Of a stretch of 64,000 nt of DNA, positions 1 to 64,000 are shown piece by piece. The position numbers were made by a program, and so were the translations under genes. The stretch is from an uncultured Pseudomonadota bacterium (GTDB lineage Bacteria > Pseudomonadota > Alphaproteobacteria > RUG11792). Positions within the stretch are counted from its first letter, which is position 1, and every line of letters begins with the position of its first letter. The DNA lies in the NCBI GenBank assembly GCA_902795615.1, contig CADBLQ010000013.1, positions 279 to 64,278 of the forward strand, written 5' to 3'. The notes beneath the pieces were generated by a model. The model did not search any database. It was not told the origin of the DNA and worked only from the letters and a program-made list of their open reading frames with translations.

Positions 1-95
1 GAGGCACAATTAATATTGATACTACACTTTAAAAAAAACATTGTTATCTTAAGATTATTCACTTTAAATAATATAAGTTCTATTGAATTTGTTTG

Positions 96-971
96 TTATT
101 TATAATGAAAACAATTTACTACAATCAGTGATTTATCAGAATAGCTTTGAGGGTGTAGAAAGAAATCTTTTGCAGTATGCACATATTTGTAATTCTCTAC
201 TTTACAGAATTTAAAAATTTCATCCTCTAATGAATACCAATATGATATATTACCACTCACATAAATATCGTAATATAATTGATACAGTGTGCGGTATTTA
301 TTATAAATAAATGAAAGTATTCTACTTTTATAATCGTTACGCAAATTTAAATTTTCTAACCACACGAAATGACATTTGTCTTTAACCTTTTTAATAATTG
401 CGTTTACATCTGTTATTTTCGGAAAAATAGGCGCAATGAAACACGCAGTTTGTATTCCTGCATCATGACATGCTTTCATCGCAGTAATACGACGTTCAAT
501 ACTTACTGTACACTCCATACTTTTCCGGAAATCATCACACAACGTATTAATAGAAAACGCGACTAATGCTTTAGGAAACATTTTTATCAAATCTAAATCT
601 CTAAGTACTAAGTCGGATTTTGTACAAATAACTATTTTTATTTCATACTCAATTAACTGTTCTAATAAAGAGCGAGTACGACCATACTTAGCCTCACACG
701 GCTGATAAGCATCCGTTACTGTGCCGATAAATACTGTTTTTCCATAGTATTTAGTGGGCTTGCCTATTGCTTCCCAAGATTTTATATCAACAAATGAACC
801 CCATTGTTCTTGATGGTTTGAAATCTGAGCCATATAACTCGCATAGCAATACTTACATGCGTGTGTACAGCCTATATATGGGTTGGCACAATAATCAGTC
901 CCCGGCAAATTTGATTTGCATAAAATACTTTTTGTGTTGACACACTTTACATGCAATTTTGCAGTTTCCAT
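96..971 (-). CDS. radical SAM protein (SplB-like / COG1533-type)
   Basis: 291-aa ORF. It has an N-terminal CxxxCxxC iron-sulfur motif in NPYIGCTHACKYCYASYM. Size and motif position fit the SplB-like radical SAM family. Confidence 0.7.
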   Translation of the reverse strand: METAKLHVKCVNTKSILCKSNLPGTDYCANPYIGCTHACKYCYASYMAQISNHQEQWGSFVDIKSWEAIGKPTKYYGKTVFIGTVTDAYQPCEAKYGRTRSLLEQLIEYEIKIVICTKSDLVLRDLDLIKMFPKALVAFSINTLCDDFRKSMECTVSIERRITAMKACHDAGIQTACFIAPIFPKITDVNAIIKKVKDKCHFVWLENLNLRNDYKSRILSFIYNKYRTLYQLYYDIYVSGNISYWYSLEDEIFKFCKVENYKYVHTAKDFFLHPQSYSDKSLIVVNCFHYK

Positions 972-987
972 TACCCCTCAACAAAGA

Positions 988-1968
988 TTATTCGGAAATG
1001 TTTACGGGAAGGTCTTTTTTATTTTTAATATCTTTGTTTATTCCTAAGGCATCTGATGCTATTCCTATCGTGGAAATTACATTCATCAAATCTGTAGGCA
1101 TGTAAATTTTTGTTGATTCTCCATCAGCGACTTTTTTCAAGGCATCTAACGCTTTTAGCTTTAAAACACTCTGAGACATCTCGGCCTTATTTAGCATTTC
1201 AATACCGTCAGCTTCTGCTTTATACACTTTTTTTATAGCTTCGGCTCTCCCTTCTGCTTCAGCTATCTGAGTTTGCTTTGTTGCTTCAGCTGCTAAGATT
1301 TTTGCCTCCTTTTCAGCTTCAGCAGCTAATATTTTTGCTTTTTTATCACCAGTGGCTCGAGCAACTACTGCTTCCTGATGAGCTTGGGCTTCTAGAACCT
1401 TTTGTCGACGCTCTCTTTCAGCACGCATTTGACTACTCATAACCTCTGTGAGTTCTGTACTAAGTATTAGTTGTTTTATTTCCACACGTGTAACTTTTAA
1501 TCCCCAAGGATCTGTTGCTTCATCCAAAATCGTTTCAAGTTTTCTATTAATTGCCTCTCTAGAAGTTAACAATTGGTCTAATTCCATTTCGCCTACAATG
1601 TTTCGTAAAGTCGTAGATGTTAAATTCATTAATCCGTCAATAGGCTCTTCAACACCATAGCTAAACAATTCTGGATTAAACACTTTGCAAAAAACAACAG
1701 AATCAATATTAACCGTAACATTATCGTGAGTAATCATAGGTTGAGGTGGAAAATCTAGTACTTGTTCTTTAAGGGAAACCTTATTAGCTATACGGTCTAT
1801 AAAAGGAACTTTTATGTGTAATCCTGCGTGACATGCTCGATGGTATTTACCAAGTCTTTCAATAACATACACTTTGGACTGAGAAACCATAAAAATAGAA
1901 TTAGCAATAATAGCCCAACAGATTCCAATTTCTATTATTAAAGAAGTTACATCACCAAGAATATACAT
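988..1968 (-). CDS. SPFH/band-7 (stomatin/QmcA-like) membrane protein
   Basis: N-terminal TM segment (IIEIGICWAIIANSIFMV). This is followed by an SPFH core (VYVIERLGKYHRACHAGLHIKVPFIDRI) and an Ala/Glu/Lys coiled coil (AEAEKEAKILAAEATKQTQIAEAEGRAEAIKK). Confidence 0.85.
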   Translation of the reverse strand: MYILGDVTSLIIEIGICWAIIANSIFMVSQSKVYVIERLGKYHRACHAGLHIKVPFIDRIANKVSLKEQVLDFPPQPMITHDNVTVNIDSVVFCKVFNPELFSYGVEEPIDGLMNLTSTTLRNIVGEMELDQLLTSREAINRKLETILDEATDPWGLKVTRVEIKQLILSTELTEVMSSQMRAERERRQKVLEAQAHQEAVVARATGDKKAKILAAEAEKEAKILAAEATKQTQIAEAEGRAEAIKKVYKAEADGIEMLNKAEMSQSVLKLKALDALKKVADGESTKIYMPTDLMNVISTIGIASDALGINKDIKNKKDLPVNISE

Positions 1969-2209
1969 ATAATTACATTATCAATATTTTCATTCTTCAT
2001 TTTAGCATAGTTTTATATATCTTTGCTATGCGACATGTAGATATACCGGCAACCGAATAAAACATGAATATTTAAAGTTTAAAAGAACTGTCGTTCGCGG
2101 TATATCTTTTGTGAGTTTAACTAATTGTTAATTTTTTATTAACCGAAAATTAAATAAAACTTGATGTCATAAAGATGAGAGTTTTTGCCAAAAATTTTGG
2201 AGAAAAAGA

Positions 2210-3562
2210 ATGAGTAACTTATCAATGAAAAAAATGCTTTACCTTGCAACACTGTGTTTCTTTGTTGCAAACGTTAAGGCAATGGAAGATAAAAGTGAGG
2301 CATTAGTTGAATCATGTCTTCACAATCAAACACTAAGTGTTTTAGAAACAATTCCAGAAGAAAAAATTGATGATGACAATTTACAAGATGATGAAGAACC
2401 AATTGATGTTATCGATAATAAGATAAAAAGCGAAAAAAATTGGAAAACTTTAAAGGATAAAGGATTAGAAACAAAAAACGATGAAGTAAGTGAATACACA
2501 TCCAATATTAATGAATTCTTTGTTAAATACCCAAATCCACAATACTTAACAATTATGGAATGCGATGGGGTTACGCAATCAATATACTTGGCACAGTTAG
2601 AAAAAGCATTAGTTAACCTTTACTATGAAAAATATAAAAACCTTGGTTTAATCAATAATACTAATAAATGGGTAGGTATTTCATATGGTTGTACGTTAGC
2701 AGGTGCTAATGTTGGCACATTAACTAACAGTGAAGATATTGAACAATTTAATTTATCAATTGATGACATAATAACGCACTTAAAGCATGATCGTATTAAT
2801 CAAAACAACTGTTGCACAAAATTTACCAATTGCTTATTTAATTGTTGCCTTTGTTGTTTTAAATGCTGTGCAAAGAGTAGCGATATTGACATTATAAGAG
2901 AATCACAATTTGATCAAGCTACATCTTCAGCACTTCAACTTTATATTAAAAATTATTTCCCATATGAAGTATCAAGTCACTTGATTTTCTTACAAAGCGG
3001 GAAAGATCGTAGGCGAATTGACCCTGACTATCAGAGCAGTTATGTAGCAACGATAGAGGCTGTAAACAAAACTGCTAAAAAAAATAAGCGTAATGTCATA
3101 CGCAAAAATATTGGTTTTATAACAGATACAGTAGCCGACGTAGCTGATAAAACCGACGTACCTATTGTAGGGAACATAGCTAAAGTCACTGGTAAAGTAA
3201 TAACCGGTAATGTGGAATTTAAGAGCATTGATAATTCAAACAATGTTACTGCTTATCAGGAAATGTCAGGAGAAATATTAGATATAGGAACGTTTAAAAT
3301 CATTTTAAATATTGATAACGTTGATGCACCTGATTTATCTTGTGATTTTAGAATTGAGTATAAAAAAGAAGCGAAAAAATTAAAGTATAAACTAACGGTT
3401 AATATTCCTACTAAGGCATATTGTGATATGCAGCATAATTTTGAAGAAGGATATCAAAAAATATTGGATTATTTAAATGAAAAACGTGTAAAATATTATC
3501 TCGAACCGATGTTCAAGTTTATAAATGGCATGCGTTCTTTTGAAACTAAAAATAAACATTAA
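2210..3562 (+). CDS. hypothetical secreted protein with an internal cysteine-string motif
   Basis: 450-aa ORF preceded by a GGAG-like RBS. It has a Sec-type signal peptide (MKKMLYLATLCFFVANVKA). Residues 201-220 read CCTKFTNCLFNCCLCCFKCC. I recognise no known domain. Confidence 0.6.
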   Translation: MSNLSMKKMLYLATLCFFVANVKAMEDKSEALVESCLHNQTLSVLETIPEEKIDDDNLQDDEEPIDVIDNKIKSEKNWKTLKDKGLETKNDEVSEYTSNINEFFVKYPNPQYLTIMECDGVTQSIYLAQLEKALVNLYYEKYKNLGLINNTNKWVGISYGCTLAGANVGTLTNSEDIEQFNLSIDDIITHLKHDRINQNNCCTKFTNCLFNCCLCCFKCCAKSSDIDIIRESQFDQATSSALQLYIKNYFPYEVSSHLIFLQSGKDRRRIDPDYQSSYVATIEAVNKTAKKNKRNVIRKNIGFITDTVADVADKTDVPIVGNIAKVTGKVITGNVEFKSIDNSNNVTAYQEMSGEILDIGTFKIILNIDNVDAPDLSCDFRIEYKKEAKKLKYKLTVNIPTKAYCDMQHNFEEGYQKILDYLNEKRVKYYLEPMFKFINGMRSFETKNKH

Positions 3563-3588
3563 AAAAAGCCCTATTTATAGGGCTTTTC
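3561..3588. terminator. bidirectional rho-independent terminator between convergent genes
   Basis: An A7 run is followed by the stem GCCCTA, loop TTTA, stem TAGGGC, then TTTTC. It starts immediately after the stop codon of the 2210..3562 ORF. Read on the minus strand, it lies downstream of 3660..4004 with a T-run after the stem. Confidence 0.7.
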
Positions 3589-3659
3589 ACCTAACCGCAA
3601 ACAAACATATTTTTACAGTCATAAAACGGGAAAATTAAATATTCTCCAAAGCCTTTTTT

Positions 3660-4004
3660 TTATGCTGCACGACTAACGCAATCGCCACATTTTTCACTAA
3701 TCTCTTCTAGTTTTTCTTTACTAGGTTCAGCAAAAAATTTACGATCATCATATTCTGATTTCTTCCCTACGTTATAATTGCTAGTTGGGCGATAATATCC
3801 CATCACACGAGACCAAATTTCACACTTTTGACGTTCTGCGTCATCAAGGTGGAATTCAGCACTCGCATCTTCGCATTGATGACCTTCTGCATTATTAACT
3901 TGACCACTTTGACAACTGCATTCACAGTTCTTTTGATTATTCATATCTGAGTACGCTGAGTTACCGTTATTTTTCATAGTTTCCTCACATAACATACGTT
4001 CCAC
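3660..4004 (-). CDS. small protein resembling the C-terminal glycyl-radical module of class III (anaerobic) ribonucleotide reductase NrdD
   Basis: The C-terminal segment EIWSRVMGYYRPTSNYNVGKKSEYDDRKFF fits the NrdD C-terminal pattern R-[VI]-x-G-Y-..-N-x-G-K-..-E-..-R. There is a Cys-rich N-terminal part (CECSC, HQC, QKC). Confidence 0.5.
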   Translation of the reverse strand: MERMLCEETMKNNGNSAYSDMNNQKNCECSCQSGQVNNAEGHQCEDASAEFHLDDAERQKCEIWSRVMGYYRPTSNYNVGKKSEYDDRKFFAEPSKEKLEEISEKCGDCVSRAA

Positions 4005-4084
4005 AGTTATTATAACATGCGTTCCATATCTGTAATAAAGTAACGTGATACACTGAGTTTGAAAGACATGCGTATATTAGTGCT

Positions 4085-4975
4085 ATGGACATTTTGGTTC
4101 TTGCAGGTGGCAACAATTCAAGAATGAAGACAGACTTACCAAAGTTTTTTCTAAAACTAGCTGATAAGCCAATAATAAGACACATTATAGATAATTATAA
4201 ATTGTTTCATAACTGCAACATCCATGTTGTTACTGCGACTAAGTATGCATCAAGTGAATTGTTTTCTGATGTAAATTCAATTTTACAACCAATAGCAAAC
4301 GGTACTGCTGGGGCAGTTACAGTTGCATTAGCACACCTAACCAGTGACACTGTCATTGTTCAATATTCTGATGTACCATTAATTAGTGTTGCTACCATTA
4401 AGCAGTTAATTGAATGCGATGCAGATGCTGTTGTTACAGTAGCCTCATTACCTGAAGAACAGATTTCAAAACCATATGGTCGAGTATTTCACGATAATGG
4501 AATTTTTGAACGTATCATAGAATACAAGGAACTGAATGATGAACAAAAATTGTGCAATACATTTAATGTTGGATTATATAAATTTAAAACAGAATTACTC
4601 AAGGCAATGTTACCGGAAGTTAAAGTTCATAAGGGAATGACAGAGTTATTTTTGCCTGATGTATTACAAATTTTTAAAGCTCATAATAAAACGGTGAAAG
4701 TCATATATGATGATGATTACGAAGAATGCGTCGGAATGAATAATATGTCAGAGTTAGTTCAGGCAGAAAGTATATTGCAAAAGAGAATTATTGAAAAATT
4801 CATTCAAAATGGAGTACAAATATTGTCTCCAAATACGACTTACATATCAGCTGAAACACAAATTGGTCGCAATGTGATTATCGAACCAAATGTCGTAATA
4901 AAAGGAAAATCTGTAATTGCAGATAATGTCACAGTAAAATCATTTAGTTACATAAATAACGAGGTTATTAAATGA
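4085..4975 (+). CDS. glmU: GlmU-like sugar-1-phosphate uridylyltransferase domain with a truncated left-handed beta-helix (the acetyltransferase part is missing)
   Basis: ILVLAGGNNSRMKTDLPKFFLKLADKPIIRHIID matches the GlmU N-terminus (LAAGKGTRM..LPKVLH.LAGKPM..HVID). GTAGAV and QYSDVPLIS motifs are present. Only about 45 aa of hexapeptide repeat remain (IGRNVIIEPNVVIKGKSVIADNVTV) before the stop. The stop overlaps the tgt start (ATGA). Confidence 0.7.
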   Translation: MDILVLAGGNNSRMKTDLPKFFLKLADKPIIRHIIDNYKLFHNCNIHVVTATKYASSELFSDVNSILQPIANGTAGAVTVALAHLTSDTVIVQYSDVPLISVATIKQLIECDADAVVTVASLPEEQISKPYGRVFHDNGIFERIIEYKELNDEQKLCNTFNVGLYKFKTELLKAMLPEVKVHKGMTELFLPDVLQIFKAHNKTVKVIYDDDYEECVGMNNMSELVQAESILQKRIIEKFIQNGVQILSPNTTYISAETQIGRNVIIEPNVVIKGKSVIADNVTVKSFSYINNEVIK

Positions 4976-6153
4976 GCAAAGTCACTTTTAAAATAATAAA
5001 GAGAAGTAACTCTAGCCGGGCGAGATTAGGCGTATTGCATACTCCACATGGAGATGTGCAAACCCCCGCATTTATATTTTGTGGAACTAAAGCAAACGTT
5101 AGAGGTGTTACTGCATCTCAGCTTCATGAGCTAGGAACACAAATTATTTTATCTAATACTTATCATACATTGTTACAACCTGGTATTGACGTATTACGTG
5201 AAGCAGGAGGATTGCAAAAATTTACAGGTTGGAATGGACCTATGTTTACTGACAGTGGAGGATTTCAGGTTTTCAGTCTTGGATATGGTGGCATTAACGC
5301 GGAAATAAAGGGTTCCAGACCCTACTCTGGCAATAAAACATTACTATCAGTAACAGAAGAAGGGGCAACTTTTAGATCATACATCAACGGTAACAAAATA
5401 TTACTAACACCTGAACTAGCCATACAAGCTCAGGTTGCGTTTGGGGCTGACCTAATTGTATGTCTTGATGTATGTACACCTCATTATGTACATAAATCAT
5501 TTACTTCAGAAGCTATGTTACGTAGCAAAAGGTGGGCATTACGTTGTATGACTGAATTGAAGCGTTTAGGTTCAGAAAAACAGGCGTTATTGGCAGTTAT
5601 TCAAGGTGGTATATATGAGGATTTACGCAGAGAAAGTGCAGATTTCGCTAATCAACATCCTTTTGATGGTTTTGCTATAGGTGGGAGTTTAGGGGTTACC
5701 AAACAGCAAATGTACGATATTACTCAAATGGTTTGTGAAATGATAGATCCTGAGCGTAGTGTACACCTGCTTGGCATTGGTGGCATCCCAGATATATTTA
5801 ATGGTGTGAAATATGGTATTGATACATTCGATTGTGTAAGTCCCACACGTATTGCTAGACATGGTATTGCGTTAGTTAAAAGTAACGAAAATCCGCTAGA
5901 AACTGGTAACAATATGAACCTTAAACGGTCGTCTTTTGCTCATGATATGACGCCTATTGATCTCAATTGCGATTGCTATACGTGTAAAACAGTTTCTAAG
6001 GCTTATATTAATCATCTTTTACGGGCAGGTGAGACACTAGGTGGGCAACTGATAACTTTGCACAATATTCGTTTTATGAATAAGCTGATGGAAGATATAA
6101 GGGATGCGATTGCTAACGATACTCTGGAGGCATGTCAAGCTGATTATTGTTAA
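4972..6153 (+). CDS. tgt: queuine tRNA-ribosyltransferase
   Basis: ARLGVLHTPHGDVQTPAFIF, TDSGGFQVFSLG, LLGIGG and the zinc site CDCYTC...H are all present. 393 aa. Confidence 0.95.
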   Translation: MSKVTFKIIKRSNSSRARLGVLHTPHGDVQTPAFIFCGTKANVRGVTASQLHELGTQIILSNTYHTLLQPGIDVLREAGGLQKFTGWNGPMFTDSGGFQVFSLGYGGINAEIKGSRPYSGNKTLLSVTEEGATFRSYINGNKILLTPELAIQAQVAFGADLIVCLDVCTPHYVHKSFTSEAMLRSKRWALRCMTELKRLGSEKQALLAVIQGGIYEDLRRESADFANQHPFDGFAIGGSLGVTKQQMYDITQMVCEMIDPERSVHLLGIGGIPDIFNGVKYGIDTFDCVSPTRIARHGIALVKSNENPLETGNNMNLKRSSFAHDMTPIDLNCDCYTCKTVSKAYINHLLRAGETLGGQLITLHNIRFMNKLMEDIRDAIANDTLEACQADYC

Positions 6154-7123
6154 ATAGAATGTTCAGATTGTGCATATCATCAGGCATAGGTGCTGTAAAT
6201 TCCATTTGCTGATTAAAAAACGGATGATGAAACATTATTCTGCTTGAATGTAGTGCTTGACGATTGAAATTTTTTACTAACTCGGGATATACATTATCAA
6301 TATGCCTTTTTCCGTATATAGTATCTCCAATCAATGGACATCCCATATATTTCATATGCACACGTATTTGATGAGTTCTTCCTGTTAGTAACTCACATTC
6401 TATTTTAGATATAGATTTAGTACTTGTAAAGTAATGTGTTTGTAGTACTTTATAAATGGTAACTGCTTTTTTACCCTGGTTTTTACTTGTCGTAAATATC
6501 TGACGATTTTTAGGATGTCGAGTAATCATTGTATCTATTTTCCCGAATTTTAATTTTGGCACACCGAATACAAAACATGTATAAAACCTCCGAATTTTAG
6601 ATCCTTTATGGTTTGCGAATAAATCCGCAAATTTAGCATGAGCAATATTGTTTTTGGCAATCAACATTACGCCTGACGTATCCTTATCTAAACGGTGAAC
6701 AATACCGGGGCGTTCTCCCAGGTCGGATAGTTGCCATCGTCCTACCAGTGCATTAACTAATGTACCTGACTTATGTCCAGGTGCTGGATGACATACTAGC
6801 CCTGCCTGTTTATTAATTACTAATATATACTCATCTTCGTACAAAACGTCAATTGGAATAATTTCGGGCGTCAAGTCGTATGCTTGCAGTTGGGAATTAT
6901 CGTAATTTAAAACAATTTGTCCTGTCCATTGAATTTTCTTTGCAACATCGGTAACTGCAATATCATCTATAGTTACTAGTCCGGATTTTATGCAACGTTG
7001 TAATTCGGCTCTACTTATTTTGTTAAAAACTCTCGCCAATACCTTGTCCAGACGTTCTCCCAAATCATTTTCATTTATCGCATACGTAAACAACATTAAC
7101 TTTGTAAGAACTCTTCTGCCCAA
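6113..7123 (-). CDS. rluD: 23S rRNA pseudouridine synthase, RluA family (RluD-like)
   Basis: N-terminal S4 domain (GERLDKVLA) and catalytic motif HRLDKDTSG. The likelier start is the ATG at 7096, which forms a TAATG overlap with the alaS stop. The 3' end overlaps the tgt 3' end by 41 nt. Confidence 0.85.
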   Translation of the reverse strand: MGRRVLTKLMLFTYAINENDLGERLDKVLARVFNKISRAELQRCIKSGLVTIDDIAVTDVAKKIQWTGQIVLNYDNSQLQAYDLTPEIIPIDVLYEDEYILVINKQAGLVCHPAPGHKSGTLVNALVGRWQLSDLGERPGIVHRLDKDTSGVMLIAKNNIAHAKFADLFANHKGSKIRRFYTCFVFGVPKLKFGKIDTMITRHPKNRQIFTTSKNQGKKAVTIYKVLQTHYFTSTKSISKIECELLTGRTHQIRVHMKYMGCPLIGDTIYGKRHIDNVYPELVKNFNRQALHSSRIMFHHPFFNQQMEFTAPMPDDMHNLNILFNNNQLDMPPEYR

Positions 7124-9705
7124 CTGACAATGCTACTAAACTTACTTGCAGATATACCTCCAATTTGTGCTAAATCCTTACGATTAGAAGGTTTAATATT
7201 CATATCTAATTTCTTACTTAAGAACTGTGTAATTTTATCCACAGACAGTTCATTCTGCAGAGATTTTGATACTAATACATATAAAACCATTATTCCATTT
7301 TTTGTTTTGTTTCCAATTATTAAACACGTCTTTTGTTCTGACATCTTAGTTTTATCAATTAATGATAGGATGTTTTTCTGTTCTGCAGAATTCAATAATA
7401 GATATTGCAATTCAATATTATTAATTATTTTTTTGTCTATTTTTGTGTCTAACATAAATAATTTAGATTTTAGGTCATTATTTTCTTTTAGCAAGTGTCG
7501 GATTTCTTGATTATGATTATCAATTACTTCAGATTGCTCAGTTATTTTTTTCTCTAATAACTTTTTTACGTACGTTCCTGTTACTGCTTCAATACGAAAC
7601 ATATTTGTACCAATTGATGCTATTGATGTTATTTTGAAGTCTCCAATGAAAGCAGTATTCAGAACATGTTCTCCACCGCACAGCTCAACTGATACCTTAT
7701 TTCCTATTGTCACAACTCGAACCATATCAGGATATTTTTCTCCAAATAAGGCTATTGCTCCCGAATTAACAGCTTCATCTTTCTTTAATATCTCAGTTGT
7801 TACAGGTAGGCAATCGTCAATCCAAGTTCTTAAAACGTCTTCAATTTTTGAAATATCATTTTTATTTATAGTCTCTTCACAATGGAAATCAAATCGTAGT
7901 TTTTCTGGCATAACTAGCGAACCATGTTGGAAAACACTTTCTCCAAATAGTTTTCTTAACGCACTTTGTAACAAGTGTGTCGCTGTATGATTTCTGGATA
8001 CTGATAACCGTCGTTTATAGTCAACATGCAGAGATACCATATCACCCTTATTCAATACCCCTTCATCTATATGGCATTTATGAACTATTACATTAGCTAT
8101 TTTGTACGTATCAGAAATAGTTGCTTTGCCATTATTCCAAGTTAATGTGCCAGTATCTCCTGTAGCTCCCCCACCTTTTGGATAAAACAACGTATCTTTT
8201 AATACTAAATAAATATCAGCACCAGCAAAAACTTCATCAACTATTAGTCCATCTTTTACTATAAACAAAACTTTTTGTTCGGCACTGTTATCACAATTTA
8301 AAAACTGGTAAATATGAGAACACTGGATATTATCCTGCTTCAGTTTTTCCGCTATATCAAACCACACTTTATCAGTAAAACTATCTCCTGTTCCAACCCA
8401 AACTCCTTTTGACCGTTCTTTTTGAGCTAAAACGTATTTCTCAAATTCTTCAGCATTAACTGTCTTATTTTGTGAACGTAATACATCTTGCGTTAAATCA
8501 AATGGAAACCCAAATGTATCATAAAGTTTGTACGCAACTTCAGCTGAGAATTCGGTTTTTGCTCCTAATTTATCTATCTCTTTAGATAATAATGCCATAC
8601 CATTATCAATGGTTTTCATAAATCCTACTTCTTCACTTTGTAGAATTTTTGATATTTTAGATGTACTATCCTTAAGTTCAGTGTAATGTTCACCCATTGT
8701 TGTAACAACCGAGTTAACCAATCTATAAAGGAAAGGCTCATGCATATTCAATGCATGACCATGCCTTAATGCTCGACGAATAATTCTACGTAATACATAC
8801 CCGCGGCCCTCATTGGACGGAATAATTCCATCGGCAATCATAAAAACTATTGCACGAATATGATCAGCAATAACATTGTTGTGAATTTCATTGCCCTCGT
8901 ATTTAACATTTGTAATATCTTGTATATCTCCGATCATTTTTTGAAATAAATCTATATGAAAATTATTGTGTACTCCTTGTAAAACTGCCGTTAGTCGTTC
9001 TAATCCTATTCCTGTATCAATTGACGGTTTAGGCAGTTTAATTCGTTCTCCACTTGCCAGTCTCTCGAACTGCATAAATACTAAATTCCAGATTTCAACA
9101 AATCTATCTCCATCTTCATTTTCCGAGCCTGGAATACCACCCGGAATATCTGAACCATGGTCGTAAAAAATTTCACTACAAGGTCCACAAGGACCTGTAT
9201 CGCCCATAGACCAAAAATTATCATCTGTTGGAATTCTAATAATTTTACTATCACTAAATCCAGTAACAGATTTCCATATTTCAGCTGCTTCCTCATCACT
9301 TGAATGAACAGTTACTAATAGACGATTAGGGTCTAATCCCAAACTACCTGTAATGAAATTCCATGCAAACGGAATAACTTCTTGCTTAAAATAGTCTCCA
9401 AACGAAAAATTCCCCAACATTTCAAAGAATGTATGATGTCGGGCTGTGTATCCGACATTTTCTAAATCGTTATGTTTACCACCTGCTCTTACGCATTTCT
9501 GAGACGTAGTAGCACGCTTAAATGGTAATACTTTTTTGCCAGTAAAAACATCCTTAAACTGTACCATTCCCGCATTAGTAAACAATAATGTCGGATCGTT
9601 TTCTGGTACTAAACTACTGGATGCTACTTCTGTATGTCCATGACTTTTGAAATAATCTAAAAATTCTCTTCGTATCGAAGATAGTGACGCTACCATAAAT
9701 TGCAA
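7096..9705 (-). CDS. alaS: alanine--tRNA ligase
   Basis: FTNAGMVQFK, HHTFFEMLGNFSFGDYFK and the editing-domain motif HTATHLL are present. 869 aa. An alternative start lies 3 codons in (MVASLSSIRREFLDYF). Confidence 0.95.
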   Translation of the reverse strand: MQFMVASLSSIRREFLDYFKSHGHTEVASSSLVPENDPTLLFTNAGMVQFKDVFTGKKVLPFKRATTSQKCVRAGGKHNDLENVGYTARHHTFFEMLGNFSFGDYFKQEVIPFAWNFITGSLGLDPNRLLVTVHSSDEEAAEIWKSVTGFSDSKIIRIPTDDNFWSMGDTGPCGPCSEIFYDHGSDIPGGIPGSENEDGDRFVEIWNLVFMQFERLASGERIKLPKPSIDTGIGLERLTAVLQGVHNNFHIDLFQKMIGDIQDITNVKYEGNEIHNNVIADHIRAIVFMIADGIIPSNEGRGYVLRRIIRRALRHGHALNMHEPFLYRLVNSVVTTMGEHYTELKDSTSKISKILQSEEVGFMKTIDNGMALLSKEIDKLGAKTEFSAEVAYKLYDTFGFPFDLTQDVLRSQNKTVNAEEFEKYVLAQKERSKGVWVGTGDSFTDKVWFDIAEKLKQDNIQCSHIYQFLNCDNSAEQKVLFIVKDGLIVDEVFAGADIYLVLKDTLFYPKGGGATGDTGTLTWNNGKATISDTYKIANVIVHKCHIDEGVLNKGDMVSLHVDYKRRLSVSRNHTATHLLQSALRKLFGESVFQHGSLVMPEKLRFDFHCEETINKNDISKIEDVLRTWIDDCLPVTTEILKKDEAVNSGAIALFGEKYPDMVRVVTIGNKVSVELCGGEHVLNTAFIGDFKITSIASIGTNMFRIEAVTGTYVKKLLEKKITEQSEVIDNHNQEIRHLLKENNDLKSKLFMLDTKIDKKIINNIELQYLLLNSAEQKNILSLIDKTKMSEQKTCLIIGNKTKNGIMVLYVLVSKSLQNELSVDKITQFLSKKLDMNIKPSNRKDLAQIGGISASKFSSIVSWAEEFLQS

Positions 9706-9943
9706 TTACTAAATCTTTCAGAGCCTATAATAGCATGAACTTCTAACCGTCATCTTACCAAAAACTCTATCTTAAATACTCATTTTTACACTGCCTAAGT
9801 GAACTCGGCGTAAAATGTTGATATATGACAGTAATACCATAAAACACCTACAGTTATAACTGAAGCACTTTTTTCGTACGAACCTTAGCTAACGCCGAGT
9901 TGCAACATATACTAATAAGTGAGGTTATAACGGTAGTATCTTT

Positions 9944-10696
9944 ATGAATATTGAAGATTTTTTGCCTAAAAATTTTAGGCAGTGGGAACGGAACATCTTA
10001 ACATACAACCATTCAATACTAGTTGCAAAAGTAGCAAAAAAGATTGCAAAGTTGTGTGGATTAGATGCAGAAATGGCATTTTTATGTGGCAAAATGCATG
10101 ATATAGGAAAATTTATAGGCATTCCAGGGGTTGATCCTCAAAAGTTTTATCAGCATCCACGAATAGGATATGAGCTACTAAAAAATATAAACATGCAAGT
10201 AGCCAAGGTTTGTATTGCACATTCATTCCCAATTAAAAGCGAAACCCATGTACAACATTTTTGCAATGGTGACGATGCAGAAGCAAGGGCAATATGGCAA
10301 ATACTGAGTAGTATTAAATATGATGATTACGTTGAATTAATTCAGTTATGCGATAAAATAAGTGGTCATGATAAATATGTTTCGATAGAACAAAAAATTG
10401 AATGGTATAAATCAAAGGGCAAAATTTCAATAAATGATTTGGAAATGTATTATAAAATACCTCTATTAAGAATAAAAGCAAAGTTTGAATGCAAAGCATC
10501 CGAACTCAAAGAGTTTGAACACAAAGTGTCCGAACACCCTGGGTTTGAACATGAAATGTCCGAACTCAAAGAGTTTGAATGCAAAGCATCCGAACCCAAG
10601 AGGTTTGAACACAAAGTGTCCGCTCCCAAAGGGAGGGAAACAAATGTTCCGAATCCTAAGGGGGTTGACCTATATAAAATCATTGGGATTGAGTGA
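9944..10696 (+). CDS. HD/HDIG-domain phosphohydrolase with a C-terminal 10-aa tandem-repeat tail
   Basis: H..HD signature (HSILVAKVA...CGKMHDIGKF). The C-terminus is five to six copies of FE[CH]K[AV]SE.K.. Confidence 0.7.
   Translation: MNIEDFLPKNFRQWERNILTYNHSILVAKVAKKIAKLCGLDAEMAFLCGKMHDIGKFIGIPGVDPQKFYQHPRIGYELLKNINMQVAKVCIAHSFPIKSETHVQHFCNGDDAEARAIWQILSSIKYDDYVELIQLCDKISGHDKYVSIEQKIEWYKSKGKISINDLEMYYKIPLLRIKAKFECKASELKEFEHKVSEHPGFEHEMSELKEFECKASEPKRFEHKVSAPKGRETNVPNPKGVDLYKIIGIE
10483..10662 (+). repeat. 30-bp tandem repeat, 5 good copies plus 1 degenerate copy, in-frame within the HD-domain gene
   Basis: Units start at 10483, 10513, 10543, 10573 and 10603 (gtttgaaYRcaaagYRtccgaaC...), with a decayed copy at 10633. 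Units 1 and 4 are near-identical, as are units 2 and 5, which suggests a higher-order duplication. Confidence 0.9.
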
Positions 10697-10804
10697 TTTA
10701 TAAACAATTCGGAGAGAACATAGAAAAAATTTTTTAGTAATTAGTAATATTTTAAGAAATGTTTTTCATCCTGTAGTTGAGCCATCCTATATGGAGCAGG
10801 CGGA

Positions 10805-11962
10805 ATGGGCAAATATATTAACTTGTTCAATAAGACGCACAATGAATTTGTACGTGTTATTCTTTTTGGAAAGACTGCAAAAGTCGTTCACTTTAAGACA
10901 GGATTATTAATTGGCATTCGGTGTTTCGATACCGATGAGCAAATAAAAACCGGTCAAAATGAACTACTAAAGTTACTTATTGGATTAAATTTACCTATAG
11001 AACTCGTAATGTTTCATAGATCGATGGCTTGTAAGTTGTTTTCAACGAAAGTATCCAATTCTAAGGAATTAAACAGTATAGCAATACACAATCTTAACAA
11101 TAGTCACCGCAACACGGTCTTTTACGGTAAGATAACTCAGTCGTACGTAAATCCAGATGTCTACTATTCCAGAGTTCACACATATGGAATATGCACATGT
11201 GACATATCGGATGACCTCACAAAACTCCTGTTAACTAACCCGTACGATCTTAAGATAATATCCATATCCGTGTTTCCTCTCTGGGTAACATCTGCATTTT
11301 GTAATCAGTACAAATGTAATGTAAAAACTCCGGTACTGTTTGTTATAGAATATTTAGGCTACTGGAATATTATATTAATGAATAATGGATATGTAGTATA
11401 TAATCGTAGTGGTCTTCTTGATGAAGAGCATAATGACTTAAAAGAACAAGAAGTATTTAATACAATAAGTCATATCAAAAATGTCATGAACATAGATATT
11501 AAGAACTTGATTATATACGAATTTGGAGATGACATCATCGATGCTATTTCATTTTATTCAACACTGCAGATGAAAGTAGCATCGAGTGAAATTAAGACAA
11601 AGCAGTGTTTAAAAAAAAATATTGCTAAAAGTGCCTGTTTAGGTTTTACAGGAATTATCTTTTCAGATACTTTAATAAATACATATAAAATTAATGAAAC
11701 ATTTAATCAAACAAATGAAATCCGAAATAATATAAAGTTAATCAATGACGGATTAGTAAAAGATATAAACGTATGGGACGAATTACAGTCTAAACAAATC
11801 CTAAATCAACCAAATTATAAGAAAGCTATTCAAAATTATATATCAAATAAAAAAGAAAAATTGCAGAATGTAACAATGTATTGGGATAATACATGTGAAA
11901 ATATCATTTGCGAATGCGTACAAGCTGATGTTAACGAGACGAAGAATGGTATATTACATTAA
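10805..11962 (+). CDS. hypothetical protein, possible highly divergent PilM/GspL-like actin-fold assembly protein
   Basis: 385-aa ORF with a GGAG RBS. The segment layout resembles PilM: an N-terminal beta-rich start, ICTCDISDDLTKLLLTNPYDLKIISISVFPLWVTS, VLFVIEYLGYWNIILMNNGYVVYNRS, and LIIYEFGDD. The nucleotide-binding motifs are degenerate. It is the first gene of a tight three-gene operon. Confidence 0.35.
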   Translation: MGKYINLFNKTHNEFVRVILFGKTAKVVHFKTGLLIGIRCFDTDEQIKTGQNELLKLLIGLNLPIELVMFHRSMACKLFSTKVSNSKELNSIAIHNLNNSHRNTVFYGKITQSYVNPDVYYSRVHTYGICTCDISDDLTKLLLTNPYDLKIISISVFPLWVTSAFCNQYKCNVKTPVLFVIEYLGYWNIILMNNGYVVYNRSGLLDEEHNDLKEQEVFNTISHIKNVMNIDIKNLIIYEFGDDIIDAISFYSTLQMKVASSEIKTKQCLKKNIAKSACLGFTGIIFSDTLINTYKINETFNQTNEIRNNIKLINDGLVKDINVWDELQSKQILNQPNYKKAIQNYISNKKEKLQNVTMYWDNTCENIICECVQADVNETKNGILH

Positions 11963-11970
11963 ATATAACT

Positions 11971-12543
11971 TTGAAAATTATGTACTCTAGTATAAATTTG
12001 GTTAAAAAAAATATAAAAGATAATCCGTCATTTGATATAAAAAAAAGTATAATCAGGTATTTTTGTACACTTGGTAAACTTTTAAAGCAGGTAAATTATA
12101 AATACATTATCGTTTTATTTATCCCAACAGGTTTGGACATTTTTAGTCGCCAAATTCATTACGATAGGTTATTAGAATTGCAGAACATGCAAAATATCTA
12201 TGATAAAATCAAACAATTACAAAAAAACAAATTGGTATACAAAAAATTACAGACTTCATCTGTGCAGTTCATAAAATATATAGAAACTGTATTTGAAAAT
12301 AAATATGCAAAAATTTTAGATATTAAAGTCGATGAGCCAGAGAATTTTAATAACTATCGAGAAACAAAAGTAGAAATAACAGGAGTGTTTATTCATGATA
12401 AGTTTATATTTGAAACATTGGATGAATTATATTCATACGAAGGTCTTATTTGTGTAAAAGGTATCAAAATAGGCAAACACCAGCTCCACAATGGTGTAAA
12501 TGTTTTAAATACAGTGATTGTATGCGAACTTTATACAAAATAG
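11971..12543 (+). CDS. hypothetical bitopic membrane protein, PilN/PilO (GspM)-like
   Basis: The start is TTG at 11971 or, more likely, ATG at 11980. N-terminal SINLVKKN resembles the PilN INLLP motif. This is followed by one hydrophobic segment (YKYIIVLFIPTGL), a coiled coil (LLELQNMQNIYDKIKQLQKNK), and then an alpha/beta C-terminal domain. Confidence 0.35.
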   Translation: MKIMYSSINLVKKNIKDNPSFDIKKSIIRYFCTLGKLLKQVNYKYIIVLFIPTGLDIFSRQIHYDRLLELQNMQNIYDKIKQLQKNKLVYKKLQTSSVQFIKYIETVFENKYAKILDIKVDEPENFNNYRETKVEITGVFIHDKFIFETLDELYSYEGLICVKGIKIGKHQLHNGVNVLNTVIVCELYTK

Positions 12544-12941
12544 TAATTATAACGACTGGTAGTTTACAGTTCATAACTCAGTATGCTACATGCAATGATA
12601 ACGTCAATACCCCAAATGGGGATATCCCTACCTCTTACTTTTTTTCAGATAAAGAAAGTAATGCAATTCTTTCACTATTAAATAAAAATAAGGATAAATG
12701 CCAAGATAAATCTTTAAAAACCAATAAGAAGACAGTTTATAAACTATCTGGTATTTTATTTGTAAATGCCCATAACTGGACGGTTTGGATAAATAACAAG
12801 CCGTACCATTCTATTGGGCAATACAATGATTTTTTCATTAATGCCGTTTCAAGCAATTCTGTTCTTATAACTTGCAAAGATGGCAATGAGATGAGGCTAC
12901 GTTTAGATACAGTAGACCAATCGATTGTAACAGGCTCATAG
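12522..12941 (+). CDS. hypothetical exported or lipoprotein-like protein, PilP / GspC-HR-like
   Basis: An ATG at 12522 gives MRTLYKIVIITTGSLQFITQYATC, a signal with a possible (atypical) lipobox. The beta-rich C-terminus KLSGILFVNAHNWTVWINNKPYHSIGQYNDFFINAVSSNSVLITCKDGNEMRLRL fits the PilP / GspC-HR pattern. It overlaps the preceding gene by 22 nt. Confidence 0.35.
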   Translation: MRTLYKIVIITTGSLQFITQYATCNDNVNTPNGDIPTSYFFSDKESNAILSLLNKNKDKCQDKSLKTNKKTVYKLSGILFVNAHNWTVWINNKPYHSIGQYNDFFINAVSSNSVLITCKDGNEMRLRLDTVDQSIVTGS

Positions 12942-12949
12942 TGTTCTAC

Positions 12950-13556
12950 TTATTCTTCACTTATTTCCTCTGATTCCGACGTCTCATCTGTATTACACTC
13001 ACAAGAATAATTACCAGATTCCCCAGACAAATAAGTACTATAGGAATCTTGTTCGGAGGATGAAACGGTATCGTAAAGCTTAATCATAAGAGGACGAATA
13101 TACGTTATACGCACAGTCACTTGCACTATTAATGTCAGGTTCTGATTGTGCTGATGCATTACCTATAATGGAAACCAATCCTTTTTGAGTTACCTGTGAA
13201 AAAATAAACGTTCCAACAGCACTAAAGAAGTTTTTAGCTTTTATTAGAAATTTACTTGCAAATTGTGCCTCAGAATAAATGCAGTAACGGTTTGCGTTAA
13301 CACAATCAACTTCGCCAGATGGAAGCCGTATGTACTCAAATGTTTGATTTTGGTTTGGTCTATACTCTGCTTCCGGACTGCTACCTACCGTAGATGCATG
13401 CTCAGAAGTATTGTTATTTTGGTTCATTGTCTCGTCTATGTTTAATATTGAAATATCACTGTCATAATCACAACCATTATCATTCGCAACTACTGGAATA
13501 ATAACTGTTCCTACCCCTATAAGGATGTTAATGCAAACTTTTTTTATAAAATTGCA
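12950..13556 (-). pseudogene. frameshifted gene for a small secreted acidic Ser-rich protein
   Basis: An ATG at about 13556 (MQFYKK) is separated by an A7 run from a signal-peptide-like frame (KKVCINILIGVGTVIIPVVANDNGC) that continues into the 115-aa ORF 13080..13427. A second frameshift near 13080-13090 joins it to the 69-aa ORF 12950..13159 (..SSSEQDSYSTYLSGESG..SESEEISEE). Confidence 0.55.
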
Positions 13557-13782
13557 TAAAGTTTTGTATTGAAACTATAAACATTACTAGGAAATTGTAT
13601 CAAATTTTTCTACTGATGCCATATGCAACCATAGGCAGTCAGATAAAACTTAACATACTAGAAATAGTGACCAGTGGTTGTGCAAGGCAACTGGAAACTA
13701 GAGCTATTTTGATAGCTTTACATGTCCAGCCTATCGGGTTACGCAATCTGAGTTAGACCAAACATACGTGGGCATGACTTTA

Positions 13783-15087
13783 TCATTGTAAGTCCACAAT
13801 GCTATACCTACAATGGCTTTTACGACCTATATTTCTTAATTCTGAAATTGCCCATACTAAAGCGTCTACTCTATCAGGTGATTTTATGTCCTTATTGAAT
13901 TTTCCGAGTGGTTCAAATTCATCATCATAGGACATATTGAGCATTTGTTCTTCGAGCTTACTAAATTGCTTGCAATGAAATACTCTGTTCGTTTCATACA
14001 AGATTGAAATTGGCTCTGCACGTGCTACCTTGCCTTTTACAGCATGAACTTTACGTATAGGTAAATTACTATCAATACTTCTTAAGTTTTCAGTAACTAA
14101 ATCACCACCATTATTTGTTTCTACAACAACACAACTAGCATTATAGTCAACACTTGCTCGTACAACCACCTTTGCCCATTCAGTACCAGTATATTTACCA
14201 CTTAAATCATCAATTACATATATTTTCCGATCTAAACCTAGCCCCGCCACAATAATACCTGTTTCATCAGAATTATTCGTGCTAGTTACAGCAGGGTCTA
14301 CACCAATTACTACATGGTCTGTAAGATTTATATCTATTTTATTATAACGAATATTTTCCAATTTCCACAATGGACGCTCTTTTTCAAAAAGAAGTTCTCC
14401 ATAAAGTTCTTGTCGACCTACACGTGTATCTTTGTATGTATTTTCCATTGTTGTTATAAATCGTTTTGAGAGATTTAAAGCATTTTCAAAAGTAGAGCCT
14501 GTAGTGTAAACTGTGTCTTTATTGTCAGCAATGTTTTTCAAAATTTTTAACGGTCTAGGTGTAGTAGTAATTATACATTTTGGGTCATCTCCTATACGTA
14601 AACAAAACAAAACTTGTTCCCATAGTTCAGTTGCATGTTTGAATTTTGCAAACTCGTCTATCCATACAAGGTCAAATTGAAACCCTCTAAGTGTATCAGG
14701 TCTATTACCTCCAAACACATAAACGATTGCACCATCATCAAATGTTATTTTGTTCTTTGTTCGTTTGTAAGATAAATTGGAATATTGAAAAGCAGTACTG
14801 GAAAATAAACCACTCATACCTTCTATCATTATTTGCATTGCTTCCTTGATTGTTTCTCCAATTACAGCAACACTTTTATATTTACCCGATTGTATTAATG
14901 ACATTACGTTTTCAGCACCAGTACGAGTTTTACCAAATCCGCGTCCTGCTAATATTAACCAAGTGAACCAATCACCTTTTGGTAAAAGTTGCTTATTTCG
15001 CGGACACCATATACTTGAAGTTTGTATATTGGTATGTCGAGTGTTTAACTGATAAGTATTATGAAATAATGTATACTGCTTTTCCAT
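13783..15087 (-). CDS. phage/GTA-type terminase large subunit
   Basis: Walker A in WLILAGRGFGKTRTGAENV, as in alphaproteobacterial GTA TerL. Walker B-like LVWIDEFAK. The C-terminal nuclease part contains VVIGVDPA and VVETNNGGD. No portal or capsid genes are adjacent. Confidence 0.8.
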   Translation of the reverse strand: MEKQYTLFHNTYQLNTRHTNIQTSSIWCPRNKQLLPKGDWFTWLILAGRGFGKTRTGAENVMSLIQSGKYKSVAVIGETIKEAMQIMIEGMSGLFSSTAFQYSNLSYKRTKNKITFDDGAIVYVFGGNRPDTLRGFQFDLVWIDEFAKFKHATELWEQVLFCLRIGDDPKCIITTTPRPLKILKNIADNKDTVYTTGSTFENALNLSKRFITTMENTYKDTRVGRQELYGELLFEKERPLWKLENIRYNKIDINLTDHVVIGVDPAVTSTNNSDETGIIVAGLGLDRKIYVIDDLSGKYTGTEWAKVVVRASVDYNASCVVVETNNGGDLVTENLRSIDSNLPIRKVHAVKGKVARAEPISILYETNRVFHCKQFSKLEEQMLNMSYDDEFEPLGKFNKDIKSPDRVDALVWAISELRNIGRKSHCRYSIVDLQ

Positions 15088-15428
15088 TTTTAAATAACAT
15101 ATAAAAATAGTTAAAATAATATGAAAATCTCAACTGAGTTAGATCTTAAACAATACAATCTACAAAAAAATGCTTTCAAAATATAACACGGAAGTTTTTC
15201 ATTATGAAAAGCACTTAAGTAAAAATAAATGCTTGCTGAAGCGTAGGGTCTTCGACAAACCCACTCCCCTGATTATTTTAGCATAACCCAAAACTTTAAA
15301 AGTTACGTTGCTATAAAGATTAAACTCAATATTGCTTGATAAAAATTTAAATGAATTTATTCCACTTAGGGATAAATAAACCTAATTTTGTACAGGTAAA
15401 AATGTGAAGATAGTCAAAAGTAGAATTA

Positions 15429-15453
15429 GGGAATGGATAGCAACGCCATTCCC
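15429..15453 (-). terminator. stem-loop downstream of pal (candidate terminator)
   Basis: GGGAATGG, a 9-nt loop, then CCATTCCC. It lies 46 nt beyond the pal stop. The U-tract on the minus strand is only weak. Confidence 0.45.
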
Positions 15454-15498
15454 TTGCTTGAAACCAAACTGACAAATCAGTTAGATTTTATACAAACT

Positions 15499-15990
15499 TT
15501 AGTTAATCTTAGTTTCCGTTCTCCGGTTTTGAGCATGTACGTTCTCTGCATTTCCTGGATTTGCAGGGTCTACAACAGCTACTGGTCTATCCTTACCATA
15601 AGAAATAGTGTCTACTCTATCAGCTGATACACCGTTCTTTGATAATTCATTCTTTACTGATTCAGCACGTCTTGCACCTAGTGCCATGTTGTATTCACTA
15701 GTACCGCGTTCGTCACAGTGTCCCTCAACAATAGCTTTTGTGTTTCGATATGTGTTTAGCCAACTTGCCTGAGCTTTTACATTTGCTTTTCCACTTTCAG
15801 TTACTTTTGCATCGTTAAATCTGAAGTAGATCTTCGAAGGAACATTTTGAGCAAAGTCTTCTGGGCTTCCCGGTTTCACTTTGTTGGTACTAACAGGAAC
15901 AGCATCCTTCACAGAACAAGTTTTGTTAGAACAGCCTGTAAGTCCTAGTGCTAATACAGCTCCAAGTCCTAGATAAAAATTCTTATTCAT
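15499..15990 (-). CDS. pal: peptidoglycan-associated lipoprotein (OmpA-like domain)
   Basis: Lipobox in MNKNFYLGLGAVLALGLTGC. The OmpA-like C-terminus contains NMALGARRAESV. The longer ORF extending to 16029 probably over-extends the gene. Confidence 0.85.
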   Translation of the reverse strand: MNKNFYLGLGAVLALGLTGCSNKTCSVKDAVPVSTNKVKPGSPEDFAQNVPSKIYFRFNDAKVTESGKANVKAQASWLNTYRNTKAIVEGHCDERGTSEYNMALGARRAESVKNELSKNGVSADRVDTISYGKDRPVAVVDPANPGNAENVHAQNRRTETKIN

Positions 15991-16178
15991 AATCACGTGA
16001 TTAGAATCTATAAATACCACACATACCATAATAACAAAAAAACCAATGGCAAACGCAAAAGTCCTTGGTATTACACGTCAGTCATCAGCAAAAATGTCGT
16101 AATGATGCTAAAAAGATACACACGGTTAAGGATAGGTGCTATCATAACAATGACAAAGAGAAAAATATAAAAAATAAT

Positions 16179-17315
16179 ATGGGCAGTAAAGATTATTATG
16201 CAATACTAGGTGTGCCAAAGAACGCATCTTCAGATGATATTAAGAAATCGTATAGGAAATTAGTATTAAAATACCATCCCGATAAAAATCCAGGTGACAA
16301 AACTGCCGAGGAAAAGTTTAAAGAAATTAATGAGGCATATGAAGTCTTAAAAGATGACCAAAAACGGGCTGCGTACGATAGATACGGTTCTGATGCATTT
16401 AGTAATGGAAGCTCAAGTTCAAGTGGCGATAATCCTTTTGGTTTTGAAGGTTTTTCAGCTGGCAATTTCGGAGACTTTAGTGATATTTTTGAGCAAATGT
16501 TTGGAGATAGCATTTTCGGAACGCGTTCGAATTCTCGGCATCAACAGCCGGGAGCTGATATCCGATATGATGTTACAATAAACCTTCGTGAAGCATGCAC
16601 AGGCACTCATAAAACATTAAAATATACCACATTTGTACGTTGCGACTTGTGTTCTGGGCGGGGGTACGACAATAAATATACTCCCACCGCTTGTCCAAAC
16701 TGTGGAGGACGAGGAAGTGTTCGAACAAGAAATGGCTTCTTAACTATAGAACAAACCTGTCAACAATGCGGTGGACAAGGAAGTATAATATCCCATCCAT
16801 GTAGAAAGTGTTCCGGTTCAGGTCGGATTAAAGATGATAAACGGATTGATATAAGTATACCAGCTGGCATCGAAAGTGGAGGACAAATACGAATTCCTAA
16901 TGAAGGTGAGGCTGGATATATGGGGTCTCCTAATGGAAATTTATATGTGGTTGTTAATATACTGCCCCACGATGTATTTAAACTTGAAGGACACGATCTG
17001 AAATGCACTGTATATATTCCAATGACGACTGCAATTTTAGGTGGAAACATAAGTGTGACAGATATAGATGGAAATTCACACTCTATTAACATATCTCATG
17101 GTACGCAAACAGGAACACAAGTTAGGATAAAATCGGTGGGTATGCCGTACTATCAATCAAGTCGTCGAGGAGATATGCTAGTCGAGATTATAGTTGAAAC
17201 GCCAATTGATTTAACTTCTCAACAGAGAGGTATCATTGAAGATTTCCAACGTCAATGTACTACCAAAAATAATCCAAAGACTCAAGCAACTCAGGATAAG
17301 TTCAGTGTACTCTGA
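16179..17315 (+). CDS. dnaJ: molecular chaperone DnaJ
   Basis: J domain (DYYAILGV...HPDKN), a G/F-rich linker, and four CxxCxGxG repeats ([32 protein letters not shown]). The start is set at the ATG that gives [11 protein letters not shown]. Confidence 0.95.
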
Positions 17316-17523
17316 GCTTATCTTTATGTCTGGGTTTGTTGGACTTCTATTTCACAAGAAGCTCGTACGTCGAGTTATTGATATAGAGATAATGACCTTG
17401 GGAGCTATTCACCTCTTGTTTAGTAATAATACAAACAATTTTTTTATAGTCCTAGTAATTTTAACTGCAAGTGAGCTATCATTAGCAATTCTATTTTTAG
17501 TAACACATCGGAACAAACAATAG
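17305..17523 (+). CDS. small NuoK/MnhC-like membrane protein (orphan, shortened)
   Basis: [16 protein letters not shown] resembles the NuoK motif LMSIELMLNAVNL, including the membrane Glu. [19 protein letters not shown] resembles the second conserved-Glu helix. The start is GTG at 17305 (11-nt overlap with dnaJ) or ATG at 17326. It is only 65-72 aa, against about 100 aa for NuoK. Confidence 0.4.
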
Positions 17524-17617
17524 CAGAGTACAACATATCAGAGATACTGATATTTGTTCAAAGAAGATCATAACTACCTATCAGAAAAGATAGAATAGCA
17601 ACCCTAAATATTTAGGT

Positions 17618-17932
17618 TTAATTTTTAGGTACGTATACTTCTACCTTTACATTACATACGACATTTTTTCCATCTATAGGAATTGTTTGTGTCTTTTCTG
17701 TAACAATCGGAGATTGAGTAGAAGGATTTACTTGTTGAATTTCAGGAGTGCCACTAAAAAGTTTTATTATGAGATATACAACTGCAATGATTAGTAATAC
17801 AGTAAGAACTAACATTAATATATAACCGATCGAATCTCCTTTTTTTAAATATTCGGATTTATTTTCGCTGGCAAAAAAACCTTTCCAAAAATCTACACAG
17901 GTTTTAATCAATAAAAGTATTTCGTTATACAT
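17618..17932 (-). CDS. hypothetical single-pass membrane protein
   Basis: 104-aa ORF with a central TM segment (GYILMLVLTVLLIIAVVYLIIKLF). It lies 3 nt downstream of the LolA-like gene. I recognise no domain. Confidence 0.45.
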   Translation of the reverse strand: MYNEILLLIKTCVDFWKGFFASENKSEYLKKGDSIGYILMLVLTVLLIIAVVYLIIKLFSGTPEIQQVNPSTQSPIVTEKTQTIPIDGKNVVCNVKVEVYVPKN

Positions 17933-17935
17933 ATT

Positions 17936-18574
17936 TTACCTTTCTAATTTTTCTGATACACTTTCGTGTTCCGACGATACCTTCACGTAGTATTTCATAT
18001 CATCAAATTTTACATCTGTCCAGCCATTATCGTTATATATAGTCCAGGATAGTAATTTGTCTACCATATTGTTTGTTTTGCGAAAAGTCAGCTCTATAAT
18101 TTGTTTGTCATAGATAATTCTAATAATTGTATGGTTTCCTGTATCTTCAATCACTTGATGCATCAACTCTTTTAAATTTAATTTCCCAGCGAAAATCGCA
18201 TATATCGGTGTTGCCCTAATAGAATACGTACTTGATTTTTTGTTTTTCCTATCAACTATAGTCATAAAACGACCACTTAATGACATTGATTCAATTGCTC
18301 CCGTTTTATAGTTAATGATTACGCTAGTTTTTGTATTTATAGTTTCGCGTCTGATAGATATGGAGCCTTTATCAATATCATTATTGTTTGAATTCGTCTG
18401 AGAGAATTCCGCGTCTAAAATTTCAATACTGTTTAAGTATTTTTCTATTTGTTCTGAGGTTGTGTTCCCCGGCTTAGCGTTCGTAGTAAAAATACAGATG
18501 ATACAACAAAATATACCACCTGTAGTTTTTATAATTTTTACGAAAGATTTCATAATATTATAAAAGCTGTTCAT
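17936..18574 (-). CDS. lolA: LolA-like outer-membrane lipoprotein carrier protein
   Basis: Signal peptide, then LDAEFSQ...KGSISIRR...INYKTGAIESMSLSGRFMTIVDRKNKKSSTYSIRATPIYAIFAG. This follows the LolA pattern (F.Q ... G.l.l.R ... Y..P ... dG..l.i.D ... y.l..tP). Confidence 0.55.
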   Translation of the reverse strand: MNSFYNIMKSFVKIIKTTGGIFCCIICIFTTNAKPGNTTSEQIEKYLNSIEILDAEFSQTNSNNNDIDKGSISIRRETINTKTSVIINYKTGAIESMSLSGRFMTIVDRKNKKSSTYSIRATPIYAIFAGKLNLKELMHQVIEDTGNHTIIRIIYDKQIIELTFRKTNNMVDKLLSWTIYNDNGWTDVKFDDMKYYVKVSSEHESVSEKLER

Positions 18575-18610
18575 AATATTTTTACTAGCTTTCGTTTACC
18601 TTTTATAAAA

Positions 18611-19225
18611 TTACCTTGAGTAAAATTCAACAACTAAGTTTGGTTCCATCGTTACTGGATACGGTACATCTGCGAGCTTCGGTACTCTTAGATATTTTCC
18701 CTTTAGTCCGTTATTTCCCACTTCAAAATAATCAGGCACTTCTCGTTCAGAAGACGCTAAAGCTGACATTACCCCCACATTTTCCTTCATTGTTGGGACT
18801 AATTCAATAACATCGCCTATTTTAACACGGTAAGATGGAATATCAACCTTTTTACCATTTACTCGTACATGTCCATGATTAACTAGTTGTCTTGCGCCAA
18901 ATATAGTTAAGGCAAATTTTAATCTATAAACAATAGCATCTAAACGACTTTCAAGTAATCCAATTAGATTTTCAGATGTATCGCCTTTTCGGCGAACTGC
19001 CTCTTTAAACGTATTATGGAACTGTTTTTCAGTTACTTTTCCATAATACCCTTTCAACTTCTGCTTTGCATGTAATTGAATGCAATAATCAGACGGTTTC
19101 TTTCTATCTTTACCGTGCTGACCAGGAGCGTAGTTTCTTTTATTGAATGGACTTTTTGCTCGTCCCCAAAGATTAACCCCTAACCGGCGATCAATCTTAT
19201 ACTTAGAACTATTCGTTCCAGCCAT
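18611..19225 (-). CDS. rpsD: 30S ribosomal protein S4
   Basis: [37 protein letters not shown] and the S4 RNA-binding domain are present. 204 aa. Confidence 0.95.
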
Positions 19226-19396
19226 TTACTTTCCTAATAGCAACATAACAACTAGTATTGTACCACACAACAGTTTTATGTATCTGCTAGACGCCTCGAA
19301 AAAATGGAAACAATTCAACCGGAGTGTATTGTTCGGTATTAAATACAAATTCTATGTTACACTGTCCTTTGGAAAAACGTGAATTAATAAGTGTTT

Positions 19397-20905
19397 ATGT
19401 CGAACAATAAGTATATTTTTATTACTACCCCTATATATTATGTAAATGCCAAACCTCACATAGGACATGCGTACACAACTGTTGTTTGTGATGTATATGC
19501 TAGATTTTGTCACATGATGGGTTACAACGTAAAGTTCTCTACTGGAACGGATGAACATGGCAAAAAAGTTGAACAGAGTGCAAAGAAAAATAATCGAACT
19601 CCGCAACAGTTTGCAGATGAGGTATCAGCTTTATTTAAAAATTTGTTGCCTATATTAAATATTACTAATGACGATTTTATTCGCACAACTGAATTTCGTC
19701 ATAAAAAGACGGTAGAACATTTCTGGAAAAAACTATACGATGCTGGTTATATATATTTGGGTGAGTATAAGGGGTGGTACGATATACAAAATGAAGCATA
19801 TTTTACAGAAAAAGAATTAGTTGACGGCAAATCTCCTTTAGGTGGAAATGTTGTATACATGGAAGAACCGTGTTATTTCTTTAAGTTATCTGCTTTTGGT
19901 GATAGATTACTTGCGTATTATGAAGAACATCCTGACTTTATATTTCCAGCATCTCGTAGAAACGAAATGATAAGCTTTATAAGACAGGGCTTAACTGATT
20001 TAGCAATTTCTAGAACAACGTTTTCATGGGGTATTCCTGTTCCTAATGACCCCAAACATGTAGTGTATGTTTGGTTGGATGCATTAACTAATTATTTGAC
20101 TGTTAATGGATATCCAACAAATGAAAATCAAAATGAAGATCCATATTGGCAGAATGTAATTCACTTTGTCGGTAAAGAGATAGTACGCTTTCACGCGATA
20201 TATTGGGTAGCATTTTTAATGGCAGTAGGTATTAATCCTCCTCAGAAAATTGTGTCTCACGGATGGTGGCTAAGTGAGGGGCAGAAAATGTCAAAGTCAT
20301 TAGGAAATGTTCAAAATCCGTATGATTATTGTGCAGAATTCGGTTCAGATGCATTAAGGTATTACTTACTACGAGAACTTACTTTTGGTTCAGATGGCAA
20401 CTTTTCAAGAGAAAGTTTTATAAATAGATACAATTCGATATTGGCAAATAGCTATGGCAACCTCTGTAATCGTGTGCTATCATTTATTCAAAAGTATTGT
20501 AATGGCACAATAGAACGCCCAGTTGAGATAACAGACGAAGATGAAAAGTTTTATCAAGCAATAGATGCAAATATAAATGTTTGCCCTGATTTAATACATA
20601 AATTTTCATTTAATAAATATCTTGAAAAAATGGAAAATGCTATAACATTATCTAATCAATACATAGACTTTCAGAAACCATGGACTTTCAAAACCTCAGA
20701 TAAAAATCGTATGAACACCATACTGTACGTTTGTCTGGAAAATATATACAAAATTGCAATAATGCTGTCCCCCGTAATACCGTCTACTGCAGAAAAATTG
20801 ATGAAAATCCTAAAACTAAAACCAACTTTCACATTTGATGGTAACAATAGATTGCCAAATACTGTCGAATTAAATGAATTAGAAATCTTGTTCCCCAAAC
20901 ATTAG
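19397..20905 (+). CDS. metG: methionine--tRNA ligase (short form, no C-terminal tRNA-binding extension)
   Basis: HIGH motif (PHIGHAYT) and KMSKS motif (QKMSKSLGN). The ATG at 19397 gives MSNNKYIFITTPIYYVN. Confidence 0.95.
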   Translation: MSNNKYIFITTPIYYVNAKPHIGHAYTTVVCDVYARFCHMMGYNVKFSTGTDEHGKKVEQSAKKNNRTPQQFADEVSALFKNLLPILNITNDDFIRTTEFRHKKTVEHFWKKLYDAGYIYLGEYKGWYDIQNEAYFTEKELVDGKSPLGGNVVYMEEPCYFFKLSAFGDRLLAYYEEHPDFIFPASRRNEMISFIRQGLTDLAISRTTFSWGIPVPNDPKHVVYVWLDALTNYLTVNGYPTNENQNEDPYWQNVIHFVGKEIVRFHAIYWVAFLMAVGINPPQKIVSHGWWLSEGQKMSKSLGNVQNPYDYCAEFGSDALRYYLLRELTFGSDGNFSRESFINRYNSILANSYGNLCNRVLSFIQKYCNGTIERPVEITDEDEKFYQAIDANINVCPDLIHKFSFNKYLEKMENAITLSNQYIDFQKPWTFKTSDKNRMNTILYVCLENIYKIAIMLSPVIPSTAEKLMKILKLKPTFTFDGNNRLPNTVELNELEILFPKH

Positions 20906-21176
20906 TAAATTTTATTTAACTATATTATGTGTTTGAATTATGGCAAGCCACAAAAGTGGAACACCTTATTTAAAATTAAAATTCGTAACAAACTTTGGAT
21001 AATGTAGGGATATATTCTAACTTTTTGACGCTACAAACTTTAGATTACAGAAACAGAGTTGTGTTTTAGATGAGAAGACTTACGGAAAAAGTTTTAATTT
21101 TCTTAAAATTTTGATTGTTTCTTTGCAAGAATGTTGAATAATAATGTTGCAAAGATTTACTAAAAAAGGAAATTAT

Positions 21177-23087
21177 ATGAACAAGTCAAAAATGTTTCTG
21201 ATGATGCTGACTATGGTAACCGTCCCAAGTGTACAAGCATCAGGAACAAATACGTTACTACTTCCGTTAAATCAAAATATGAGGCAATACCAGCAATTTA
21301 TGCCTTCACATCCGAACAATGCGAATCTTAAGGAATTTAATTCCTTTGCGGATCTAGATGGACATGATATGTTCTCAACAACCATAACTGGCATTTTTCA
21401 GGGAGAGAATATGGCTAATGCAGATAATAATTACCTAGGAGGAGGCAAAATCTATGACGAAGCACTAGACAAAGCAGTTGAAAACCAGTTTTTGGGGAAG
21501 AAAACGTCAGGCACTCAATACGGCCTCGAACAAGCGAATAACAATCTCAATGATGAATTTGAAGAAGAATCACAATATTCCGCTGATCATCTATTTATAC
21601 AAAAACAATCCAGAAATCGTGTGTCGTACGAAAAACAAGGTCTCGCTCTTAACGAAGATGACGAGAACGTAGTAGATGTAAATGACGCTCTAATAAACGA
21701 GAGTCCAAAAACAAACTTAAATATCGACAAGAAACGCATTTGGGACATTTGTAAAGTCCGTCAAAAATACCCAAAAACAAACTTAAATATCATCGGTAAT
21801 CGCATTGGTAAATTCAAACACAAAAAAGCATGGAAGCCTAAAATGACTTATGCTTTCTCCAAAAGTGACCTTGAATTGGAAGAAAATCAAATACAAGACC
21901 TAGAAAGCAAGATAGAATTTGAAAGTGTTAATTTGCCAATTGATGGATGTTTTTGGAAAAATCGTAATACTCAAATCATCAAAGAATTAGAAAACGGTGG
22001 TTTGTTAGAGTTTATAAGTAAAGTTGTAAACCAACTTAAACGTAATCAACAGGTTACTTTGTCTCATAGAGATCTGCATTATGTTGAAATTTCCACTTTA
22101 TATTCAGGCGGATACCATAATCCTCAAGTTATTACTACTAAGAAAACTTATAACACTAAAGAATCAGTGGCTAACGATCAATTAAGGAATCCACCTGAAT
22201 ACTATAAACTACGAAAAGAATGTCAGAAATTCGGTGGGATAAGAAAGTTCGGAGAAGACGTCCCTAAAGAAAAACTCAAGTATTTTGCTGATACTATTGA
22301 GTCTTTTCATAGGGATAGTCCAGCTCGTCGAGCTGGAGATATTTTTAGAAAAAAGATCCTCGAAAACCCCCTGATTGACTACAACCTTTCAAACCGACTA
22401 GATTATTTGACTACGTCGCTAAAATCAATAGCAAGATTGGTATCATTACATTACGAGATCTCACAGCCTACAACGTTTTTCCGGATAAATATCGCTTGGT
22501 TGAAAAAACTTGTCGGAATAAAAAAATCCAAAAGGCGATTCACTAGAGATACCTTTTATTTGAAGAAAGTTATAAAAAACTGGAAGATAGTAAAATCCAA
22601 AATGCAATTTGATGATGAGGATAAACAAAACCTTAAGTATAAGGTGTTCAAAATACATTGGGGGAATAATCACGATGCAGTCAGCCTATATATAAAAGAA
22701 TTAGTTAAGAAAATTATTGATGTCACGTGCGAGGGGTTTATTTCCAAACTAAATGACAGTTTAAGAGAATGCTTTACTGACCTTTTTTCTACAAATTTGC
22801 GTAGCAAAGACCTCGCATCAGCTAACTCAAATATAGAAACATTAGCTAATACTATAACAAACGCATTTTCTTTTGCGTGGAAATTAGAATCATTGAACGT
22901 CATACCCGCCTGTCTTGAATATACATCGGTTTTAGATTCAAAAAAGACAGGGCCAGTACAGAATCTTGGAGATTTTTTTAAACGTAGATTACAACCTGCA
23001 ATCGAAGCCACTCTGAAAGCACTTGTTACTGAATATAAAAATAAGATAAATCAAGAACAGCAGAAAGACTTAGTGACCGACAAATAG
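21177..23087 (+). CDS. hypothetical secreted protein, paralog A of a lineage-specific family
   Basis: An AAGGA RBS lies 7 nt upstream of the ATG at 21177. Signal peptide MNKSKMFLMMLTMVTVPSVQASG. It is colinear with the next gene over about 450 aa (NRIGKFKHK, GGLLEFI, VTLSHRDLHYVEISTLYSGGY, IARLVSLHYEISQPTTF, FKIHWGNN, LGDFFKRRLQPAIEA). Confidence 0.7.
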   Translation: MNKSKMFLMMLTMVTVPSVQASGTNTLLLPLNQNMRQYQQFMPSHPNNANLKEFNSFADLDGHDMFSTTITGIFQGENMANADNNYLGGGKIYDEALDKAVENQFLGKKTSGTQYGLEQANNNLNDEFEEESQYSADHLFIQKQSRNRVSYEKQGLALNEDDENVVDVNDALINESPKTNLNIDKKRIWDICKVRQKYPKTNLNIIGNRIGKFKHKKAWKPKMTYAFSKSDLELEENQIQDLESKIEFESVNLPIDGCFWKNRNTQIIKELENGGLLEFISKVVNQLKRNQQVTLSHRDLHYVEISTLYSGGYHNPQVITTKKTYNTKESVANDQLRNPPEYYKLRKECQKFGGIRKFGEDVPKEKLKYFADTIESFHRDSPARRAGDIFRKKILENPLIDYNLSNRLDYLTTSLKSIARLVSLHYEISQPTTFFRINIAWLKKLVGIKKSKRRFTRDTFYLKKVIKNWKIVKSKMQFDDEDKQNLKYKVFKIHWGNNHDAVSLYIKELVKKIIDVTCEGFISKLNDSLRECFTDLFSTNLRSKDLASANSNIETLANTITNAFSFAWKLESLNVIPACLEYTSVLDSKKTGPVQNLGDFFKRRLQPAIEATLKALVTEYKNKINQEQQKDLVTDK

Positions 23088-23157
23088 CAGAAAGTATATA
23101 TATATTTACTGTCATAACGCCAGTAGATATCATAAATGAGACAATCTGCATGCAATC

Positions 23158-23177
23158 TCGGGGAATTTCTTCCCCGA
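23158..23177. repeat. GC-rich perfect hairpin 3' of paralog A
   Basis: TCGGGGAA-TTTC-TTCCCCGA, followed by CATTATATT. It belongs to the same motif family as the three hairpins at 24997..25070. Confidence 0.7.
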
Positions 23178-23436
23178 CATTATATTCTCCTAAAATAATT
23201 ATTTGTTTGTAGCTTTGACGTTGCATACGAAAGACTAATTATCAGATTGGGACAAATTCTGAACAAGGAGAAGAGCGATTATAATTTTTATGCGTCAGCA
23301 TGCAATTATATGTAGCTTAATAACAAATTATTTGTTTGAAACAAAAGAAAATTATCAATTTTTTAAATTTTGCTGGAATCGGATAACAGAATTTGCCATC
23401 ATGATGGCGTCAAAGGTTAAAGAACAGGGAAAAAAT

Positions 23437-24945
23437 ATGGTCAGAACAGGAAAAACACTTTTAACGATGTTAGCAATTTTTACAGTACAGAACGCAGAGG
23501 TAAATAGCATGCAAGATTTAATACCTAACAATCTTCTGTACAAAAACAAGAAGATCTGGCTTTCTGAAAACAGTGCGTTTCAGAGAAATGCTCCTCAAAA
23601 TGATAATGGAAACTCAGGAGTTCATAACTTGATTAATCTAACTGAAGAAAAACCAAAATTCGTAGTACACATGCAACAACCGGGGAAAAAACAATACGAA
23701 AATGCGTGGTATTTTGAAAACAAAGAACTTGTCACTGATAAGAATGATGAAAATCTACCAAAAAATTCGAAAAAGGTTAGTAATAGAATTGGTCGGTTTA
23801 AAAGTAAACATATAAAGATATATGGGTACAAATTTATTCTGAAGAAAAAATTTTCTAAGGAAATATGCGAAGCTCTAAAAAATAGCGATATTGGTGAAAA
23901 AAATGTTAAAATTCCAACTGGTGGACTTTTTTTGAAAAACACAAAACTGTGGAACGATAAAATAAGAAAATTAGAAAGAGCGGGACTAATAGAGTATTTG
24001 GAAAAAACCAAAGCCAAAATTACAGAAAATAAGAATATTACACTATCGCGAAAAGATATATTTCATCTTTTTACTTCTGTTTTATATACAGGAGAATATC
24101 CCCCTGCACGTACCAGAAGCGACACTAAAGATAAAAAAAAATGTGCGTTACGAAAAAAACGTGGTAATTTAAAAATAAGAAAATCCGATGGTTCTGTCGA
24201 TTTAAGGTTAATTGAAGATACTATTGCCTCTTTTTCCCAGTTTAGGGGGCATTTTTCAGACCTAATTGTGTCTGCAAACACTTTTCCACCAGATCAACTG
24301 CTTAGGGCAAATGCGAAAAGCGTATTAAATACGCTGACAGAGATAGCAAGATTAGCTGTATTATGTGAAGAAATATATCAAGAAACAACGTTTTCTCGTG
24401 AGACAATAATGTGGCACAAAAAAAAACATAATAGAAGGATACGGGGAATTAAGGATTCGAAATTTGAGGTGAAAAATACGTATTTAATATTTAAAGTAAA
24501 GTGGAATGAAAAAACCAATTATATAAGAAAAGCTATAAAAGAATTACTTGAAAAGGCAATTGACGAAAGTTGTAATACGTTTGTGAATAAGTTTCAAGAA
24601 GTGTTAACAACTTACTCAACAGAACTCATGAACAAAAATATAAATAACAAAAATGATAAATCAGAACTTTCTGAAGATGAAACAATTTTTTTAAATTCGT
24701 TGGATAAAATAAAAGAAAAATTTCAGGAAGCATGTACTAAAGGGGATTTAAAAAAAATATCTGTGAATATGACATTGCCGGCAAATAATGTAAATCCAAA
24801 CCCTATAGAAATTACTAGTCTTGCTGAATTATTTAAAAAGAAACTGAAACCTTTAATAGATGCATCTATGGATCAAATTGCTTCTAGTTATAAAAAAGAA
24901 TTAATTTCAGACAAGCAAACTGAAAATACTCAAAAATCTGAATAG
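23437..24945 (+). CDS. hypothetical secreted protein, paralog B of the same family
   Basis: An AGGGA RBS precedes the ATG at 23437. Signal peptide MVRTGKTLLTMLAIFTVQNAEV. Matching blocks are NRIGRFKSK, AGLIEYL, ITLSRKDIFHLFTSVLYTGEY, IARLAVLCEEIYQETTF, FKVKWNEK and LAELFKKKLKPLIDA. Confidence 0.7.
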   Translation: MVRTGKTLLTMLAIFTVQNAEVNSMQDLIPNNLLYKNKKIWLSENSAFQRNAPQNDNGNSGVHNLINLTEEKPKFVVHMQQPGKKQYENAWYFENKELVTDKNDENLPKNSKKVSNRIGRFKSKHIKIYGYKFILKKKFSKEICEALKNSDIGEKNVKIPTGGLFLKNTKLWNDKIRKLERAGLIEYLEKTKAKITENKNITLSRKDIFHLFTSVLYTGEYPPARTRSDTKDKKKCALRKKRGNLKIRKSDGSVDLRLIEDTIASFSQFRGHFSDLIVSANTFPPDQLLRANAKSVLNTLTEIARLAVLCEEIYQETTFSRETIMWHKKKHNRRIRGIKDSKFEVKNTYLIFKVKWNEKTNYIRKAIKELLEKAIDESCNTFVNKFQEVLTTYSTELMNKNINNKNDKSELSEDETIFLNSLDKIKEKFQEACTKGDLKKISVNMTLPANNVNPNPIEITSLAELFKKKLKPLIDASMDQIASSYKKELISDKQTENTQKSE

Positions 24946-24996
24946 AGAAATATATATGCAGGTATTTATTGGAGTATTCTAAATGTGGATTTTGAA

Positions 24997-25070
24997 TCGA
25001 GGACTTGTCCTCTGATATTTTGGGGACTTTCTCCCCCGATATTTTTGGGGGACTTCTCCCCCCGATGTTC
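24997..25070. repeat. array of three tandem GC-rich hairpin units 3' of paralog B
   Basis: The three units are GAGGAC-TT-GTCCTC (tgatattt), GGGGA-CTTTC-TCCCC (cgatattttt) and GGGGGA-CTTC-TCCCCC (cgatgttc). The period is about 24 bp. Each stem is followed by GAT(A/G)TT. Confidence 0.75.
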
Positions 25071-25093
25071 TAAAGATTTTTATTAATTTGTTA

Positions 25094-25966
25094 TTACTTA
25101 TCTGATGTTTTTGTCATTACATAAGTTCCCAAGATTATCAATCCTGCACTTATAAAGGAATATAATTGAGGTACTTGCCCAAAAAACCAGAACCCAAATA
25201 AGGTGGCGATGGGAAATTCTATATAACGTATTACACTCATATTTGATGCTGTTGTAGCTCTATATGCTAAAAAAATAAATAATTGTATTACGTTTGCTCC
25301 AATTCCTAATAAAAGTATTAACCAGAGTTCTCGTGCTGTAGGTGCTACCCAAACAGAGGGTACAAATATACCTGAAAGTATTGTTGTATATAGCCCAAAA
25401 TAAAACAACATCGTAATTGTATGTTCTCTATTATCGATCATCTTTTTTATTATAATGTCCATTGTTGCGAATAGAAATGCCGCAAGTGTAGGAATGCATG
25501 CTACTGCATTAATGTTTGATGCCTGTGGTCGAAACATTATTAGTAATCCACTGAACCCAATTAAGTTCGCAATAAGGATTTTCCACGATATATTTTCTTT
25601 TAGAAATATACAGCTTAATGGTAATATAAATAATGCCTCACTAAATAAAATAGTAGTGTTTTCAGCTAATGGCATTACTTTAACACTATAACAGCATAAT
25701 CCTAATGCTACAGTACCTATTACACCTCGCAATATATGTAATTTATGTAGTGGCGTTTTTAGATATTTATTACCAGTTATGAATACTGGTACTGCTACCA
25801 CTATAAATGAAAAAAAGAAACGAAAAAATGCAATTTCAATTACAGATAATCGTTGACCTAAAAGTTTCATTAAAACATCGTTATAAGAACTTGTAATGTA
25901 TAGTAATGTTCCCCAAAATATTCCTTGTTGAGAACCTTTACCTAAGAACCAATTAATAATTTTCAT
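25094..25966 (-). CDS. DMT-superfamily (EamA-like) transporter
   Basis: 290 aa with about 10 predicted TM helices in two EamA-like halves (IAFFRFFFSFIVV..., GLLIMFRPQ). The substrate cannot be told from the sequence. Rickettsial SAM transporters belong to this family. Confidence 0.75.
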   Translation of the reverse strand: MKIINWFLGKGSQQGIFWGTLLYITSSYNDVLMKLLGQRLSVIEIAFFRFFFSFIVVAVPVFITGNKYLKTPLHKLHILRGVIGTVALGLCCYSVKVMPLAENTTILFSEALFILPLSCIFLKENISWKILIANLIGFSGLLIMFRPQASNINAVACIPTLAAFLFATMDIIIKKMIDNREHTITMLFYFGLYTTILSGIFVPSVWVAPTARELWLILLLGIGANVIQLFIFLAYRATTASNMSVIRYIEFPIATLFGFWFFGQVPQLYSFISAGLIILGTYVMTKTSDK

Positions 25967-26043
25967 AATGAAATGATTTGTTGTAGATACATCACTATAT
26001 CATAATTACAGTTTATATGACAATCAGTGAATGGTTCTGGAAT

Positions 26044-26069
26044 TAAAAAAAGGTAGAGGTTCTCTACCT
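26044..26069 (-). terminator. rho-independent terminator of the autotransporter gene
   Basis: AGGTAGAG-GTT-CTCTACCT, flanked on the plus strand by an A7 run. This gives a U-tract after the stem on the minus-strand transcript. It lies about 27 nt past the stop at 26096. Confidence 0.65.
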
Positions 26070-26095
26070 TTAGAAGTTTTTTTAAATTCTTGTTT

Positions 26096-29000
26096 TTAGA
26101 ATTTCCAATTGAGGTTAAATTGCCCACCAAAACCAGTTCTGCCAAGATGACGGAACGTTGCTTGAATTGTCGCAGTAAGGTTTTTTGTCGAGACAAAGTT
26201 TAGACCCAATCCATACTGCATGTAACCTTTTTTCTTCATTTTTAATTTTGGTAATTCAACATTTCCAGCTTTACCAGTACCACTTCTATCTAGATTAAGT
26301 ACATATTTTGCAGAAATACAGATACTCGTTTGTTTTCCAGAGAATATTAAATCTATACCAGGCAATATGCTAATACCATTTAGCTTTTCAGAAACCATGT
26401 CCATACTTCCATATGTAGTTTTCCATTTTCCTCCATTGATATAGTTGTATGTCGCCGACACGTTCGGTTGAATAATTACATTCTGAGAGACATTGATGTT
26501 GTAACCAGCTCTCAATGAACCGCCAAATAATCCATGGTTAATTTTTTCTTTTTCTCCATTGCTATCCTTGTTATTGTTATCTTCACTATTGTTATTACTT
26601 TCAGTTTCTCCCATTTTGGGCAAAGTTATTTTATTTCGATAGTATCCTCCGTACACCATTGCTCCTAGCGTGAAATTGCAATTTGAGAAGGCTCCTGCAA
26701 ATCCTAATTCGCCACCATCCTGGCGAGATTTGAATTTGTGTTCAGTGTCTTTAATTTCATACTTTTGATGAGACCCCAGATATCCGGCAAATATGCTAGG
26801 AGTAAAATTCCAGCAATTAGATAATAGTTTAGTACCAAAGTCAATTCCGAATAATGCACCATAAGAGGTATTTTTTATATCAGGTAGTTCGCTTGTATTT
26901 TCATTATTGTTATTATTATTATTTGTATTTTCGTTATTTTTACTACTATCCCCGGTATTTAGATGCAAATTTTCATGACCACCAAATAATTTAACCCATA
27001 CACTATTGTTCTTATTAGGATTTTTTCCTTTAATGTAATCCGATGATTTAGCTTGGTTATTAGCCAGAATGTGTCCAAAAACACCATCATTCAATGATGC
27101 CTGATTTTGATTTAACGCTGTCATTCCAATTTGATCTCTAAATACACCAGGATTGAATTTTGTTAATTCTAGATTATAAATTCCATTACCAGCCGGTTTT
27201 AAAGCGTAATAACCAATAGCTGTTAATTTTTCAGTGCCACTAGATGTAAACGTAATACAATTTGAGCTTGCAACATTAAATATTTTCATAGGTATACTTT
27301 CATCTATTGGAGCATCGTCACCAAATAGGTTTCCATTTAATGCAAAATCTTTAATATTTACTGTGGCACTATTTCCATTTGTTGGCTCCATAACTGTAGT
27401 GCCATCACTCTTTCCGAATTTGTCATAGTTAGCATTTTCCTTGCTTCTACCATAGACATCGATGGAAAAATCAGCTTGAGTTACGTCATCTTTACCTATT
27501 TGAATTTTATTTGATAGCCCGTGTTCTTCATATAAACCATTAATTGAATTAATTTCCCCACTAAACGTTGAAAGTTCTTTAGATATTTCACTATCTCCAA
27601 ATATAACCTTACCGCCGTTTTCAAGTGTTGGGTCACCAAATAAACACGATGAATCATCAAAAGTTGCAGTACAACTTGTAATTATGAGTTGCCCACCATA
27701 TTGTTTATAGTACGGCAATGTGACGCTAGAATTTCCAAGGGTAGGAGTTGCACCAAAATGCATATCAACTTTGATTTGAACTATTCCAGCGTATTGGTAA
27801 ATATCTCCTTTAAGCCTATTTTTATCTTGCTCTTCAATTATTAATTTTCCTCCGTTTACATCTTTTGCTATTTCTTCTTTAAAACTGCCAGTGATTTCTT
27901 CATGATTACCATTTACAATTTTTATTGCACAACCAGCAGGTAGGTCTATATCACCAATTTGCCCACTAGTAAAATAAATAGTTGCGGGGTTTCCGTTACT
28001 GCCAATAGTAACTAACCCTTTTATTTGTTGTTCGTTAACTGATAATATACCACCGTTTTTTTCAAGTTTTATATTACTATTAATAGGTTCATTTTGCTCT
28101 GTAAGTATACAATTACTATTCTCTTTATTAAAAATAAGTTCATCTTTTTCATTGTCTAAAAGTTTTTTTTGAACCAAATTTCCTAATGTAGATGTATTTG
28201 CTTCGCCATTTTTTAGCTTTGTATCTACTGTTCCCATTTTTTTTTCACCTGTAACAGGGTCTTTATCAGGAACAACTCCTGCACTAGTTGGATTTTTTAA
28301 TTTTACGTTTCCAGCACTTTTTATTTCTCCTTTATGACCTTCTCCCTCAACCAATATATTTACTTTTTCCCCAATGATTGTGGTCTTTGTACCTATCTTA
28401 TGGTCATCATCACATTTTATTTTTCCTTCAGCACCTCTTGTATTAAGTTTGTTATTATTCTCTTCCTTCCCTTCTTCCTGCTCTTCATTTTCTCCCATGT
28501 TATTTTGCACGTTTGTGTCAATTAATTCATCATCAATGTATTGGTAATCATCATTATTTTCGTCTTCCTCTGGGTTAGAATTTTCTTCTTCTTCTTCGCC
28601 ACCTTCTTCCAATTTTGATTTATTTGATAGTAGGTTTTTTTTAACTCCTGCCTCTTCACTTTCATTTGGAATTAATACTTTACTGAGGTCACCAACAAGA
28701 GTTAACGTACCATTCTTTAGATTAATAGTTCCTTTAAGACTATTGTTTTCATTATCGAGGTTAATTGCTACTTCACTCTCATTACCTTTGATGTCTAATT
28801 TTGCATTTTCCTTTAGGTTTAACGTTGCTGTTTTTTCAATTGTTGCGTTATCAACTAGAACAATTTTATTTTCATTTGTTCCATCACCAATAACTATATT
28901 GCCTTTTTCGACTTTACTGTCTTTATTTAGAGTGAATGTCGTTGCTTTAGGAGCAGATGGGTCGTCTTTCAACTTTTTATTTGTTTTTTTAAGCAAAGCC

Positions 29001-30868
29001 TTATTTTTGACACCGTCACCACTTGGTGTGGTCTGTGCCTTACTAATTCCTTCTACGATAAGTTCAAATTCCCCATTATCCTTATTAGGAACAAGCAATG
29101 TAGCATCATTATCATCTCCATTTGATATTGTTACTTGCGTATTTCCAGCAGCGACTTCTTTCGGTGCAATTGTTTTGCCAACAGATTTAGCTGCATTAAG
29201 ACGACGAACAGGTGCTGTTAACATAGTAAGAGTATTAACTTTAAGACTGAGTTGTTTATCTTGTGCTGTAGTTTTTAACAAATTTGGTGTTACTTCTTCT
29301 TCTACATCAATTGCGTCATGCACTAGGCTGGCACCTGTTATTTTGCTACCAGAATTGAGGGTTAGGATTGAATCTGTTAAATATGTAGTTCCACCATCTT
29401 GGTTATAAGTGCGCGTATCATCTGTTTCAATTAATATACTTCTTCCTATAAACCGCCCTCCGCTAACTTGCATTGCACTTTCAATACTATCTTCACTTTC
29501 CTTACCAGAATTTGGATCAACGACATCATTTAGGTGGAAAGTACCATTGTTTATGGTTATTGGAGCATTAATTTTTGATGTACAATCACCAGCAACAAAA
29601 TCTTTTTCATTATTCATCACAAATCCAGGTTCGCCTTCATTTTCACTTTCCATAACATTAAGACCGCCCTTTGTTACTGTTACATAGTTATTTTCATTAG
29701 TTGCAAAACCGTGCGAAATCAATTCACCTCCCGTAACTGAAATTTCACCGGTAACAGTGTCACTACTACCTAATACAACAGAAGAGCCTTCTCCAAAGGT
29801 AACGCCTTCTTTAGCGATTATTTTTACATCTTTTGAAATTTTGTCTTCTTCATTCAGCACTACGTGATTATCGAAAATTAATGTACCACCTGTTGCTATT
29901 AATTCTCCTCCTTTATTAGAGACTAATTTACCATTCTCATCAGTTCTTGATCCTTGTGCTTCAGAAGCACTTTCATCAACAATGTTCCGTAGTGTTAATT
30001 CTCCTCCCTTTAGATAGATATCACCAACCCAATTTACTTTATCTAACTTTTCACCTCCATCAAGAACAACCTTACCACTATTAATTTCCAATATACCGCC
30101 TGTCCAACTGTCTTCAATTGGCTTACCATCAGCACCCTTTTCAAGATATTGATCGTTTAATAAGTTAAATGTCGCACCATTTTCTCCCGCATTGAGATTT
30201 GCTGCTCGCTCAGGAGGTAACTCAGTAGGGTCAACTAGCGTACCATCAGATTTTTTATCGCAGTCAACTACTAATTTTCCATTTGTGTTGTTTGATTGTT
30301 CCTCATCATCAGTATAACCAACATTAACTGTTCCAGTGTTAATGTAGTTGCCTTGTTTTAATGTTAGCGTTGCATCATCCAATATGTTTATAGTTGCTTC
30401 CGATGCATTTAAGTCTCCAGTACTTTGTTGATTAAAACTTCTAATTTTTCCGCCTGCATAATAATAATCAGCGTAATTATTGACGCGACCTACAAATCCT
30501 GCATATTGCTCTACTGATCCAGACAGATTTTCAAGACTGGCAACATTCTCAACTTCATTATCATCAACTTTAACTGTCTGAGTGTTTTCATCAAGTACTA
30601 CACTACTGTTTATTGGCTTCTTATCAATTAACTCCGTTTGAGAACCATTAATAAGTGCTGTTCCCTGTCCGCCGTCTCCACCACCAAGCCTAGCGTTGCC
30701 AGTTAGACTTACCGCACCATAATTTCTTTTTATGACTGAGTTTGAGAAATCTTGTGACAAGTTTAAAGTAGCCCCTATATCTATATTAAATATATGTGTT
30801 GCCATTACACCCGGTGATGTAGTTGCCATCATGCAAATTACTGATGTAAGTAAAAAACGTTGTTTCAT
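26096..30868 (-). CDS. large autotransporter (type Va) surface protein
   Basis: Signal peptide MKQRFLLTSVICMMATTSPGVMA. The roughly 1250-aa passenger has recurring GG-x-[LIV] motifs. The C-terminal beta-barrel has alternating hydrophobic strands and ends ...GFGGQFNLNWKF, with the terminal Phe typical of outer-membrane proteins. Confidence 0.85.
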   Translation of the reverse strand: MKQRFLLTSVICMMATTSPGVMATHIFNIDIGATLNLSQDFSNSVIKRNYGAVSLTGNARLGGGDGGQGTALINGSQTELIDKKPINSSVVLDENTQTVKVDDNEVENVASLENLSGSVEQYAGFVGRVNNYADYYYAGGKIRSFNQQSTGDLNASEATINILDDATLTLKQGNYINTGTVNVGYTDDEEQSNNTNGKLVVDCDKKSDGTLVDPTELPPERAANLNAGENGATFNLLNDQYLEKGADGKPIEDSWTGGILEINSGKVVLDGGEKLDKVNWVGDIYLKGGELTLRNIVDESASEAQGSRTDENGKLVSNKGGELIATGGTLIFDNHVVLNEEDKISKDVKIIAKEGVTFGEGSSVVLGSSDTVTGEISVTGGELISHGFATNENNYVTVTKGGLNVMESENEGEPGFVMNNEKDFVAGDCTSKINAPITINNGTFHLNDVVDPNSGKESEDSIESAMQVSGGRFIGRSILIETDDTRTYNQDGGTTYLTDSILTLNSGSKITGASLVHDAIDVEEEVTPNLLKTTAQDKQLSLKVNTLTMLTAPVRRLNAAKSVGKTIAPKEVAAGNTQVTISNGDDNDATLLVPNKDNGEFELIVEGISKAQTTPSGDGVKNKALLKKTNKKLKDDPSAPKATTFTLNKDSKVEKGNIVIGDGTNENKIVLVDNATIEKTATLNLKENAKLDIKGNESEVAINLDNENNSLKGTINLKNGTLTLVGDLSKVLIPNESEEAGVKKNLLSNKSKLEEGGEEEEENSNPEEDENNDDYQYIDDELIDTNVQNNMGENEEQEEGKEENNNKLNTRGAEGKIKCDDDHKIGTKTTIIGEKVNILVEGEGHKGEIKSAGNVKLKNPTSAGVVPDKDPVTGEKKMGTVDTKLKNGEANTSTLGNLVQKKLLDNEKDELIFNKENSNCILTEQNEPINSNIKLEKNGGILSVNEQQIKGLVTIGSNGNPATIYFTSGQIGDIDLPAGCAIKIVNGNHEEITGSFKEEIAKDVNGGKLIIEEQDKNRLKGDIYQYAGIVQIKVDMHFGATPTLGNSSVTLPYYKQYGGQLIITSCTATFDDSSCLFGDPTLENGGKVIFGDSEISKELSTFSGEINSINGLYEEHGLSNKIQIGKDDVTQADFSIDVYGRSKENANYDKFGKSDGTTVMEPTNGNSATVNIKDFALNGNLFGDDAPIDESIPMKIFNVASSNCITFTSSGTEKLTAIGYYALKPAGNGIYNLELTKFNPGVFRDQIGMTALNQNQASLNDGVFGHILANNQAKSSDYIKGKNPNKNNSVWVKLFGGHENLHLNTGDSSKNNENTNNNNNNNENTSELPDIKNTSYGALFGIDFGTKLLSNCWNFTPSIFAGYLGSHQKYEIKDTEHKFKSRQDGGELGFAGAFSNCNFTLGAMVYGGYYRNKITLPKMGETESNNNSEDNNNKDSNGEKEKINHGLFGGSLRAGYNINVSQNVIIQPNVSATYNYINGGKWKTTYGSMDMVSEKLNGISILPGIDLIFSGKQTSICISAKYVLNLDRSGTGKAGNVELPKLKMKKKGYMQYGLGLNFVSTKNLTATIQATFRHLGRTGFGGQFNLNWKF

Positions 30869-31234
30869 TCCCTAAATCCTTAATAAATGGTTACGCTTCT
30901 ATGCGTAGCCATTACTTATGGCTCGACTTTAAAGTAGTAATTTGAATTACACGAATATAAATTTTATATTAACGTTAATTAATGTAATGTAGGACATTAA
31001 TAATAATGGTAAATAATGTGTTACATTTAAGTGTTAATATCGTATTTAATGCTATTTTTCAAATTTTTTGCGATTAGTGTAATTTTTTAACAACATTTGC
31101 ACTCATGACACATGTTTTATGTTGAAATTTGATAAATATATATTAATTCGTTAAGAATTGTGTAGCTACCAAAATTGACCAATTGGTATGATTACTGTTA
31201 AAATTTAACAAGCATATATGGAGTTTGATGCGTT

Positions 31235-31882
31235 ATGATATACGAATTAAATGTACAAACAAGAGACGCTAAAGGGTCTCGACAATCACGTAAACTACGT
31301 CACAATGGGTTAGTTCCAGGAATTATCTATGGTGCAAAAAAAGAACCAACAATGATAGCAATCTCGGCAAAGGAAATTAGTAAGGAATATAATAACTCGT
31401 TATTCTTTAATAAAGTGTGGTCATTAGTCACAAATGGGAAAGAAACCGAAAAAGTTTTGCCCAAATCGGTATCTTGCCACCCTGTAACAGGGAAAATATT
31501 ACATGTTGACTTTATGCGTGTGTCTAAAGATAAGAAAGTCAAAATTATGATTCCTGTTGAGACAATCAATGAGGATAAGTCTCCTGGTATCAAAAAAGGA
31601 GGCATCATTAACCTGGTTGTACATAGACTTGAATGTCTGTGCGTTCCTGATGCGATACCCGAAAAAATAGTATTAGATTTGTCAGGTAAAGAGATTGGCG
31701 ATAGTTTTTTACTCGAACAAATCGAATTACCTAAGGGGGTTGAGGCTATAAATGCTATACGTGATAGTGTTTTGGCAACTATTGTCGTTTCTAAAGTTGG
31801 TAAGGAAGAAGACAAAGCTCAGGCTACTACAACAACTGCAGAAACAGCACCTACTGAGGGTACAGCTACAAAAGCCGAATAG
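31235..31882 (+). CDS. rplY: 50S ribosomal protein L25 / general stress protein Ctc
   Basis: RQSRKLRHNGLVPGIIYG and HVDFMRV are present. The Thr/Ala-rich C-terminal tail is typical of long-form Ctc. Confidence 0.9.
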   Translation: MIYELNVQTRDAKGSRQSRKLRHNGLVPGIIYGAKKEPTMIAISAKEISKEYNNSLFFNKVWSLVTNGKETEKVLPKSVSCHPVTGKILHVDFMRVSKDKKVKIMIPVETINEDKSPGIKKGGIINLVVHRLECLCVPDAIPEKIVLDLSGKEIGDSFLLEQIELPKGVEAINAIRDSVLATIVVSKVGKEEDKAQATTTTAETAPTEGTATKAE

Positions 31883-31897
31883 TTGTGATTATTCGTT

Positions 31898-32485
31898 GTG
31901 CTAACAGTTTTTTTAATAGTTGGGTTAGGTAATCCAGGAGTGGCGTATGCCAATACAAACCATAATATGGGATTTAAGTGTGTGGATTATCTAGCTTCTG
32001 CATTGAAATTTCCGGATTTTAAAGAACGATTTGATGGATTGTATAGCGAGTTATTGATTGGTGATTGTAAATTTCTTTTACTAAAACCTCAGACGTATAT
32101 GAATTTATCAGGTACGTCTGTCAAAAAGTTTGTTCAATATTACAAAATCGATTTAAAAAATATTGTTGTGATACACGATGATTTGGATTTGAAACCTGGA
32201 GTTTTGAAAATAAAATGTAGAGGTAGTAGTGGCGGACATAACGGTATCAAAAATATAGATAATGCTATTGGCTCTGATTATTGGCGTATTAGAATCGGAA
32301 TAGGTCGACCTGACAATAAAGAATTTGCAATAAATGATTATGTGTTAGCAAAAATGTCAGATGTTCTAGAAACAAAATTGCCCATTATTTTTAAAGCAAT
32401 TTCAACTCATATTGTTGTATTTTTAAAAGAATTATCCCCCAAAACGCAATCGATATATAAAATTAAATCTGATGCGAAGTTATGA
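31898..32485 (+). CDS. pth: peptidyl-tRNA hydrolase
   Basis: GTG start. LIVGLGNPGVAYANTNHNMGF, VIHDDLDL and GGHNGIKNI are present. Confidence 0.9.
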   Translation: MLTVFLIVGLGNPGVAYANTNHNMGFKCVDYLASALKFPDFKERFDGLYSELLIGDCKFLLLKPQTYMNLSGTSVKKFVQYYKIDLKNIVVIHDDLDLKPGVLKIKCRGSSGGHNGIKNIDNAIGSDYWRIRIGIGRPDNKEFAINDYVLAKMSDVLETKLPIIFKAISTHIVVFLKELSPKTQSIYKIKSDAKL

Positions 32486-32610
32486 TTGGAAAAGCAATTT
32501 GGCTCACAATCATGTTATTAGTGATAATGACGTTTATATTTAGGGCAATGCAAGGGCTTCCGATCTCCACAGTGTTTTATGAAACAAGTGAGATAGTTAC
32601 ACTGATTTAG
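32482..32610 (+). CDS. possible 42-aa membrane peptide, translationally coupled to pth
   Basis: ATGA overlap with the pth stop. The product MIGKAIWLTIMLLVIMTFIFRAMQGLPISTVFYETSEIVTLI has one clear TM helix. It falls below the size cut-off of the ORF track. Confidence 0.3.
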   Translation: MIGKAIWLTIMLLVIMTFIFRAMQGLPISTVFYETSEIVTLI

Positions 32611-32737
32611 AAATAGTTATTGGAGTTTTGTTTAGAGAGAGAACTTCCGTTTACGTTATTAAATCAGTTCATTATGTTAAAATGAATGTGGTAGTTTTGA
32701 CCATTCATATTACGGGTGGTTTGGATTAAACAGGCAT

Positions 32738-33439
32738 ATGAATTACTCAAATATACGTTCTTTTATCCACAAAGAAGGATACATTTTTGTCGGTTGCAGT
32801 CTTGGAATTGCACTTATTTGTTTATTATTTTCAGTAGCATTATTTTGGATATTTTTCATAATTTCTTTATGTTTTTTCTTCTTTTTTAGAAATCCTAGCC
32901 GAGTTGTTCCTTCAGATACTAACCTTATTGTTAGTCCTGTTTGTGGTACAGTTTGTGCAATCACATCTGATGTTCCACCAGAAGAATTGGGATTGGGGAA
33001 TAAAAAACGCTACAAAGTAAGTGTTTTTTTAAGCATTGTGGATGTTCACGTAAATCGTTCTCCAGTTGCTGGTAAAATAAAAAAAATCCTTTATTCTCCA
33101 GGAAAATTTATTGATGCTGGTATTGAAAAATCTAGTCTTTTTAATGAACGCAATACAATAATCATTGAGGTTAATGGAGACGAAAATAATTTAATGTCCT
33201 TTTCCCAAATTGCTGGTACTTTAGCTCGTCGTATAGTATGCGACGTTCATGAAGGCGAATTGTTGTCAAAAGGAGAAGTATATGGCATTATAAAATTTGG
33301 TAGCCGTAGTGATATTTGGTTGCCTGTAGGAGTAACTCCACTAGTGTGTATTGGCCAAAAAACAATCAGTGGAGAAACAGTAATTGGTGATATGTCATTG
33401 CCTGAATTTGCAATTCGTGAAGCAGTAATAGTTCCATAA
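32738..33439 (+). CDS. psd: phosphatidylserine decarboxylase proenzyme (short type)
   Basis: Two N-terminal TM helices. VFLSIVDVHVNRSPVAG and the self-cleavage region IIKFGSRSD are present. Confidence 0.85.
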   Translation: MNYSNIRSFIHKEGYIFVGCSLGIALICLLFSVALFWIFFIISLCFFFFFRNPSRVVPSDTNLIVSPVCGTVCAITSDVPPEELGLGNKKRYKVSVFLSIVDVHVNRSPVAGKIKKILYSPGKFIDAGIEKSSLFNERNTIIIEVNGDENNLMSFSQIAGTLARRIVCDVHEGELLSKGEVYGIIKFGSRSDIWLPVGVTPLVCIGQKTISGETVIGDMSLPEFAIREAVIVP

Positions 33440-33449
33440 GAAATTCATA

Positions 33450-34022
33450 ATGAGTTCATTTGACAGTATTTTACTAAGTCTAAGTGACTGGGGTTATTGG
33501 TTAGTTTTTTTTGGCTCGATGGTAGAAGGAGAAGTAATTTTACTGTCAGCAAGTGCAGCATCAGCATTAGGATATTTAGATATATATAAAGTTTTTACAA
33601 TCGCGTTCTGTACAACAGTATGTGTTGACCAGGGGTTATTCTTTGTTGGTCGACGTATTGGAACAGATTGGTTAGTTCACCGAATTCCAAAATTAGGAAA
33701 AGCACGCACTAAGGTTTTCAGCTTGTTACACAGAATGGAATTATTATTTATCTTTTCATTTAGGTTTATATATGGTATTCGAACAATAAGCCCGCTTATC
33801 ATCGGGTCAGCAAAAGTAAATCCGATTAAATTTATTGTATGCAATATAATATCAGGACTTACGTGGGCAGGATTAAGTTGTTGGTTAGGGTACTCAGTTG
33901 CCGATACAATCAGTGACGGCGTATTTAATTACAAGGATTTAACGTTGTGGACTACAGCAATACTTGTCTCTATATTTTGTATCAGTTATCTAATTATATG
34001 TCTTAAAAAAAGAAAGAAGTAA
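33450..34022 (+). CDS. DedA-family membrane protein
   Basis: GSMVEGEVILLSA, FFVGRRIG and FRFIYGIRTISPLIIGS are present. 190 aa. Confidence 0.8.
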   Translation: MSSFDSILLSLSDWGYWLVFFGSMVEGEVILLSASAASALGYLDIYKVFTIAFCTTVCVDQGLFFVGRRIGTDWLVHRIPKLGKARTKVFSLLHRMELLFIFSFRFIYGIRTISPLIIGSAKVNPIKFIVCNIISGLTWAGLSCWLGYSVADTISDGVFNYKDLTLWTTAILVSIFCISYLIICLKKRKK

Positions 34023-35270
34023 CTACATAAAGATACTTACTAAACATGTTGTCATTATTGTTGATAATAAGCCTGCAATAAAGGCTTTATTAATTAATGA
34101 CTTAATATACTGAGATTTAGGGGAAAGAACCGTTAATCCTGCAACCGTAATGCCACAAGTAGAAATATTACCAAAGTTGCTAATCATATAAATAGCTTTG
34201 ACGTTTGTTGGATCTGAAAGTTGGTTCTTTGCTAATTCAACCATTGAAATTACCTCATTAAGAACAATTTTTGAACCAACAACTTGTGAAAAAGCCAAAA
34301 AATCAGATGCTGGAATTTCCAGAAACCATACGATTGGATATAAAAATATACCAATTATTCGCTGTAACGTAATTGATGCCCCTCCTACATTTGGTAAATA
34401 TCCTAAAAGTGTATTAGTAAAACTTACTAACGCAACCATGCCTATTAAAGAACCAGTTATTGATATCCAAGTCGCTGTACCTTTTGACAATCCAGTATTT
34501 AATGCATCAGTTACTGAGGAGTAAGGGCTGTTTATTTCACAAATATCAGTAATACTGTGGGAGTAGTCTTTGGGTACAATAATTGAACATATTATTAATG
34601 TGGTTATGATATTGATAATATTTGCAATAATGAAATACTCTATTGCATTTGCTGATATATTTCTGAGAATATCGGCATATAAAGGCATAACGGAAGTTGC
34701 ACTTGTTGAAAATGCCAGACTTAGAATAATGAACATTTCATTTTTTGGCAACATATCAAGATATGACCGAATTATGAAAGGAGCTTCAATTTGTCCTAAA
34801 AGAGCTTTGGCAACAGATACCATTCCCGTAGAATTAGAGATTTTAAAGATGTATTTAAATAGGAAGCCAAATATTTTTGCCATTATTGGTACAATTCGTA
34901 AATGTGTCAAAATTGCAAAAAATGCAGATATAAATATCATCATTGGTAAAGCTTGTAAAGCTAAACTAAAAGTACTACTACCAGGTTTAAGTTCGAATGG
35001 TAGCTTTCCGCCACCTAAATAACCAAATACAAATTTAGTCCCTTCAATTGATGCTTCTCCCATTTTTAAAATAAAGTTTGCAACAGATTTAACTATATTA
35101 ATAACTGCACTTCCATGTAATAATGACATTGCTACAATGAGTTGTAAAGCAATACCTAAACACAAAATAGTTAAGTTCTTCTTTTTATCAACAATATACG
35201 ATTTACGATTTTCACATAACAAAAATGCAACAATAATACACAGGACATAACCTAAAAGATTACGAAACAT
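34023..35270 (-). CDS. nupC: NupC/CNT-family nucleoside transporter
   Basis: EGTKFVFGYLGGG, ALPMMIFISAFFAILTHLRIVPI, LLGQIEAPF, GIFLYPIVWFLEIP and ISNFGNISTCGI are colinear with E. coli NupC. The stop abuts the dedA stop with zero spacing. Confidence 0.85.
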   Translation of the reverse strand: MFRNLLGYVLCIIVAFLLCENRKSYIVDKKKNLTILCLGIALQLIVAMSLLHGSAVINIVKSVANFILKMGEASIEGTKFVFGYLGGGKLPFELKPGSSTFSLALQALPMMIFISAFFAILTHLRIVPIMAKIFGFLFKYIFKISNSTGMVSVAKALLGQIEAPFIIRSYLDMLPKNEMFIILSLAFSTSATSVMPLYADILRNISANAIEYFIIANIINIITTLIICSIIVPKDYSHSITDICEINSPYSSVTDALNTGLSKGTATWISITGSLIGMVALVSFTNTLLGYLPNVGGASITLQRIIGIFLYPIVWFLEIPASDFLAFSQVVGSKIVLNEVISMVELAKNQLSDPTNVKAIYMISNFGNISTCGITVAGLTVLSPKSQYIKSLINKAFIAGLLSTIMTTCLVSIFM

Positions 35271-35357
35271 AGTCCAATATTTAAACTGCTATCCACGACT
35301 ATATTACGACAACTTGCATGTCAAAATGCGTTATCCTGAAACGGGGGGAGATATATA

Positions 35358-35960
35358 TTGGAACAGGTGTCTCATATATCCTATAAAGTTTTTATAATTT
35401 TCATAGCATCTTTCACAATTGGTCTTCTCTCCGGACTTATTATTTATCGGATGAAATATATGGACGAAAATTTTAAATTAGCAGTTGAAAATGTCTTATT
35501 TCACGAAGGAGGATATGTAAATAACCCAGTTGATCCTGGTGGCGAAACGAAATTTGGCATCTCAAAACGCAGTTACCCAACTTTAGATATTAAAAACCTT
35601 ACAAAAGATGACGCAGTGAATATCTATTATAACGATTACTGGTTAGTTAATCGTTTGGGAGAAATTATTAATCAGGATATTGCTACTAAGTTTTTAAACT
35701 TATTTGTAAATATGGGAAAAAAATCCGCAGGAAAAGTCATCTGCAGGGCATTAAGGTCATGCGGGTTCAGATATGATGAACAAAGTGTTGACCCAACAGA
35801 ATTAATAAAAGCTACAAATATAATTACAGAACATAACAATGTTGCTGAATTATTAGCGTCTCTTAGGAGTGAAACAGCAGGCTATTATAGAACATTAACT
35901 GCTGAGAAGCCAGCTCTAAAAGTATTTTTAAACGGCTGGCTTAATCGGGCATACTCATAA
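35358..35960 (+). CDS. membrane-anchored GH108-type lysozyme-like protein with a peptidoglycan-binding C-terminal part
   Basis: N-terminal TM segment, then VLFHEGGYVNNPVDPGGETKFGIS...AVNIYYNDYW, which is the GH108 signature. Non-ATG start (TTG at 35358 or GTG at 35367). Confidence 0.7.
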   Translation: MEQVSHISYKVFIIFIASFTIGLLSGLIIYRMKYMDENFKLAVENVLFHEGGYVNNPVDPGGETKFGISKRSYPTLDIKNLTKDDAVNIYYNDYWLVNRLGEIINQDIATKFLNLFVNMGKKSAGKVICRALRSCGFRYDEQSVDPTELIKATNIITEHNNVAELLASLRSETAGYYRTLTAEKPALKVFLNGWLNRAYS

Positions 35961-35982
35961 GAACTCATTTATAAGGAATTAT

Positions 35983-37338
35983 TCACAAGAACTTTACAAT
36001 ATCATTCAAAACTTTCTTGGCATCTCCTAAAAGCATTAGTGTATTAGGTTTATAAAATAATGGATTGTCTATACCAGCATACCCTGCATTTAGGGAACGC
36101 TTTATGACTATCACGGTTTTTGCCTTCCAAACTTCAAGTATTGGCATGCCATAAATAGGAGATGTTGGGTCATCTTTAGCACTTGGATTAGTAATATCAT
36201 TTGCTCCAACAACAATTACAATATCGGTAGCTGAGAATTCGTTATTGATATCATCAAGCTCGTATACGTAATCATCACTTATGTTAGCTTCTGCTAATAG
36301 CACATTCATATGTCCCGGCATACGACCTGCCACTGGATGTATTGCGAACTTTACTGTTACATTACGAGTAAATAATTTATCAATTAAATCTTTAACTGCA
36401 TGCTGTGCCTGTGCTACTGCCATACCATACCCGGGAACAACAACAATTGAACTAGCATTTTCTATCATATATGACACATCTTCGGTATTACATAACTTTA
36501 CGTTTTCAGTTGTTTTATGAGCAGAATTTACGACATGTTGATTTTGCTGAAATCCGACTAAAACCACTTGTGTAAGTTTACGGTTCATTCCTTTACACAT
36601 TATGTAACTCAAAATTGCTCCAGATGTTCCAACTAAAGCACCAGTGATTATTAATAATTGACTATTGGTGGTAAAACCGATACCTGCTGTAGCCCACCCC
36701 GAATATGAATTCAGCATTGATACTATAACAGGCATATCTGCTCCTCCAATCGGAATAATCATAGAATATCCAAACATTGTTGCCAACAATATAATTGTTC
36801 CAAAAGTTAAAATATTGGTAAAAACGAAAAATAATAATATTGAAATTAATAACGTAATACACATAAATATGTTTATAACATTTATATGTTTGATGAATGA
36901 ATTTTTAGTAATTCCTTGAAGTTTTAAAAATGCAACCAAAGAACCTGAAAAGGTGATTGCCCCTATTGCTACACCGAGAGCTATCTCTATTTTTTGGGAA
37001 AACTCTATTATCTCACTGTGTCTTGCTAATATGGTAGCGTCAGTACATACCGCAACTAACCCTATAAGACTGTGAAAAGCAGCAATAAGTTGTGGTAAAT
37101 CTTTCATTTTTACTTTATTAGCAATAAGATATCCAATAATGCTTCCTACGCTAATTACTCCCAAGGTCAACAATGTCTTTGTATTAAATGAAAACTTGGC
37201 AAATGTTGCTAATATAGCAATTGATATACCTATTATGGCAAGTGTATTGCCACGACTGGCAGAACGAATAGCAGATAATCCTCTGAGTGCTAGTATAAAT
37301 AATACCGCACATAATAAATATATGGAAGTAATTATCAT
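35983..37338 (-). CDS. pntB: NAD(P) transhydrogenase subunit beta
   Basis: GYGMAVAQAQH, FAIHPVAGRMPGHMNVLLAEA and GANDITNP are present. ATGA overlap with the upstream alpha-2 gene. Confidence 0.95.
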   Translation of the reverse strand: MIITSIYLLCAVLFILALRGLSAIRSASRGNTLAIIGISIAILATFAKFSFNTKTLLTLGVISVGSIIGYLIANKVKMKDLPQLIAAFHSLIGLVAVCTDATILARHSEIIEFSQKIEIALGVAIGAITFSGSLVAFLKLQGITKNSFIKHINVINIFMCITLLISILLFFVFTNILTFGTIILLATMFGYSMIIPIGGADMPVIVSMLNSYSGWATAGIGFTTNSQLLIITGALVGTSGAILSYIMCKGMNRKLTQVVLVGFQQNQHVVNSAHKTTENVKLCNTEDVSYMIENASSIVVVPGYGMAVAQAQHAVKDLIDKLFTRNVTVKFAIHPVAGRMPGHMNVLLAEANISDDYVYELDDINNEFSATDIVIVVGANDITNPSAKDDPTSPIYGMPILEVWKAKTVIVIKRSLNAGYAGIDNPLFYKPNTLMLLGDAKKVLNDIVKFL

Positions 37339-37649
37339 TTTTGGAACATCCTTAACATTTTACGTGTAATCGTAAAGCCCCCAAAAATATTAATTGAAGC
37401 TAGAAAAACAGCAATTAGGCTTAATGCAAAAGTTGAAGTGGTAATTTCTGCCTCCATAGCAAATGAAATACTAGTTACTATTATTATGCTTGATACAGCA
37501 TTTGTAACTGACATTAATGGAGCATGTAACGCTGGAGTAACGTGTGATATTACGTAAAATCCGACAAAACACGCTAACACAAGTATGGTAATACATTCAA
37601 TAGTGATCATAGTAAAAACCGAGGTATAAACATATTTGCATTGTAACAC
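37335..37649 (-). CDS. pntA: NAD(P) transhydrogenase alpha subunit, membrane part 2
   Basis: 104 aa with three TM helices and HAPLMSVTNAVSSIII. The soluble alpha-1 part is not in this window. Confidence 0.85.
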   Translation of the reverse strand: MLQCKYVYTSVFTMITIECITILVLACFVGFYVISHVTPALHAPLMSVTNAVSSIIIVTSISFAMEAEITTSTFALSLIAVFLASINIFGGFTITRKMLRMFQK

Positions 37650-37677
37650 CTAAGTGCATTCATGTTGCAGTTAGTGT

Positions 37678-38532
37678 ATGCTATATGTGATGGAGTATAA
37701 TGTCCGAAGAAATATGACTGATAATTACAATAGTAATTTTAATCAACCAAACGGAAAAGATAAACAGCCAGTTTACGACAGTTTTATTGATAGTATTGAA
37801 GAGGAAATACGTAAAGAAAATTATCAAAAACTTTGGAATAAGTATGGCAAATTAATCACCATTGTTGTTTCTCTAGCTCTTGTGGGGACAACCGGGTATT
37901 CATTTTGGAAAAAACATGATTTGCAAGAAAAAGAGGCTATTTCAGCACAGTTTACTATTGCTCTGAATGAACTAAATTCTGATAAAAATGGTAGTGCATT
38001 GGCTCATTTTCGCGAATTAGGAAAATGTAAAAAAAAGAATTATGCCACTTTTGCTAAATTTGAATATGCTACATTGCTAATGGATAAACGGGATAAAAAA
38101 GCAATTGCGGAGTACAAATCAATCTGTGACAATAAAAAAGTGGAGCAACTTTACAGAGATCTTGCTTACGTATATTACGTAAATGCTTCATTGGATTTAT
38201 TGGATGAGAAAGAATTAAAAACTAAGATACCAGAATTTATTAAAAAACTTTCGAATAAATATATAGGAAAAAAATGGAATTTTTTAGCACTTGAATCTTT
38301 GGGATATTGTTACGTTAAACAGCATAATTACGTAAAGGCTAGAGATACTTTTTCAGAATTGGCAAAATCTGAAAAAATACCAGAAGCAATGTTGGAACGT
38401 ACTCGAGAAATGATACAATACGTTAATCAGCAAATTGATCAGCTTAAAACTGACAAAACTGAAGACAGTGATGAAGGTAAAAACCAAAAATCTCACAATG
38501 TTGCTAATCAAAAAAAATTAAAAAACAAATAA
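37678..38532 (+). CDS. YfgM-like TPR membrane protein
   Basis: A single TM segment (LITIVVSLALVGTTGYSFW) is followed by helical-repeat sequence. Its position immediately upstream of bamB-der matches the yfgM-bamB-der arrangement. The true start may be an internal ATG (37714). Confidence 0.5.
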   Translation: MLYVMEYNVRRNMTDNYNSNFNQPNGKDKQPVYDSFIDSIEEEIRKENYQKLWNKYGKLITIVVSLALVGTTGYSFWKKHDLQEKEAISAQFTIALNELNSDKNGSALAHFRELGKCKKKNYATFAKFEYATLLMDKRDKKAIAEYKSICDNKKVEQLYRDLAYVYYVNASLDLLDEKELKTKIPEFIKKLSNKYIGKKWNFLALESLGYCYVKQHNYVKARDTFSELAKSEKIPEAMLERTREMIQYVNQQIDQLKTDKTEDSDEGKNQKSHNVANQKKLKNK

Positions 38533-38542
38533 GGAAGGTCAA

Positions 38543-39826
38543 ATGTATAAAAAATTAATAACATGCTTATGTTTATCTATCGCATTATGTGCTTGTCATA
38601 AAAAGGAAATTTTAAAAGGAAAACGTGACAGTATAGTTGGTGTTACGTACACTGAAATGGATGTTAATAATGATGAAAGTCATATTGAACTGCGAACTCC
38701 TGTTAATTCCAATGAATTGATTGAGTTGTTTGATAATCATCAACATTTATCAATGAACCATTCGTTTAGTTCACATCCTAAAATCAAATGGCATAAGCGT
38801 TTAGGAAAAAAGCCGATTGTTTCTAATATCTTAGTATTTGATGACAAACTGTACATGGTAAATGGAAACGGCGAATTATGTTGCTTAGAGAAACAAACGG
38901 GAAGATTATTATGGAAGACAAAGGTTGCCACTCAACCGAATTCAGGACGCTTTTCTGGTGGCATTAGTGCAAATAAAAATATAGTTTATCTGGCAACTAA
39001 TATGTCAGAAGTAATAGCTTTTGATACCAAAACTCGAAAACAACTCTGGAAAAAGAATTTAGATGGTATGGTCAAAGGTGTTCCTGTATTCGCTAATGGA
39101 AAGTTAATTGTTAATACATCGTCAAATAAAACCTATGCTCTTAATGCCAGTGATGGTAGTGTAATATGGGGATATGAGACAAGCCCAGCGGAAATTGCTG
39201 GTACTGTTCTTGGTACACCTGCGGTATATAAAGATAGTGTGATTTGCGTTTATTCAAATGGTGATGTCGTTTCATTAAAACTATCAGATGGGTCAGTTAA
39301 TTGGTCGGACGTTTTAATTCCCAACTCAATTGTGCAAAGTGGTAGTACAGCGGTATTTCATATTTCTGCGTCCCCCATAATTATCGGAGACAAAGTCTTA
39401 GTTATTAACTCGTTTTCTAGTATGACTATGTTTGATGCACAAACGGGATTACGTCTTTGGTCTAGAGATTTTGGAACCTTATTGCACCCTGCTATAGTGG
39501 ACGATAATTGGATGTTTGTTTTAGCAGGTAATGAATTATTATGTGTTTCATTGAAAACTGGGGTATTGAAATGGAAAAGTAAATCATTACATGAAATGCT
39601 GACTAAAAATAAAGAGCTTAAAAAGTATCCTTGGTATGGTCCTCTGGTTGTAAACAATCAATTGTGGATTTTTGGTGAATGTGCAAGTATTTTGAAATTT
39701 GATGTATCCACAGGTACTTATTTGGGAAATATATACATACACCATGTAAGACACCGTGATGCTCCTGTGATCGTTGGCAATACTATGTATGCTACAGCTT
39801 ATGGAAAGGTGTATGCAATCAGTTAA
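38543..39826 (+). CDS. bamB: outer-membrane protein assembly factor BamB
   Basis: Lipobox LSIALCAC. Repeated PQQ-like beta-propeller blades are present (G.LLWK, KQLWKK, GSVIWGY, GSVNWS, GLRLWS, GVLKWK). Confidence 0.8.
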   Translation: MYKKLITCLCLSIALCACHKKEILKGKRDSIVGVTYTEMDVNNDESHIELRTPVNSNELIELFDNHQHLSMNHSFSSHPKIKWHKRLGKKPIVSNILVFDDKLYMVNGNGELCCLEKQTGRLLWKTKVATQPNSGRFSGGISANKNIVYLATNMSEVIAFDTKTRKQLWKKNLDGMVKGVPVFANGKLIVNTSSNKTYALNASDGSVIWGYETSPAEIAGTVLGTPAVYKDSVICVYSNGDVVSLKLSDGSVNWSDVLIPNSIVQSGSTAVFHISASPIIIGDKVLVINSFSSMTMFDAQTGLRLWSRDFGTLLHPAIVDDNWMFVLAGNELLCVSLKTGVLKWKSKSLHEMLTKNKELKKYPWYGPLVVNNQLWIFGECASILKFDVSTGTYLGNIYIHHVRHRDAPVIVGNTMYATAYGKVYAIS

Positions 39827-41165
39827 CCACTTTAGAATAGCTTTAATGGGTCGTACGAATGTTGGCAAATCAACGCTATTTAATAGGCTAGTTAGAGCAA
39901 ATAATGCTTTAACTTATAATCGCCCGGGAGTTACACGTGATGCTAAAGAAAAGCTCATAACTATTTTTGATAAATCTGTCGTGCTTATTGATACACCGGG
40001 AATGTTTGACTATGCAGAATGTGATAATAAACCGGAATTGATGAATGCTATAAATAAAAAATTGTCTGATATCATCAGTACATCCAATATTGTAATATTT
40101 GTAACTGATGGAATTGTTGGATTGACTGCAAATGATTTAAGAACTGCTGAGATTTTACGCAAGTCGGGTAAACACGTTATCATGGCAGTTAATAAAACTG
40201 AGGGAAAAGTTAAGGAACAGGCGTACGCAGATGCTGTATCGCTTGGATTTGAAAATACAATTGCGATATCTGCAGAACACGGTTTGGGTATAGATGAGTT
40301 ATTAGAATGTGTGTACGAATATATTCCTGAACGAAATGGACAACCAGAAGTAACATATGAACATAAATTTATAAAGCTAGCATTTTTAGGACGCCCTAAC
40401 GTTGGTAAATCAACCTTGACTAATAGTCTTTTGGGTACGGATAAGCAGTTAGTTGCAGATTTTCCTGGCTTAACTCGTGAAAGTTCAGTTTTTGACTTTG
40501 AATATAAAGGTAGAAACTTTAAATTAATCGATACTCCTGGAGTACGACGTAAGGCGAGAATACACGATAGATTGGAGAAATTTTCTGTTGCTAGTTCATT
40601 ACGATCATATAGACATGCAGACGTCGTAGTTTTAATGATTGATGCAACAAGTGTTGATGAGGGTTTAGAAAAACAGGATTTGACGTTAGCATCTAAGGTT
40701 TTGAAGGATGGTAGAGCATTGATACTGGCATTTAATAAATATGATAAAACTAATTTCAAAAAAAATTCGAAACCAAAACAACTTATTTATGATATACAGC
40801 ATGGGTTATCTCAACACAAAGATGTACCATTTATTTTTATATCTGCATTAAATAATGATAATTTAGGAAAATTAATGGACTTAGTCATACAAACATATGA
40901 AAAACATAGAATTAAAATTAGTACCCCTAAATTAAACACATGGCTAAAGGTAATAAATAATACTAGTATCATGAAAAGTGCATCAGTAAAATTCAAATTG
41001 AAATATATTACGCAAGTTGGGGAAACACCACCTACCTTTTTAGTGTTTATATCAAAACTAAATGAGTTAAGAAAAGACCAAGAGAGATTTATACAAAATC
41101 ATTTTAAACAGCATTTTAATTTGCAGGATACTGTAGTTAAATTAATATTTAAAAACGGAAATTAA
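39813..41165 (+). CDS. der: ribosome-biogenesis GTPase Der (EngA)
   Basis: Two tandem GTPase domains (GRTNVGKSTLFNRL / DTPG / NKTE, and GRPNVGKSTLTNSL / DTPG / NKYD) plus a KH-like C-terminus. The ATG at 39813 overlaps the bamB end by 14 nt. Confidence 0.9.
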   Translation: MQSVNHFRIALMGRTNVGKSTLFNRLVRANNALTYNRPGVTRDAKEKLITIFDKSVVLIDTPGMFDYAECDNKPELMNAINKKLSDIISTSNIVIFVTDGIVGLTANDLRTAEILRKSGKHVIMAVNKTEGKVKEQAYADAVSLGFENTIAISAEHGLGIDELLECVYEYIPERNGQPEVTYEHKFIKLAFLGRPNVGKSTLTNSLLGTDKQLVADFPGLTRESSVFDFEYKGRNFKLIDTPGVRRKARIHDRLEKFSVASSLRSYRHADVVVLMIDATSVDEGLEKQDLTLASKVLKDGRALILAFNKYDKTNFKKNSKPKQLIYDIQHGLSQHKDVPFIFISALNNDNLGKLMDLVIQTYEKHRIKISTPKLNTWLKVINNTSIMKSASVKFKLKYITQVGETPPTFLVFISKLNELRKDQERFIQNHFKQHFNLQDTVVKLIFKNGN

Positions 41166-41248
41166 TAATCCAGGGTAATCGTCATTGCCTTGTATTCGCA
41201 TGAACAATTATGTTGAAATGAATATGATAGTTGCTGTACAGTTGGGCA

Positions 41249-42028
41249 ATGGATTTTATTTCAGACGATAATAATTCAGGAAATTTCTGGTTAGAGATTA
41301 AAAAGCTGGTAAAAAGTTTAATTAAAACGTTTATAGGACTGTTTCTTTTGTTCAGTCTTTTGTATCAGCCATTTAAAATACCATCTGAATCAATGGTTCC
41401 CACTTTACTAATTGGTGATTTCCTATTAGTTGATAAATATTGCTATGGATATACTAATGACTCATTTCGTATGTGGAATAAAACATTACCATTGCCAAAA
41501 TTTACAAAGCGTATTTTCGCTAGTAAAAAACCTACATATGGAGATGTTATAGTATTCCACAATCCCAAAGATGGGCATAAAAATTACATTAAACGCATTA
41601 TTGGTATGCCGGGCGATAAAGTTCAGTTAAAGGATGGTGTTGTATTCATAAATGATAAAAAATGCGAAATAACTGATGAAGATACTTATTCCTTAATGAG
41701 TAAAGGAGAATACAGAATATTTAAAAAATATACAGAAACCTTACCAAATGGATATAAACACGTAATAATAAAATACTTTCCTTTTGGTAAAGGGCATCTT
41801 GATAACGTAGGTCCATATAATATTCCTAAGGGGCATTATTTCGTTATGGGCGATAATCGGGATAATTCCTCTGATAGTAGAGTTATGGAGACATGTGGCT
41901 TTATCCCAGATGAACGAGTCATGGGGCAGGCAAAATGTCTATTTTTCTCATCAAGTTGTAATTGGTATCAAGTCTTCGATTGGTTATTTTCAATAAGATA
42001 TGAACGTATATTTACCAAAATAAGATAG
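41249..42028 (+). CDS. lepB: signal peptidase I
   Basis: Catalytic Ser box PSESMVPTL, Lys box YIKRIIGMPGD, and GDNRDNSSDSR. Confidence 0.9.
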   Translation: MDFISDDNNSGNFWLEIKKLVKSLIKTFIGLFLLFSLLYQPFKIPSESMVPTLLIGDFLLVDKYCYGYTNDSFRMWNKTLPLPKFTKRIFASKKPTYGDVIVFHNPKDGHKNYIKRIIGMPGDKVQLKDGVVFINDKKCEITDEDTYSLMSKGEYRIFKKYTETLPNGYKHVIIKYFPFGKGHLDNVGPYNIPKGHYFVMGDNRDNSSDSRVMETCGFIPDERVMGQAKCLFFSSSCNWYQVFDWLFSIRYERIFTKIR

Positions 42029-42035
42029 TTATAAT

Positions 42036-42746
42036 ATGTATTATAATAAGAATATAAATAAAAGATTAGCTATATCAATAGAAAAAGTAAACAATTTAGA
42101 GTGCTTATTATGTTACGAGTTTAAAAACAAAGAGACTATTCGCTCGGCATTACGGCATTCTAGTATTAAGGTAGTAGCAATTCCGTTTGAAAGATTAGAG
42201 TTTTTGGGAGATCGTGTACTTGGTGTTGTAATTGCCGAATATATATACAGAACGACCCGTGGAGATGAAGGCGGCATGGCTCGTATGCATTCTGCCTTGG
42301 TATGTGCAGATGCATGTTACACAATTGCATTGCAATTAGGAATAAATGAAATCATTAAAACTGCCGGATTACATTTAAGAAATAATAAAACCGTATTAGC
42401 AGATGCAATGGAGGCTGTTTTAGGAGCAGTTTTTACAGATAGTGACAGAGATTATTTACGATTAGAAAGTATAATTTTGCACTTATGGAAACCACTTATA
42501 ATTCAATATTGTGCTTCTGAGCAAGAACCTAAAACGCAATTACAGGAGCTAGTACATGCTCGTTCAAATACATTCCCAGTTTATACGTTATTAGATATAG
42601 GAGGTTCAAAACACCAACCTGTATTTAAGGTACAGGTATCAGCACTTGGTAAGACTGTTGAAACGTTAGGGCATTCGAAAAAGGAAGCAGAAACATTGGC
42701 TGCTCGTGAGATGCTACATCTGTTGCGTAATGACGAGTGGACTTAA
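42036..42746 (+). CDS. rnc: ribonuclease III
   Basis: ERLEFLGDRVLG, ADAMEAVLGAVF and a C-terminal dsRBD (KHQPVFKVQV...SKKEAETLAAREML). Confidence 0.9.
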   Translation: MYYNKNINKRLAISIEKVNNLECLLCYEFKNKETIRSALRHSSIKVVAIPFERLEFLGDRVLGVVIAEYIYRTTRGDEGGMARMHSALVCADACYTIALQLGINEIIKTAGLHLRNNKTVLADAMEAVLGAVFTDSDRDYLRLESIILHLWKPLIIQYCASEQEPKTQLQELVHARSNTFPVYTLLDIGGSKHQPVFKVQVSALGKTVETLGHSKKEAETLAAREMLHLLRNDEWT

Positions 42747-42757
42747 CAAAGTAATAC

Positions 42758-43873
42758 ATGCCATTTTATAAATGTAAAGTTATTAGCTCGACATATGAAA
42801 TCTATAAAAAGGTGCTATATGCACGATCGGAAAATGAACTTCTGCAAAGAAACCAGGATATTATTAACTATAGACAGTACAATCCCAAAATAAATTTTCG
42901 AGAATTTTCACTACAGTTATTTAGAATAATGCAGCGTTTAACAGCTAATAGTTATAATACTGTTCAGGCTCTAACAGTTGCCGAAAATTGCTTTAGTGGT
43001 GTACAAAAATCAATAATCCAAACTATTTTATATGATATACGGCACGGAACTACATTTTCAGAAGCTTTAAAGCAGTTCTCACAGTGTTTTGACTTAACAA
43101 TTATTGAAATTTTAAGAGTATCGGAACTAACAGGTAGATTAACAGAATCAATTGAAAATATAATTAAATATATTGAATATAATAATCAATTTAATACTAA
43201 AATTAAAAATGCAACACGTTATCCAATTTTTGTTTTAATATTAATCTTCGTTATTTCAGTTATTTGGATTGTATGGATTATTCCGCAATTTGGACAGATT
43301 TTTACGGATTTAGAATTACCTACTCCTACAATAACAAGTTGGATGTTAAGCCTGGGTAGTGCTATAAGAAAGCATTATGTGATAGCAATGACTGTTACCC
43401 CGATAATTTTTGTTGCGTATAGACACCTGCATTTTAAAATACCTATAATTTCAAAATTTACTGATGAAATTAATAAATTACAGTTTTTTGATACAATGGC
43501 GTTAATGTTGCGTGAAAAAATTCATTTAATAGATGCAATAAAATGTGTTACAAGACGTAAAGAATTTGAAAAATACTCAGAATTAGTAGAATTAATTATT
43601 CATGGATATAGTTTTTCATATGCAGCGGAAAAACTAGAGATTTTTTCAAATGAAGAAATTGCTATTATGTCCGTTAGTGAACAAACTGGACAATACTGGG
43701 TTGCGTTTAACACATTTGCTGATATGATGAAACTGCGTATAGATAACAACTTAAACTTAATAACTAAGCGACTACCATCTATACTTATATGTGTAGTTGG
43801 TATAATACTAGTTATATTTATATACGGCACATTTATGCCATTATATTCCAGTATCGACCTTGTAACTAATTAG
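42758..43873 (+). CDS. type II secretion / type IV pilus platform protein (GspF/PilC family)
   Basis: Two T2SS-F repeats: FSLQLFRIMQRLTANSYNTVQAL...I..GTTFSEAL...SELTGRL...YPIFVLILIFV...IIPQF..IF..LELPTPT, and a second repeat ending MPLYSSID. 371 aa. Confidence 0.7.
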   Translation: MPFYKCKVISSTYEIYKKVLYARSENELLQRNQDIINYRQYNPKINFREFSLQLFRIMQRLTANSYNTVQALTVAENCFSGVQKSIIQTILYDIRHGTTFSEALKQFSQCFDLTIIEILRVSELTGRLTESIENIIKYIEYNNQFNTKIKNATRYPIFVLILIFVISVIWIVWIIPQFGQIFTDLELPTPTITSWMLSLGSAIRKHYVIAMTVTPIIFVAYRHLHFKIPIISKFTDEINKLQFFDTMALMLREKIHLIDAIKCVTRRKEFEKYSELVELIIHGYSFSYAAEKLEIFSNEEIAIMSVSEQTGQYWVAFNTFADMMKLRIDNNLNLITKRLPSILICVVGIILVIFIYGTFMPLYSSIDLVTN

Positions 43874-43959
43874 GTATAAAAATTTTAACAATAGCTGGTT
43901 GACGTAGTACACAATGACAGTTTATAATTACGCTAGAAGGGTATTTCATTGTTTTAAAT

Positions 43960-46440
43960 ATGAAAAAAATTCTATTATTAGCTTCAGTGCTTAGTTTGGC
44001 AACGGTAGTCATTCCACAGTTTGGTTTCGTTAGTGAGTTACATGCGTCAAGTAGTAATCGATCAGAACAATTTGATTTTTATACTGTAGATAAAAAACGT
44101 TTTAAAGTGTGTTGTGATACAATACAATCCAATATTGACGCCTATGCAAAAATTTTGCCGGAAAATATAAAGCAAAGTTATTGGGCAACTTCAAATGAAT
44201 GGTCATCATCAATTGATAATCTGAAAATTCTAGCATATTGGGGACACAACTCAAATCAAGAAAAACACAATCAGATTGTCCAGTGCTTTGCTAAACAACA
44301 AGTGTCGGAATTCCAGGCAAGTAATGGGATTAAAACTGCCTCTTTGTTAGCACAACGAAATGGTCTAGGTGTGTATGAAGCTTTATATTTAATTAATCAC
44401 AATGAAAACATCAAAGCTAAATATGAAGAAGTTTTAGATAAATTTTATGATCTAGACACCTACTTTGAGGATAAAAAGAAAGACGCAGTTTGGGATTTTA
44501 AAAAGTTACAACGGGATTTTACTACGGAACTATTCACCATGGTAATAAATAATATTGCTAAAGCTTACAGAAATGTTAAGTCCACACTTAGTTCTCAAAC
44601 TCTGTCGGAAATCTACTTTAAAAATATGAAATGCCTATTACACGACCTTAACATTTACTTGAATCAATTCGGAATATTGACTGGTGTTGTTGTACCTAAA
44701 CAAAAAACCGTAACATCTCCAAAAAAGAAGTCAGCATGTGAAGAATTAGGTACTGAGTATGAATATATTGACTCCGCTGTTGACACTATTTCTGAAAAAA
44801 GTAAACAATTCGATGCAGACCCCACAAACACCGACACGCTGATTAATCGTGATAATTTTATATCAGAATTGTCGGATAAATTACACGAAGAATATCCCGG
44901 GGATACGAAAGAGGGAACTAGGGATTATATTGACGAAAAACTACGAAGAATTGGAGAATTAAACAAAAACCCGGTGTGTCTGTCTGGCTTTCATTGGAAA
45001 TCAGATGTGGAAAAACTAAAGGATTTCTGTTTCAGTACCCTCCCTGGTATGATTGAAAAACTTTCCGAAGGGCGAAAAATTTCTCGAACTTCGGATGTGA
45101 TTAGCGATTTTGGGTACGTCTTGAGCGATAGTAACAGTTTTCCTTTTGATAGTAGTAGTACAGTGCTGTATGAAACCCTCCTAAAACTAGACTTAGTTGC
45201 ATGCTACCTTAAAGATCAGGTTACCTCTTTAGTTCAAAGGTTTGATGATGACGAAACACGAGAAAGTAAGGCTGAACAGATGATAAAAGAATTTGGCTTT
45301 ATAAATAAAGAATTTTCCCCAGACAAGCGCTCTTTCAAAGATGTTGACGAATTTATTAAGAGGAAGCGGAAAGAAATAAATCAGCAATTAGAACCCGCTA
45401 AAACGACGAAAAAACGTCAAGACCAGATTGAAAGGGCATGCTTGAAAATTGCTAAATATTTGAATATAGAACCCAATAAGAGACTTACCGAGTGTTTTAA
45501 AAAAGTTGGTTGTATATTTGCTGGCAAACCTTTAACTGAAATAAAAACCGACATGGATTTTGAAAATCGGGTTGTCTGTAGTGCCAAGTTTCTAACCTCT
45601 GAGCTACCAATGCTAATAGATGAAAACAATAAAAGTGGGTATATAACGATTGACACAGCACTTTCGATACTTGAGAACGCTAAATTAGATGAATTTAATT
45701 CAGCAGAGAAGTTATTTAACGAGTTATCAGATCAACTTAAGGTCACGGGCATAATGCAATATAGAATTAAAAAATTGGAAGAACTTGCAAACGTGAAAAT
45801 AAAATCAGAAGAAACTCGCATAAAACTGCACGGTTACTTATGTCGAAATTATGTAAAGAACGGTAGCAACCTTGACACTTATAAAACTATCGATACATTT
45901 TTTGAACAACATAAAAATGATATAACATTAATTAATTACATAAAGTCAATCAAACCAGCGGATGAATTCACATATTTAACTGGATTGATGCTGTCAAAAG
46001 CAGAAAATGAAACGGGGAGACAGGTCACCAGAAGTGGTATTTGTCACGACTGTGTAAAGGCTTATTTAGAGCTCGAACATAAAGTTTTTGACTATAAAAA
46101 AGTATCCGTAGATAATCCACAGTTTGACGAAATGTGGCAGGATGCTAACGAATTCTTTTTAAAAACGTTGCCTCTTTATAGAATAGAGGCTAAAGATAGA
46201 ATAGAGGCTGAAGATAAGGGTATGTTGTCCAGTAATCAGTCCATTCCGGGCATTTATGAACGACTTCTACATTCATTTTATCTAGAATGTGTTGATTTTT
46301 TTATCTACAGTTCTGAAAAACTAAGTGTTGCCAATCCAAAAAATTTAACAGAACTAATGGATAGAGTCGTCAATCGAGTAGCTAAGGATGCTAGAGATTT
46401 TGATTCTTTTAGACGGCGACTAACAATGAAAGCTCAGTAA
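43960..46440 (+). CDS. large hypothetical secreted protein
   Basis: 826-aa ORF with signal peptide MKKILLLASVLSLATVVIPQFG. It is mostly helical and charged, with no domain I recognise. An 18-bp unit occurs twice in tandem at 46183..46218 (RIEAKD/RIEAED). Confidence 0.6.
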   Translation: MKKILLLASVLSLATVVIPQFGFVSELHASSSNRSEQFDFYTVDKKRFKVCCDTIQSNIDAYAKILPENIKQSYWATSNEWSSSIDNLKILAYWGHNSNQEKHNQIVQCFAKQQVSEFQASNGIKTASLLAQRNGLGVYEALYLINHNENIKAKYEEVLDKFYDLDTYFEDKKKDAVWDFKKLQRDFTTELFTMVINNIAKAYRNVKSTLSSQTLSEIYFKNMKCLLHDLNIYLNQFGILTGVVVPKQKTVTSPKKKSACEELGTEYEYIDSAVDTISEKSKQFDADPTNTDTLINRDNFISELSDKLHEEYPGDTKEGTRDYIDEKLRRIGELNKNPVCLSGFHWKSDVEKLKDFCFSTLPGMIEKLSEGRKISRTSDVISDFGYVLSDSNSFPFDSSSTVLYETLLKLDLVACYLKDQVTSLVQRFDDDETRESKAEQMIKEFGFINKEFSPDKRSFKDVDEFIKRKRKEINQQLEPAKTTKKRQDQIERACLKIAKYLNIEPNKRLTECFKKVGCIFAGKPLTEIKTDMDFENRVVCSAKFLTSELPMLIDENNKSGYITIDTALSILENAKLDEFNSAEKLFNELSDQLKVTGIMQYRIKKLEELANVKIKSEETRIKLHGYLCRNYVKNGSNLDTYKTIDTFFEQHKNDITLINYIKSIKPADEFTYLTGLMLSKAENETGRQVTRSGICHDCVKAYLELEHKVFDYKKVSVDNPQFDEMWQDANEFFLKTLPLYRIEAKDRIEAEDKGMLSSNQSIPGIYERLLHSFYLECVDFFIYSSEKLSVANPKNLTELMDRVVNRVAKDARDFDSFRRRLTMKAQ

Positions 46441-46573
46441 TGGATGTTGATTATAAGGAAGAGTTTTTAACCGAATTGACATAGAGATATTAAGCGTAGT
46501 ACAATGGGAAGGAAATTGCTAGAGCAGTTTCCTCTCTCCGAAACACGCTGTATGGTTCAATATTAAAATTCTA

Positions 46574-47797
46574 TTAAAATCTTAGTGCCGCAACGGGATT
46601 AAGATTTGATGCCTTTTTCGCAGGATATATGGTTGCCAGGAAACTCATTAGTAGAGAGAAGACCACGATAATTGCTATTTCTACACTATCTATTTTTGAT
46701 GGTAGTTGTGACAAAAAATAAATTTCTTCACTAAACAGGTCACTTCCTGACAATTTTTCCAGAAATGATTTTATTTTATCTATATTTAACGAGATAGATA
46801 GACCAATAGCTACACCCGCCATTGTACCAAGTACTCCAATAGTAGAACCAACATAAAGGAATATTCTTAAAATTGACCTTTTGGTCATGCCTATAGTACG
46901 TAAAATGGCAATATCACGAGTTTTATTACTCGTAAGCATAGTTAATCCAGAAATTATATTAAAGGCAGCTACTAAAATGATAATACTTAGAATTAAACTC
47001 ATTACATTCTTTTCTACTACTACTGCATGAAATATACTGGCATCTGCATGTTGCCAATCTAAAACATTTAGTACACCTTTGAATTTCTTACTTAGCGTAG
47101 TTGCACTCTTATTAATATTCTTAGTATCTTTAACAAATAATTCAAACTTAGTAATTTTTCCTTTCATATTGAAAAAATCTTGTGCTGTGTCTAGAGGCAT
47201 TAATATGACGTTTTTGTCATATTCATTCATCCCAACTTCAAAAATGCCTTTAATTTTAAATTCCTCTTCTTTTGGTACATTTCCAAACGCAGTCACAAGA
47301 CCATCAGGAAGTAAACATCTTATGGTGCTTCCAATGTTGAGAGCCATTGTTTCAGCTAAACGCTTACCAATAAAAACTGAATTCCCTTTAAAATCAGCAT
47401 TTTTACCAGTTTTAATATTGGAATATATTAGTGTTTTTTTCTTTAAATCATTTGTTGATATACCATGGACAATTATACCTCTACCTGAACCACCACTTAT
47501 TAAAATTGCCTGTTTTTCGACTTGGGCAATTGCCGACTTTACATTCTTAGCATTTAATATCTTAGTTCTGACTTGTTCATAGTTCTTTATTCCGACATCT
47601 CCATATTTAGAAACCTCTATATGCCCATTCATCCCGACAATTTTATCCAATAGTTCATCACGAAAACCATTCATTACAGATGACACTATTATTAGGGTTG
47701 CTACGCCAAGAGCTATTCCAATAAGTGAAAACCAAGTCACTACCTTTGTAAAGCCACTTCCTTTAAGATAACGTCGTCCAATAAATGCTTCAATCAC
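46574..47797 (-). CDS. lolC: lipoprotein-releasing ABC transporter permease (LolC/LolE, FtsX family)
   Basis: GTG start. RRYLKG...FSLIGIALGVATLIIVSSVMNGF, a large periplasmic loop, the C-terminal FtsX-type block ILRTIGMTKRSILRIF, and ...NLNPVAALRF. Confidence 0.8.
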   Translation of the reverse strand: MIEAFIGRRYLKGSGFTKVVTWFSLIGIALGVATLIIVSSVMNGFRDELLDKIVGMNGHIEVSKYGDVGIKNYEQVRTKILNAKNVKSAIAQVEKQAILISGGSGRGIIVHGISTNDLKKKTLIYSNIKTGKNADFKGNSVFIGKRLAETMALNIGSTIRCLLPDGLVTAFGNVPKEEEFKIKGIFEVGMNEYDKNVILMPLDTAQDFFNMKGKITKFELFVKDTKNINKSATTLSKKFKGVLNVLDWQHADASIFHAVVVEKNVMSLILSIIILVAAFNIISGLTMLTSNKTRDIAILRTIGMTKRSILRIFLYVGSTIGVLGTMAGVAIGLSISLNIDKIKSFLEKLSGSDLFSEEIYFLSQLPSKIDSVEIAIIVVFSLLMSFLATIYPAKKASNLNPVAALRF

Positions 47798-49104
47798 TTA
47801 TCACACCAGGTTCTAATATTCTGACGATGTTTCCAAAAAATTGGAAATCCCAATATTAAAAATATACATAATACTATAAATGACGCAGTTAAATCTTGAT
47901 ATAAAGTAAAGATACAAAACAATATAGCAAATTGACTTAATGCCATCATACGTAAGCGTTTACCTTTGTTTGGATACCATTTTTTTATCATCTTAACAAA
48001 TGATATACAGCAAACTAGGTATACAAATATAAATATACTTACTAGTAAATCAATTAGACGTTCTAATCCATGTTGCATGCAGTTAATTTCAGATAGTATT
48101 AAAAACGGTATCATTCCTATTGATGAAATCCATAATGAAAAAACAGGAGCCTCTGCTTTGTTTGTTTTTGCAAATATTTTGGGGAACAAACCATCCGAAA
48201 CAGCTCCATATGCTATCTGACTACTTGTTAATGTCCAGGCATTCAGCGTACCAACACAAACAATTATTGCCATTACTGATATAGCAACATCACTGAAGTG
48301 CGAGAATATTTTACTCATTGCCATAGCATAGGGAGCACAGGTATTCAAAAGCTCGTCAAATCCAACTACTCCAATAACTGATATTGTATTTAGTATATAA
48401 ATCAAAGCGACGCATATAGTTCCAATTACGATAGCTCTCGGAATAGTTTTGGATGGATTTTTAACACTTTCAGCTGGAGTTGTTGCACATTCTACGCCAA
48501 TAAAGCCCCAAAAAGTCAGTAATGCAGTTTTTGAAATTACACTTAATGGATCAGCATCTCCAGCAATGGTTTTTATTGAAAAATGAAAATGTGAAGGGTC
48601 AAAAAAGAAAAAGAATATAACTGGTAGTACTATCAAAGGTATAACCTTTAAAAAAGTTAATACTGTTTCGATAATACCTGAGAATTTTACTCCTACAACA
48701 TTTACGTAGGTAACGGCAAACAATATCATTAACTCAATACTTAGACCTTCAAATGTAGTTAATGGTCCAGTAATGATTTTCAGATAATTAAGTGCAGTAA
48801 CTAATAATACCGAACTACTAGACCACGATATTATCCAATATATCCAGGCAGTAAAGAACGATGCCACACTTCCAAATGCTTCGCCAACGTATACATGTGG
48901 ACCTCCATTCTTAGGAAGGTGTGAAGCAAGTTCGGCAAATATTAATGCTAGAGCAATTGCTCCCGATACGGATACACCCCACCCCAAAAGCCCTATTGTT
49001 TTAAATGGAGCTAAAACAGATGGAAGTACAAATGCTCCTGACCCAATTTGACTGCCAATTACAATTGAAACTAAAGATAAAAATCCCAATCCTTTTTTTC
49101 TCAT
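47794..49104 (-). CDS. APC-superfamily amino-acid permease
   Basis: 436 aa with about 12 TM helices. The N-terminal motif is LSLVSIVIGSQIGSGAFVLPS. GTGA overlap with lolC. Confidence 0.8.
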   Translation of the reverse strand: MRKKGLGFLSLVSIVIGSQIGSGAFVLPSVLAPFKTIGLLGWGVSVSGAIALALIFAELASHLPKNGGPHVYVGEAFGSVASFFTAWIYWIISWSSSSVLLVTALNYLKIITGPLTTFEGLSIELMILFAVTYVNVVGVKFSGIIETVLTFLKVIPLIVLPVIFFFFFDPSHFHFSIKTIAGDADPLSVISKTALLTFWGFIGVECATTPAESVKNPSKTIPRAIVIGTICVALIYILNTISVIGVVGFDELLNTCAPYAMAMSKIFSHFSDVAISVMAIIVCVGTLNAWTLTSSQIAYGAVSDGLFPKIFAKTNKAEAPVFSLWISSIGMIPFLILSEINCMQHGLERLIDLLVSIFIFVYLVCCISFVKMIKKWYPNKGKRLRMMALSQFAILFCIFTLYQDLTASFIVLCIFLILGFPIFWKHRQNIRTWCDK

Positions 49105-49111
49105 ATTATCC

Positions 49112-52009
49112 TCATTTTGATTGCTCTATAGGCGCAAAAAGAGCAACAAGTGTTTTATTGCTCTCGTTAAGAACACCCTTTGCTGTATGTATAAAATCAT
49201 CAAAGCTAATGCTTTCTACCATGTTAATTATATCTCTAATTTCCGCAATCGTATGTCCGTAGCAACAAAGTTCAGTAAAAATGAAATTATTCATTGTCTC
49301 TGGATTATTTAACAATAGCTTATATTTATAAATAAATCTCTGTTTTAATTTTTCAAATCTTGTTTTTATGTTAGTAGAAGTCTCTTGATGTAAAAATTTT
49401 GCAATTGTTTTATATACAAGTTTTTCTGCATCATCAAACGACACTTTGTTATTTTTTAGTAAAAATCCAAAATCAAGGTATGCATTGTCGTATAATTGTT
49501 TAGTTATATGGCTGTACACGTCATATCCTAAGTTAGATTTACATAAAACTTGCGATAGAATTGATGTTTCTCCCTTAAACAACATTTCGTCTATCATTGA
49601 TAGTACTATTTCTTGTTTTATGGTTTTGATATTACTTCGTTTAATCTTGTAATAGAAAAAGATCATTTTTTGAGTAATATTTGCGTCTTTAATTACTACT
49701 TTCCTACTTATGTTGATATCTTCTGGGTCTATAACCCTATTACGTTTTATACCTTTACCTCGTTGGATATGTCCAAAATTACGTTGACATAGTTCCTTAG
49801 CTTCTTCCTTTGTTATATTACCAGTAATGATTATTACTGCATTGTCTGGGGTGTAATATGTTTCATAATGTTTTTTCAGATTTTCAAAATTACAAGCTTT
49901 AATTTGGTCACGATATCCTATATCATTATAGGAATAATTAGAGTATAAATATAAGCCCTTTTGAATTGCTTCGTATGCATATCTCCAATATGGTAATCCT
50001 TCATAGTCTCTTTCTCTTTCTGCCAATATAATATTTTTTTCACCTTCTACTGTTTCTTCTAAAATTTTTGCATTATGCATTCTTTCTGCCTCAATTTTTA
50101 AATTTGCATCTAAAAATATCTTGTTGCAGTAGTGGGGATAATATGTTGCATCAGGATACGTGTAGCCATTTGTGTCTTTATTAAACATATTCAAATAGTA
50201 TTGCATTTTCCCCATTGGCAAATTTTTACTTTCCTTAAAGGTCATACATTCTAGAAAATGAGAGGCTCCCACTATATTCCGCGGATCATCCGCACTTCCG
50301 ACTTGATAGCCAACACCAAAATAAATAGCTCCGGTGTTTACTGGTAATTTGCAAACAACGATACGAAGCCCGTTATCCAATACTTCTTCTTCTATTTGAA
50401 ATGATGTATTAGAACTCAAAACAGTTTTGTTTTTATTGGTACTTTTTGATGTTTTTGCGTGTTCGCAATTTATCGGGGTTATATTACTCTTCGTATGTAC
50501 TTCATTGTTTGAATTGAAAGGCATATGAGTTTGTGTTTCTGCAGTATAAGGTGCATGAGCGACTTGTGGAACTGTTCTACCAGCACTGACAATGACCAAT
50601 TTGTTAATGTCAAAAACACTTTTTAATACTCTATTTACATCAGCAACAGTAAGTTTGGCATATTTTCCCCAACAATCATCAATATTTTTAGCACTCATCC
50701 CATCTCTACGATTTTGCACAACATACGAAATTATCTCAGCTGGAGTACCTAAAACATGAGATGCTACTAATTTTGTTTTAGTAGCCACCAGTTCTTCCTC
50801 AGTAATACCTTTTTCAATAAGTTCGATAAGCCCAGATTTTATAGCGTCAATTGTCGCTTTTATATACTTTGGACTAGTTTGTGTTTCAATACCAAAATGA
50901 TTTTGCAAGTCAAACTCATCAAGATAAGACCAAATTCCATATACCAAGTGTTTACGTTCTCGAATATCTGCCCACAATTTTGAGTCAAAAGTACCTCTAC
51001 CAAAAATACGATTTATTAATCGTATCACAAATTTATTGTCGTTAGTAAGGGATATATTGGGTAATTTCAAAAATACAGTTGCATTTTCATTATCAACTTC
51101 TATGTGTTCATGGACTGCTAAAGGTGCTTCTGATTTATAACAAGATTTGTGCTTAAAATTGTTGTGATGACATTTAATCTTTCCAAATACTTTGTTAAAT
51201 TCCGATATTAATTTTTCCGGTGTTACGTTACCAACAACTGTTATTTCAGCATTTCTGGGGTCAAAAAGCGATTTATAACATTTTTCAATATCGTTTTTAG
51301 TGTATGTTGGGATTTTTTTTACTGCTTCTTTAAATGAACGACGATACTCTGGGGCATTTGTTATATTCATAAGTTTTTCAATAGCAACCCAACGAGGTAA
51401 AACTTTCTGATATTTAATATTCTGTAAATAATAATTTTTCGCACGTTCAATATCATTTTCTGTAGGATGTGACATTGTTAACAGTTCAATTAATAACGAC
51501 ACTGCTAATTCATAATGTTCTACTAAACACGAGATATCAATCATAATATCATCGCACGACTCATTAATCTCTAATTTTATTGCATTATCTTTCAGAATTT
51601 TCGAAAAACCCCAATTCCCTCGGCTTCCAACATTATCTTTTATACAATAAAATAATATTGGTAACAGATATGGCGTTTTGTAAAAACTACGATTACCTTC
51701 GTTTTTAAATGTAATGTGAATACTAATACTATTACTTTCTGTTTTAACAAACCATATTGGGTGAATGAATTTAGTTTTTATTTCTTGAACATTAATTTTT
51801 CTACACTTAGAAAAATCTATTTTTTTAAGCTCCGTAAAACCAAAATCTTCTTTTTTGATAAGTATACTTTTGGTATTATTATTTGCTTTATTGTTTTTTT
51901 TATCGACTACTTTTAAGTTGTCATTGTTTACGTCGCAATTACCGCAATCTAAGTTAAAAAATAAATTAGTTATTAGCGTTGCATAAACTAGTGATTTCGA
52001 ATTTAACAT
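49112..52009 (-). CDS. double-length M16 (pitrilysin-family) peptidase-like protein, paralog 1, with HxxEC in place of HxxEH
   Basis: The N-terminal half is an inactive-type M16 pair with no HxxEH. The C-terminal half carries GASHFLECMTFKESKN near residue 584, plus M16_C-like blocks. It is colinear with the upstream paralog. Confidence 0.75.
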   Translation of the reverse strand: MLNSKSLVYATLITNLFFNLDCGNCDVNNDNLKVVDKKNNKANNNTKSILIKKEDFGFTELKKIDFSKCRKINVQEIKTKFIHPIWFVKTESNSISIHITFKNEGNRSFYKTPYLLPILFYCIKDNVGSRGNWGFSKILKDNAIKLEINESCDDIMIDISCLVEHYELAVSLLIELLTMSHPTENDIERAKNYYLQNIKYQKVLPRWVAIEKLMNITNAPEYRRSFKEAVKKIPTYTKNDIEKCYKSLFDPRNAEITVVGNVTPEKLISEFNKVFGKIKCHHNNFKHKSCYKSEAPLAVHEHIEVDNENATVFLKLPNISLTNDNKFVIRLINRIFGRGTFDSKLWADIRERKHLVYGIWSYLDEFDLQNHFGIETQTSPKYIKATIDAIKSGLIELIEKGITEEELVATKTKLVASHVLGTPAEIISYVVQNRRDGMSAKNIDDCWGKYAKLTVADVNRVLKSVFDINKLVIVSAGRTVPQVAHAPYTAETQTHMPFNSNNEVHTKSNITPINCEHAKTSKSTNKNKTVLSSNTSFQIEEEVLDNGLRIVVCKLPVNTGAIYFGVGYQVGSADDPRNIVGASHFLECMTFKESKNLPMGKMQYYLNMFNKDTNGYTYPDATYYPHYCNKIFLDANLKIEAERMHNAKILEETVEGEKNIILAERERDYEGLPYWRYAYEAIQKGLYLYSNYSYNDIGYRDQIKACNFENLKKHYETYYTPDNAVIIITGNITKEEAKELCQRNFGHIQRGKGIKRNRVIDPEDINISRKVVIKDANITQKMIFFYYKIKRSNIKTIKQEIVLSMIDEMLFKGETSILSQVLCKSNLGYDVYSHITKQLYDNAYLDFGFLLKNNKVSFDDAEKLVYKTIAKFLHQETSTNIKTRFEKLKQRFIYKYKLLLNNPETMNNFIFTELCCYGHTIAEIRDIINMVESISFDDFIHTAKGVLNESNKTLVALFAPIEQSK

Positions 52010-52083
52010 ATTCTCATAAGATTTTCTATTATTATGTTACTGTTCACTGACTGATTATATAACAATTAGCTTACTTCCGATAG

Positions 52084-52108
52084 GCAGACAGTTTAAACAA
52101 CTGTCTGC
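52084..52108 (-). other. strong intercistronic stem-loop between the two M16 paralogs
   Basis: GCAGACAGTT-TAAAC-AACTGTCTGC, a 10-bp perfect stem. It lies 15 nt past the stop of the upstream gene. No U-tract follows on the minus strand, so it may be an RNA processing or stability element rather than a terminator. Confidence 0.5.
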
Positions 52109-52122
52109 ATACACAGTAGTGA

Positions 52123-55100
52123 TTATTTAAGAACGGAAGGTTCGTAGTGTACGACTAAAATTCTGCGTTTAGGTTCTAATAATTCCTTTGCTGTATTCAT
52201 GAAATCATCGAAAGTAATTGTATCTACAATATCAATGACGTTTTTAATTTCGTTTATAGAATGATTAAAAATCATAATATTCGTAATCAACATCCAATTC
52301 ATAGCATCTGGATTATCAAACATCTGTTCATATTTATTTTTAAAACTCTTTTTAAGTTTTTCAAATCTTTCATTAATAGTCTTCTCAGTTGGTGATGTCA
52401 TTTTTATGAAATTATCAATTGTCTTTTCAATTTTGCTCTCCAGTTCGTCAAACCGCGCATCTATTCCGTTTACATCAAGTTCAATATTCAAAAATGCGAA
52501 ATCATATGAAAACTTTTGTATATAACTTCTTACACTGTGTGCTAGTTCAAATTGGTTACAAATCTTATCGCGGATAATAGAACTATCACTTCCAAATAGC
52601 ATTTCATTTACCATTTCAATTACTATTTCCTGTTTTATAGTGGCTATATTTTTTCGTGGAATTTTATAAAACAATCCTAGGCGTTTTTGTTTAATTTGAG
52701 GATTTCTATAGGTTACTATTCTGCTAATATCAATGTCTTCTGGGTCGACAACCCTATTACGTTTTATACCTTTACCTCGTTTGATATGTCCAAAATTACG
52801 TTGACATAGTTCCTTAGCTTTGTTTATGTCAATATCACCGACAAAAATTGCTACTGCATTGTCCGGAGTGTAATGTGTTTCATAATGTTTTTTCAGATTT
52901 TCAAAATTACAAGCTGTTATCTGGTCTGGGTAGCCGATTACACTATTTGAGTAATTAGAATAAAGATATATATCTTTTAATAATGCTTCGTCTATGTATC
53001 TAATATATGGGTCAGAACCTTCTCGCATTTCACGTTCTGCTAATATCACATTTGTTTCAGCTTTTACCGTTTCATCTAGGAATTTAGCATTATGCATTCT
53101 TTCTGATTCTAGTCTTAAATCCGCATCTAAAAATGCCTTATTGCAATGTTGTGTATAGAATGTAATATCTTCGCAGGTAAATGCGTTGGTGTAGTTATTA
53201 AATGTAGTTAGATAATGATCCATTTTACCTGCAGGTATATTTTTACTTTCTTTAAAAGCCATATGCTCTAGGAAATGAGAAGCTCCAACTATATCTCGCG
53301 GATCATCTGCACTTCCTACGTAATATCCAATTCCAAAAAATACTGCATCTTTGCTACATGGCATATTACAAACAACAATTCTTAATCCATTTTCCAAATA
53401 CGCCTCTTCTATAGGGAATTCTGTGTTTGATTTTTTTTCAGGAGTACCAGTAGTAGTTCTCGATTTCTCATTTTTGTTCTTCTCATCTTTAGCATTGTTT
53501 GTTTCAGGTACAGTAGATTTCAATTGTGCTATATCCGCTGGCTCGGCATTTGCCGTTACATCATCAACTGTCCTATTGTGAGCCTGCGCCTTATCTACTT
53601 GTGGTACAGTTTTTCCGGCACTTACGATGACCATTTTTTCAACGTCAAATACCTTTTTTAGCACCTTATTCACATCAGCTACGGTAAGTTTCGCATATTT
53701 ATCTAGATAATCATCAACGGTGGCTACTGTAGCACCATCTGCTCTTCGTGCTAGTACATACGACATTATGGCACTTGGAGAATGAAGGACGTGAGAGGCA
53801 ACTATACCTATTCTATCAGATAAAAACTCGTCTTCGGTAATACCCTTTTCTGCTAACTCTTCACAGCTCTTTTTGACACCATCTATTACTGCTTTTATAT
53901 ACTGAGGATTGGTTTTTGCGACAATTGACAATCCACTTTGTAAGTCACGATCATGAAGTTTACTCCATATCGCATAAACTAAGTGTTGCTTTTCACGAAT
54001 ATCAACAAATAGTCTACATGATAATCCAATGTTACCCCAAATCCTATTTGCAGTTCTGATTGCGTATTTATCTTCATCCGTTATTGCTACACCTGGCAAT
54101 GCACACACAACTGTAGCATTTTCATTTTCAACTTCACAATGTTCATACTTAGAAGGAGACATTAATTCAGTACGTTGTTCACCTCCCTTAAAATTGTTAT
54201 GTCTATCTTTGATTGCTTCGTATACTTTATTTAATCCAGTTGTAATCTTTTCCTCAGATACATTACCTACCACAGTTATTTCAGCATTACGAGCATCAAA
54301 TAAAGTTTTATAGCAATTTTCCACATCATCTCGTTTGTATGTAGGAATCATTTTCAACCCTTCATCAAATGAAAACGCGTATTCTTTAACTTCGACCAGT
54401 CGTGACATTTTTTCAGATGCTACTTTAAGTGGAGTAACTTTTGATTGGTGAAGGTTGTCAATTAATTCAGCTTTAGTCCTTTCAATACTACTTTCAGGTA
54501 ATAAAGATTGCATCATTAATTCACATGCTAATGATAATGCCAAATCATACTGGTCTCTTAAACAAGAGAATGACATAATAACATTATCTGAATCGAAATC
54601 TAAGCTCAGTTCTATCGCTTGTTCCTTGAGTGTTCGTTTAAAGCCACCGACTCCCCACATACCAACATTTTCAGCAACACAACCACACATCAAGGTCAAT
54701 AAGTATGGCTTATCCCTAAAGCTCCTTGCTCCCTCGTTTCTGAATTTTATATTGACACTAACAGTTGTACCCTCAGTTTTCACAAACCACGCTGGTTTGT
54801 CGAATTTTGTCTTAATTTCCTTAACATCAAGTTTTTTACATTGAGATAAATCAATCTTTTTTAGCTCGTCAAACTTGAAATCTTCTGGTGTAAATCTGTT
54901 AGATTTTCCGGCATTGGTTACTAAATTCATAACTTTTTCCTTTCCTTTTTCAATGCTTTTAACTATTTTTGTACCTGCCTCCTGCAAGGAAGATTTTAAT
55001 TCTTTAACACCTTGTTTAACCATTTCCTTCCTTTTCACAGTACGATTCTTTACAGGTTCAGTTGTTTGTTCGGCATACAAGAGCGTACTTTGACAGATAC

Positions 55101-55134
55101 ACAATGCTATCAATAAAACATGCAAATGTTTCAT
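52123..55134 (-). CDS. double-length M16 (pitrilysin-family) zinc peptidase, paralog 2 (HxxEH intact)
   Basis: Signal peptide MKHLHVLLIALCICQSTLLYA. GASHFLEHMAFKESKN lies near residue 620, followed by NAFTCEDITFY and ETNVILAERE. The N-terminal half is M16-like without the zinc motif. Confidence 0.8.
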   Translation of the reverse strand: MKHLHVLLIALCICQSTLLYAEQTTEPVKNRTVKRKEMVKQGVKELKSSLQEAGTKIVKSIEKGKEKVMNLVTNAGKSNRFTPEDFKFDELKKIDLSQCKKLDVKEIKTKFDKPAWFVKTEGTTVSVNIKFRNEGARSFRDKPYLLTLMCGCVAENVGMWGVGGFKRTLKEQAIELSLDFDSDNVIMSFSCLRDQYDLALSLACELMMQSLLPESSIERTKAELIDNLHQSKVTPLKVASEKMSRLVEVKEYAFSFDEGLKMIPTYKRDDVENCYKTLFDARNAEITVVGNVSEEKITTGLNKVYEAIKDRHNNFKGGEQRTELMSPSKYEHCEVENENATVVCALPGVAITDEDKYAIRTANRIWGNIGLSCRLFVDIREKQHLVYAIWSKLHDRDLQSGLSIVAKTNPQYIKAVIDGVKKSCEELAEKGITEDEFLSDRIGIVASHVLHSPSAIMSYVLARRADGATVATVDDYLDKYAKLTVADVNKVLKKVFDVEKMVIVSAGKTVPQVDKAQAHNRTVDDVTANAEPADIAQLKSTVPETNNAKDEKNKNEKSRTTTGTPEKKSNTEFPIEEAYLENGLRIVVCNMPCSKDAVFFGIGYYVGSADDPRDIVGASHFLEHMAFKESKNIPAGKMDHYLTTFNNYTNAFTCEDITFYTQHCNKAFLDADLRLESERMHNAKFLDETVKAETNVILAEREMREGSDPYIRYIDEALLKDIYLYSNYSNSVIGYPDQITACNFENLKKHYETHYTPDNAVAIFVGDIDINKAKELCQRNFGHIKRGKGIKRNRVVDPEDIDISRIVTYRNPQIKQKRLGLFYKIPRKNIATIKQEIVIEMVNEMLFGSDSSIIRDKICNQFELAHSVRSYIQKFSYDFAFLNIELDVNGIDARFDELESKIEKTIDNFIKMTSPTEKTINERFEKLKKSFKNKYEQMFDNPDAMNWMLITNIMIFNHSINEIKNVIDIVDTITFDDFMNTAKELLEPKRRILVVHYEPSVLK

Positions 55135-55175
55135 ACTTACCTGATAATGCTTTCCACCGTTATATTGTAACTTAG

Positions 55176-55958
55176 CTAAGCCACTTTACAGATATCAGAC
55201 GCTTTTTTAAACAATTTGAAAAAATTAGCTGTTGTAATTTCTGCTAAATGTTCTACAGTGCAATTACGCTGTTCCGCTACACACTCGGCAACATATCGTA
55301 CGAATCCTGGTTCATTCACTCGTATTTTTCGTTTGGGTTCAGGAGTTAAGTACGGCGAATCCGTCTCAATTAATATCTTATCGTCTGGCACATACCTTGA
55401 CACCTCACGTAATGCATCACTCTTCTTAAAAGTCACAATTCCTGAAAAGGATATGTAGTATCCATAATCTAATGCTTTTTTGGCGTTTTCCAATGTATCT
55501 GTAAAACAATGTAATACTGCTGATACATTAAAGTGTTTTAAAATATCAAATAAATCCTGACTAAAACATTCACGTAAATGCAGGATTACAGGCAAATTAA
55601 CATCCGATGCAAGCTGTAACATTTCCTCAAACAGCTTCCATTGCAAATCACGGGGAGTATCATCGTAAAAATATTCTAATCCAACTTCCCCTATTGCCAC
55701 TATTTTTGGGTACTTAAGTACCAACTTCTTCATTTCTTCGACATTATATCCACCGGCATATTCACAGGGATGAATGCCAACAGCACATACAACATTGTTA
55801 TATTTTTCTGCAATTTCAATATTTTTCAACATTGTTGCACTATTAACACCAGCGGAAAGGAAGAACTCTACGCCCATAGCTTTTGCATTATCAATAACCT
55901 CATCAATTCTGTCGTATATTCGGTCATAAAATAAATGACAGTGACTATCTATAATCAC
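55176..55958 (-). CDS. tatD: TatD-family metal-dependent DNase/hydrolase
   Basis: MIIDSHCHL, GEVGLEY, ILHLRE, LHCF and IETDSPYL are present. Confidence 0.9.
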   Translation of the reverse strand: MIIDSHCHLFYDRIYDRIDEVIDNAKAMGVEFFLSAGVNSATMLKNIEIAEKYNNVVCAVGIHPCEYAGGYNVEEMKKLVLKYPKIVAIGEVGLEYFYDDTPRDLQWKLFEEMLQLASDVNLPVILHLRECFSQDLFDILKHFNVSAVLHCFTDTLENAKKALDYGYYISFSGIVTFKKSDALREVSRYVPDDKILIETDSPYLTPEPKRKIRVNEPGFVRYVAECVAEQRNCTVEHLAEITTANFFKLFKKASDICKVA

Positions 55959-55984
55959 TTTTACCTCACAATTTAGTCATATTG

Positions 55985-58300
55985 TTATTTTAACAAAGCC
56001 TCTTTTAGAACTTCATCCACAGTTGATACGCACAAGATTTCTAAATCATTACGCAAAACACTAGGTAATTCAGCTAAATCTTTTTCATTTTCTTTAGGTA
56101 TCAAAACCTTTTTAATTTTACTTCTACGTGCTGCTAGTAATTTTTCTTTAAGACCGCCAATAGCTAATACTTTTCCAACTAACGTTATTTCGCCAGTCAT
56201 TGCAACATCTGCTTTAACCTTCTGTTTCGTCATTGCAGAAACTATTGCTGTACAAATAGTTACACCAGCAGATGGTCCATCTTTAGGTACTGCCCCTTCT
56301 GGTGCATGGATATGAATATCGCATTTTGAAAAATCATCTTCCTTAATACCCAATGTTTTATATTTTGATTTAACAAAGCTGTATGCAGCCTTCATACTTT
56401 CCTGCATGACTTCACCCAGTTTTCCTGTTGTAATTAATTGTCCAGAACCCGGGAGTTTTAATGCCTCGATAGTTAATACGTCACCACCCATTTCAGTCCA
56501 AGCAAGTCCCATTACTACTCCAACAGTGGGTTTCTTAAGAGCCATAGTTGTAGAATATTTTTCTGCACCCAAAAATTCCTGAAGCTTTTTTTTGCTTATA
56601 ATTACCGGAACTTTAGCCTTATGCAAGTCTAATTGCAACACACTCTTTCTAGAAATCTTTGCAATCTGACGTTCGAGATTTCGAACCCCGCTTTCCATAG
56701 TATATTTCTGAATTATTGTTTTAATTGCATCATCATCGATTTTTAGTTCATTGACTTTAATACCGTTTTCATTAAATTGTTTTGGCAATATAAAGCGTTT
56801 TGCTATTTCAAGTTTCTCCTCTTCTGTATATCCACTAAGTTGTATTATTTCCATTCTGTCCATTAACGGTAACGAAATTTCATAACTGTTTGCTGTCGCG
56901 ATAAACATGATCTCCGATAAGTCATATGGTACTTCCAAGTAATTATCTACAAACGAATTATTTTGCTCAGGGTCTAAAACTTCCAATAATGCAGATGTCG
57001 GATCGCCTCGACCGTCATATCCTAACTTATCAATTTCATCTAACATCATTACAGGATTAGTTACAGATACTTTTTTCATAGCCTGAATAATTTTGCCTGG
57101 CATTGCTCCCACATATGTTTTTCTATGCCCACGTATTTCTGCTTCATCACATACTCCGCCTAGTGCAATACGTACAAATGGGCGATTTATTGATGTCGCA
57201 ATAGCCTTTCCTAATGACGTTTTACCTACTCCTGGAGGGCCAACAAAACATAAAATCTGAGCTTTCATTTTATCTTTTTTTGAAAGACGTTTACTAACTG
57301 CTATATATTCTAAAATTCTGTCTTTAATCTTATCTAAGCCGTAATGACTACTATTCAAGCTATCCGATGCAAATTTTATTGATATTTCAGAATGAGCCGC
57401 ATCCCATGGTAAAGCGGTAAGACACTCGAGATAACTTTTGATTACAGATGCTTCCTGTGCCAATGGTGGTAAATTTTTTAATTTTTTTAATTCATGTAGT
57501 GCTTTATCTTTTATTTCGGAAGACATATTTAGTGAATTTATGTTCTGTTCGAGCTTATCAAATTCATTACTTGTATCTTCGTCGTTACCAAGTTCTTTAT
57601 TAATTGCTTTTAACTGTTCATTCAAATAATATTCTTTCTGTTGCTTTTCCACTTGTTTCTTAATACGGTCTTTTATTCTCTCTTCTAGTACAGCAAGTTC
57701 TGCTTGGTTTGTCATGATAAATAATACTTTTTCTATACGCTTTTTTAATTCTGTAATTTCAAGTAACTCCTGCTGTTCAGTAACTTTTAATGGTAAGTAT
57801 GACGATATGGCATCACACAGTTTTTCCGGGTCATCAATACCCGAAATAGTATGTAATGTATCTGGTGGAATATTGCTGTTCTGTGTACAAAATTGTTCAA
57901 ATGTAGACTTTAATGCTTTAATCATTCCTCCAGTATTTTTCAAACCTCTAAAATGGGTCTTTTTATCAATAACATTTGCAATTAAAATATTATCCTTTTC
58001 AATTAATTCTTTTAAAGTTGCACGTTTTATACCACCAATCAATGTTTTTATTGTTCCGTCACTTAGCTTCATTAGATGGTATATGTGTGCAATAGTTCCC
58101 ACTGAAAACAGATCTGCTTGCGTAATATCATCTACAGAGGCATCTTTTTGAGCAATTGCAAAAACTTCACAGCCAGTCTCAAACGCCTTGGTTGCTGCAT
58201 TTATGAATTTAGTACGTCCTATAAAAAACGGTTCAACAACATCTGGAAATATTACGGCATCCCGTAACGAAATTAAAGGATAGGACTTAACACGTGCCAT
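55985..58300 (-). CDS. lon: ATP-dependent Lon protease
   Basis: LON N-terminal domain, Walker A GPPGVGKTS, DEIDK, the catalytic Ser in PKDGPSAG, and the Lys region GGLKEKLLAA. Confidence 0.95.
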   Translation of the reverse strand: MARVKSYPLISLRDAVIFPDVVEPFFIGRTKFINAATKAFETGCEVFAIAQKDASVDDITQADLFSVGTIAHIYHLMKLSDGTIKTLIGGIKRATLKELIEKDNILIANVIDKKTHFRGLKNTGGMIKALKSTFEQFCTQNSNIPPDTLHTISGIDDPEKLCDAISSYLPLKVTEQQELLEITELKKRIEKVLFIMTNQAELAVLEERIKDRIKKQVEKQQKEYYLNEQLKAINKELGNDEDTSNEFDKLEQNINSLNMSSEIKDKALHELKKLKNLPPLAQEASVIKSYLECLTALPWDAAHSEISIKFASDSLNSSHYGLDKIKDRILEYIAVSKRLSKKDKMKAQILCFVGPPGVGKTSLGKAIATSINRPFVRIALGGVCDEAEIRGHRKTYVGAMPGKIIQAMKKVSVTNPVMMLDEIDKLGYDGRGDPTSALLEVLDPEQNNSFVDNYLEVPYDLSEIMFIATANSYEISLPLMDRMEIIQLSGYTEEEKLEIAKRFILPKQFNENGIKVNELKIDDDAIKTIIQKYTMESGVRNLERQIAKISRKSVLQLDLHKAKVPVIISKKKLQEFLGAEKYSTTMALKKPTVGVVMGLAWTEMGGDVLTIEALKLPGSGQLITTGKLGEVMQESMKAAYSFVKSKYKTLGIKEDDFSKCDIHIHAPEGAVPKDGPSAGVTICTAIVSAMTKQKVKADVAMTGEITLVGKVLAIGGLKEKLLAARRSKIKKVLIPKENEKDLAELPSVLRNDLEILCVSTVDEVLKEALLK

Positions 58301-58351
58301 GTTAATAATAGATTATTGACTTTATACCTGTTCAGTGTAGGATGAACCACG

Positions 58352-59197
58352 TTAATCTGCAACTTTTGCCCCCGTTTTAGCCATGCTAAATACTTGTAAT
58401 AAAATAATGCCGTTCCTTGCTGTATACGTTTTTAATAACTCGAGTTCATCAGAGGCAATAGGATTAATAATTACTAAACGCTTAGGCATCACCTTACGAG
58501 ATTGTAGTGAATGCAGTATAGCTGATATTTCCGTTAGCTTTCCTAATATTGGAATTTTCTCAGAATTAAACTGATCAGTGTATTCAATTTCACTATCATC
58601 AATATCTGAAATGATAAATCCTAATGGATTAAAGTTATTACTACATATTACGTTTTCTAATTCCGAGGGCATACTACTCGGATTGCCTACAATAATATCT
58701 GATGCTTGGGTTGTAATACGGTGTTTACTCAATAATCTTGGAATTAATAACAAAACTGTTAATACAAATATATTTATGAACATTATCGAAGATGATAAAC
58801 AACCTTCCCTGTCCATTAACACCATCATTGCATATGATAATAAGTTTGTAATAATAACTCCTTCTAACAATAGTTTTATTTGGGATGTAGAAAATTTTAC
58901 CCAGTTGCTTTCATCTATTTTTAATTTTAAAAATACTGCTCCTGCAACTAAACTGCAAACTACACTATTTAGAAATAGTGACACTAACGAATATTCAAAT
59001 ATTCCCACGCCCATTCTCATTGTGGTTGATAAAATAGTTGAAAAAAACACTAGTACGCAATCAATAACCACTCTATGATTTGTCTGCAAGTTATCAAACT
59101 TGTAGGTACTTAATTTTATAAATTTTTTTAGCCCCACAAGAAACCATAATGCTTTGTTTAAATAAGTAACTCTGCCTTCAGTACGATGATTTATCAT
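58352..59197 (-). CDS. membrane protein resembling only the N-terminal (4-TM plus linker) part of WbpM/CapD-type polysaccharide biosynthesis proteins
   Basis: Four hydrophobic helices, then IIVGNPSS...FNPLGFIISDIDD...IPILGKL...RLVIINPIAS. This recalls the CoA-binding-like linker of WbpM/PglF-type enzymes. No dehydratase domain follows. This is a weak call. Confidence 0.3.
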   Translation of the reverse strand: MINHRTEGRVTYLNKALWFLVGLKKFIKLSTYKFDNLQTNHRVVIDCVLVFFSTILSTTMRMGVGIFEYSLVSLFLNSVVCSLVAGAVFLKLKIDESNWVKFSTSQIKLLLEGVIITNLLSYAMMVLMDREGCLSSSIMFINIFVLTVLLLIPRLLSKHRITTQASDIIVGNPSSMPSELENVICSNNFNPLGFIISDIDDSEIEYTDQFNSEKIPILGKLTEISAILHSLQSRKVMPKRLVIINPIASDELELLKTYTARNGIILLQVFSMAKTGAKVAD

Positions 59198-59294
59198 GCA
59201 AAGTATTTATCTTACTTCCCCACGTGCTAATGGTAGCAGAGTTATATACCAAGTCGTCTAGCATATAACACGGTTGTGCAAACGCACTCGAATT

Positions 59295-61178
59295 TTATGT
59301 ATCTAAAAAACTACGTAATTTTTTTGAACGACTAGGATGTTTTAATTTACGTAAGGCCTTAGCTTCTATTTGTCTTATACGCTCTCTAGTAACTGAAAAC
59401 TGCTGACCAACTTCCTCAAGTGTATGATCAGATTGAATGCCAATACCAAATCTCAATCTCAATACTTTTTCTTCACGTGGTGTAAGTGTTGCTAAAACTT
59501 TATCTGCGGCACTTTTTAAGTTATTTTGTATAGCTGTATCAACTGGTATTGGTGTATGCTTATCTTCAATAAAATCTCCTAAATGACTTTCTTCTTCATC
59601 ACCAATTGGCGTTTCAAGACTGATTGGGTCTTTTGCTACTTTCATAACTTTACGAACTTTTTCAACAGGCATTGCGAGTTTAACTGCTAATTCTTCATGT
59701 GTAGGTTCACGACCTAATTCACTCATTAGCTGTTTTGACATACGAACTAACTTATTTATTGTCTCAATCATGTGTACTGGAATACGTATAGTACGAGCTT
59801 GATCTGCAATAGCTCTCGTTATTGCTTGTCTTATCCACCATGTAGCATATGTAGAAAATTTATACCCTCTACGATACTCAAATTTATCAACCGCCTTCAT
59901 TAACCCAATGTTACCTTCTTGAATTAAATCAAGAAACTGCAGTCCGCGATTAGTGTATCGTTTTGCAATAGATATAACTAGCCGTAAGTTAGCTTCAATC
60001 ATTTCTTTTTTGGCTTTTAACTCTTCTCTTTCTGCCTTTTTGATCATTAAGTATATCTGGTTAAATAGAATATATGGTATGCCTGTATCCTCTTCAATAT
60101 AAGAAGCTCTAAGTACTAATTCCTGAAATAAATCACGGTGTTCGTGTACTAATCCAGCCCAATCTCCGGGCTTATCATATGTCTCCATTGATTTAAGCCA
60201 TTGATTATCAAATCTCTGATTTACAAATGCTCCCAATAAATCAGCTTTTGAAATACCATAATTGCCATAATCGTCGTTAATTTCTACTATCTTATGTTGA
60301 ACCTCTGTCATATCGGAAATACGATTAAAAATACTTTCTTTTATAAGGCGTGTTCTTTTTTCACTTAAGTTCATTTCAAAAAAGTTGTCAACTAGTTTAT
60401 CCAAAATTTTTTTGTATTCTTTATTAGAAGAGAACTTCTCGTATTCATATCCCATAGCTTTTTGTTTTGTATATAATTTATTGAATAATTTGATATGTGT
60501 AGCAAATTGTCCTAACAAGTGATTTTTAACTTCGTTGTCGGTGCTAGAGCAGTCATTTTCGTTTTCTTGAAATTCGTTATTGTCAGTGTTTTCACTTGAA
60601 TACATATCATCATCAGTAGTTATATTAATAATATCTCGTAATAGTATAGTATCTTTTTTTACCTTATCATTAAGTAATACAATTGCATCGGCTACGGATT
60701 TCATTTCACACAATGCTCGTACCAACATGATTTTTGCTTCTTCTATACGTTTGGCAATTGCCACTTCTCCTTCTCGAGTAAGAAGATTTACATGTCCCAT
60801 TTCTTTTAAATAAAGTTTTACAGGATCATCACCACGCTGATTATAATCATCATCAAGTGTCGGAATAGCATCATCACCTTCGTTATTCTTGTCCCGTTCT
60901 GCAACAAATGCTTCAGCCTCTTCAGTTGTTAAAATCTTTACACCTAATTCGCTAAGATATTGTATTACCGCACCAAATTGTTCTGGATCATATTGATCTG
61001 CTGATATAGTTTCATTTAGCTCATCATTTGTTATGTACCCACGGGTTCTATACAGCTTTATTAACTGTAGAACATTAGGGTCATCTTCAACGCTTTCCTT
61101 AGCTGAATTACTTAATATGTCAGTATCTTTTTCAACTATATCGAAATCATCAGCGTTAATACTGAAATTACTTGCCAT
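59295..61178 (-). CDS. rpoD: RNA polymerase sigma factor RpoD (sigma-70)
   Basis: Regions 1.1-4.2 are recognisable: [74 protein letters not shown], and [30 protein letters not shown]. Confidence 0.95.
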
Positions 61179-62892
61179 AATCGTTCCTCTTATTCAAAGA
61201 ATATATTTTTAAAGCCTTTAATCGTTCCCATGCCGTCTTACTGCCTAGTTCTGAAAATTCATTTTTTGCATTTACCAAATCCTCCTGTTCAAGTGGTGCA
61301 GACACAACTTTATCAAATATATACAACCAATCTGATAGTAACTCCTCGTCTGACTGATTGTTTATTCGATAAACTTTCTGTCCCTCTTTAACAATTTCGT
61401 TGATAAAATGCTCATCCGCTAAAGCTTTTTCCATTGCTACAGTTATGTCATTACTTGACATAATGGAATTCCAAAAATTCTTAAGTTTTCTATCGGAAAA
61501 AGAAATGCATGATAGCTTTTCACTCACGGATGGGATGATATTAGGTCTCAATACAAGTATATATGATAGCACATACTCTCTAATTACCATTTGCTCACTT
61601 GAAGACAGTGCAGTATCAAATTTTATATTAAATTGGTTGGAATTCTTGTTACGTCGTAAATTATATATATTATTACTAAATTTTTTTTTATATAACCTTT
61701 TAATTGTAATGTCTTTTATACTATCACAATCTTTAAATATTTTTTGTTCCCATAAAGCTATTTTTTCAGGAGTTTGTTCAATATTCCGTAATTCCTTAAG
61801 GTATTCCTGCCACAGGAAATTATTTAGAGCTATTGCTCGTAATGTTTTTATTGAACCGTATTTATGAAGATACGTATCTGGGTCTAAGTCATCTGATAAA
61901 CTGATAAACTTCAAACTCTTGCCTGGTGTTAATACTTCTAGTGCTAAGTGAGCTATTCTGTTCATTGCTTTTTGACCGGCATTATCTCCATCCATGCAAA
62001 TTATTGGTTCATCTGAATATTTCCACAATGTCCTTAAATGCTCAATAGAAAGTGCTGTTCCCATAGTGCCAACAGTTGTAGAATATCCATATTTATGCAT
62101 TGTTATGACATCGATATATCCTTCAACTACTATAAATGGATTTTTAACTGATACGTGTTCTTTAGCTATATTAAATGCATATAACACTTCGTGCTTATGA
62201 AACAACGGTGTATCTGTTGAGTTGAGATATTTAGGAATACTATCATCAATTGCCCGTCCTCCAAAGGCTATAACGCGATTGCGACTGTCACATATAGAAA
62301 ACATTAAGCGATTTTTAAAACGTGGATAAAACTTATTATTGTATTTTTCTGTAAATAATCCAGAGTTTATCATGTCATTTTCACTACATCCTTGCCTAAG
62401 TAAATGTTTGTATAACTCATTATTGTTTGGTGCATATCCTAAATGAAACGTTTCATATATGTTTTCATTATTAAGTTCACGCTTTTTGAGATATCCAGCT
62501 ATTTCCGATTTATTACTTTCGAAAAATTGCTTTGCCAATTCCAACGTTTTATATAACTCATCATGCTTTTTAATTGGCAACTTCTGTAGTTCAATGCCAG
62601 CAAAGTCAGCTAACTTTTTTAATGCCTGTGGAAACGTAATGCCGTCTCGTTTCATTACATAAGTAAAAATATTTCCAGAAATTCCACATCCAAAACAGTG
62701 AAACATTCCTTTTTCATCACTAATGTAAAATGACCCCGTTTTTTCTACATGAAATGGACAACACCCTACATATTCTCTGCCTTTCAGCTTTAATGTAACA
62801 TCGCGTCCTATGAAATCAGATAATAATATTTTGTCTGTAATCTGTAAGATGTTGTCTGAAAGGTTTGCCACGGTACACACAAAATTCCTCAT
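61168..62892 (-). CDS. dnaG: DNA primase
   Basis: Zinc finger [30 protein letters not shown] polymerase core, and TOPRIM ([19 protein letters not shown]). The 3' end overlaps the rpoD start by 11 nt. Confidence 0.95.
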
Positions 62893-62939
62893 TTTTCACT
62901 AATAATTGTACCAATCGAATACTGTACGGTAAAGTTGCA

Positions 62940-64000
62940 GTCATTTATTTTTGGTATCTTCAACGTTAATTACATGAACAATATCTCTCATTACAGCTTT
63001 CTAAAATAGTTTTACCTCATAGCTACTTAGCATATTTTCCATTTCACTCTTAAGGATCGGAAGAGAATTCATATCCTCATGTTTAAATTCGTGACTGTGT
63101 TTTTTCCAAATTTTATCGACAGAGACAAATACCTTCGCTAAGCCCCCAGCCTCAAGCGTTAAAATATCTAACGTTAATTTGTCAAATTTTTACATTATTA
63201 CCGTTATAAAAACAGTCCTTGAAACAGTGCATATCGAACATTTTGAAAATAATTTGTCTCAATGTCATTTGAACAGACAATTTATCAAATATTCTTAGAT
63301 ATAGAGTTAGCCAGTCTTTAAATTTTTTGCAACAGTTTTGTATTAGATATTTAAAATATTGTTCCGCATTGAGAGTTCGGCGTTTTCTTTTAATATGAAA
63401 TTCATAGTACGACAAATCCTTCAACGTAAATTATTATTAAGAACTACGGCATTATTTCGTGGGCGAAAAATCACGTGTGAAACTGGATTGACGGCTTGTT
63501 TAAGATATTAATTAAGTGCCAAGTAATTTTTTTGTCTATATTTGGCATGCATATTTATACCGATTGGAAAGCCAGGTTTTGTAATTTCACAACCAGGATA
63601 AAGATATTTATTAGCTTGAGCCGTATTTATTGCTAATAATGCTTGATACTCATTTTTTAAATGTTCAAAATTTTCATTTTGATCTTAGCCGAATTTATAT
63701 TGCGATAATGCACACAATAATTGTTTTGTTCGTCCACAAAAAGCATTAATAATCAACGACGGAGGCAATTAATAAACTTTAAGCAAATCTGAATATAGAT
63801 AACAAACACATCTAACGCTTTCCTATCGCTTTCTGCTTCATTAAAATCATTATTTTGTACGTTTTTCGAACCCATTTTTTTATATAGGTATGACTTATAG
63901 TAAAAAAATTAAATAATCCCTTGCCATCATTAATAACATCGTCCATATAATATGGATTTAATTGCGTTAAAACTTCATGCAGTCGTTCATTTAAATATTT
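62940..64000 (-). pseudogene. heavily decayed gene of unknown function; the ORF fragments continue past the window end
   Basis: Hand translation of the minus strand gives consecutive fragments in shifting frames, separated by stops. In order they are: KYLNERLHEVLTQLNPYYMDDVINDGKGLF..., NDFNEAESDRKALDVF..., LFVDEQNNYCVHYRNIN..., KNEYQALLAINTAQANKYLYPGCEITKPGFPIG..., the 80-aa ORF 63182..63424, and then LTLDILTLEAGGLAKVFVSVDKIWKKHSHEF.... At least 5 disruptions are visible. Confidence 0.45.

Follow-up and report, generated by a model that had tools for sequence, protein, structure and literature searches.

Within the 64-kb stretch of DNA that we analysed (hereafter the window), one gene encodes a 450-residue protein belonging to a lineage-restricted orphan family, whose features are collected in Table 1. 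The gene holds a conserved syntenic position among housekeeping genes, and the stem-loop lying between it and a convergent ORF (3660-4004) is, from its sequence, a probable bidirectional terminator. Rfam and tRNA scans of the 64-kb window were empty. The encoded protein begins with a leader (MSNLSMKKMLYLATLCFFVANVKA, followed by MED) in which n-, h- and c-regions and a V-x-A cleavage site can be read by eye, in agreement with the preliminary description, which had presented it as a signal-peptide protein; the alignment places an equivalent N-terminal hydrophobic leader in every close homologue. At the end of the signal peptide, the window protein lacks a lipobox of the form [LVI][ASTVI][GAS]C (A-T-L-C16 lies in the middle of the h-region, with Leu at -1). 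Two homologues, P0005 and L002a, do carry an ILGC lipobox, so that the mode of anchoring may differ within the family. Downstream of the signal peptide there is no segment of transmembrane grade: the maximum 19-residue Kyte-Doolittle mean is only 1.08, and the possibility that the cysteine string described below spans a membrane was rejected on this basis.

Table 1. Features of the orphan gene and its product, with positions in the window
Feature	Position	Strand	Basis
GGAG ribosome-binding site, 7 nt upstream of the ATG	2199-2202	+	Direct reading of the sequence
450-aa ORF, lineage-restricted orphan protein family	2210-3562 (stop codon included)	+	ORF list, family searches
Predicted Sec (SPase I) signal peptide, residues 1-24, MSNLSMKKMLYLATLCFFVANVKA	2210-2281	+	Read from the sequence
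Linker, residues 25-90, acidic, variable, poorly conserved	2282-2479	+	Gap-rich, poor alignment; pLDDT 24-30
Conserved N-terminal core part, residues ~91-199	2480-2806	+	Invariant motifs; AlphaFold2
ECDG motif, E117-C118-D119-G120	2558-2569	+	Family-invariant, even in 23%-identical P0015
GISYG motif, G156-I-S158-Y-G160	2675-2689	+	Family-invariant, even in 23%-identical P0015
Cysteine string, residues 201-220, 9 Cys, CCTKFTNCLFNCCLCCFKCC	2810-2869	+	Sequence, codons, homologues
S-Q-F-D motif, residues 232-235, shortly downstream of the string	2903-2914	+	Invariant in 10/10 sequences
Conserved C-terminal core part, residues ~360-442, three long beta-strands and helices	3287-3535	+	AlphaFold2 pLDDT 72-93
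Stem-loop, 11 bp, 4 GC pairs, A/T runs on the flanks	3563-3588		Terminator scan and direct reading

The cysteine string had been reported as ten Cys in 20 residues. Its location and sequence are as reported, and its Cys are nine in number, at positions 201, 202, 208, 212, 213, 215, 216, 219 and 220, each encoded by TGT or TGC. The remainder of the protein is poor in Cys, as had also been claimed, with six in 430 residues (1.4%, vs 1.8% in the long ORFs of the window). Assuming a Cys frequency of 0.018, the chance of finding at least nine Cys in 20 residues is 2.7e-11 per position and about 6e-7 when all long-ORF positions of the window are counted: chance is not an adequate explanation. The window contains one other Cys-dense ORF, a 53-codon antisense frame inside rplY that we treat as spurious; besides this frame and the orphan family, no further Cys strings occur in the window or in the related loci. 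A simple-sequence or frame artefact was rejected: the motif is translated and under selection, as shown by its reading frame, by the synonymous swaps among its Cys codons documented below and by its conserved flanks.

The string can be written as three imperfect heptads, CCTKFTN, CLFNCCL and CCFKCC(A). If the segment is helical, all of its Cys fall on one face together with F205 and L209, and K204, N207, N211 and K218 form a stripe on the opposite face. Helicity is inferred: in the string region the structure model is of low confidence, with a pLDDT below 50. The hydrophobic moment is 1.3, vs 0.64-1.08 in homologues with fewer Cys, and the mean Kyte-Doolittle value is 1.1. With three Phe, two Leu and no His in 20 residues, the Cys doublets lie among Phe and Leu and are flanked by Lys, a hydrophobic or basic context of the membrane-proximal type. 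Wimley-White interfacial energies sum to between -2.5 and -5.3 kcal/mol in eight of the nine segments scored (P0005 reaches -0.7) and are independent of Cys count, being -3.6 with nine Cys and again -3.6 with three. As the extra Cys make the segment no more hydrophobic, it is probably for their thiol chemistry that they were selected.

The family is very small, with about ten sequences among the billions searched. A word-indexed search of 5.8 billion proteins matched seven clusters; an exhaustive HMM search of 1.84 billion returned four representative clusters, gaining only P0015 and two fragments; a scan of GTDB genomes found members in two rumen MAGs; and a scan of JGI metagenomes found none. 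The preliminary description had proposed looking for the motif in relatives, and there it does recur: the full set of nine string Cys is present in P0002 (84% overall identity), L008 (about 66-68%) and L009 (62%), and more distant members have two to four. In L008 and L009, the two homologues whose DNA was read, 6 of the 9 Cys codons show TGT/TGC swaps and none is replaced, which indicates that selection maintains the string cysteines. Elsewhere in the family, the same segment holds two Cys in P0015, three or four in the a and b paralogues of L001 and L002, and four in P0005. In P0015 it is rich in aromatic residues (FSDMCFSWMFYCFKYI) and looks, by its composition, more like a membrane interface than a metal site. 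The Cys of the string clade stand where these relatives have W, Y, S, G, L or D/N. As distant relatives bear only two to four Cys in the same hydrophobic segment, the string arose by gain of Cys.

Conservation extends beyond the string. C208, C213 and C216, which form a CX4CX2C pattern, are invariant across all rumen-clade paralogues, C118 and C216 are invariant family-wide, and so are the ECDG, GISYG and SQFD motifs (10 sequences); the flanks of the string are also highly conserved. As a whole, the family diverges quickly (45% identity, vs 70% for AlaRS in the same genome pair), and the gene has undergone tandem duplication in two genomes. A distant homologue, L010, is devoid of a signal peptide, so that a periplasmic location is not obligatory for the core domain.

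In keeping with the earlier impression that the protein has no recognisable domain, Pfam, NCBIfam, PADLOC and PHROGs gave no match for it or for any family member. A sequence profile search of the PDB produced only a meaningless match to a Cys-rich zinc finger (E=3.3), and Foldseek searches of the PDB with two models yielded no fold match (best E 0.47 and 0.35). AlphaFold2 reached a pLDDT of 45.7 for the full length (7 sequences) and of 55, with a pTM of 0.58, for a trimmed core (8 sequences); the N-terminal part of the core is modelled as strand-helix-strand with a pLDDT mostly of 58-93 and a dip near the GISYG loop. The GISYG motif has the Gly-x-Ser-x-Gly pattern of a nucleophile elbow, follows a predicted strand in the model and is invariant in 10/10 sequences; with ECDG, 36 residues upstream, it prompted the idea of a hydrolase or patatin. 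We rejected a patatin or alpha/beta-hydrolase identity as unsupported, and keep it as a weak lead: the family has no invariant His, hhalign against the E. coli patatin-like RssA gave a probability of 0.07, DUF676 was seen in 1/10 members with an E of 0.074, far below threshold, and no hydrolase was matched by Foldseek.

The source organism looks to be an AT-rich, uncultured alphaproteobacterium of the rumen. The genome has a GC content of 32-35% and favours T-rich codons, and alphaproteobacterial markers are present (MipZ, and an rpsD that stands alone next to a short MetRS). Its relatives are small-genome rumen MAGs labelled 'uncultured proteobacterium' and placed on long branches (Stewart 2019 supplements for tree position). 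The premise of an intracellular bacterium, from which the preliminary description had started, found no support: the 64-kb window and the related loci, about 130 kb in all, yielded no T3SS, T4SS, ATP/ADP translocase, eukaryote-like domain or other sign of an intracellular lifestyle, and the relatives are rumen MAGs. The secretion-related genes in these sequences are limited to a lone T2SSF-family gene and one autotransporter. Some rumen Alphaproteobacteria, Rickettsiales among them, show enrichment in fractions associated with protozoa (PMC6217230); rumen alphaproteobacterial MAGs of Rs-D84 and RF32, orders that may not be that of the window lineage, were obtained from rumen fluid, in its small free-cell fraction (PMC8992543).

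What, then, are the thiols for? Multiple S-acylation would be their most likely use, and the reading that we place first, tentatively and with more doubt than conviction, is that of a membrane-binding amphipathic helix multiply S-acylated by a eukaryotic host after secretion, similar to cysteine string protein (CSP) and not homologous to it. Under this model, the protein, which is exported by Sec and confined to one small group of uncultured alphaproteobacteria of the rumen, would bind the membrane interface through its central segment, folded as an amphipathic helix, and in the sub-clade that includes the window the hydrophobic face of this helix would have turned stepwise thiol-rich, from 2-4 Cys to nine. 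The protein would leave the bacterium and arrive at the cytosolic face of a eukaryotic membrane, presumably that of a rumen protist. There, the string's own hydrophobicity would provide a transient membrane contact, and host DHHC acyltransferases would then fix the protein in place, as they do for CSP and SNAP-25.

Several lines of evidence support host S-acylation: selection on the Cys, their directional gain, the conserved interface propensity and the amphipathic pattern; a sequence context that, by analogy, matches acylated strings such as that of CSP-alpha; an evolution suggestive of effectors, with fast divergence, tandem duplication and about ten sequences in all; and a setting that includes protozoa-associated rumen Alphaproteobacteria (PMC6217230), long-branch MAGs and L010 without its signal peptide. 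Against it stand a classical Sec signal peptide, which directs the protein to the periplasm, the lack of any onward secretion system in the 64-kb window and the roughly 130 kb from related loci, the low model confidence of the string region, and the rumen alphaproteobacteria of the small free-cell fraction (Rs-D84, RF32; PMC8992543). The invariant CX4CX2C, moreover, is also compatible with a metal or redox site of ancestral origin, and the stable synteny among housekeeping genes is more what would be expected of a stable envelope component than of a mobile effector.

Comparison with known S-acylated proteins delimits what the string may share with them. Like that of CSP-alpha (DNAJC5), it sets dense Cys among F, L, N and K (9 in 20 residues here, 14 in 24 there), and short words such as CCLCC and FNCC are common to it and to the human CSP string. 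In CSP-alpha, hydrophobicity of the 24-residue string gives the first membrane contact and DHHC enzymes act after (PMC3481330); hydrophobicity of the bacterial string could likewise give a first contact ahead of acylation. However, CSPs are cytosolic, have about 12-15 Cys in about 24 residues and no signal peptide, whereas the string examined here is internal to an unrelated bacterial protein that has a Sec signal peptide and no fold match. A J domain is also lacking: there is no Pfam DnaJ match in the window protein or in 10 family members, and the same library did recognise the genuine DnaJ gene of the window (16065-17312), a positive control. The relatives returned by the word-indexed search and by the exhaustive HMM search were all from bacterial metagenomes, with no homology to eukaryotic CSPs. 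Of the likeness to eukaryotic strings asserted earlier, composition and hydrophobic context are retained and homology is not; the resemblance would be one of convergent composition at most.

The parallel previously drawn with bacterial effectors is sound in that host-palmitoylated effectors do exist. Salmonella SspH2, SseI and SifA, Legionella GobX and LpdA and members of the Shigella IpaH group are brought to host membranes by host acyltransferases, and SspH2, SseI, GobX, LpdA and SifA are described as injected by type III or type IV systems (PMC5780409). The parallel fails at the route of delivery and at the arrangement of the Cys: these effectors come from proven intracellular pathogens, whereas the window protein bears a Sec leader and nine Cys that are all internal, and resembles none of them in sequence. 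Host-palmitoylated effectors are known with one to three acylated Cys, mostly near a terminus, and are not known to have a Sec signal. SifA ends in CLCCFL, and the word CLCCF is present inside the window string. A viral case is also comparable: hepatitis E virus ORF3 is a non-eukaryotic protein with a hydrophobic Cys cluster, an N-terminal Cys-rich domain whose palmitoylation by the host mediates membrane association (PMC6307819). As a viral protein is synthesised within the host cytosol, its access to DHHC enzymes is given; for the window protein, this access is the unproven step.

Nearly as likely as host S-acylation, and still improbable in its own right, is a thiolate cluster that stays with the protein in the periplasm or envelope, where reduced Cys would bind Cu(I), Zn, Cd or Fe, or buffer thiol/redox state or sulfide. 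Such a cluster may possibly span several subunits, helix to helix, in the manner of copper storage proteins or metallothionein-like clusters. It would account for the Sec signal peptide of all close family members, for the stable position among housekeeping genes and for the retention of CX4CX2C in the rumen-clade paralogues and of C118 and C216 family-wide; the heptads would gather the Cys along a single side of the helix, an arrangement known from Cys-lined helical bundles, and the anoxia of the rumen could allow thiols in the periplasm to remain reduced. In metallothioneins and in the copper storage proteins Csp1 and Csp3, Cys are likewise locally dense and include Cys-Cys doublets; in the latter group they line up along helices, and Csp1 is an exported protein. 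However, F and L abound in the string and His is absent from it, and classical metallothioneins lack or avoid aromatic residues. Unlike these proteins, ours confines its Cys to a single aromatic/aliphatic-rich segment of 20 residues in 450, and it matched no metallothionein, copper storage or other metal-binding family in Pfam, NCBIfam or the PDB. Its Cys-poor homologues keep the hydrophobic segment and not the ligand set: the most distant one has no more than two Cys, surrounded by aromatic residues, which would not suffice to build a metal site. In addition, a chain that Sec exports unfolded cannot carry a pre-assembled Fe-S cluster, and metal-homeostasis genes are absent from the neighbourhood.

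Quite unlikely, in our view, is that the thiols have no special chemistry, the segment being a buried or membrane-embedded hydrophobic helix in which Cys replaced small or hydrophobic residues in an AT-rich lineage and brought no new function. The segment is indeed hydrophobic in all homologues whatever their Cys count, the GC-poor genome favours T-rich codons, and the high conservation of the flanks means that the string could belong to a packed core. Drift, however, would hardly gain six or seven Cys within 20 residues of a protein that has 1.4% Cys elsewhere, nor fix nine of them in 4/4 string-clade proteins, the most divergent of which are 62-68% identical, with synonymous turnover wherever the DNA was read. 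Moreover, replacing W or Y by Cys gives no gain in interfacial hydrophobicity, and nine free thiols on one helix are a liability unless used.

The least probable reading is disulfide cross-linking, in which the clustered Cys, once exported, would pair between molecules, polymerising the protein or linking it to other envelope proteins. By analogy with the chlamydial envelope proteins OmcA and OmcB, which are rich in Cys, such bonds would make the envelope, or a resting or infectious cell form, more rigid. Export, a number of close thiols too high to be likely all satisfied within one molecule, an even number of Cys in the mature window protein (15 in total, one in the signal peptide) and the self-association of CSP through its string (PMC3481330) are compatible with it, but the mature L009 has an odd number (14 in total, one in the leader), the rumen is strongly reducing, the family has no similarity to chlamydial cysteine-rich proteins, and no Dsb genes were found in the sequence examined, which is a fraction of the genome. 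Vicinal Cys-Cys disulfides are in addition strained and rare, and chlamydial cysteine-rich proteins have their Cys spread along the chain, not gathered in one hydrophobic 20-mer.

Host S-acylation can also be stated in a fuller and less probable form, which we regard as rather doubtful: a bacterial counterpart of the eukaryotic cysteine string, made by a rumen alphaproteobacterium that resides inside a protist or on its surface and whose Sec-exported protein enters the host cytoplasm, where up to nine Cys of one amphipathic helix would be S-acylated and would lock a putatively catalytic core (ECDG, GxSYG, SQFD) on the host membrane. From what its sequence and its relatives reveal, the string in this orphan protein is a well-documented curiosity, and its interpretation as a host-palmitoylated effector is unproven. 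Were host acylation true, mimicry of host lipidation would extend from the one to three Cys of injected effectors to a full CSP-like string and to a Sec-dependent protein; an uncultured rumen lineage would be flagged as protist-associated, with a bearing on the little-known intracellular symbioses of rumen ciliates. In its protist-host form, it would provide the first multi-Cys 'string' effector and evidence that this long-branch rumen lineage is a protist symbiont. If the string is instead a periplasmic metal site or redox buffer, it would represent a thiolate cluster of an unusual, hydrophobic type, and one that belongs to an anaerobe. Whichever reading holds, the family offers a clean natural series of 2, 3, 4 and 9 Cys in one segment for studying the evolution of Cys clusters.

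The cysteine string of the 450-residue protein reads exactly as quoted in the preliminary description, but its codons (TGT TGC ... TGC ... TGT TGC. TGT TGT .. TGC TGT) encode nine cysteines where ten had been claimed. The whole protein holds 15 cysteines, which leaves six for the other 430 residues (1.4%, against a mean of 1.8% for the long ORFs of the window), so that it is otherwise Cys-poor, as had been stated. At the window's 1.8% Cys, the probability of at least nine Cys per 20 residues is 2.7e-11 and about 6e-7 such clusters are expected once every position of the window's long ORFs is counted; a scan of the window and related loci found no comparable cluster in another real ORF. The nine-cysteine string is real and clearly non-random. 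Opposite the gene for ribosomal protein L25, a 53-codon stop-to-stop antisense frame at about 31730-31888 (-) has 7 Cys in 20 residues (CSCTLSRCCFCSCC); it almost certainly does not code and simply reflects the codons of the sense strand.

Features of the cysteine-string gene and its product
Feature	Position	Strand	Basis
450-residue ORF	2210..3562	+	ORF reading
Ribosome-binding site GGAG	7 nt 5' of ATG	+	read from sequence
Sec/SPase I-like signal peptide MSNLSMKKMLYLATLCFFVANVKA	residues 1-24	+	predicted from sequence
Acidic variable linker, predicted disordered	residues 25-90	+	alignment and model
Cysteine string CCTKFTNCLFNCCLCCFKCC	residues 201-220, nt 2810-2869	+	read from sequence
11-bp stem-loop, probable terminator, common to ORF 2210..3562 and the convergent downstream gene	3563-3588		terminator scan

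Comparable leaders begin all close homologues, two homologues carry an ILGC lipobox instead, and no transmembrane-grade segment lies downstream of the signal peptide (maximum 19-residue Kyte-Doolittle mean, 1.08). AlphaFold2 modelling from a trimmed alignment of eight sequences reached a pLDDT of only 55 and a pTM of 0.58, with a fairly confident core of beta-sheet and helices (residues ~100-199 and ~360-442) and a middle third, string included, below pLDDT 50 (residues 199-359). The core matches no known fold or function, in line with the lack of a recognised domain reported previously. Ten of ten family sequences, including one member only 23% identical, share E117-C118-D119-G120, G156-x-S158-Y-G160, F210, C216 and S232-Q-F-D235. 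A lipase identity, suggested by GxSxG, was rejected as unsupported: the family lacks an invariant His, the hhalign probability with a patatin-like protein was 0.07, and Foldseek returned no hydrolase match.

The family is small. Among 5.8 billion proteins, word-indexed searching picked up seven clusters; among 1.84 billion representatives, exhaustive profile searching picked up four, with P0015 (419 aa, E 1e-28) as the sole new full-length relative; a JGI metagenome scan found no members, and a GTDB genome scan two rumen MAGs, RUG14152 and RUG12940. These two carry tandem paralogue pairs (L001 9668-12668 and L002 9785-12617) only ~41-44% identical to one another, and the window and locus L008 a single copy at the equivalent syntenic position. 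P0015, the most distant homologue (23-28% identity), is encoded at 109-1368 of L010, a 1.7-kb low-coverage contig of higher GC; its ORF begins at TTG directly after an in-frame stop and lacks a signal peptide, so the core domain is found in a non-Sec context too. Between the same genomes the family is ~45% identical, against ~70% for AlaRS and ~74% for TGT, and thus evolves much faster than housekeeping genes. Synteny is conserved, the gene lying upstream of a small NrdD-like ORF, a GlmU-like gene, tgt, a pseudouridine synthase gene and alaS. The NrdD-like ORF (114 aa, 3660-4004, -), kept at the corresponding position in L001, L002, L003 and L008, matches just the final ~35 positions of the anaerobic ribonucleotide reductase NrdD (PF13597) and has a glycyl-radical motif (SRVMGYY) behind a Cys-rich N-terminal part; a radical-SAM gene (96-971, -) lies nearby. 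Possibly NrdD is split here, or the ORF encodes a separate glycyl-radical 'spare part' protein.

Among relatives, where the preliminary description had proposed to look for the motif, the complete set of nine cysteines is retained in three homologues, which are 84, 66 and 62% identical. For two of them, L008 and L009, DNA was available, and it shows TGT/TGC swaps at six of nine Cys codons and replacements at none: purifying selection acts on the cysteines themselves. In more distant members far fewer occupy these positions: 3-4 in the L001 and L002 paralogues (WYSGFTNCLFNSCIGCAKLD and similar), four in the homologue P0005 (RCFTIMNCLFNSCVSCVKLK) and two in P0015 (FSDMCFSWMFYCFKYI). The nine-Cys state is therefore derived, W, Y, S, G, L and D/N having been displaced by Cys. 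A CX4CX2C core is invariant across all rumen-clade paralogues.

Set in heptads (CCTKFTN / CLFNCCL / CCFKCC(A)), the string has Cys at positions a, b, e and f, except for L209, F205 and T206 in three slots, with K/N/K at d and N/L at g. On an alpha-helix, the nine cysteines would share one face with F205 and L209, opposite a stripe of K204, N207, N211 and K218. The string's hydrophobic moment of 1.3 exceeds those of the homologues with fewer Cys (0.64-1.08). On the Wimley-White interfacial scale, eight of nine scored segments give favourable sums (-2.5 to -5.3 kcal/mol) irrespective of Cys count, a nine-Cys and a three-Cys version both scoring -3.6; the P0005 segment is the outlier (-0.7 kcal/mol). 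We read this as a family that probably retains a membrane-interface-like segment and, since the sum is independent of Cys count, as suggesting that selection on the added cysteines targeted some thiol chemistry, not hydrophobicity. That no special thiol chemistry is involved appears improbable.

As to the organism, the window is densely coding at 31-35% GC, with no tRNA, rRNA or Rfam match across its 64 kb. MipZ in the syntenic locus L002, a stand-alone rpsD adjoining a short 504-aa MetRS, and a lone T4-type large terminase gene (13783-15087, -; Terminase_6N and 6C) point, on our interpretation, to Alphaproteobacteria. The surroundings of the terminase show no further recognisable phage genes, and it may be left over from a gene-transfer agent or a prophage. 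Rumen metagenomes, the Stewart et al. set among them, are the source of the contigs; that study described 67 small (<1.5 Mb) 'Proteobacteria' genomes, and its tree places RUG12940 and RUG14152 in a clade on a long branch (PMC6785717). Literature on lifestyle points both ways: Rickettsiales and undefined alphaproteobacteria are enriched with rumen protozoa (PMC6217230), and the small free-cell fraction of rumen fluid yielded Rs-D84 and RF32 alphaproteobacterial MAGs (PMC8992543). In the window and related loci the genes seen include those for an autotransporter, for transporters and for several orphan proteins with signal peptides, plus a lone T2SSF-family gene; no type III system, type IV system or eukaryote-like domain was seen. 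The 'intracellular bacterium' of the preliminary description is thus an assumption rather than a finding.

The autotransporter (1590 aa) lies at 26096-30868 (-), and the T2SSF-family gene (42758-43873) directly upstream of an 826-aa orphan (43960-46440, +) with a clear signal peptide, 16 Cys and no Pfam match. Adjacent orphans of 647 aa (21144-23087, +) and 551 aa (23290-24945, +), also without Pfam matches, begin with what resembles a signal peptide and visibly resemble each other at their C-terminal ends (…DFFKRRLQPAIEATL… / …ELFKKKLKPLIDASM…); they appear to be secreted proteins specific to the lineage and arranged in tandem. Adjacent ORFs of ~1000 aa at 49112-52009 (-) and 52123-55134 (-), each with an M16 peptidase domain plus an inactive M16_C domain, are tandem, unusually long insulinase-like proteins.

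The reading we rank first, tentatively, is a qualified form of the one proposed originally: the string would act as a membrane-interface helix, the protein would leave the bacterium and reach the cytosolic face of a eukaryotic membrane, and host DHHC enzymes would then S-acylate several string thiols, as in the two-step logic of CSP-alpha, hydrophobic contact followed by palmitoylation (PMC3481330). It is favoured by the Cys/F/L/K composition and one-sided arrangement of the string, by directional Cys gain without a rise in interfacial hydrophobicity, by the aromatic-rich, Cys-poor state of P0015, which is unlike a metal site, by the fast evolution and tandem duplication of the family and by the signal peptide missing from one distant homologue. 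Against it stand the stable, housekeeping-like synteny, host contact that is a premise only, and the Sec signal, given that the palmitoylated effectors known so far are described as substrates of type III/IV injection (PMC5780409). So does the invariant CX4CX2C core, which would also suit a metal or redox site; a periplasmic thiolate metal or redox cluster is the second candidate and nearly as likely. Intermolecular disulfide cross-linking is an unlikely role. Together with the absence of special thiol chemistry, these readings do not use up the whole probability.

The protein may work similarly to CSP and SNAP-25 strings or to host-lipidated effectors, yet belongs to neither group: unlike CSP it carries a signal peptide and has no J domain, nor any homology to it in word-indexed or exhaustive profile searches, and it lacks similarity to SspH2, SseI, GobX, LpdA and SifA. 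Thus the string stands as an existing, non-random feature, with nine cysteines, and host palmitoylation is plausible on an assumed premise; with low confidence, we regard this as a possible host-lipidated bacterial protein.

What the first reader, a model, noticed from the sequence alone, without database searches (positions are those of the whole stretch)
21177..24945. Tandem pair of lineage-specific secreted paralogs with no recognisable domains
The two adjacent genes are 647/636 aa (paralog A, by ORF-track or called start) and 551/502 aa (paralog B). Both encode proteins with classical Sec signal peptides. They are colinear over about 450 aa:
- NRIG[KR]FK;
- GGLLEFI / AGLIEYL;
- [VI]TLS[HR][RK]D..H...S.LY[ST]G.Y;
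- IARL..L..EI.Q.TTF;
- FK[IV].W;
- L.[DE].FK..L.P.I[ED]A.

Their N-terminal regions are highly diverged. Paralog A also contains an internal diverged 66-bp duplication, with the 21-bp direct repeat ccaaaaacaaacttaaatatc at 21705 and 21771. Both genes are followed by the same type of GC-rich hairpin. Duplication and divergence of secreted proteins in an intracellular bacterium is the typical signature of host-interaction or surface-variation genes. I cannot assign them to any known family.
Basis: partly seen in the sequence, partly recalled or inferred. Interest (0 to 1): 0.6.

Follow-up and report, generated by a model that had tools for sequence, protein, structure and literature searches.

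The report
Species-only pair of exported orphan proteins
Two neighbouring genes in an uncultured rumen bacterium that appears to live inside a eukaryotic cell encode related exported proteins with no detectable relative anywhere else, so they are plausible but unproven host-contact proteins and their function remains unknown.

Summary
Genes A (21177-23087, 636 aa) and B (23437-24945, 502 aa) are true paralogs (BLASTP E 6e-28, 28% identity over 450 aa). Their N-terminal signal-peptide-like segments can themselves be aligned. The 66-bp internal duplication in A and the related GC-rich hairpins after both genes are also real.

No search found a family. This covers Pfam, NCBIfam, PHROGs, PADLOC, PDB sequences, a word-indexed search of 5.8 billion clusters, an exhaustive HMMER profile search of 1.84 billion representatives, six-frame searches of the 40 other genomes of the same family, and two collection scans. 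Two AlphaFold models were poor (pLDDT 37 and 47), and Foldseek gave nothing.

The pair is restricted to one species, a 0.76-Mb rumen MAG related to Holosporales. It is intact in a second strain. Between the strains it differs four times more than eight flanking genes (p = 3e-7), yet pN/pS is 0.43, below 1 (p = 0.015). That indicates fast evolution under purifying selection, not demonstrated positive selection.

The genomic context supports an intracellular lifestyle and a Sec-first export route. The genome has an ATP/ADP translocase, nine USP-type deubiquitinase domains in five proteins that all begin with signal-peptide-like segments, LepB, a GspF-like protein, a secretin and a T6SS sheath.

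The result is ordinary in kind (orphan exported proteins of an endosymbiont) and new only as a protein family.

The parts
21177..23087 (+). Paralog A coding sequence (636 aa plus stop). The mature protein is about 71 kDa, pI 9.1, hydrophilic and mostly helical. The ORF is open from 21144, but 21177 is the likelier start (AGGA about 8 nt upstream; the signal peptide must be N-terminal).
21177..21239 (+). Signal-peptide-like segment of A: MNKSKMFLMMLTMVTVPSVQA, with predicted cleavage after VQA.
   Evidence: Inspection. It aligns with the signal segment of B (LTM...VQ(N)A).
21705..21836 (+). In-frame tandem duplication of 2 x 66 bp (22 aa each). It duplicates the start of the first conserved block (PKTNLNI..RI); B has a single copy.
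21762..23084 (+). Conserved core of A (residues 196-636), colinear with B residues 104-502.
23158..23177 (+). GC-rich hairpin TCGGGGAATTTCTTCCCCGA followed by a T-rich tail, 70 nt after the stop of A. It is terminator-like.
23437..24945 (+). Paralog B coding sequence (502 aa plus stop). The mature protein is about 56 kDa, pI 9.6, with 14.7% Lys. The ORF is open from 23290.
23437..23496 (+). Signal-peptide-like segment of B: MVRTGKTLLTMLAIFTVQNA. The cleavage site is less clear than in A.
   Evidence: Inspection.
24999..25064 (+). Array of three tandem hairpin units of about 24 bp, lying between the 3' ends of B and the convergent EamA gene. One unit is missing in a second strain.

Best explanation
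A and B are genuine protein-coding genes made by an old tandem duplication and found in a single species of a rumen, Holosporales-related, obligately host-associated bacterium.

Each product most likely enters the Sec pathway through a cleavable N-terminal signal peptide, which the LepB encoded in the same window would remove. This would yield a soluble, basic, lysine-rich, largely alpha-helical protein of about 71 kDa (A) or 56 kDa (B). Each has a disordered, non-conserved N-terminal stretch and a conserved core of about 440 residues.

From the periplasm the proteins most likely reach the cell surface or the surroundings (the host cell interior), possibly through the secretin / GspF-type machine the genome encodes. 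There they would act as host-contact factors of unknown biochemical activity.

What is shown and what is inferred:
- Shown: paralogy, restriction to one species, intactness in two strains, purifying selection on average, faster evolution than neighbouring genes, presence of the export machinery genes, and an intracellular-type gene set.
- Inferred: signal-peptide cleavage.
- Inferred by analogy only: passage across the outer membrane and a host target.

The confidence of 0.5 is for the whole chain including host contact. That these are real, Sec-exported, species-restricted paralogs I hold at about 0.8.
For: - Paralogy: E 6e-28.
- The N-terminal signal-like segments are shared and alignable, and there is no other hydrophobic segment.
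- LepB lies at 41231-42028 and a T2SS-F protein at 42758-43873 in the window. A secretin lies on contig 4.
- There are only two copies in the own genome. None was found in the 40 other genomes of the family, including both congeners, searched in six frames with stop codons read through. None was found among 1.84 billion representatives or in the genome and metagenome contig scans.
- Both genes are intact at the same lengths in a second strain and in further metagenome contigs.
- Between the strains there are 35 substitutions in A+B against 22 in eight flanking genes of 2.5 times the length (odds ratio 4.0, p = 3e-7). pN/pS is 0.43, below the neutral expectation (binomial p = 0.015).
- The genome has an ATP/ADP translocase (E 1e-189).
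- It has nine UCH/USP domains in five ORFs, all beginning with signal-peptide-like segments. The substrate of such enzymes exists only in eukaryotes, so the signal-like N-termini suggest that host-directed proteins in this organism use a Sec-first route.
Against:
- The signal peptide was judged by eye. My crude rule-based scan was non-discriminating, flagging 31% of ORFs.
- The cleavage site of B is atypical.
- Nothing links A or B to the secretin/GspF genes, and a T6SS, which is Sec-independent, is also present.
- No host-directed domain, eukaryote-like motif or fold could be recognised. Model pLDDT was 37 and 47, and the best Foldseek E-values were 0.07 and 0.36.
- pN/pS gives no sign of positive selection.
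- Only two full haplotypes were compared.
Confidence: 0.5

Rival explanations
1. A and B are periplasm- or envelope-resident proteins that never leave the bacterium. They would be exported by Sec but serve a species-specific envelope role, for example structural or storage proteins of the periplasm like the abundant periplasmic proteins of infectious-form Holospora.
For: Sec-type N-termini are the only export signal seen. There is no beta-barrel, autotransporter or lipobox feature. There is no genetic linkage to any secretion machine. The basic, helical and soluble character fits many periplasmic proteins.
Against: A housekeeping envelope role is hard to reconcile with absence from both congeners and from all 40 other genomes of the family, or with four-fold faster divergence than the neighbouring genes. 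In this genome even the USP-type deubiquitinase proteins, whose substrate exists only in eukaryotes, begin with signal-peptide-like segments. A Sec signal therefore does not imply periplasmic residence here.
Confidence: 0.3
2. A and B are functionless or decaying ORFs, leftovers of a once larger family or of foreign DNA, drifting neutrally.
For: No homologues and no recognisable fold. Divergence between strains is elevated at both synonymous and non-synonymous sites. Reduced genomes do carry decaying genes; other notes report pseudogene debris elsewhere in this window.
Against: Open frames of 636 and 502 codons in 33% G+C DNA are not expected by chance. Both are intact and of unchanged length in a second strain that differs at 35 positions within them. 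pN/pS of 0.43 is below neutrality (p = 0.015). About 130 positions are still identical between the two paralogs in colinear blocks despite deep divergence.
Confidence: 0.08
3. The N-terminal hydrophobic segments are not cleaved signal peptides. The proteins are either cytoplasmic or anchored in the inner membrane by an uncleaved signal-anchor.
For: B has Q at position -3 and a short h-region of 11 residues. No trained predictor was run. Gene callers chose the longer ORFs (647 and 551 aa), which would bury the hydrophobic segment 11 and 49 residues from the N-terminus.
Against: The hydrophobic segments are 11-14 residues long, too short to span a membrane, and no 19-residue window reaches a hydropathy of 1.6. 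The internal starts have Shine-Dalgarno-like AGGA/GGGA motifs, whereas the upstream ATGs have none. The two segments are homologous and each is preceded by two basic residues.
Confidence: 0.07
4. The pair is cargo of a phage, gene-transfer agent or other mobile element, acquired recently by this species.
For: It is present in one species only. Gene order around metG differs from that of the congeners. The GC3 of A (0.318) is about 2 SD above the genome mean of 0.248. Another note reports an orphan GTA-type terminase 6 kb upstream.
Against: There are no significant PHROGs or PADLOC matches; the best is E 0.0014 over 47 residues. No integrase, tRNA or repeat boundary was seen. The GC3 of B (0.239) is typical of the genome. 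No donor relative exists among about 15 billion proteins.
Confidence: 0.03

Closest known systems
Periplasmic region protein 1 (PRP1, 63 kDa) and the 89-kDa invasion-tip protein of Holospora obtusa
   Same: Both are genus-specific proteins of a Holosporales bacterium that lives inside ciliates. They are of similar size, carry a putative signal peptide, and have sequences described as novel. They are stored in the periplasm and then released into, or exposed to, the host (PMC9866348; bioRxiv 10.64898/2026.10.08.757700, abstract).
   Different: No sequence relationship was found: the exhaustive profile search returned only the two window proteins. PRP1 has a Pfam D5_N DNA-binding domain (PMC9866348), whereas A and B have no Pfam domain. 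Release into a host is demonstrated for PRP1 and unknown here. The host of this bacterium is not identified.
Legionella pneumophila type II secretion substrates without homologues (NttA and similar proteins); cited from my own knowledge, not tested here
   Same: They carry a Sec signal peptide, are exported through a secretin-based type II machine, are restricted to one genus, have no recognisable domains, and matter for growth in protist hosts.
   Different: Type II dependence is experimentally shown for the Legionella proteins. Here only a GspF-like gene and a secretin gene were found; no GspE or pseudopilins were looked for, and no link to A or B exists. There is no sequence similarity.
The signal-peptide-bearing USP/UCH deubiquitinase proteins of the same genome and of its congener
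   Same: They have the same style of N-terminus: a short basic n-region, a 10-15-residue hydrophobic stretch, and in the congener protein a ...VQA|S end as in A. They are large and multi-copy, and the flanking sequence outside the UCH domain has no Pfam hit.
   Different: Those proteins carry a recognisable eukaryote-directed catalytic domain (PF00443, E down to 6e-50). A and B carry none, and hhalign and BLAST show no relation.

Membership tests
Sec-dependent (type I signal peptide) exported proteins | A positively charged n-region followed by an uninterrupted hydrophobic h-region of about 7-15 residues at the extreme N-terminus | tested here: met
   A: MNKSK + MFLMMLTMVTVPSV. B: MVRTGK + TLLTMLAIFTV. 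By inspection only; no trained predictor was available.
Sec-dependent (type I signal peptide) exported proteins | Small residues at -1 and -3 of the cleavage site (Ala-X-Ala rule) | tested here: inconclusive
   A has V-Q-A|S, which fits. B has Q-N-A|E, where Q at -3 is atypical; an alternative V-N-S|M site lies 4 residues later.
Sec-dependent (type I signal peptide) exported proteins | Signal peptidase I present in the organism | tested here: met
   TIGR02227 E 3.5e-45 and PF10502 E 5.7e-45 at window 41231-42028.
Sec-dependent (type I signal peptide) exported proteins | Demonstrated export and cleavage | not testable with these tools
   Needs PhoA or beta-lactamase fusions, or N-terminal sequencing.
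Bacterial lipoproteins | A lipobox with Cys at +1 after the h-region | tested here: not met
   There is no Cys within the first 140 residues of either protein.
Autotransporters / type V secretion | A C-terminal beta-barrel translocator domain (PF03797 or related) | tested here: not met
   No Pfam hit. The C-terminus is predicted helical. The neighbouring 1590-aa gene does have PF03797.
Type IV secretion effectors | A type IV secretion machine in the genome | tested here: not met
   No VirB4 (PF03135) in the assembly, which is 94% complete.
Type II secretion substrates | A Sec or Tat signal together with a T2SS machine (secretin, GspE/F, pseudopilins) and dependence on it | tested here: inconclusive
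   Secretin (PF00263, 91 bits) and T2SS-F (PF00482, E 3.8e-29) are present. GspE and pseudopilins were not searched. Dependence is not testable here.
Holospora PRP1 / 89-kDa periplasmic proteins | Sequence homology; the D5_N domain in PRP1 | tested here: not met
   A profile search of 1.84 billion representatives returned only A and B. There was no Pfam hit.
Any curated protein family (Pfam, NCBIfam, PHROGs, PADLOC) or solved structure | A significant profile or fold match | tested here: not met
   Best matches: Pfam E 0.079; NCBIfam none; PHROGs E 0.0014 over 47 aa; PADLOC none; PDB sequences E 1.5; Foldseek E 0.07 and 0.36 with TM below 0.2, on low-confidence models.

The most novel reading that the evidence does not exclude
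A and B are founding members of a new fold family of host-delivered proteins. They would be exported by Sec and then released through the secretin pathway into a rumen protist, where the conserved basic core binds a host polyanion such as nuclear DNA, as Holospora PRP1 does. The core contains an invariant KK..RR patch at A residues 449-454 and B residues 328-334. The unusually fast divergence between strains would then reflect adaptation to host lineages.
Probability: 0.1. Interest if true: 0.6.

Novelty: new member of a known kind. Interest (0 to 1): 0.3.

Why it matters
If the proteins reach the host, they would be species-specific tools of an uncultured bacterium that lives inside a rumen eukaryote, a symbiosis that is only now being catalogued (bioRxiv 10.1101/2025.07.29.667580). 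They would also be markers for that species in rumen metagenomes.

On present evidence the pair mainly illustrates a general pattern: reduced intracellular genomes keep inventing and duplicating exported orphan proteins. The more informative result is contextual. In this lineage the USP-type deubiquitinase proteins, whose substrate is eukaryotic, begin with signal-peptide-like segments. That makes every signal-peptide orphan, including A and B, a legitimate effector candidate.

Tried and rejected
1. Family assignment: every library and search was negative.

2. Structure: AlphaFold2 was run on the full-length A alignment (pLDDT 37.5) and on the conserved core (pLDDT 47.1, pTM 0.43). Only the C-terminal ~140 residues (long helices plus a small sheet) reached pLDDT 70-88. 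Foldseek against the PDB gave only generic helical hits (E at least 0.07), which I disregard.

3. Positional orthologues: in both congeners metG is followed by an unrelated 499-aa gene and miaA, and the EamA gene sits in a different neighbourhood. A similar-sized tandem pair in the congener (676/536 aa) is unrelated (hhalign probability 0.5%).

4. Collection scans of genome and metagenome contigs with degenerate patterns found nothing.

5. Positive selection in the N-terminal regions is not supported.

6. Gene conversion as the source of the variable patch in A (FSFAWKLESLNV versus FSSAWELNSLTV): no donor was found in the genome.

7. Shared operator with the autotransporter (TAATGT-N3-ACATT): not found upstream of A or B, and matches were at or below chance.

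8. My rule-based signal-peptide scan of all ORFs flagged 31% of them and is useless as a control.

Full report
**What is there**

The + strand carries two long ORFs between metG (19391-20905) and a convergent EamA transporter gene (25094-25966, minus strand). They run 21144-23087 (647 aa) and 23290-24945 (551 aa). In both, an internal ATG is the likelier start. It is preceded by an AGGA/GGGA Shine-Dalgarno-like motif and it places a short basic stretch plus a hydrophobic run at the very N-terminus (21177 gives 636 aa; 23437 gives 502 aa).

BLASTP of the two products gives E 6e-28, with 125 of 450 aligned residues identical. The only slip is a one-residue offset of a histidine in one motif.

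The N-terminal signal-like segments are themselves alike (MLTMVTVPSVQA versus LLTMLAIFTVQNA). The following 80-175 residues do not align.

The 21-nt exact repeat at 21705 and 21771 extends to 36 nt at 83% identity. It is an in-frame 66-bp tandem duplication of the segment that begins the first conserved block; B has one copy.

A GC-rich hairpin follows A (23158-23177), and three tandem units of about 24 bp follow B (24999-25064). A scan of the whole assembly for GGGG-N4-10-CCCC hairpins found the GGGG-type units only at this locus. This fits a duplication that copied gene and terminator together.

**Physical character**

The mature proteins would be about 71 and 56 kDa, with pI 9.1 and 9.6 and GRAVY about -0.7. 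They contain 11-15% Lys and 9% Asn. Neither has a hydrophobic segment beyond the N-terminus or an early cysteine for a lipobox. One cysteine is conserved between them.

The N-terminal third of A is acidic and rich in Asn, Gln and Gly, and every model predicts it to be unstructured.

**No relatives**

The following searches all failed to find a relative:
- Pfam, best E 0.079.
- NCBIfam.
- PHROGs, best E 0.0014 over 47 residues.
- PADLOC.
- PDB sequences, best E 1.5.
- The word-indexed search of 5.8 billion clusters, which returned only the query itself.
- An exhaustive hmmsearch with the two-sequence core profile against 1.84 billion representatives, which returned exactly the two window proteins.
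- Pattern scans of genome and metagenome contigs.
- Six-frame searches that read through stop codons. These found two copies in the own genome and none in the 40 other genomes of the family, including the two congeners.

AlphaFold2 with this two-row alignment gave a mean pLDDT of 37.5 for full-length A and 47.1 (pTM 0.43) for the core. Only the last ~140 residues were moderately confident. Foldseek against the PDB gave no hit better than E 0.07 and TM below 0.2. I treat the fold as unknown.

**Organism and context**

The window is contig 13 of a 759-kb, 25-contig assembly estimated 94% complete. The closest MetRS sequences (77-80% identical) come from rumen MAGs labelled 'uncultured proteobacterium RUG...'. 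The next closest (62-68%) come from MAGs labelled Holosporales and one labelled Alphaproteobacteria.

The genome encodes an ATP/ADP translocase (PF03219, E 1e-189). It has nine UCH/USP deubiquitinase domains in five ORFs. All five ORFs begin with a signal-peptide-like segment. A congener has a 1439-aa protein with a signal-like N-terminus (...ENVQASS) and a UCH domain.

Rumen ciliates are now known to carry such symbionts (bioRxiv 10.1101/2025.07.29.667580), but the host of this lineage is not established.

Export machinery genes found:
- LepB.
- A T2SS-F protein in the window.
- A lipoprotein-type secretin next to T6SS sheath genes vipA/vipB and an ImpA_N gene on contig 4.
- No VirB4.

Gene order is not conserved. 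In both congeners metG is followed by an unrelated 499-aa gene and miaA, and EamA has other neighbours.

**Population evidence**

A second assembly (ERZ12289770, 47.5-kb contig) carries the same gene order with both genes intact and of equal length. Three further metagenome contigs carry B unchanged together with part of A.

Against the second strain, the 636-aa A differs at 22 aligned positions (1.15%) and B at 12 (0.8%). metG differs at 2, rpsD at 0, EamA at 5, and 3 kb of the autotransporter at 9.

By Nei-Gojobori counting the pooled figures are:

| Gene set | Synonymous changes | Non-synonymous changes | pN/pS |
|---|---|---|---|
| A + B | 13 | 22 | 0.43 |
| Eight flanking genes | 11 | 11 | 0.27 |

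- The overall rate is 4.0-fold higher in A+B (Fisher p = 3e-7). It is raised at both site classes.
- The N:S ratio does not differ from that of the flanking genes (p = 0.41).
- pN/pS of A+B is below neutral expectation (binomial p = 0.015).

The two intergenic regions next to the genes (620 bp) have no differences at all (P = 0.002 at the coding rate).

Ten of the differences in A cluster in 36 nt and change FSFAWKLESLNV to FSSAWELNSLTV. Only two differences fall in the first 195 codons of A. L395R recurs in two independent assemblies.

My reading is that these are functional genes, evolving fast, with local hot spots in the C-terminal half. Positive selection is not demonstrated, and the N-terminal regions are not the variable part within the species.

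**Interpretation**

The best-supported account is a species-restricted, tandemly duplicated pair of Sec-exported soluble proteins.

Whether they stay in the periplasm or leave the cell cannot be decided here. I favour an extracellular or host-contact role, at about one in two, for three reasons:
- The pair is dispensable in sister species.
- It evolves faster than its neighbours.
- The proteins in this genome most likely to act on the host, the USP-type deubiquitinases, begin with signal-peptide-like segments.

The main rival is periplasmic residence, as for the storage proteins of infectious-form Holospora (PMC9866348). Decay, a non-cleaved anchor and mobile-element cargo are each unlikely, for the reasons given under the rival explanations.

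**Novelty**

The protein family is new in the sense that nothing alignable exists in about 15 billion predicted proteins. The kind of thing, orphan exported paralogs in an obligate symbiont, is familiar. No function can be attached. I therefore score interest low to moderate.

**Limits**

- No trained signal-peptide predictor was available.
- Structure prediction was starved of sequences.
- The selection analysis rests on two full haplotypes.
- The assemblies are MAGs, so absence in congeners could in principle reflect gaps, although they are 93-97% complete.

Noticed in passing
own genome outside the window: C15:12430-16527, C12 (879-aa ORF, UCH match at 22659-23732), C17 (1282-aa ORF, UCH matches at 27110-30013), C7:50738-55897, C19:8699-11050: Nine UCH/USP deubiquitinase domains (PF00443, E down to 6e-50) lie in five large ORFs of a 0.76-Mb genome, with up to three domains in one protein. 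All five ORFs begin with Sec-type signal-peptide-like segments. This is a striking expansion of a eukaryote-directed enzyme combined with an apparently Sec-first export route.
   Followed up: partly
L103:4892-9211 (congener G001, contig 15): A 1439-aa protein has a signal-peptide-like N-terminus (...ENVQASS), a long Asn/Lys-rich repeat region and a C-terminal UCH domain (E 4e-38).
   Followed up: partly
own genome C4:11112-16388 and C4:22494-23528 (L109): T6SS sheath genes vipA and vipB lie head-to-head with a lipoprotein-type secretin gene (PF00263), and an ImpA_N gene lies 6 kb away. A T6SS in a genome this small is unusual.
   Followed up: partly
own genome C16:5563-7041: An ATP/ADP translocase (TLC, E 1e-189), a hallmark of energy parasitism on a host cell.
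   Followed up: no
window 25023-25046: The hairpin array after paralog B varies in copy number between strains. One 24-bp unit is absent in the second strain (L086), while the flanking sequence is identical.
   Followed up: yes
window 26177-26270 (autotransporter gene, 3' part): About 94 bp is missing in metagenome scaffold L087, which shortens the called autotransporter from 1590 to 1552 aa and changes its C-terminal end. This is either a strain with a damaged beta-barrel or an assembly artefact.
   Followed up: no
window 21121-21154: A perfect 8-bp inverted repeat, CTTTGCAA-N18-TTGCAAAG, lies 23 nt upstream of the likely start of paralog A and overlaps the upstream in-frame ATG. It could be an operator or an mRNA hairpin.
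   Followed up: no
L103:371-2401 and L103:2476-4086 (congener G001): Another tandem pair of orphan paralogs (676 and 536 aa, 31% identical, N-terminal hydrophobic segment, no Pfam hit). It is unrelated to A/B (hhalign probability 0.5%), so tandem orphan pairs recur in this genus.
   Followed up: partly
window 20906-21176 and 23088-23436: Both intergenic regions flanking the paralogs are 100% identical between the two strains, although the adjacent coding sequences differ by 0.8-1.2%. Synonymous sites therefore change faster than the neighbouring non-coding DNA, which is unexplained.
   Followed up: partly
window 43960-46440: An 826-aa ORF directly downstream of the T2SS-F gene has no Pfam match.
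   Followed up: no
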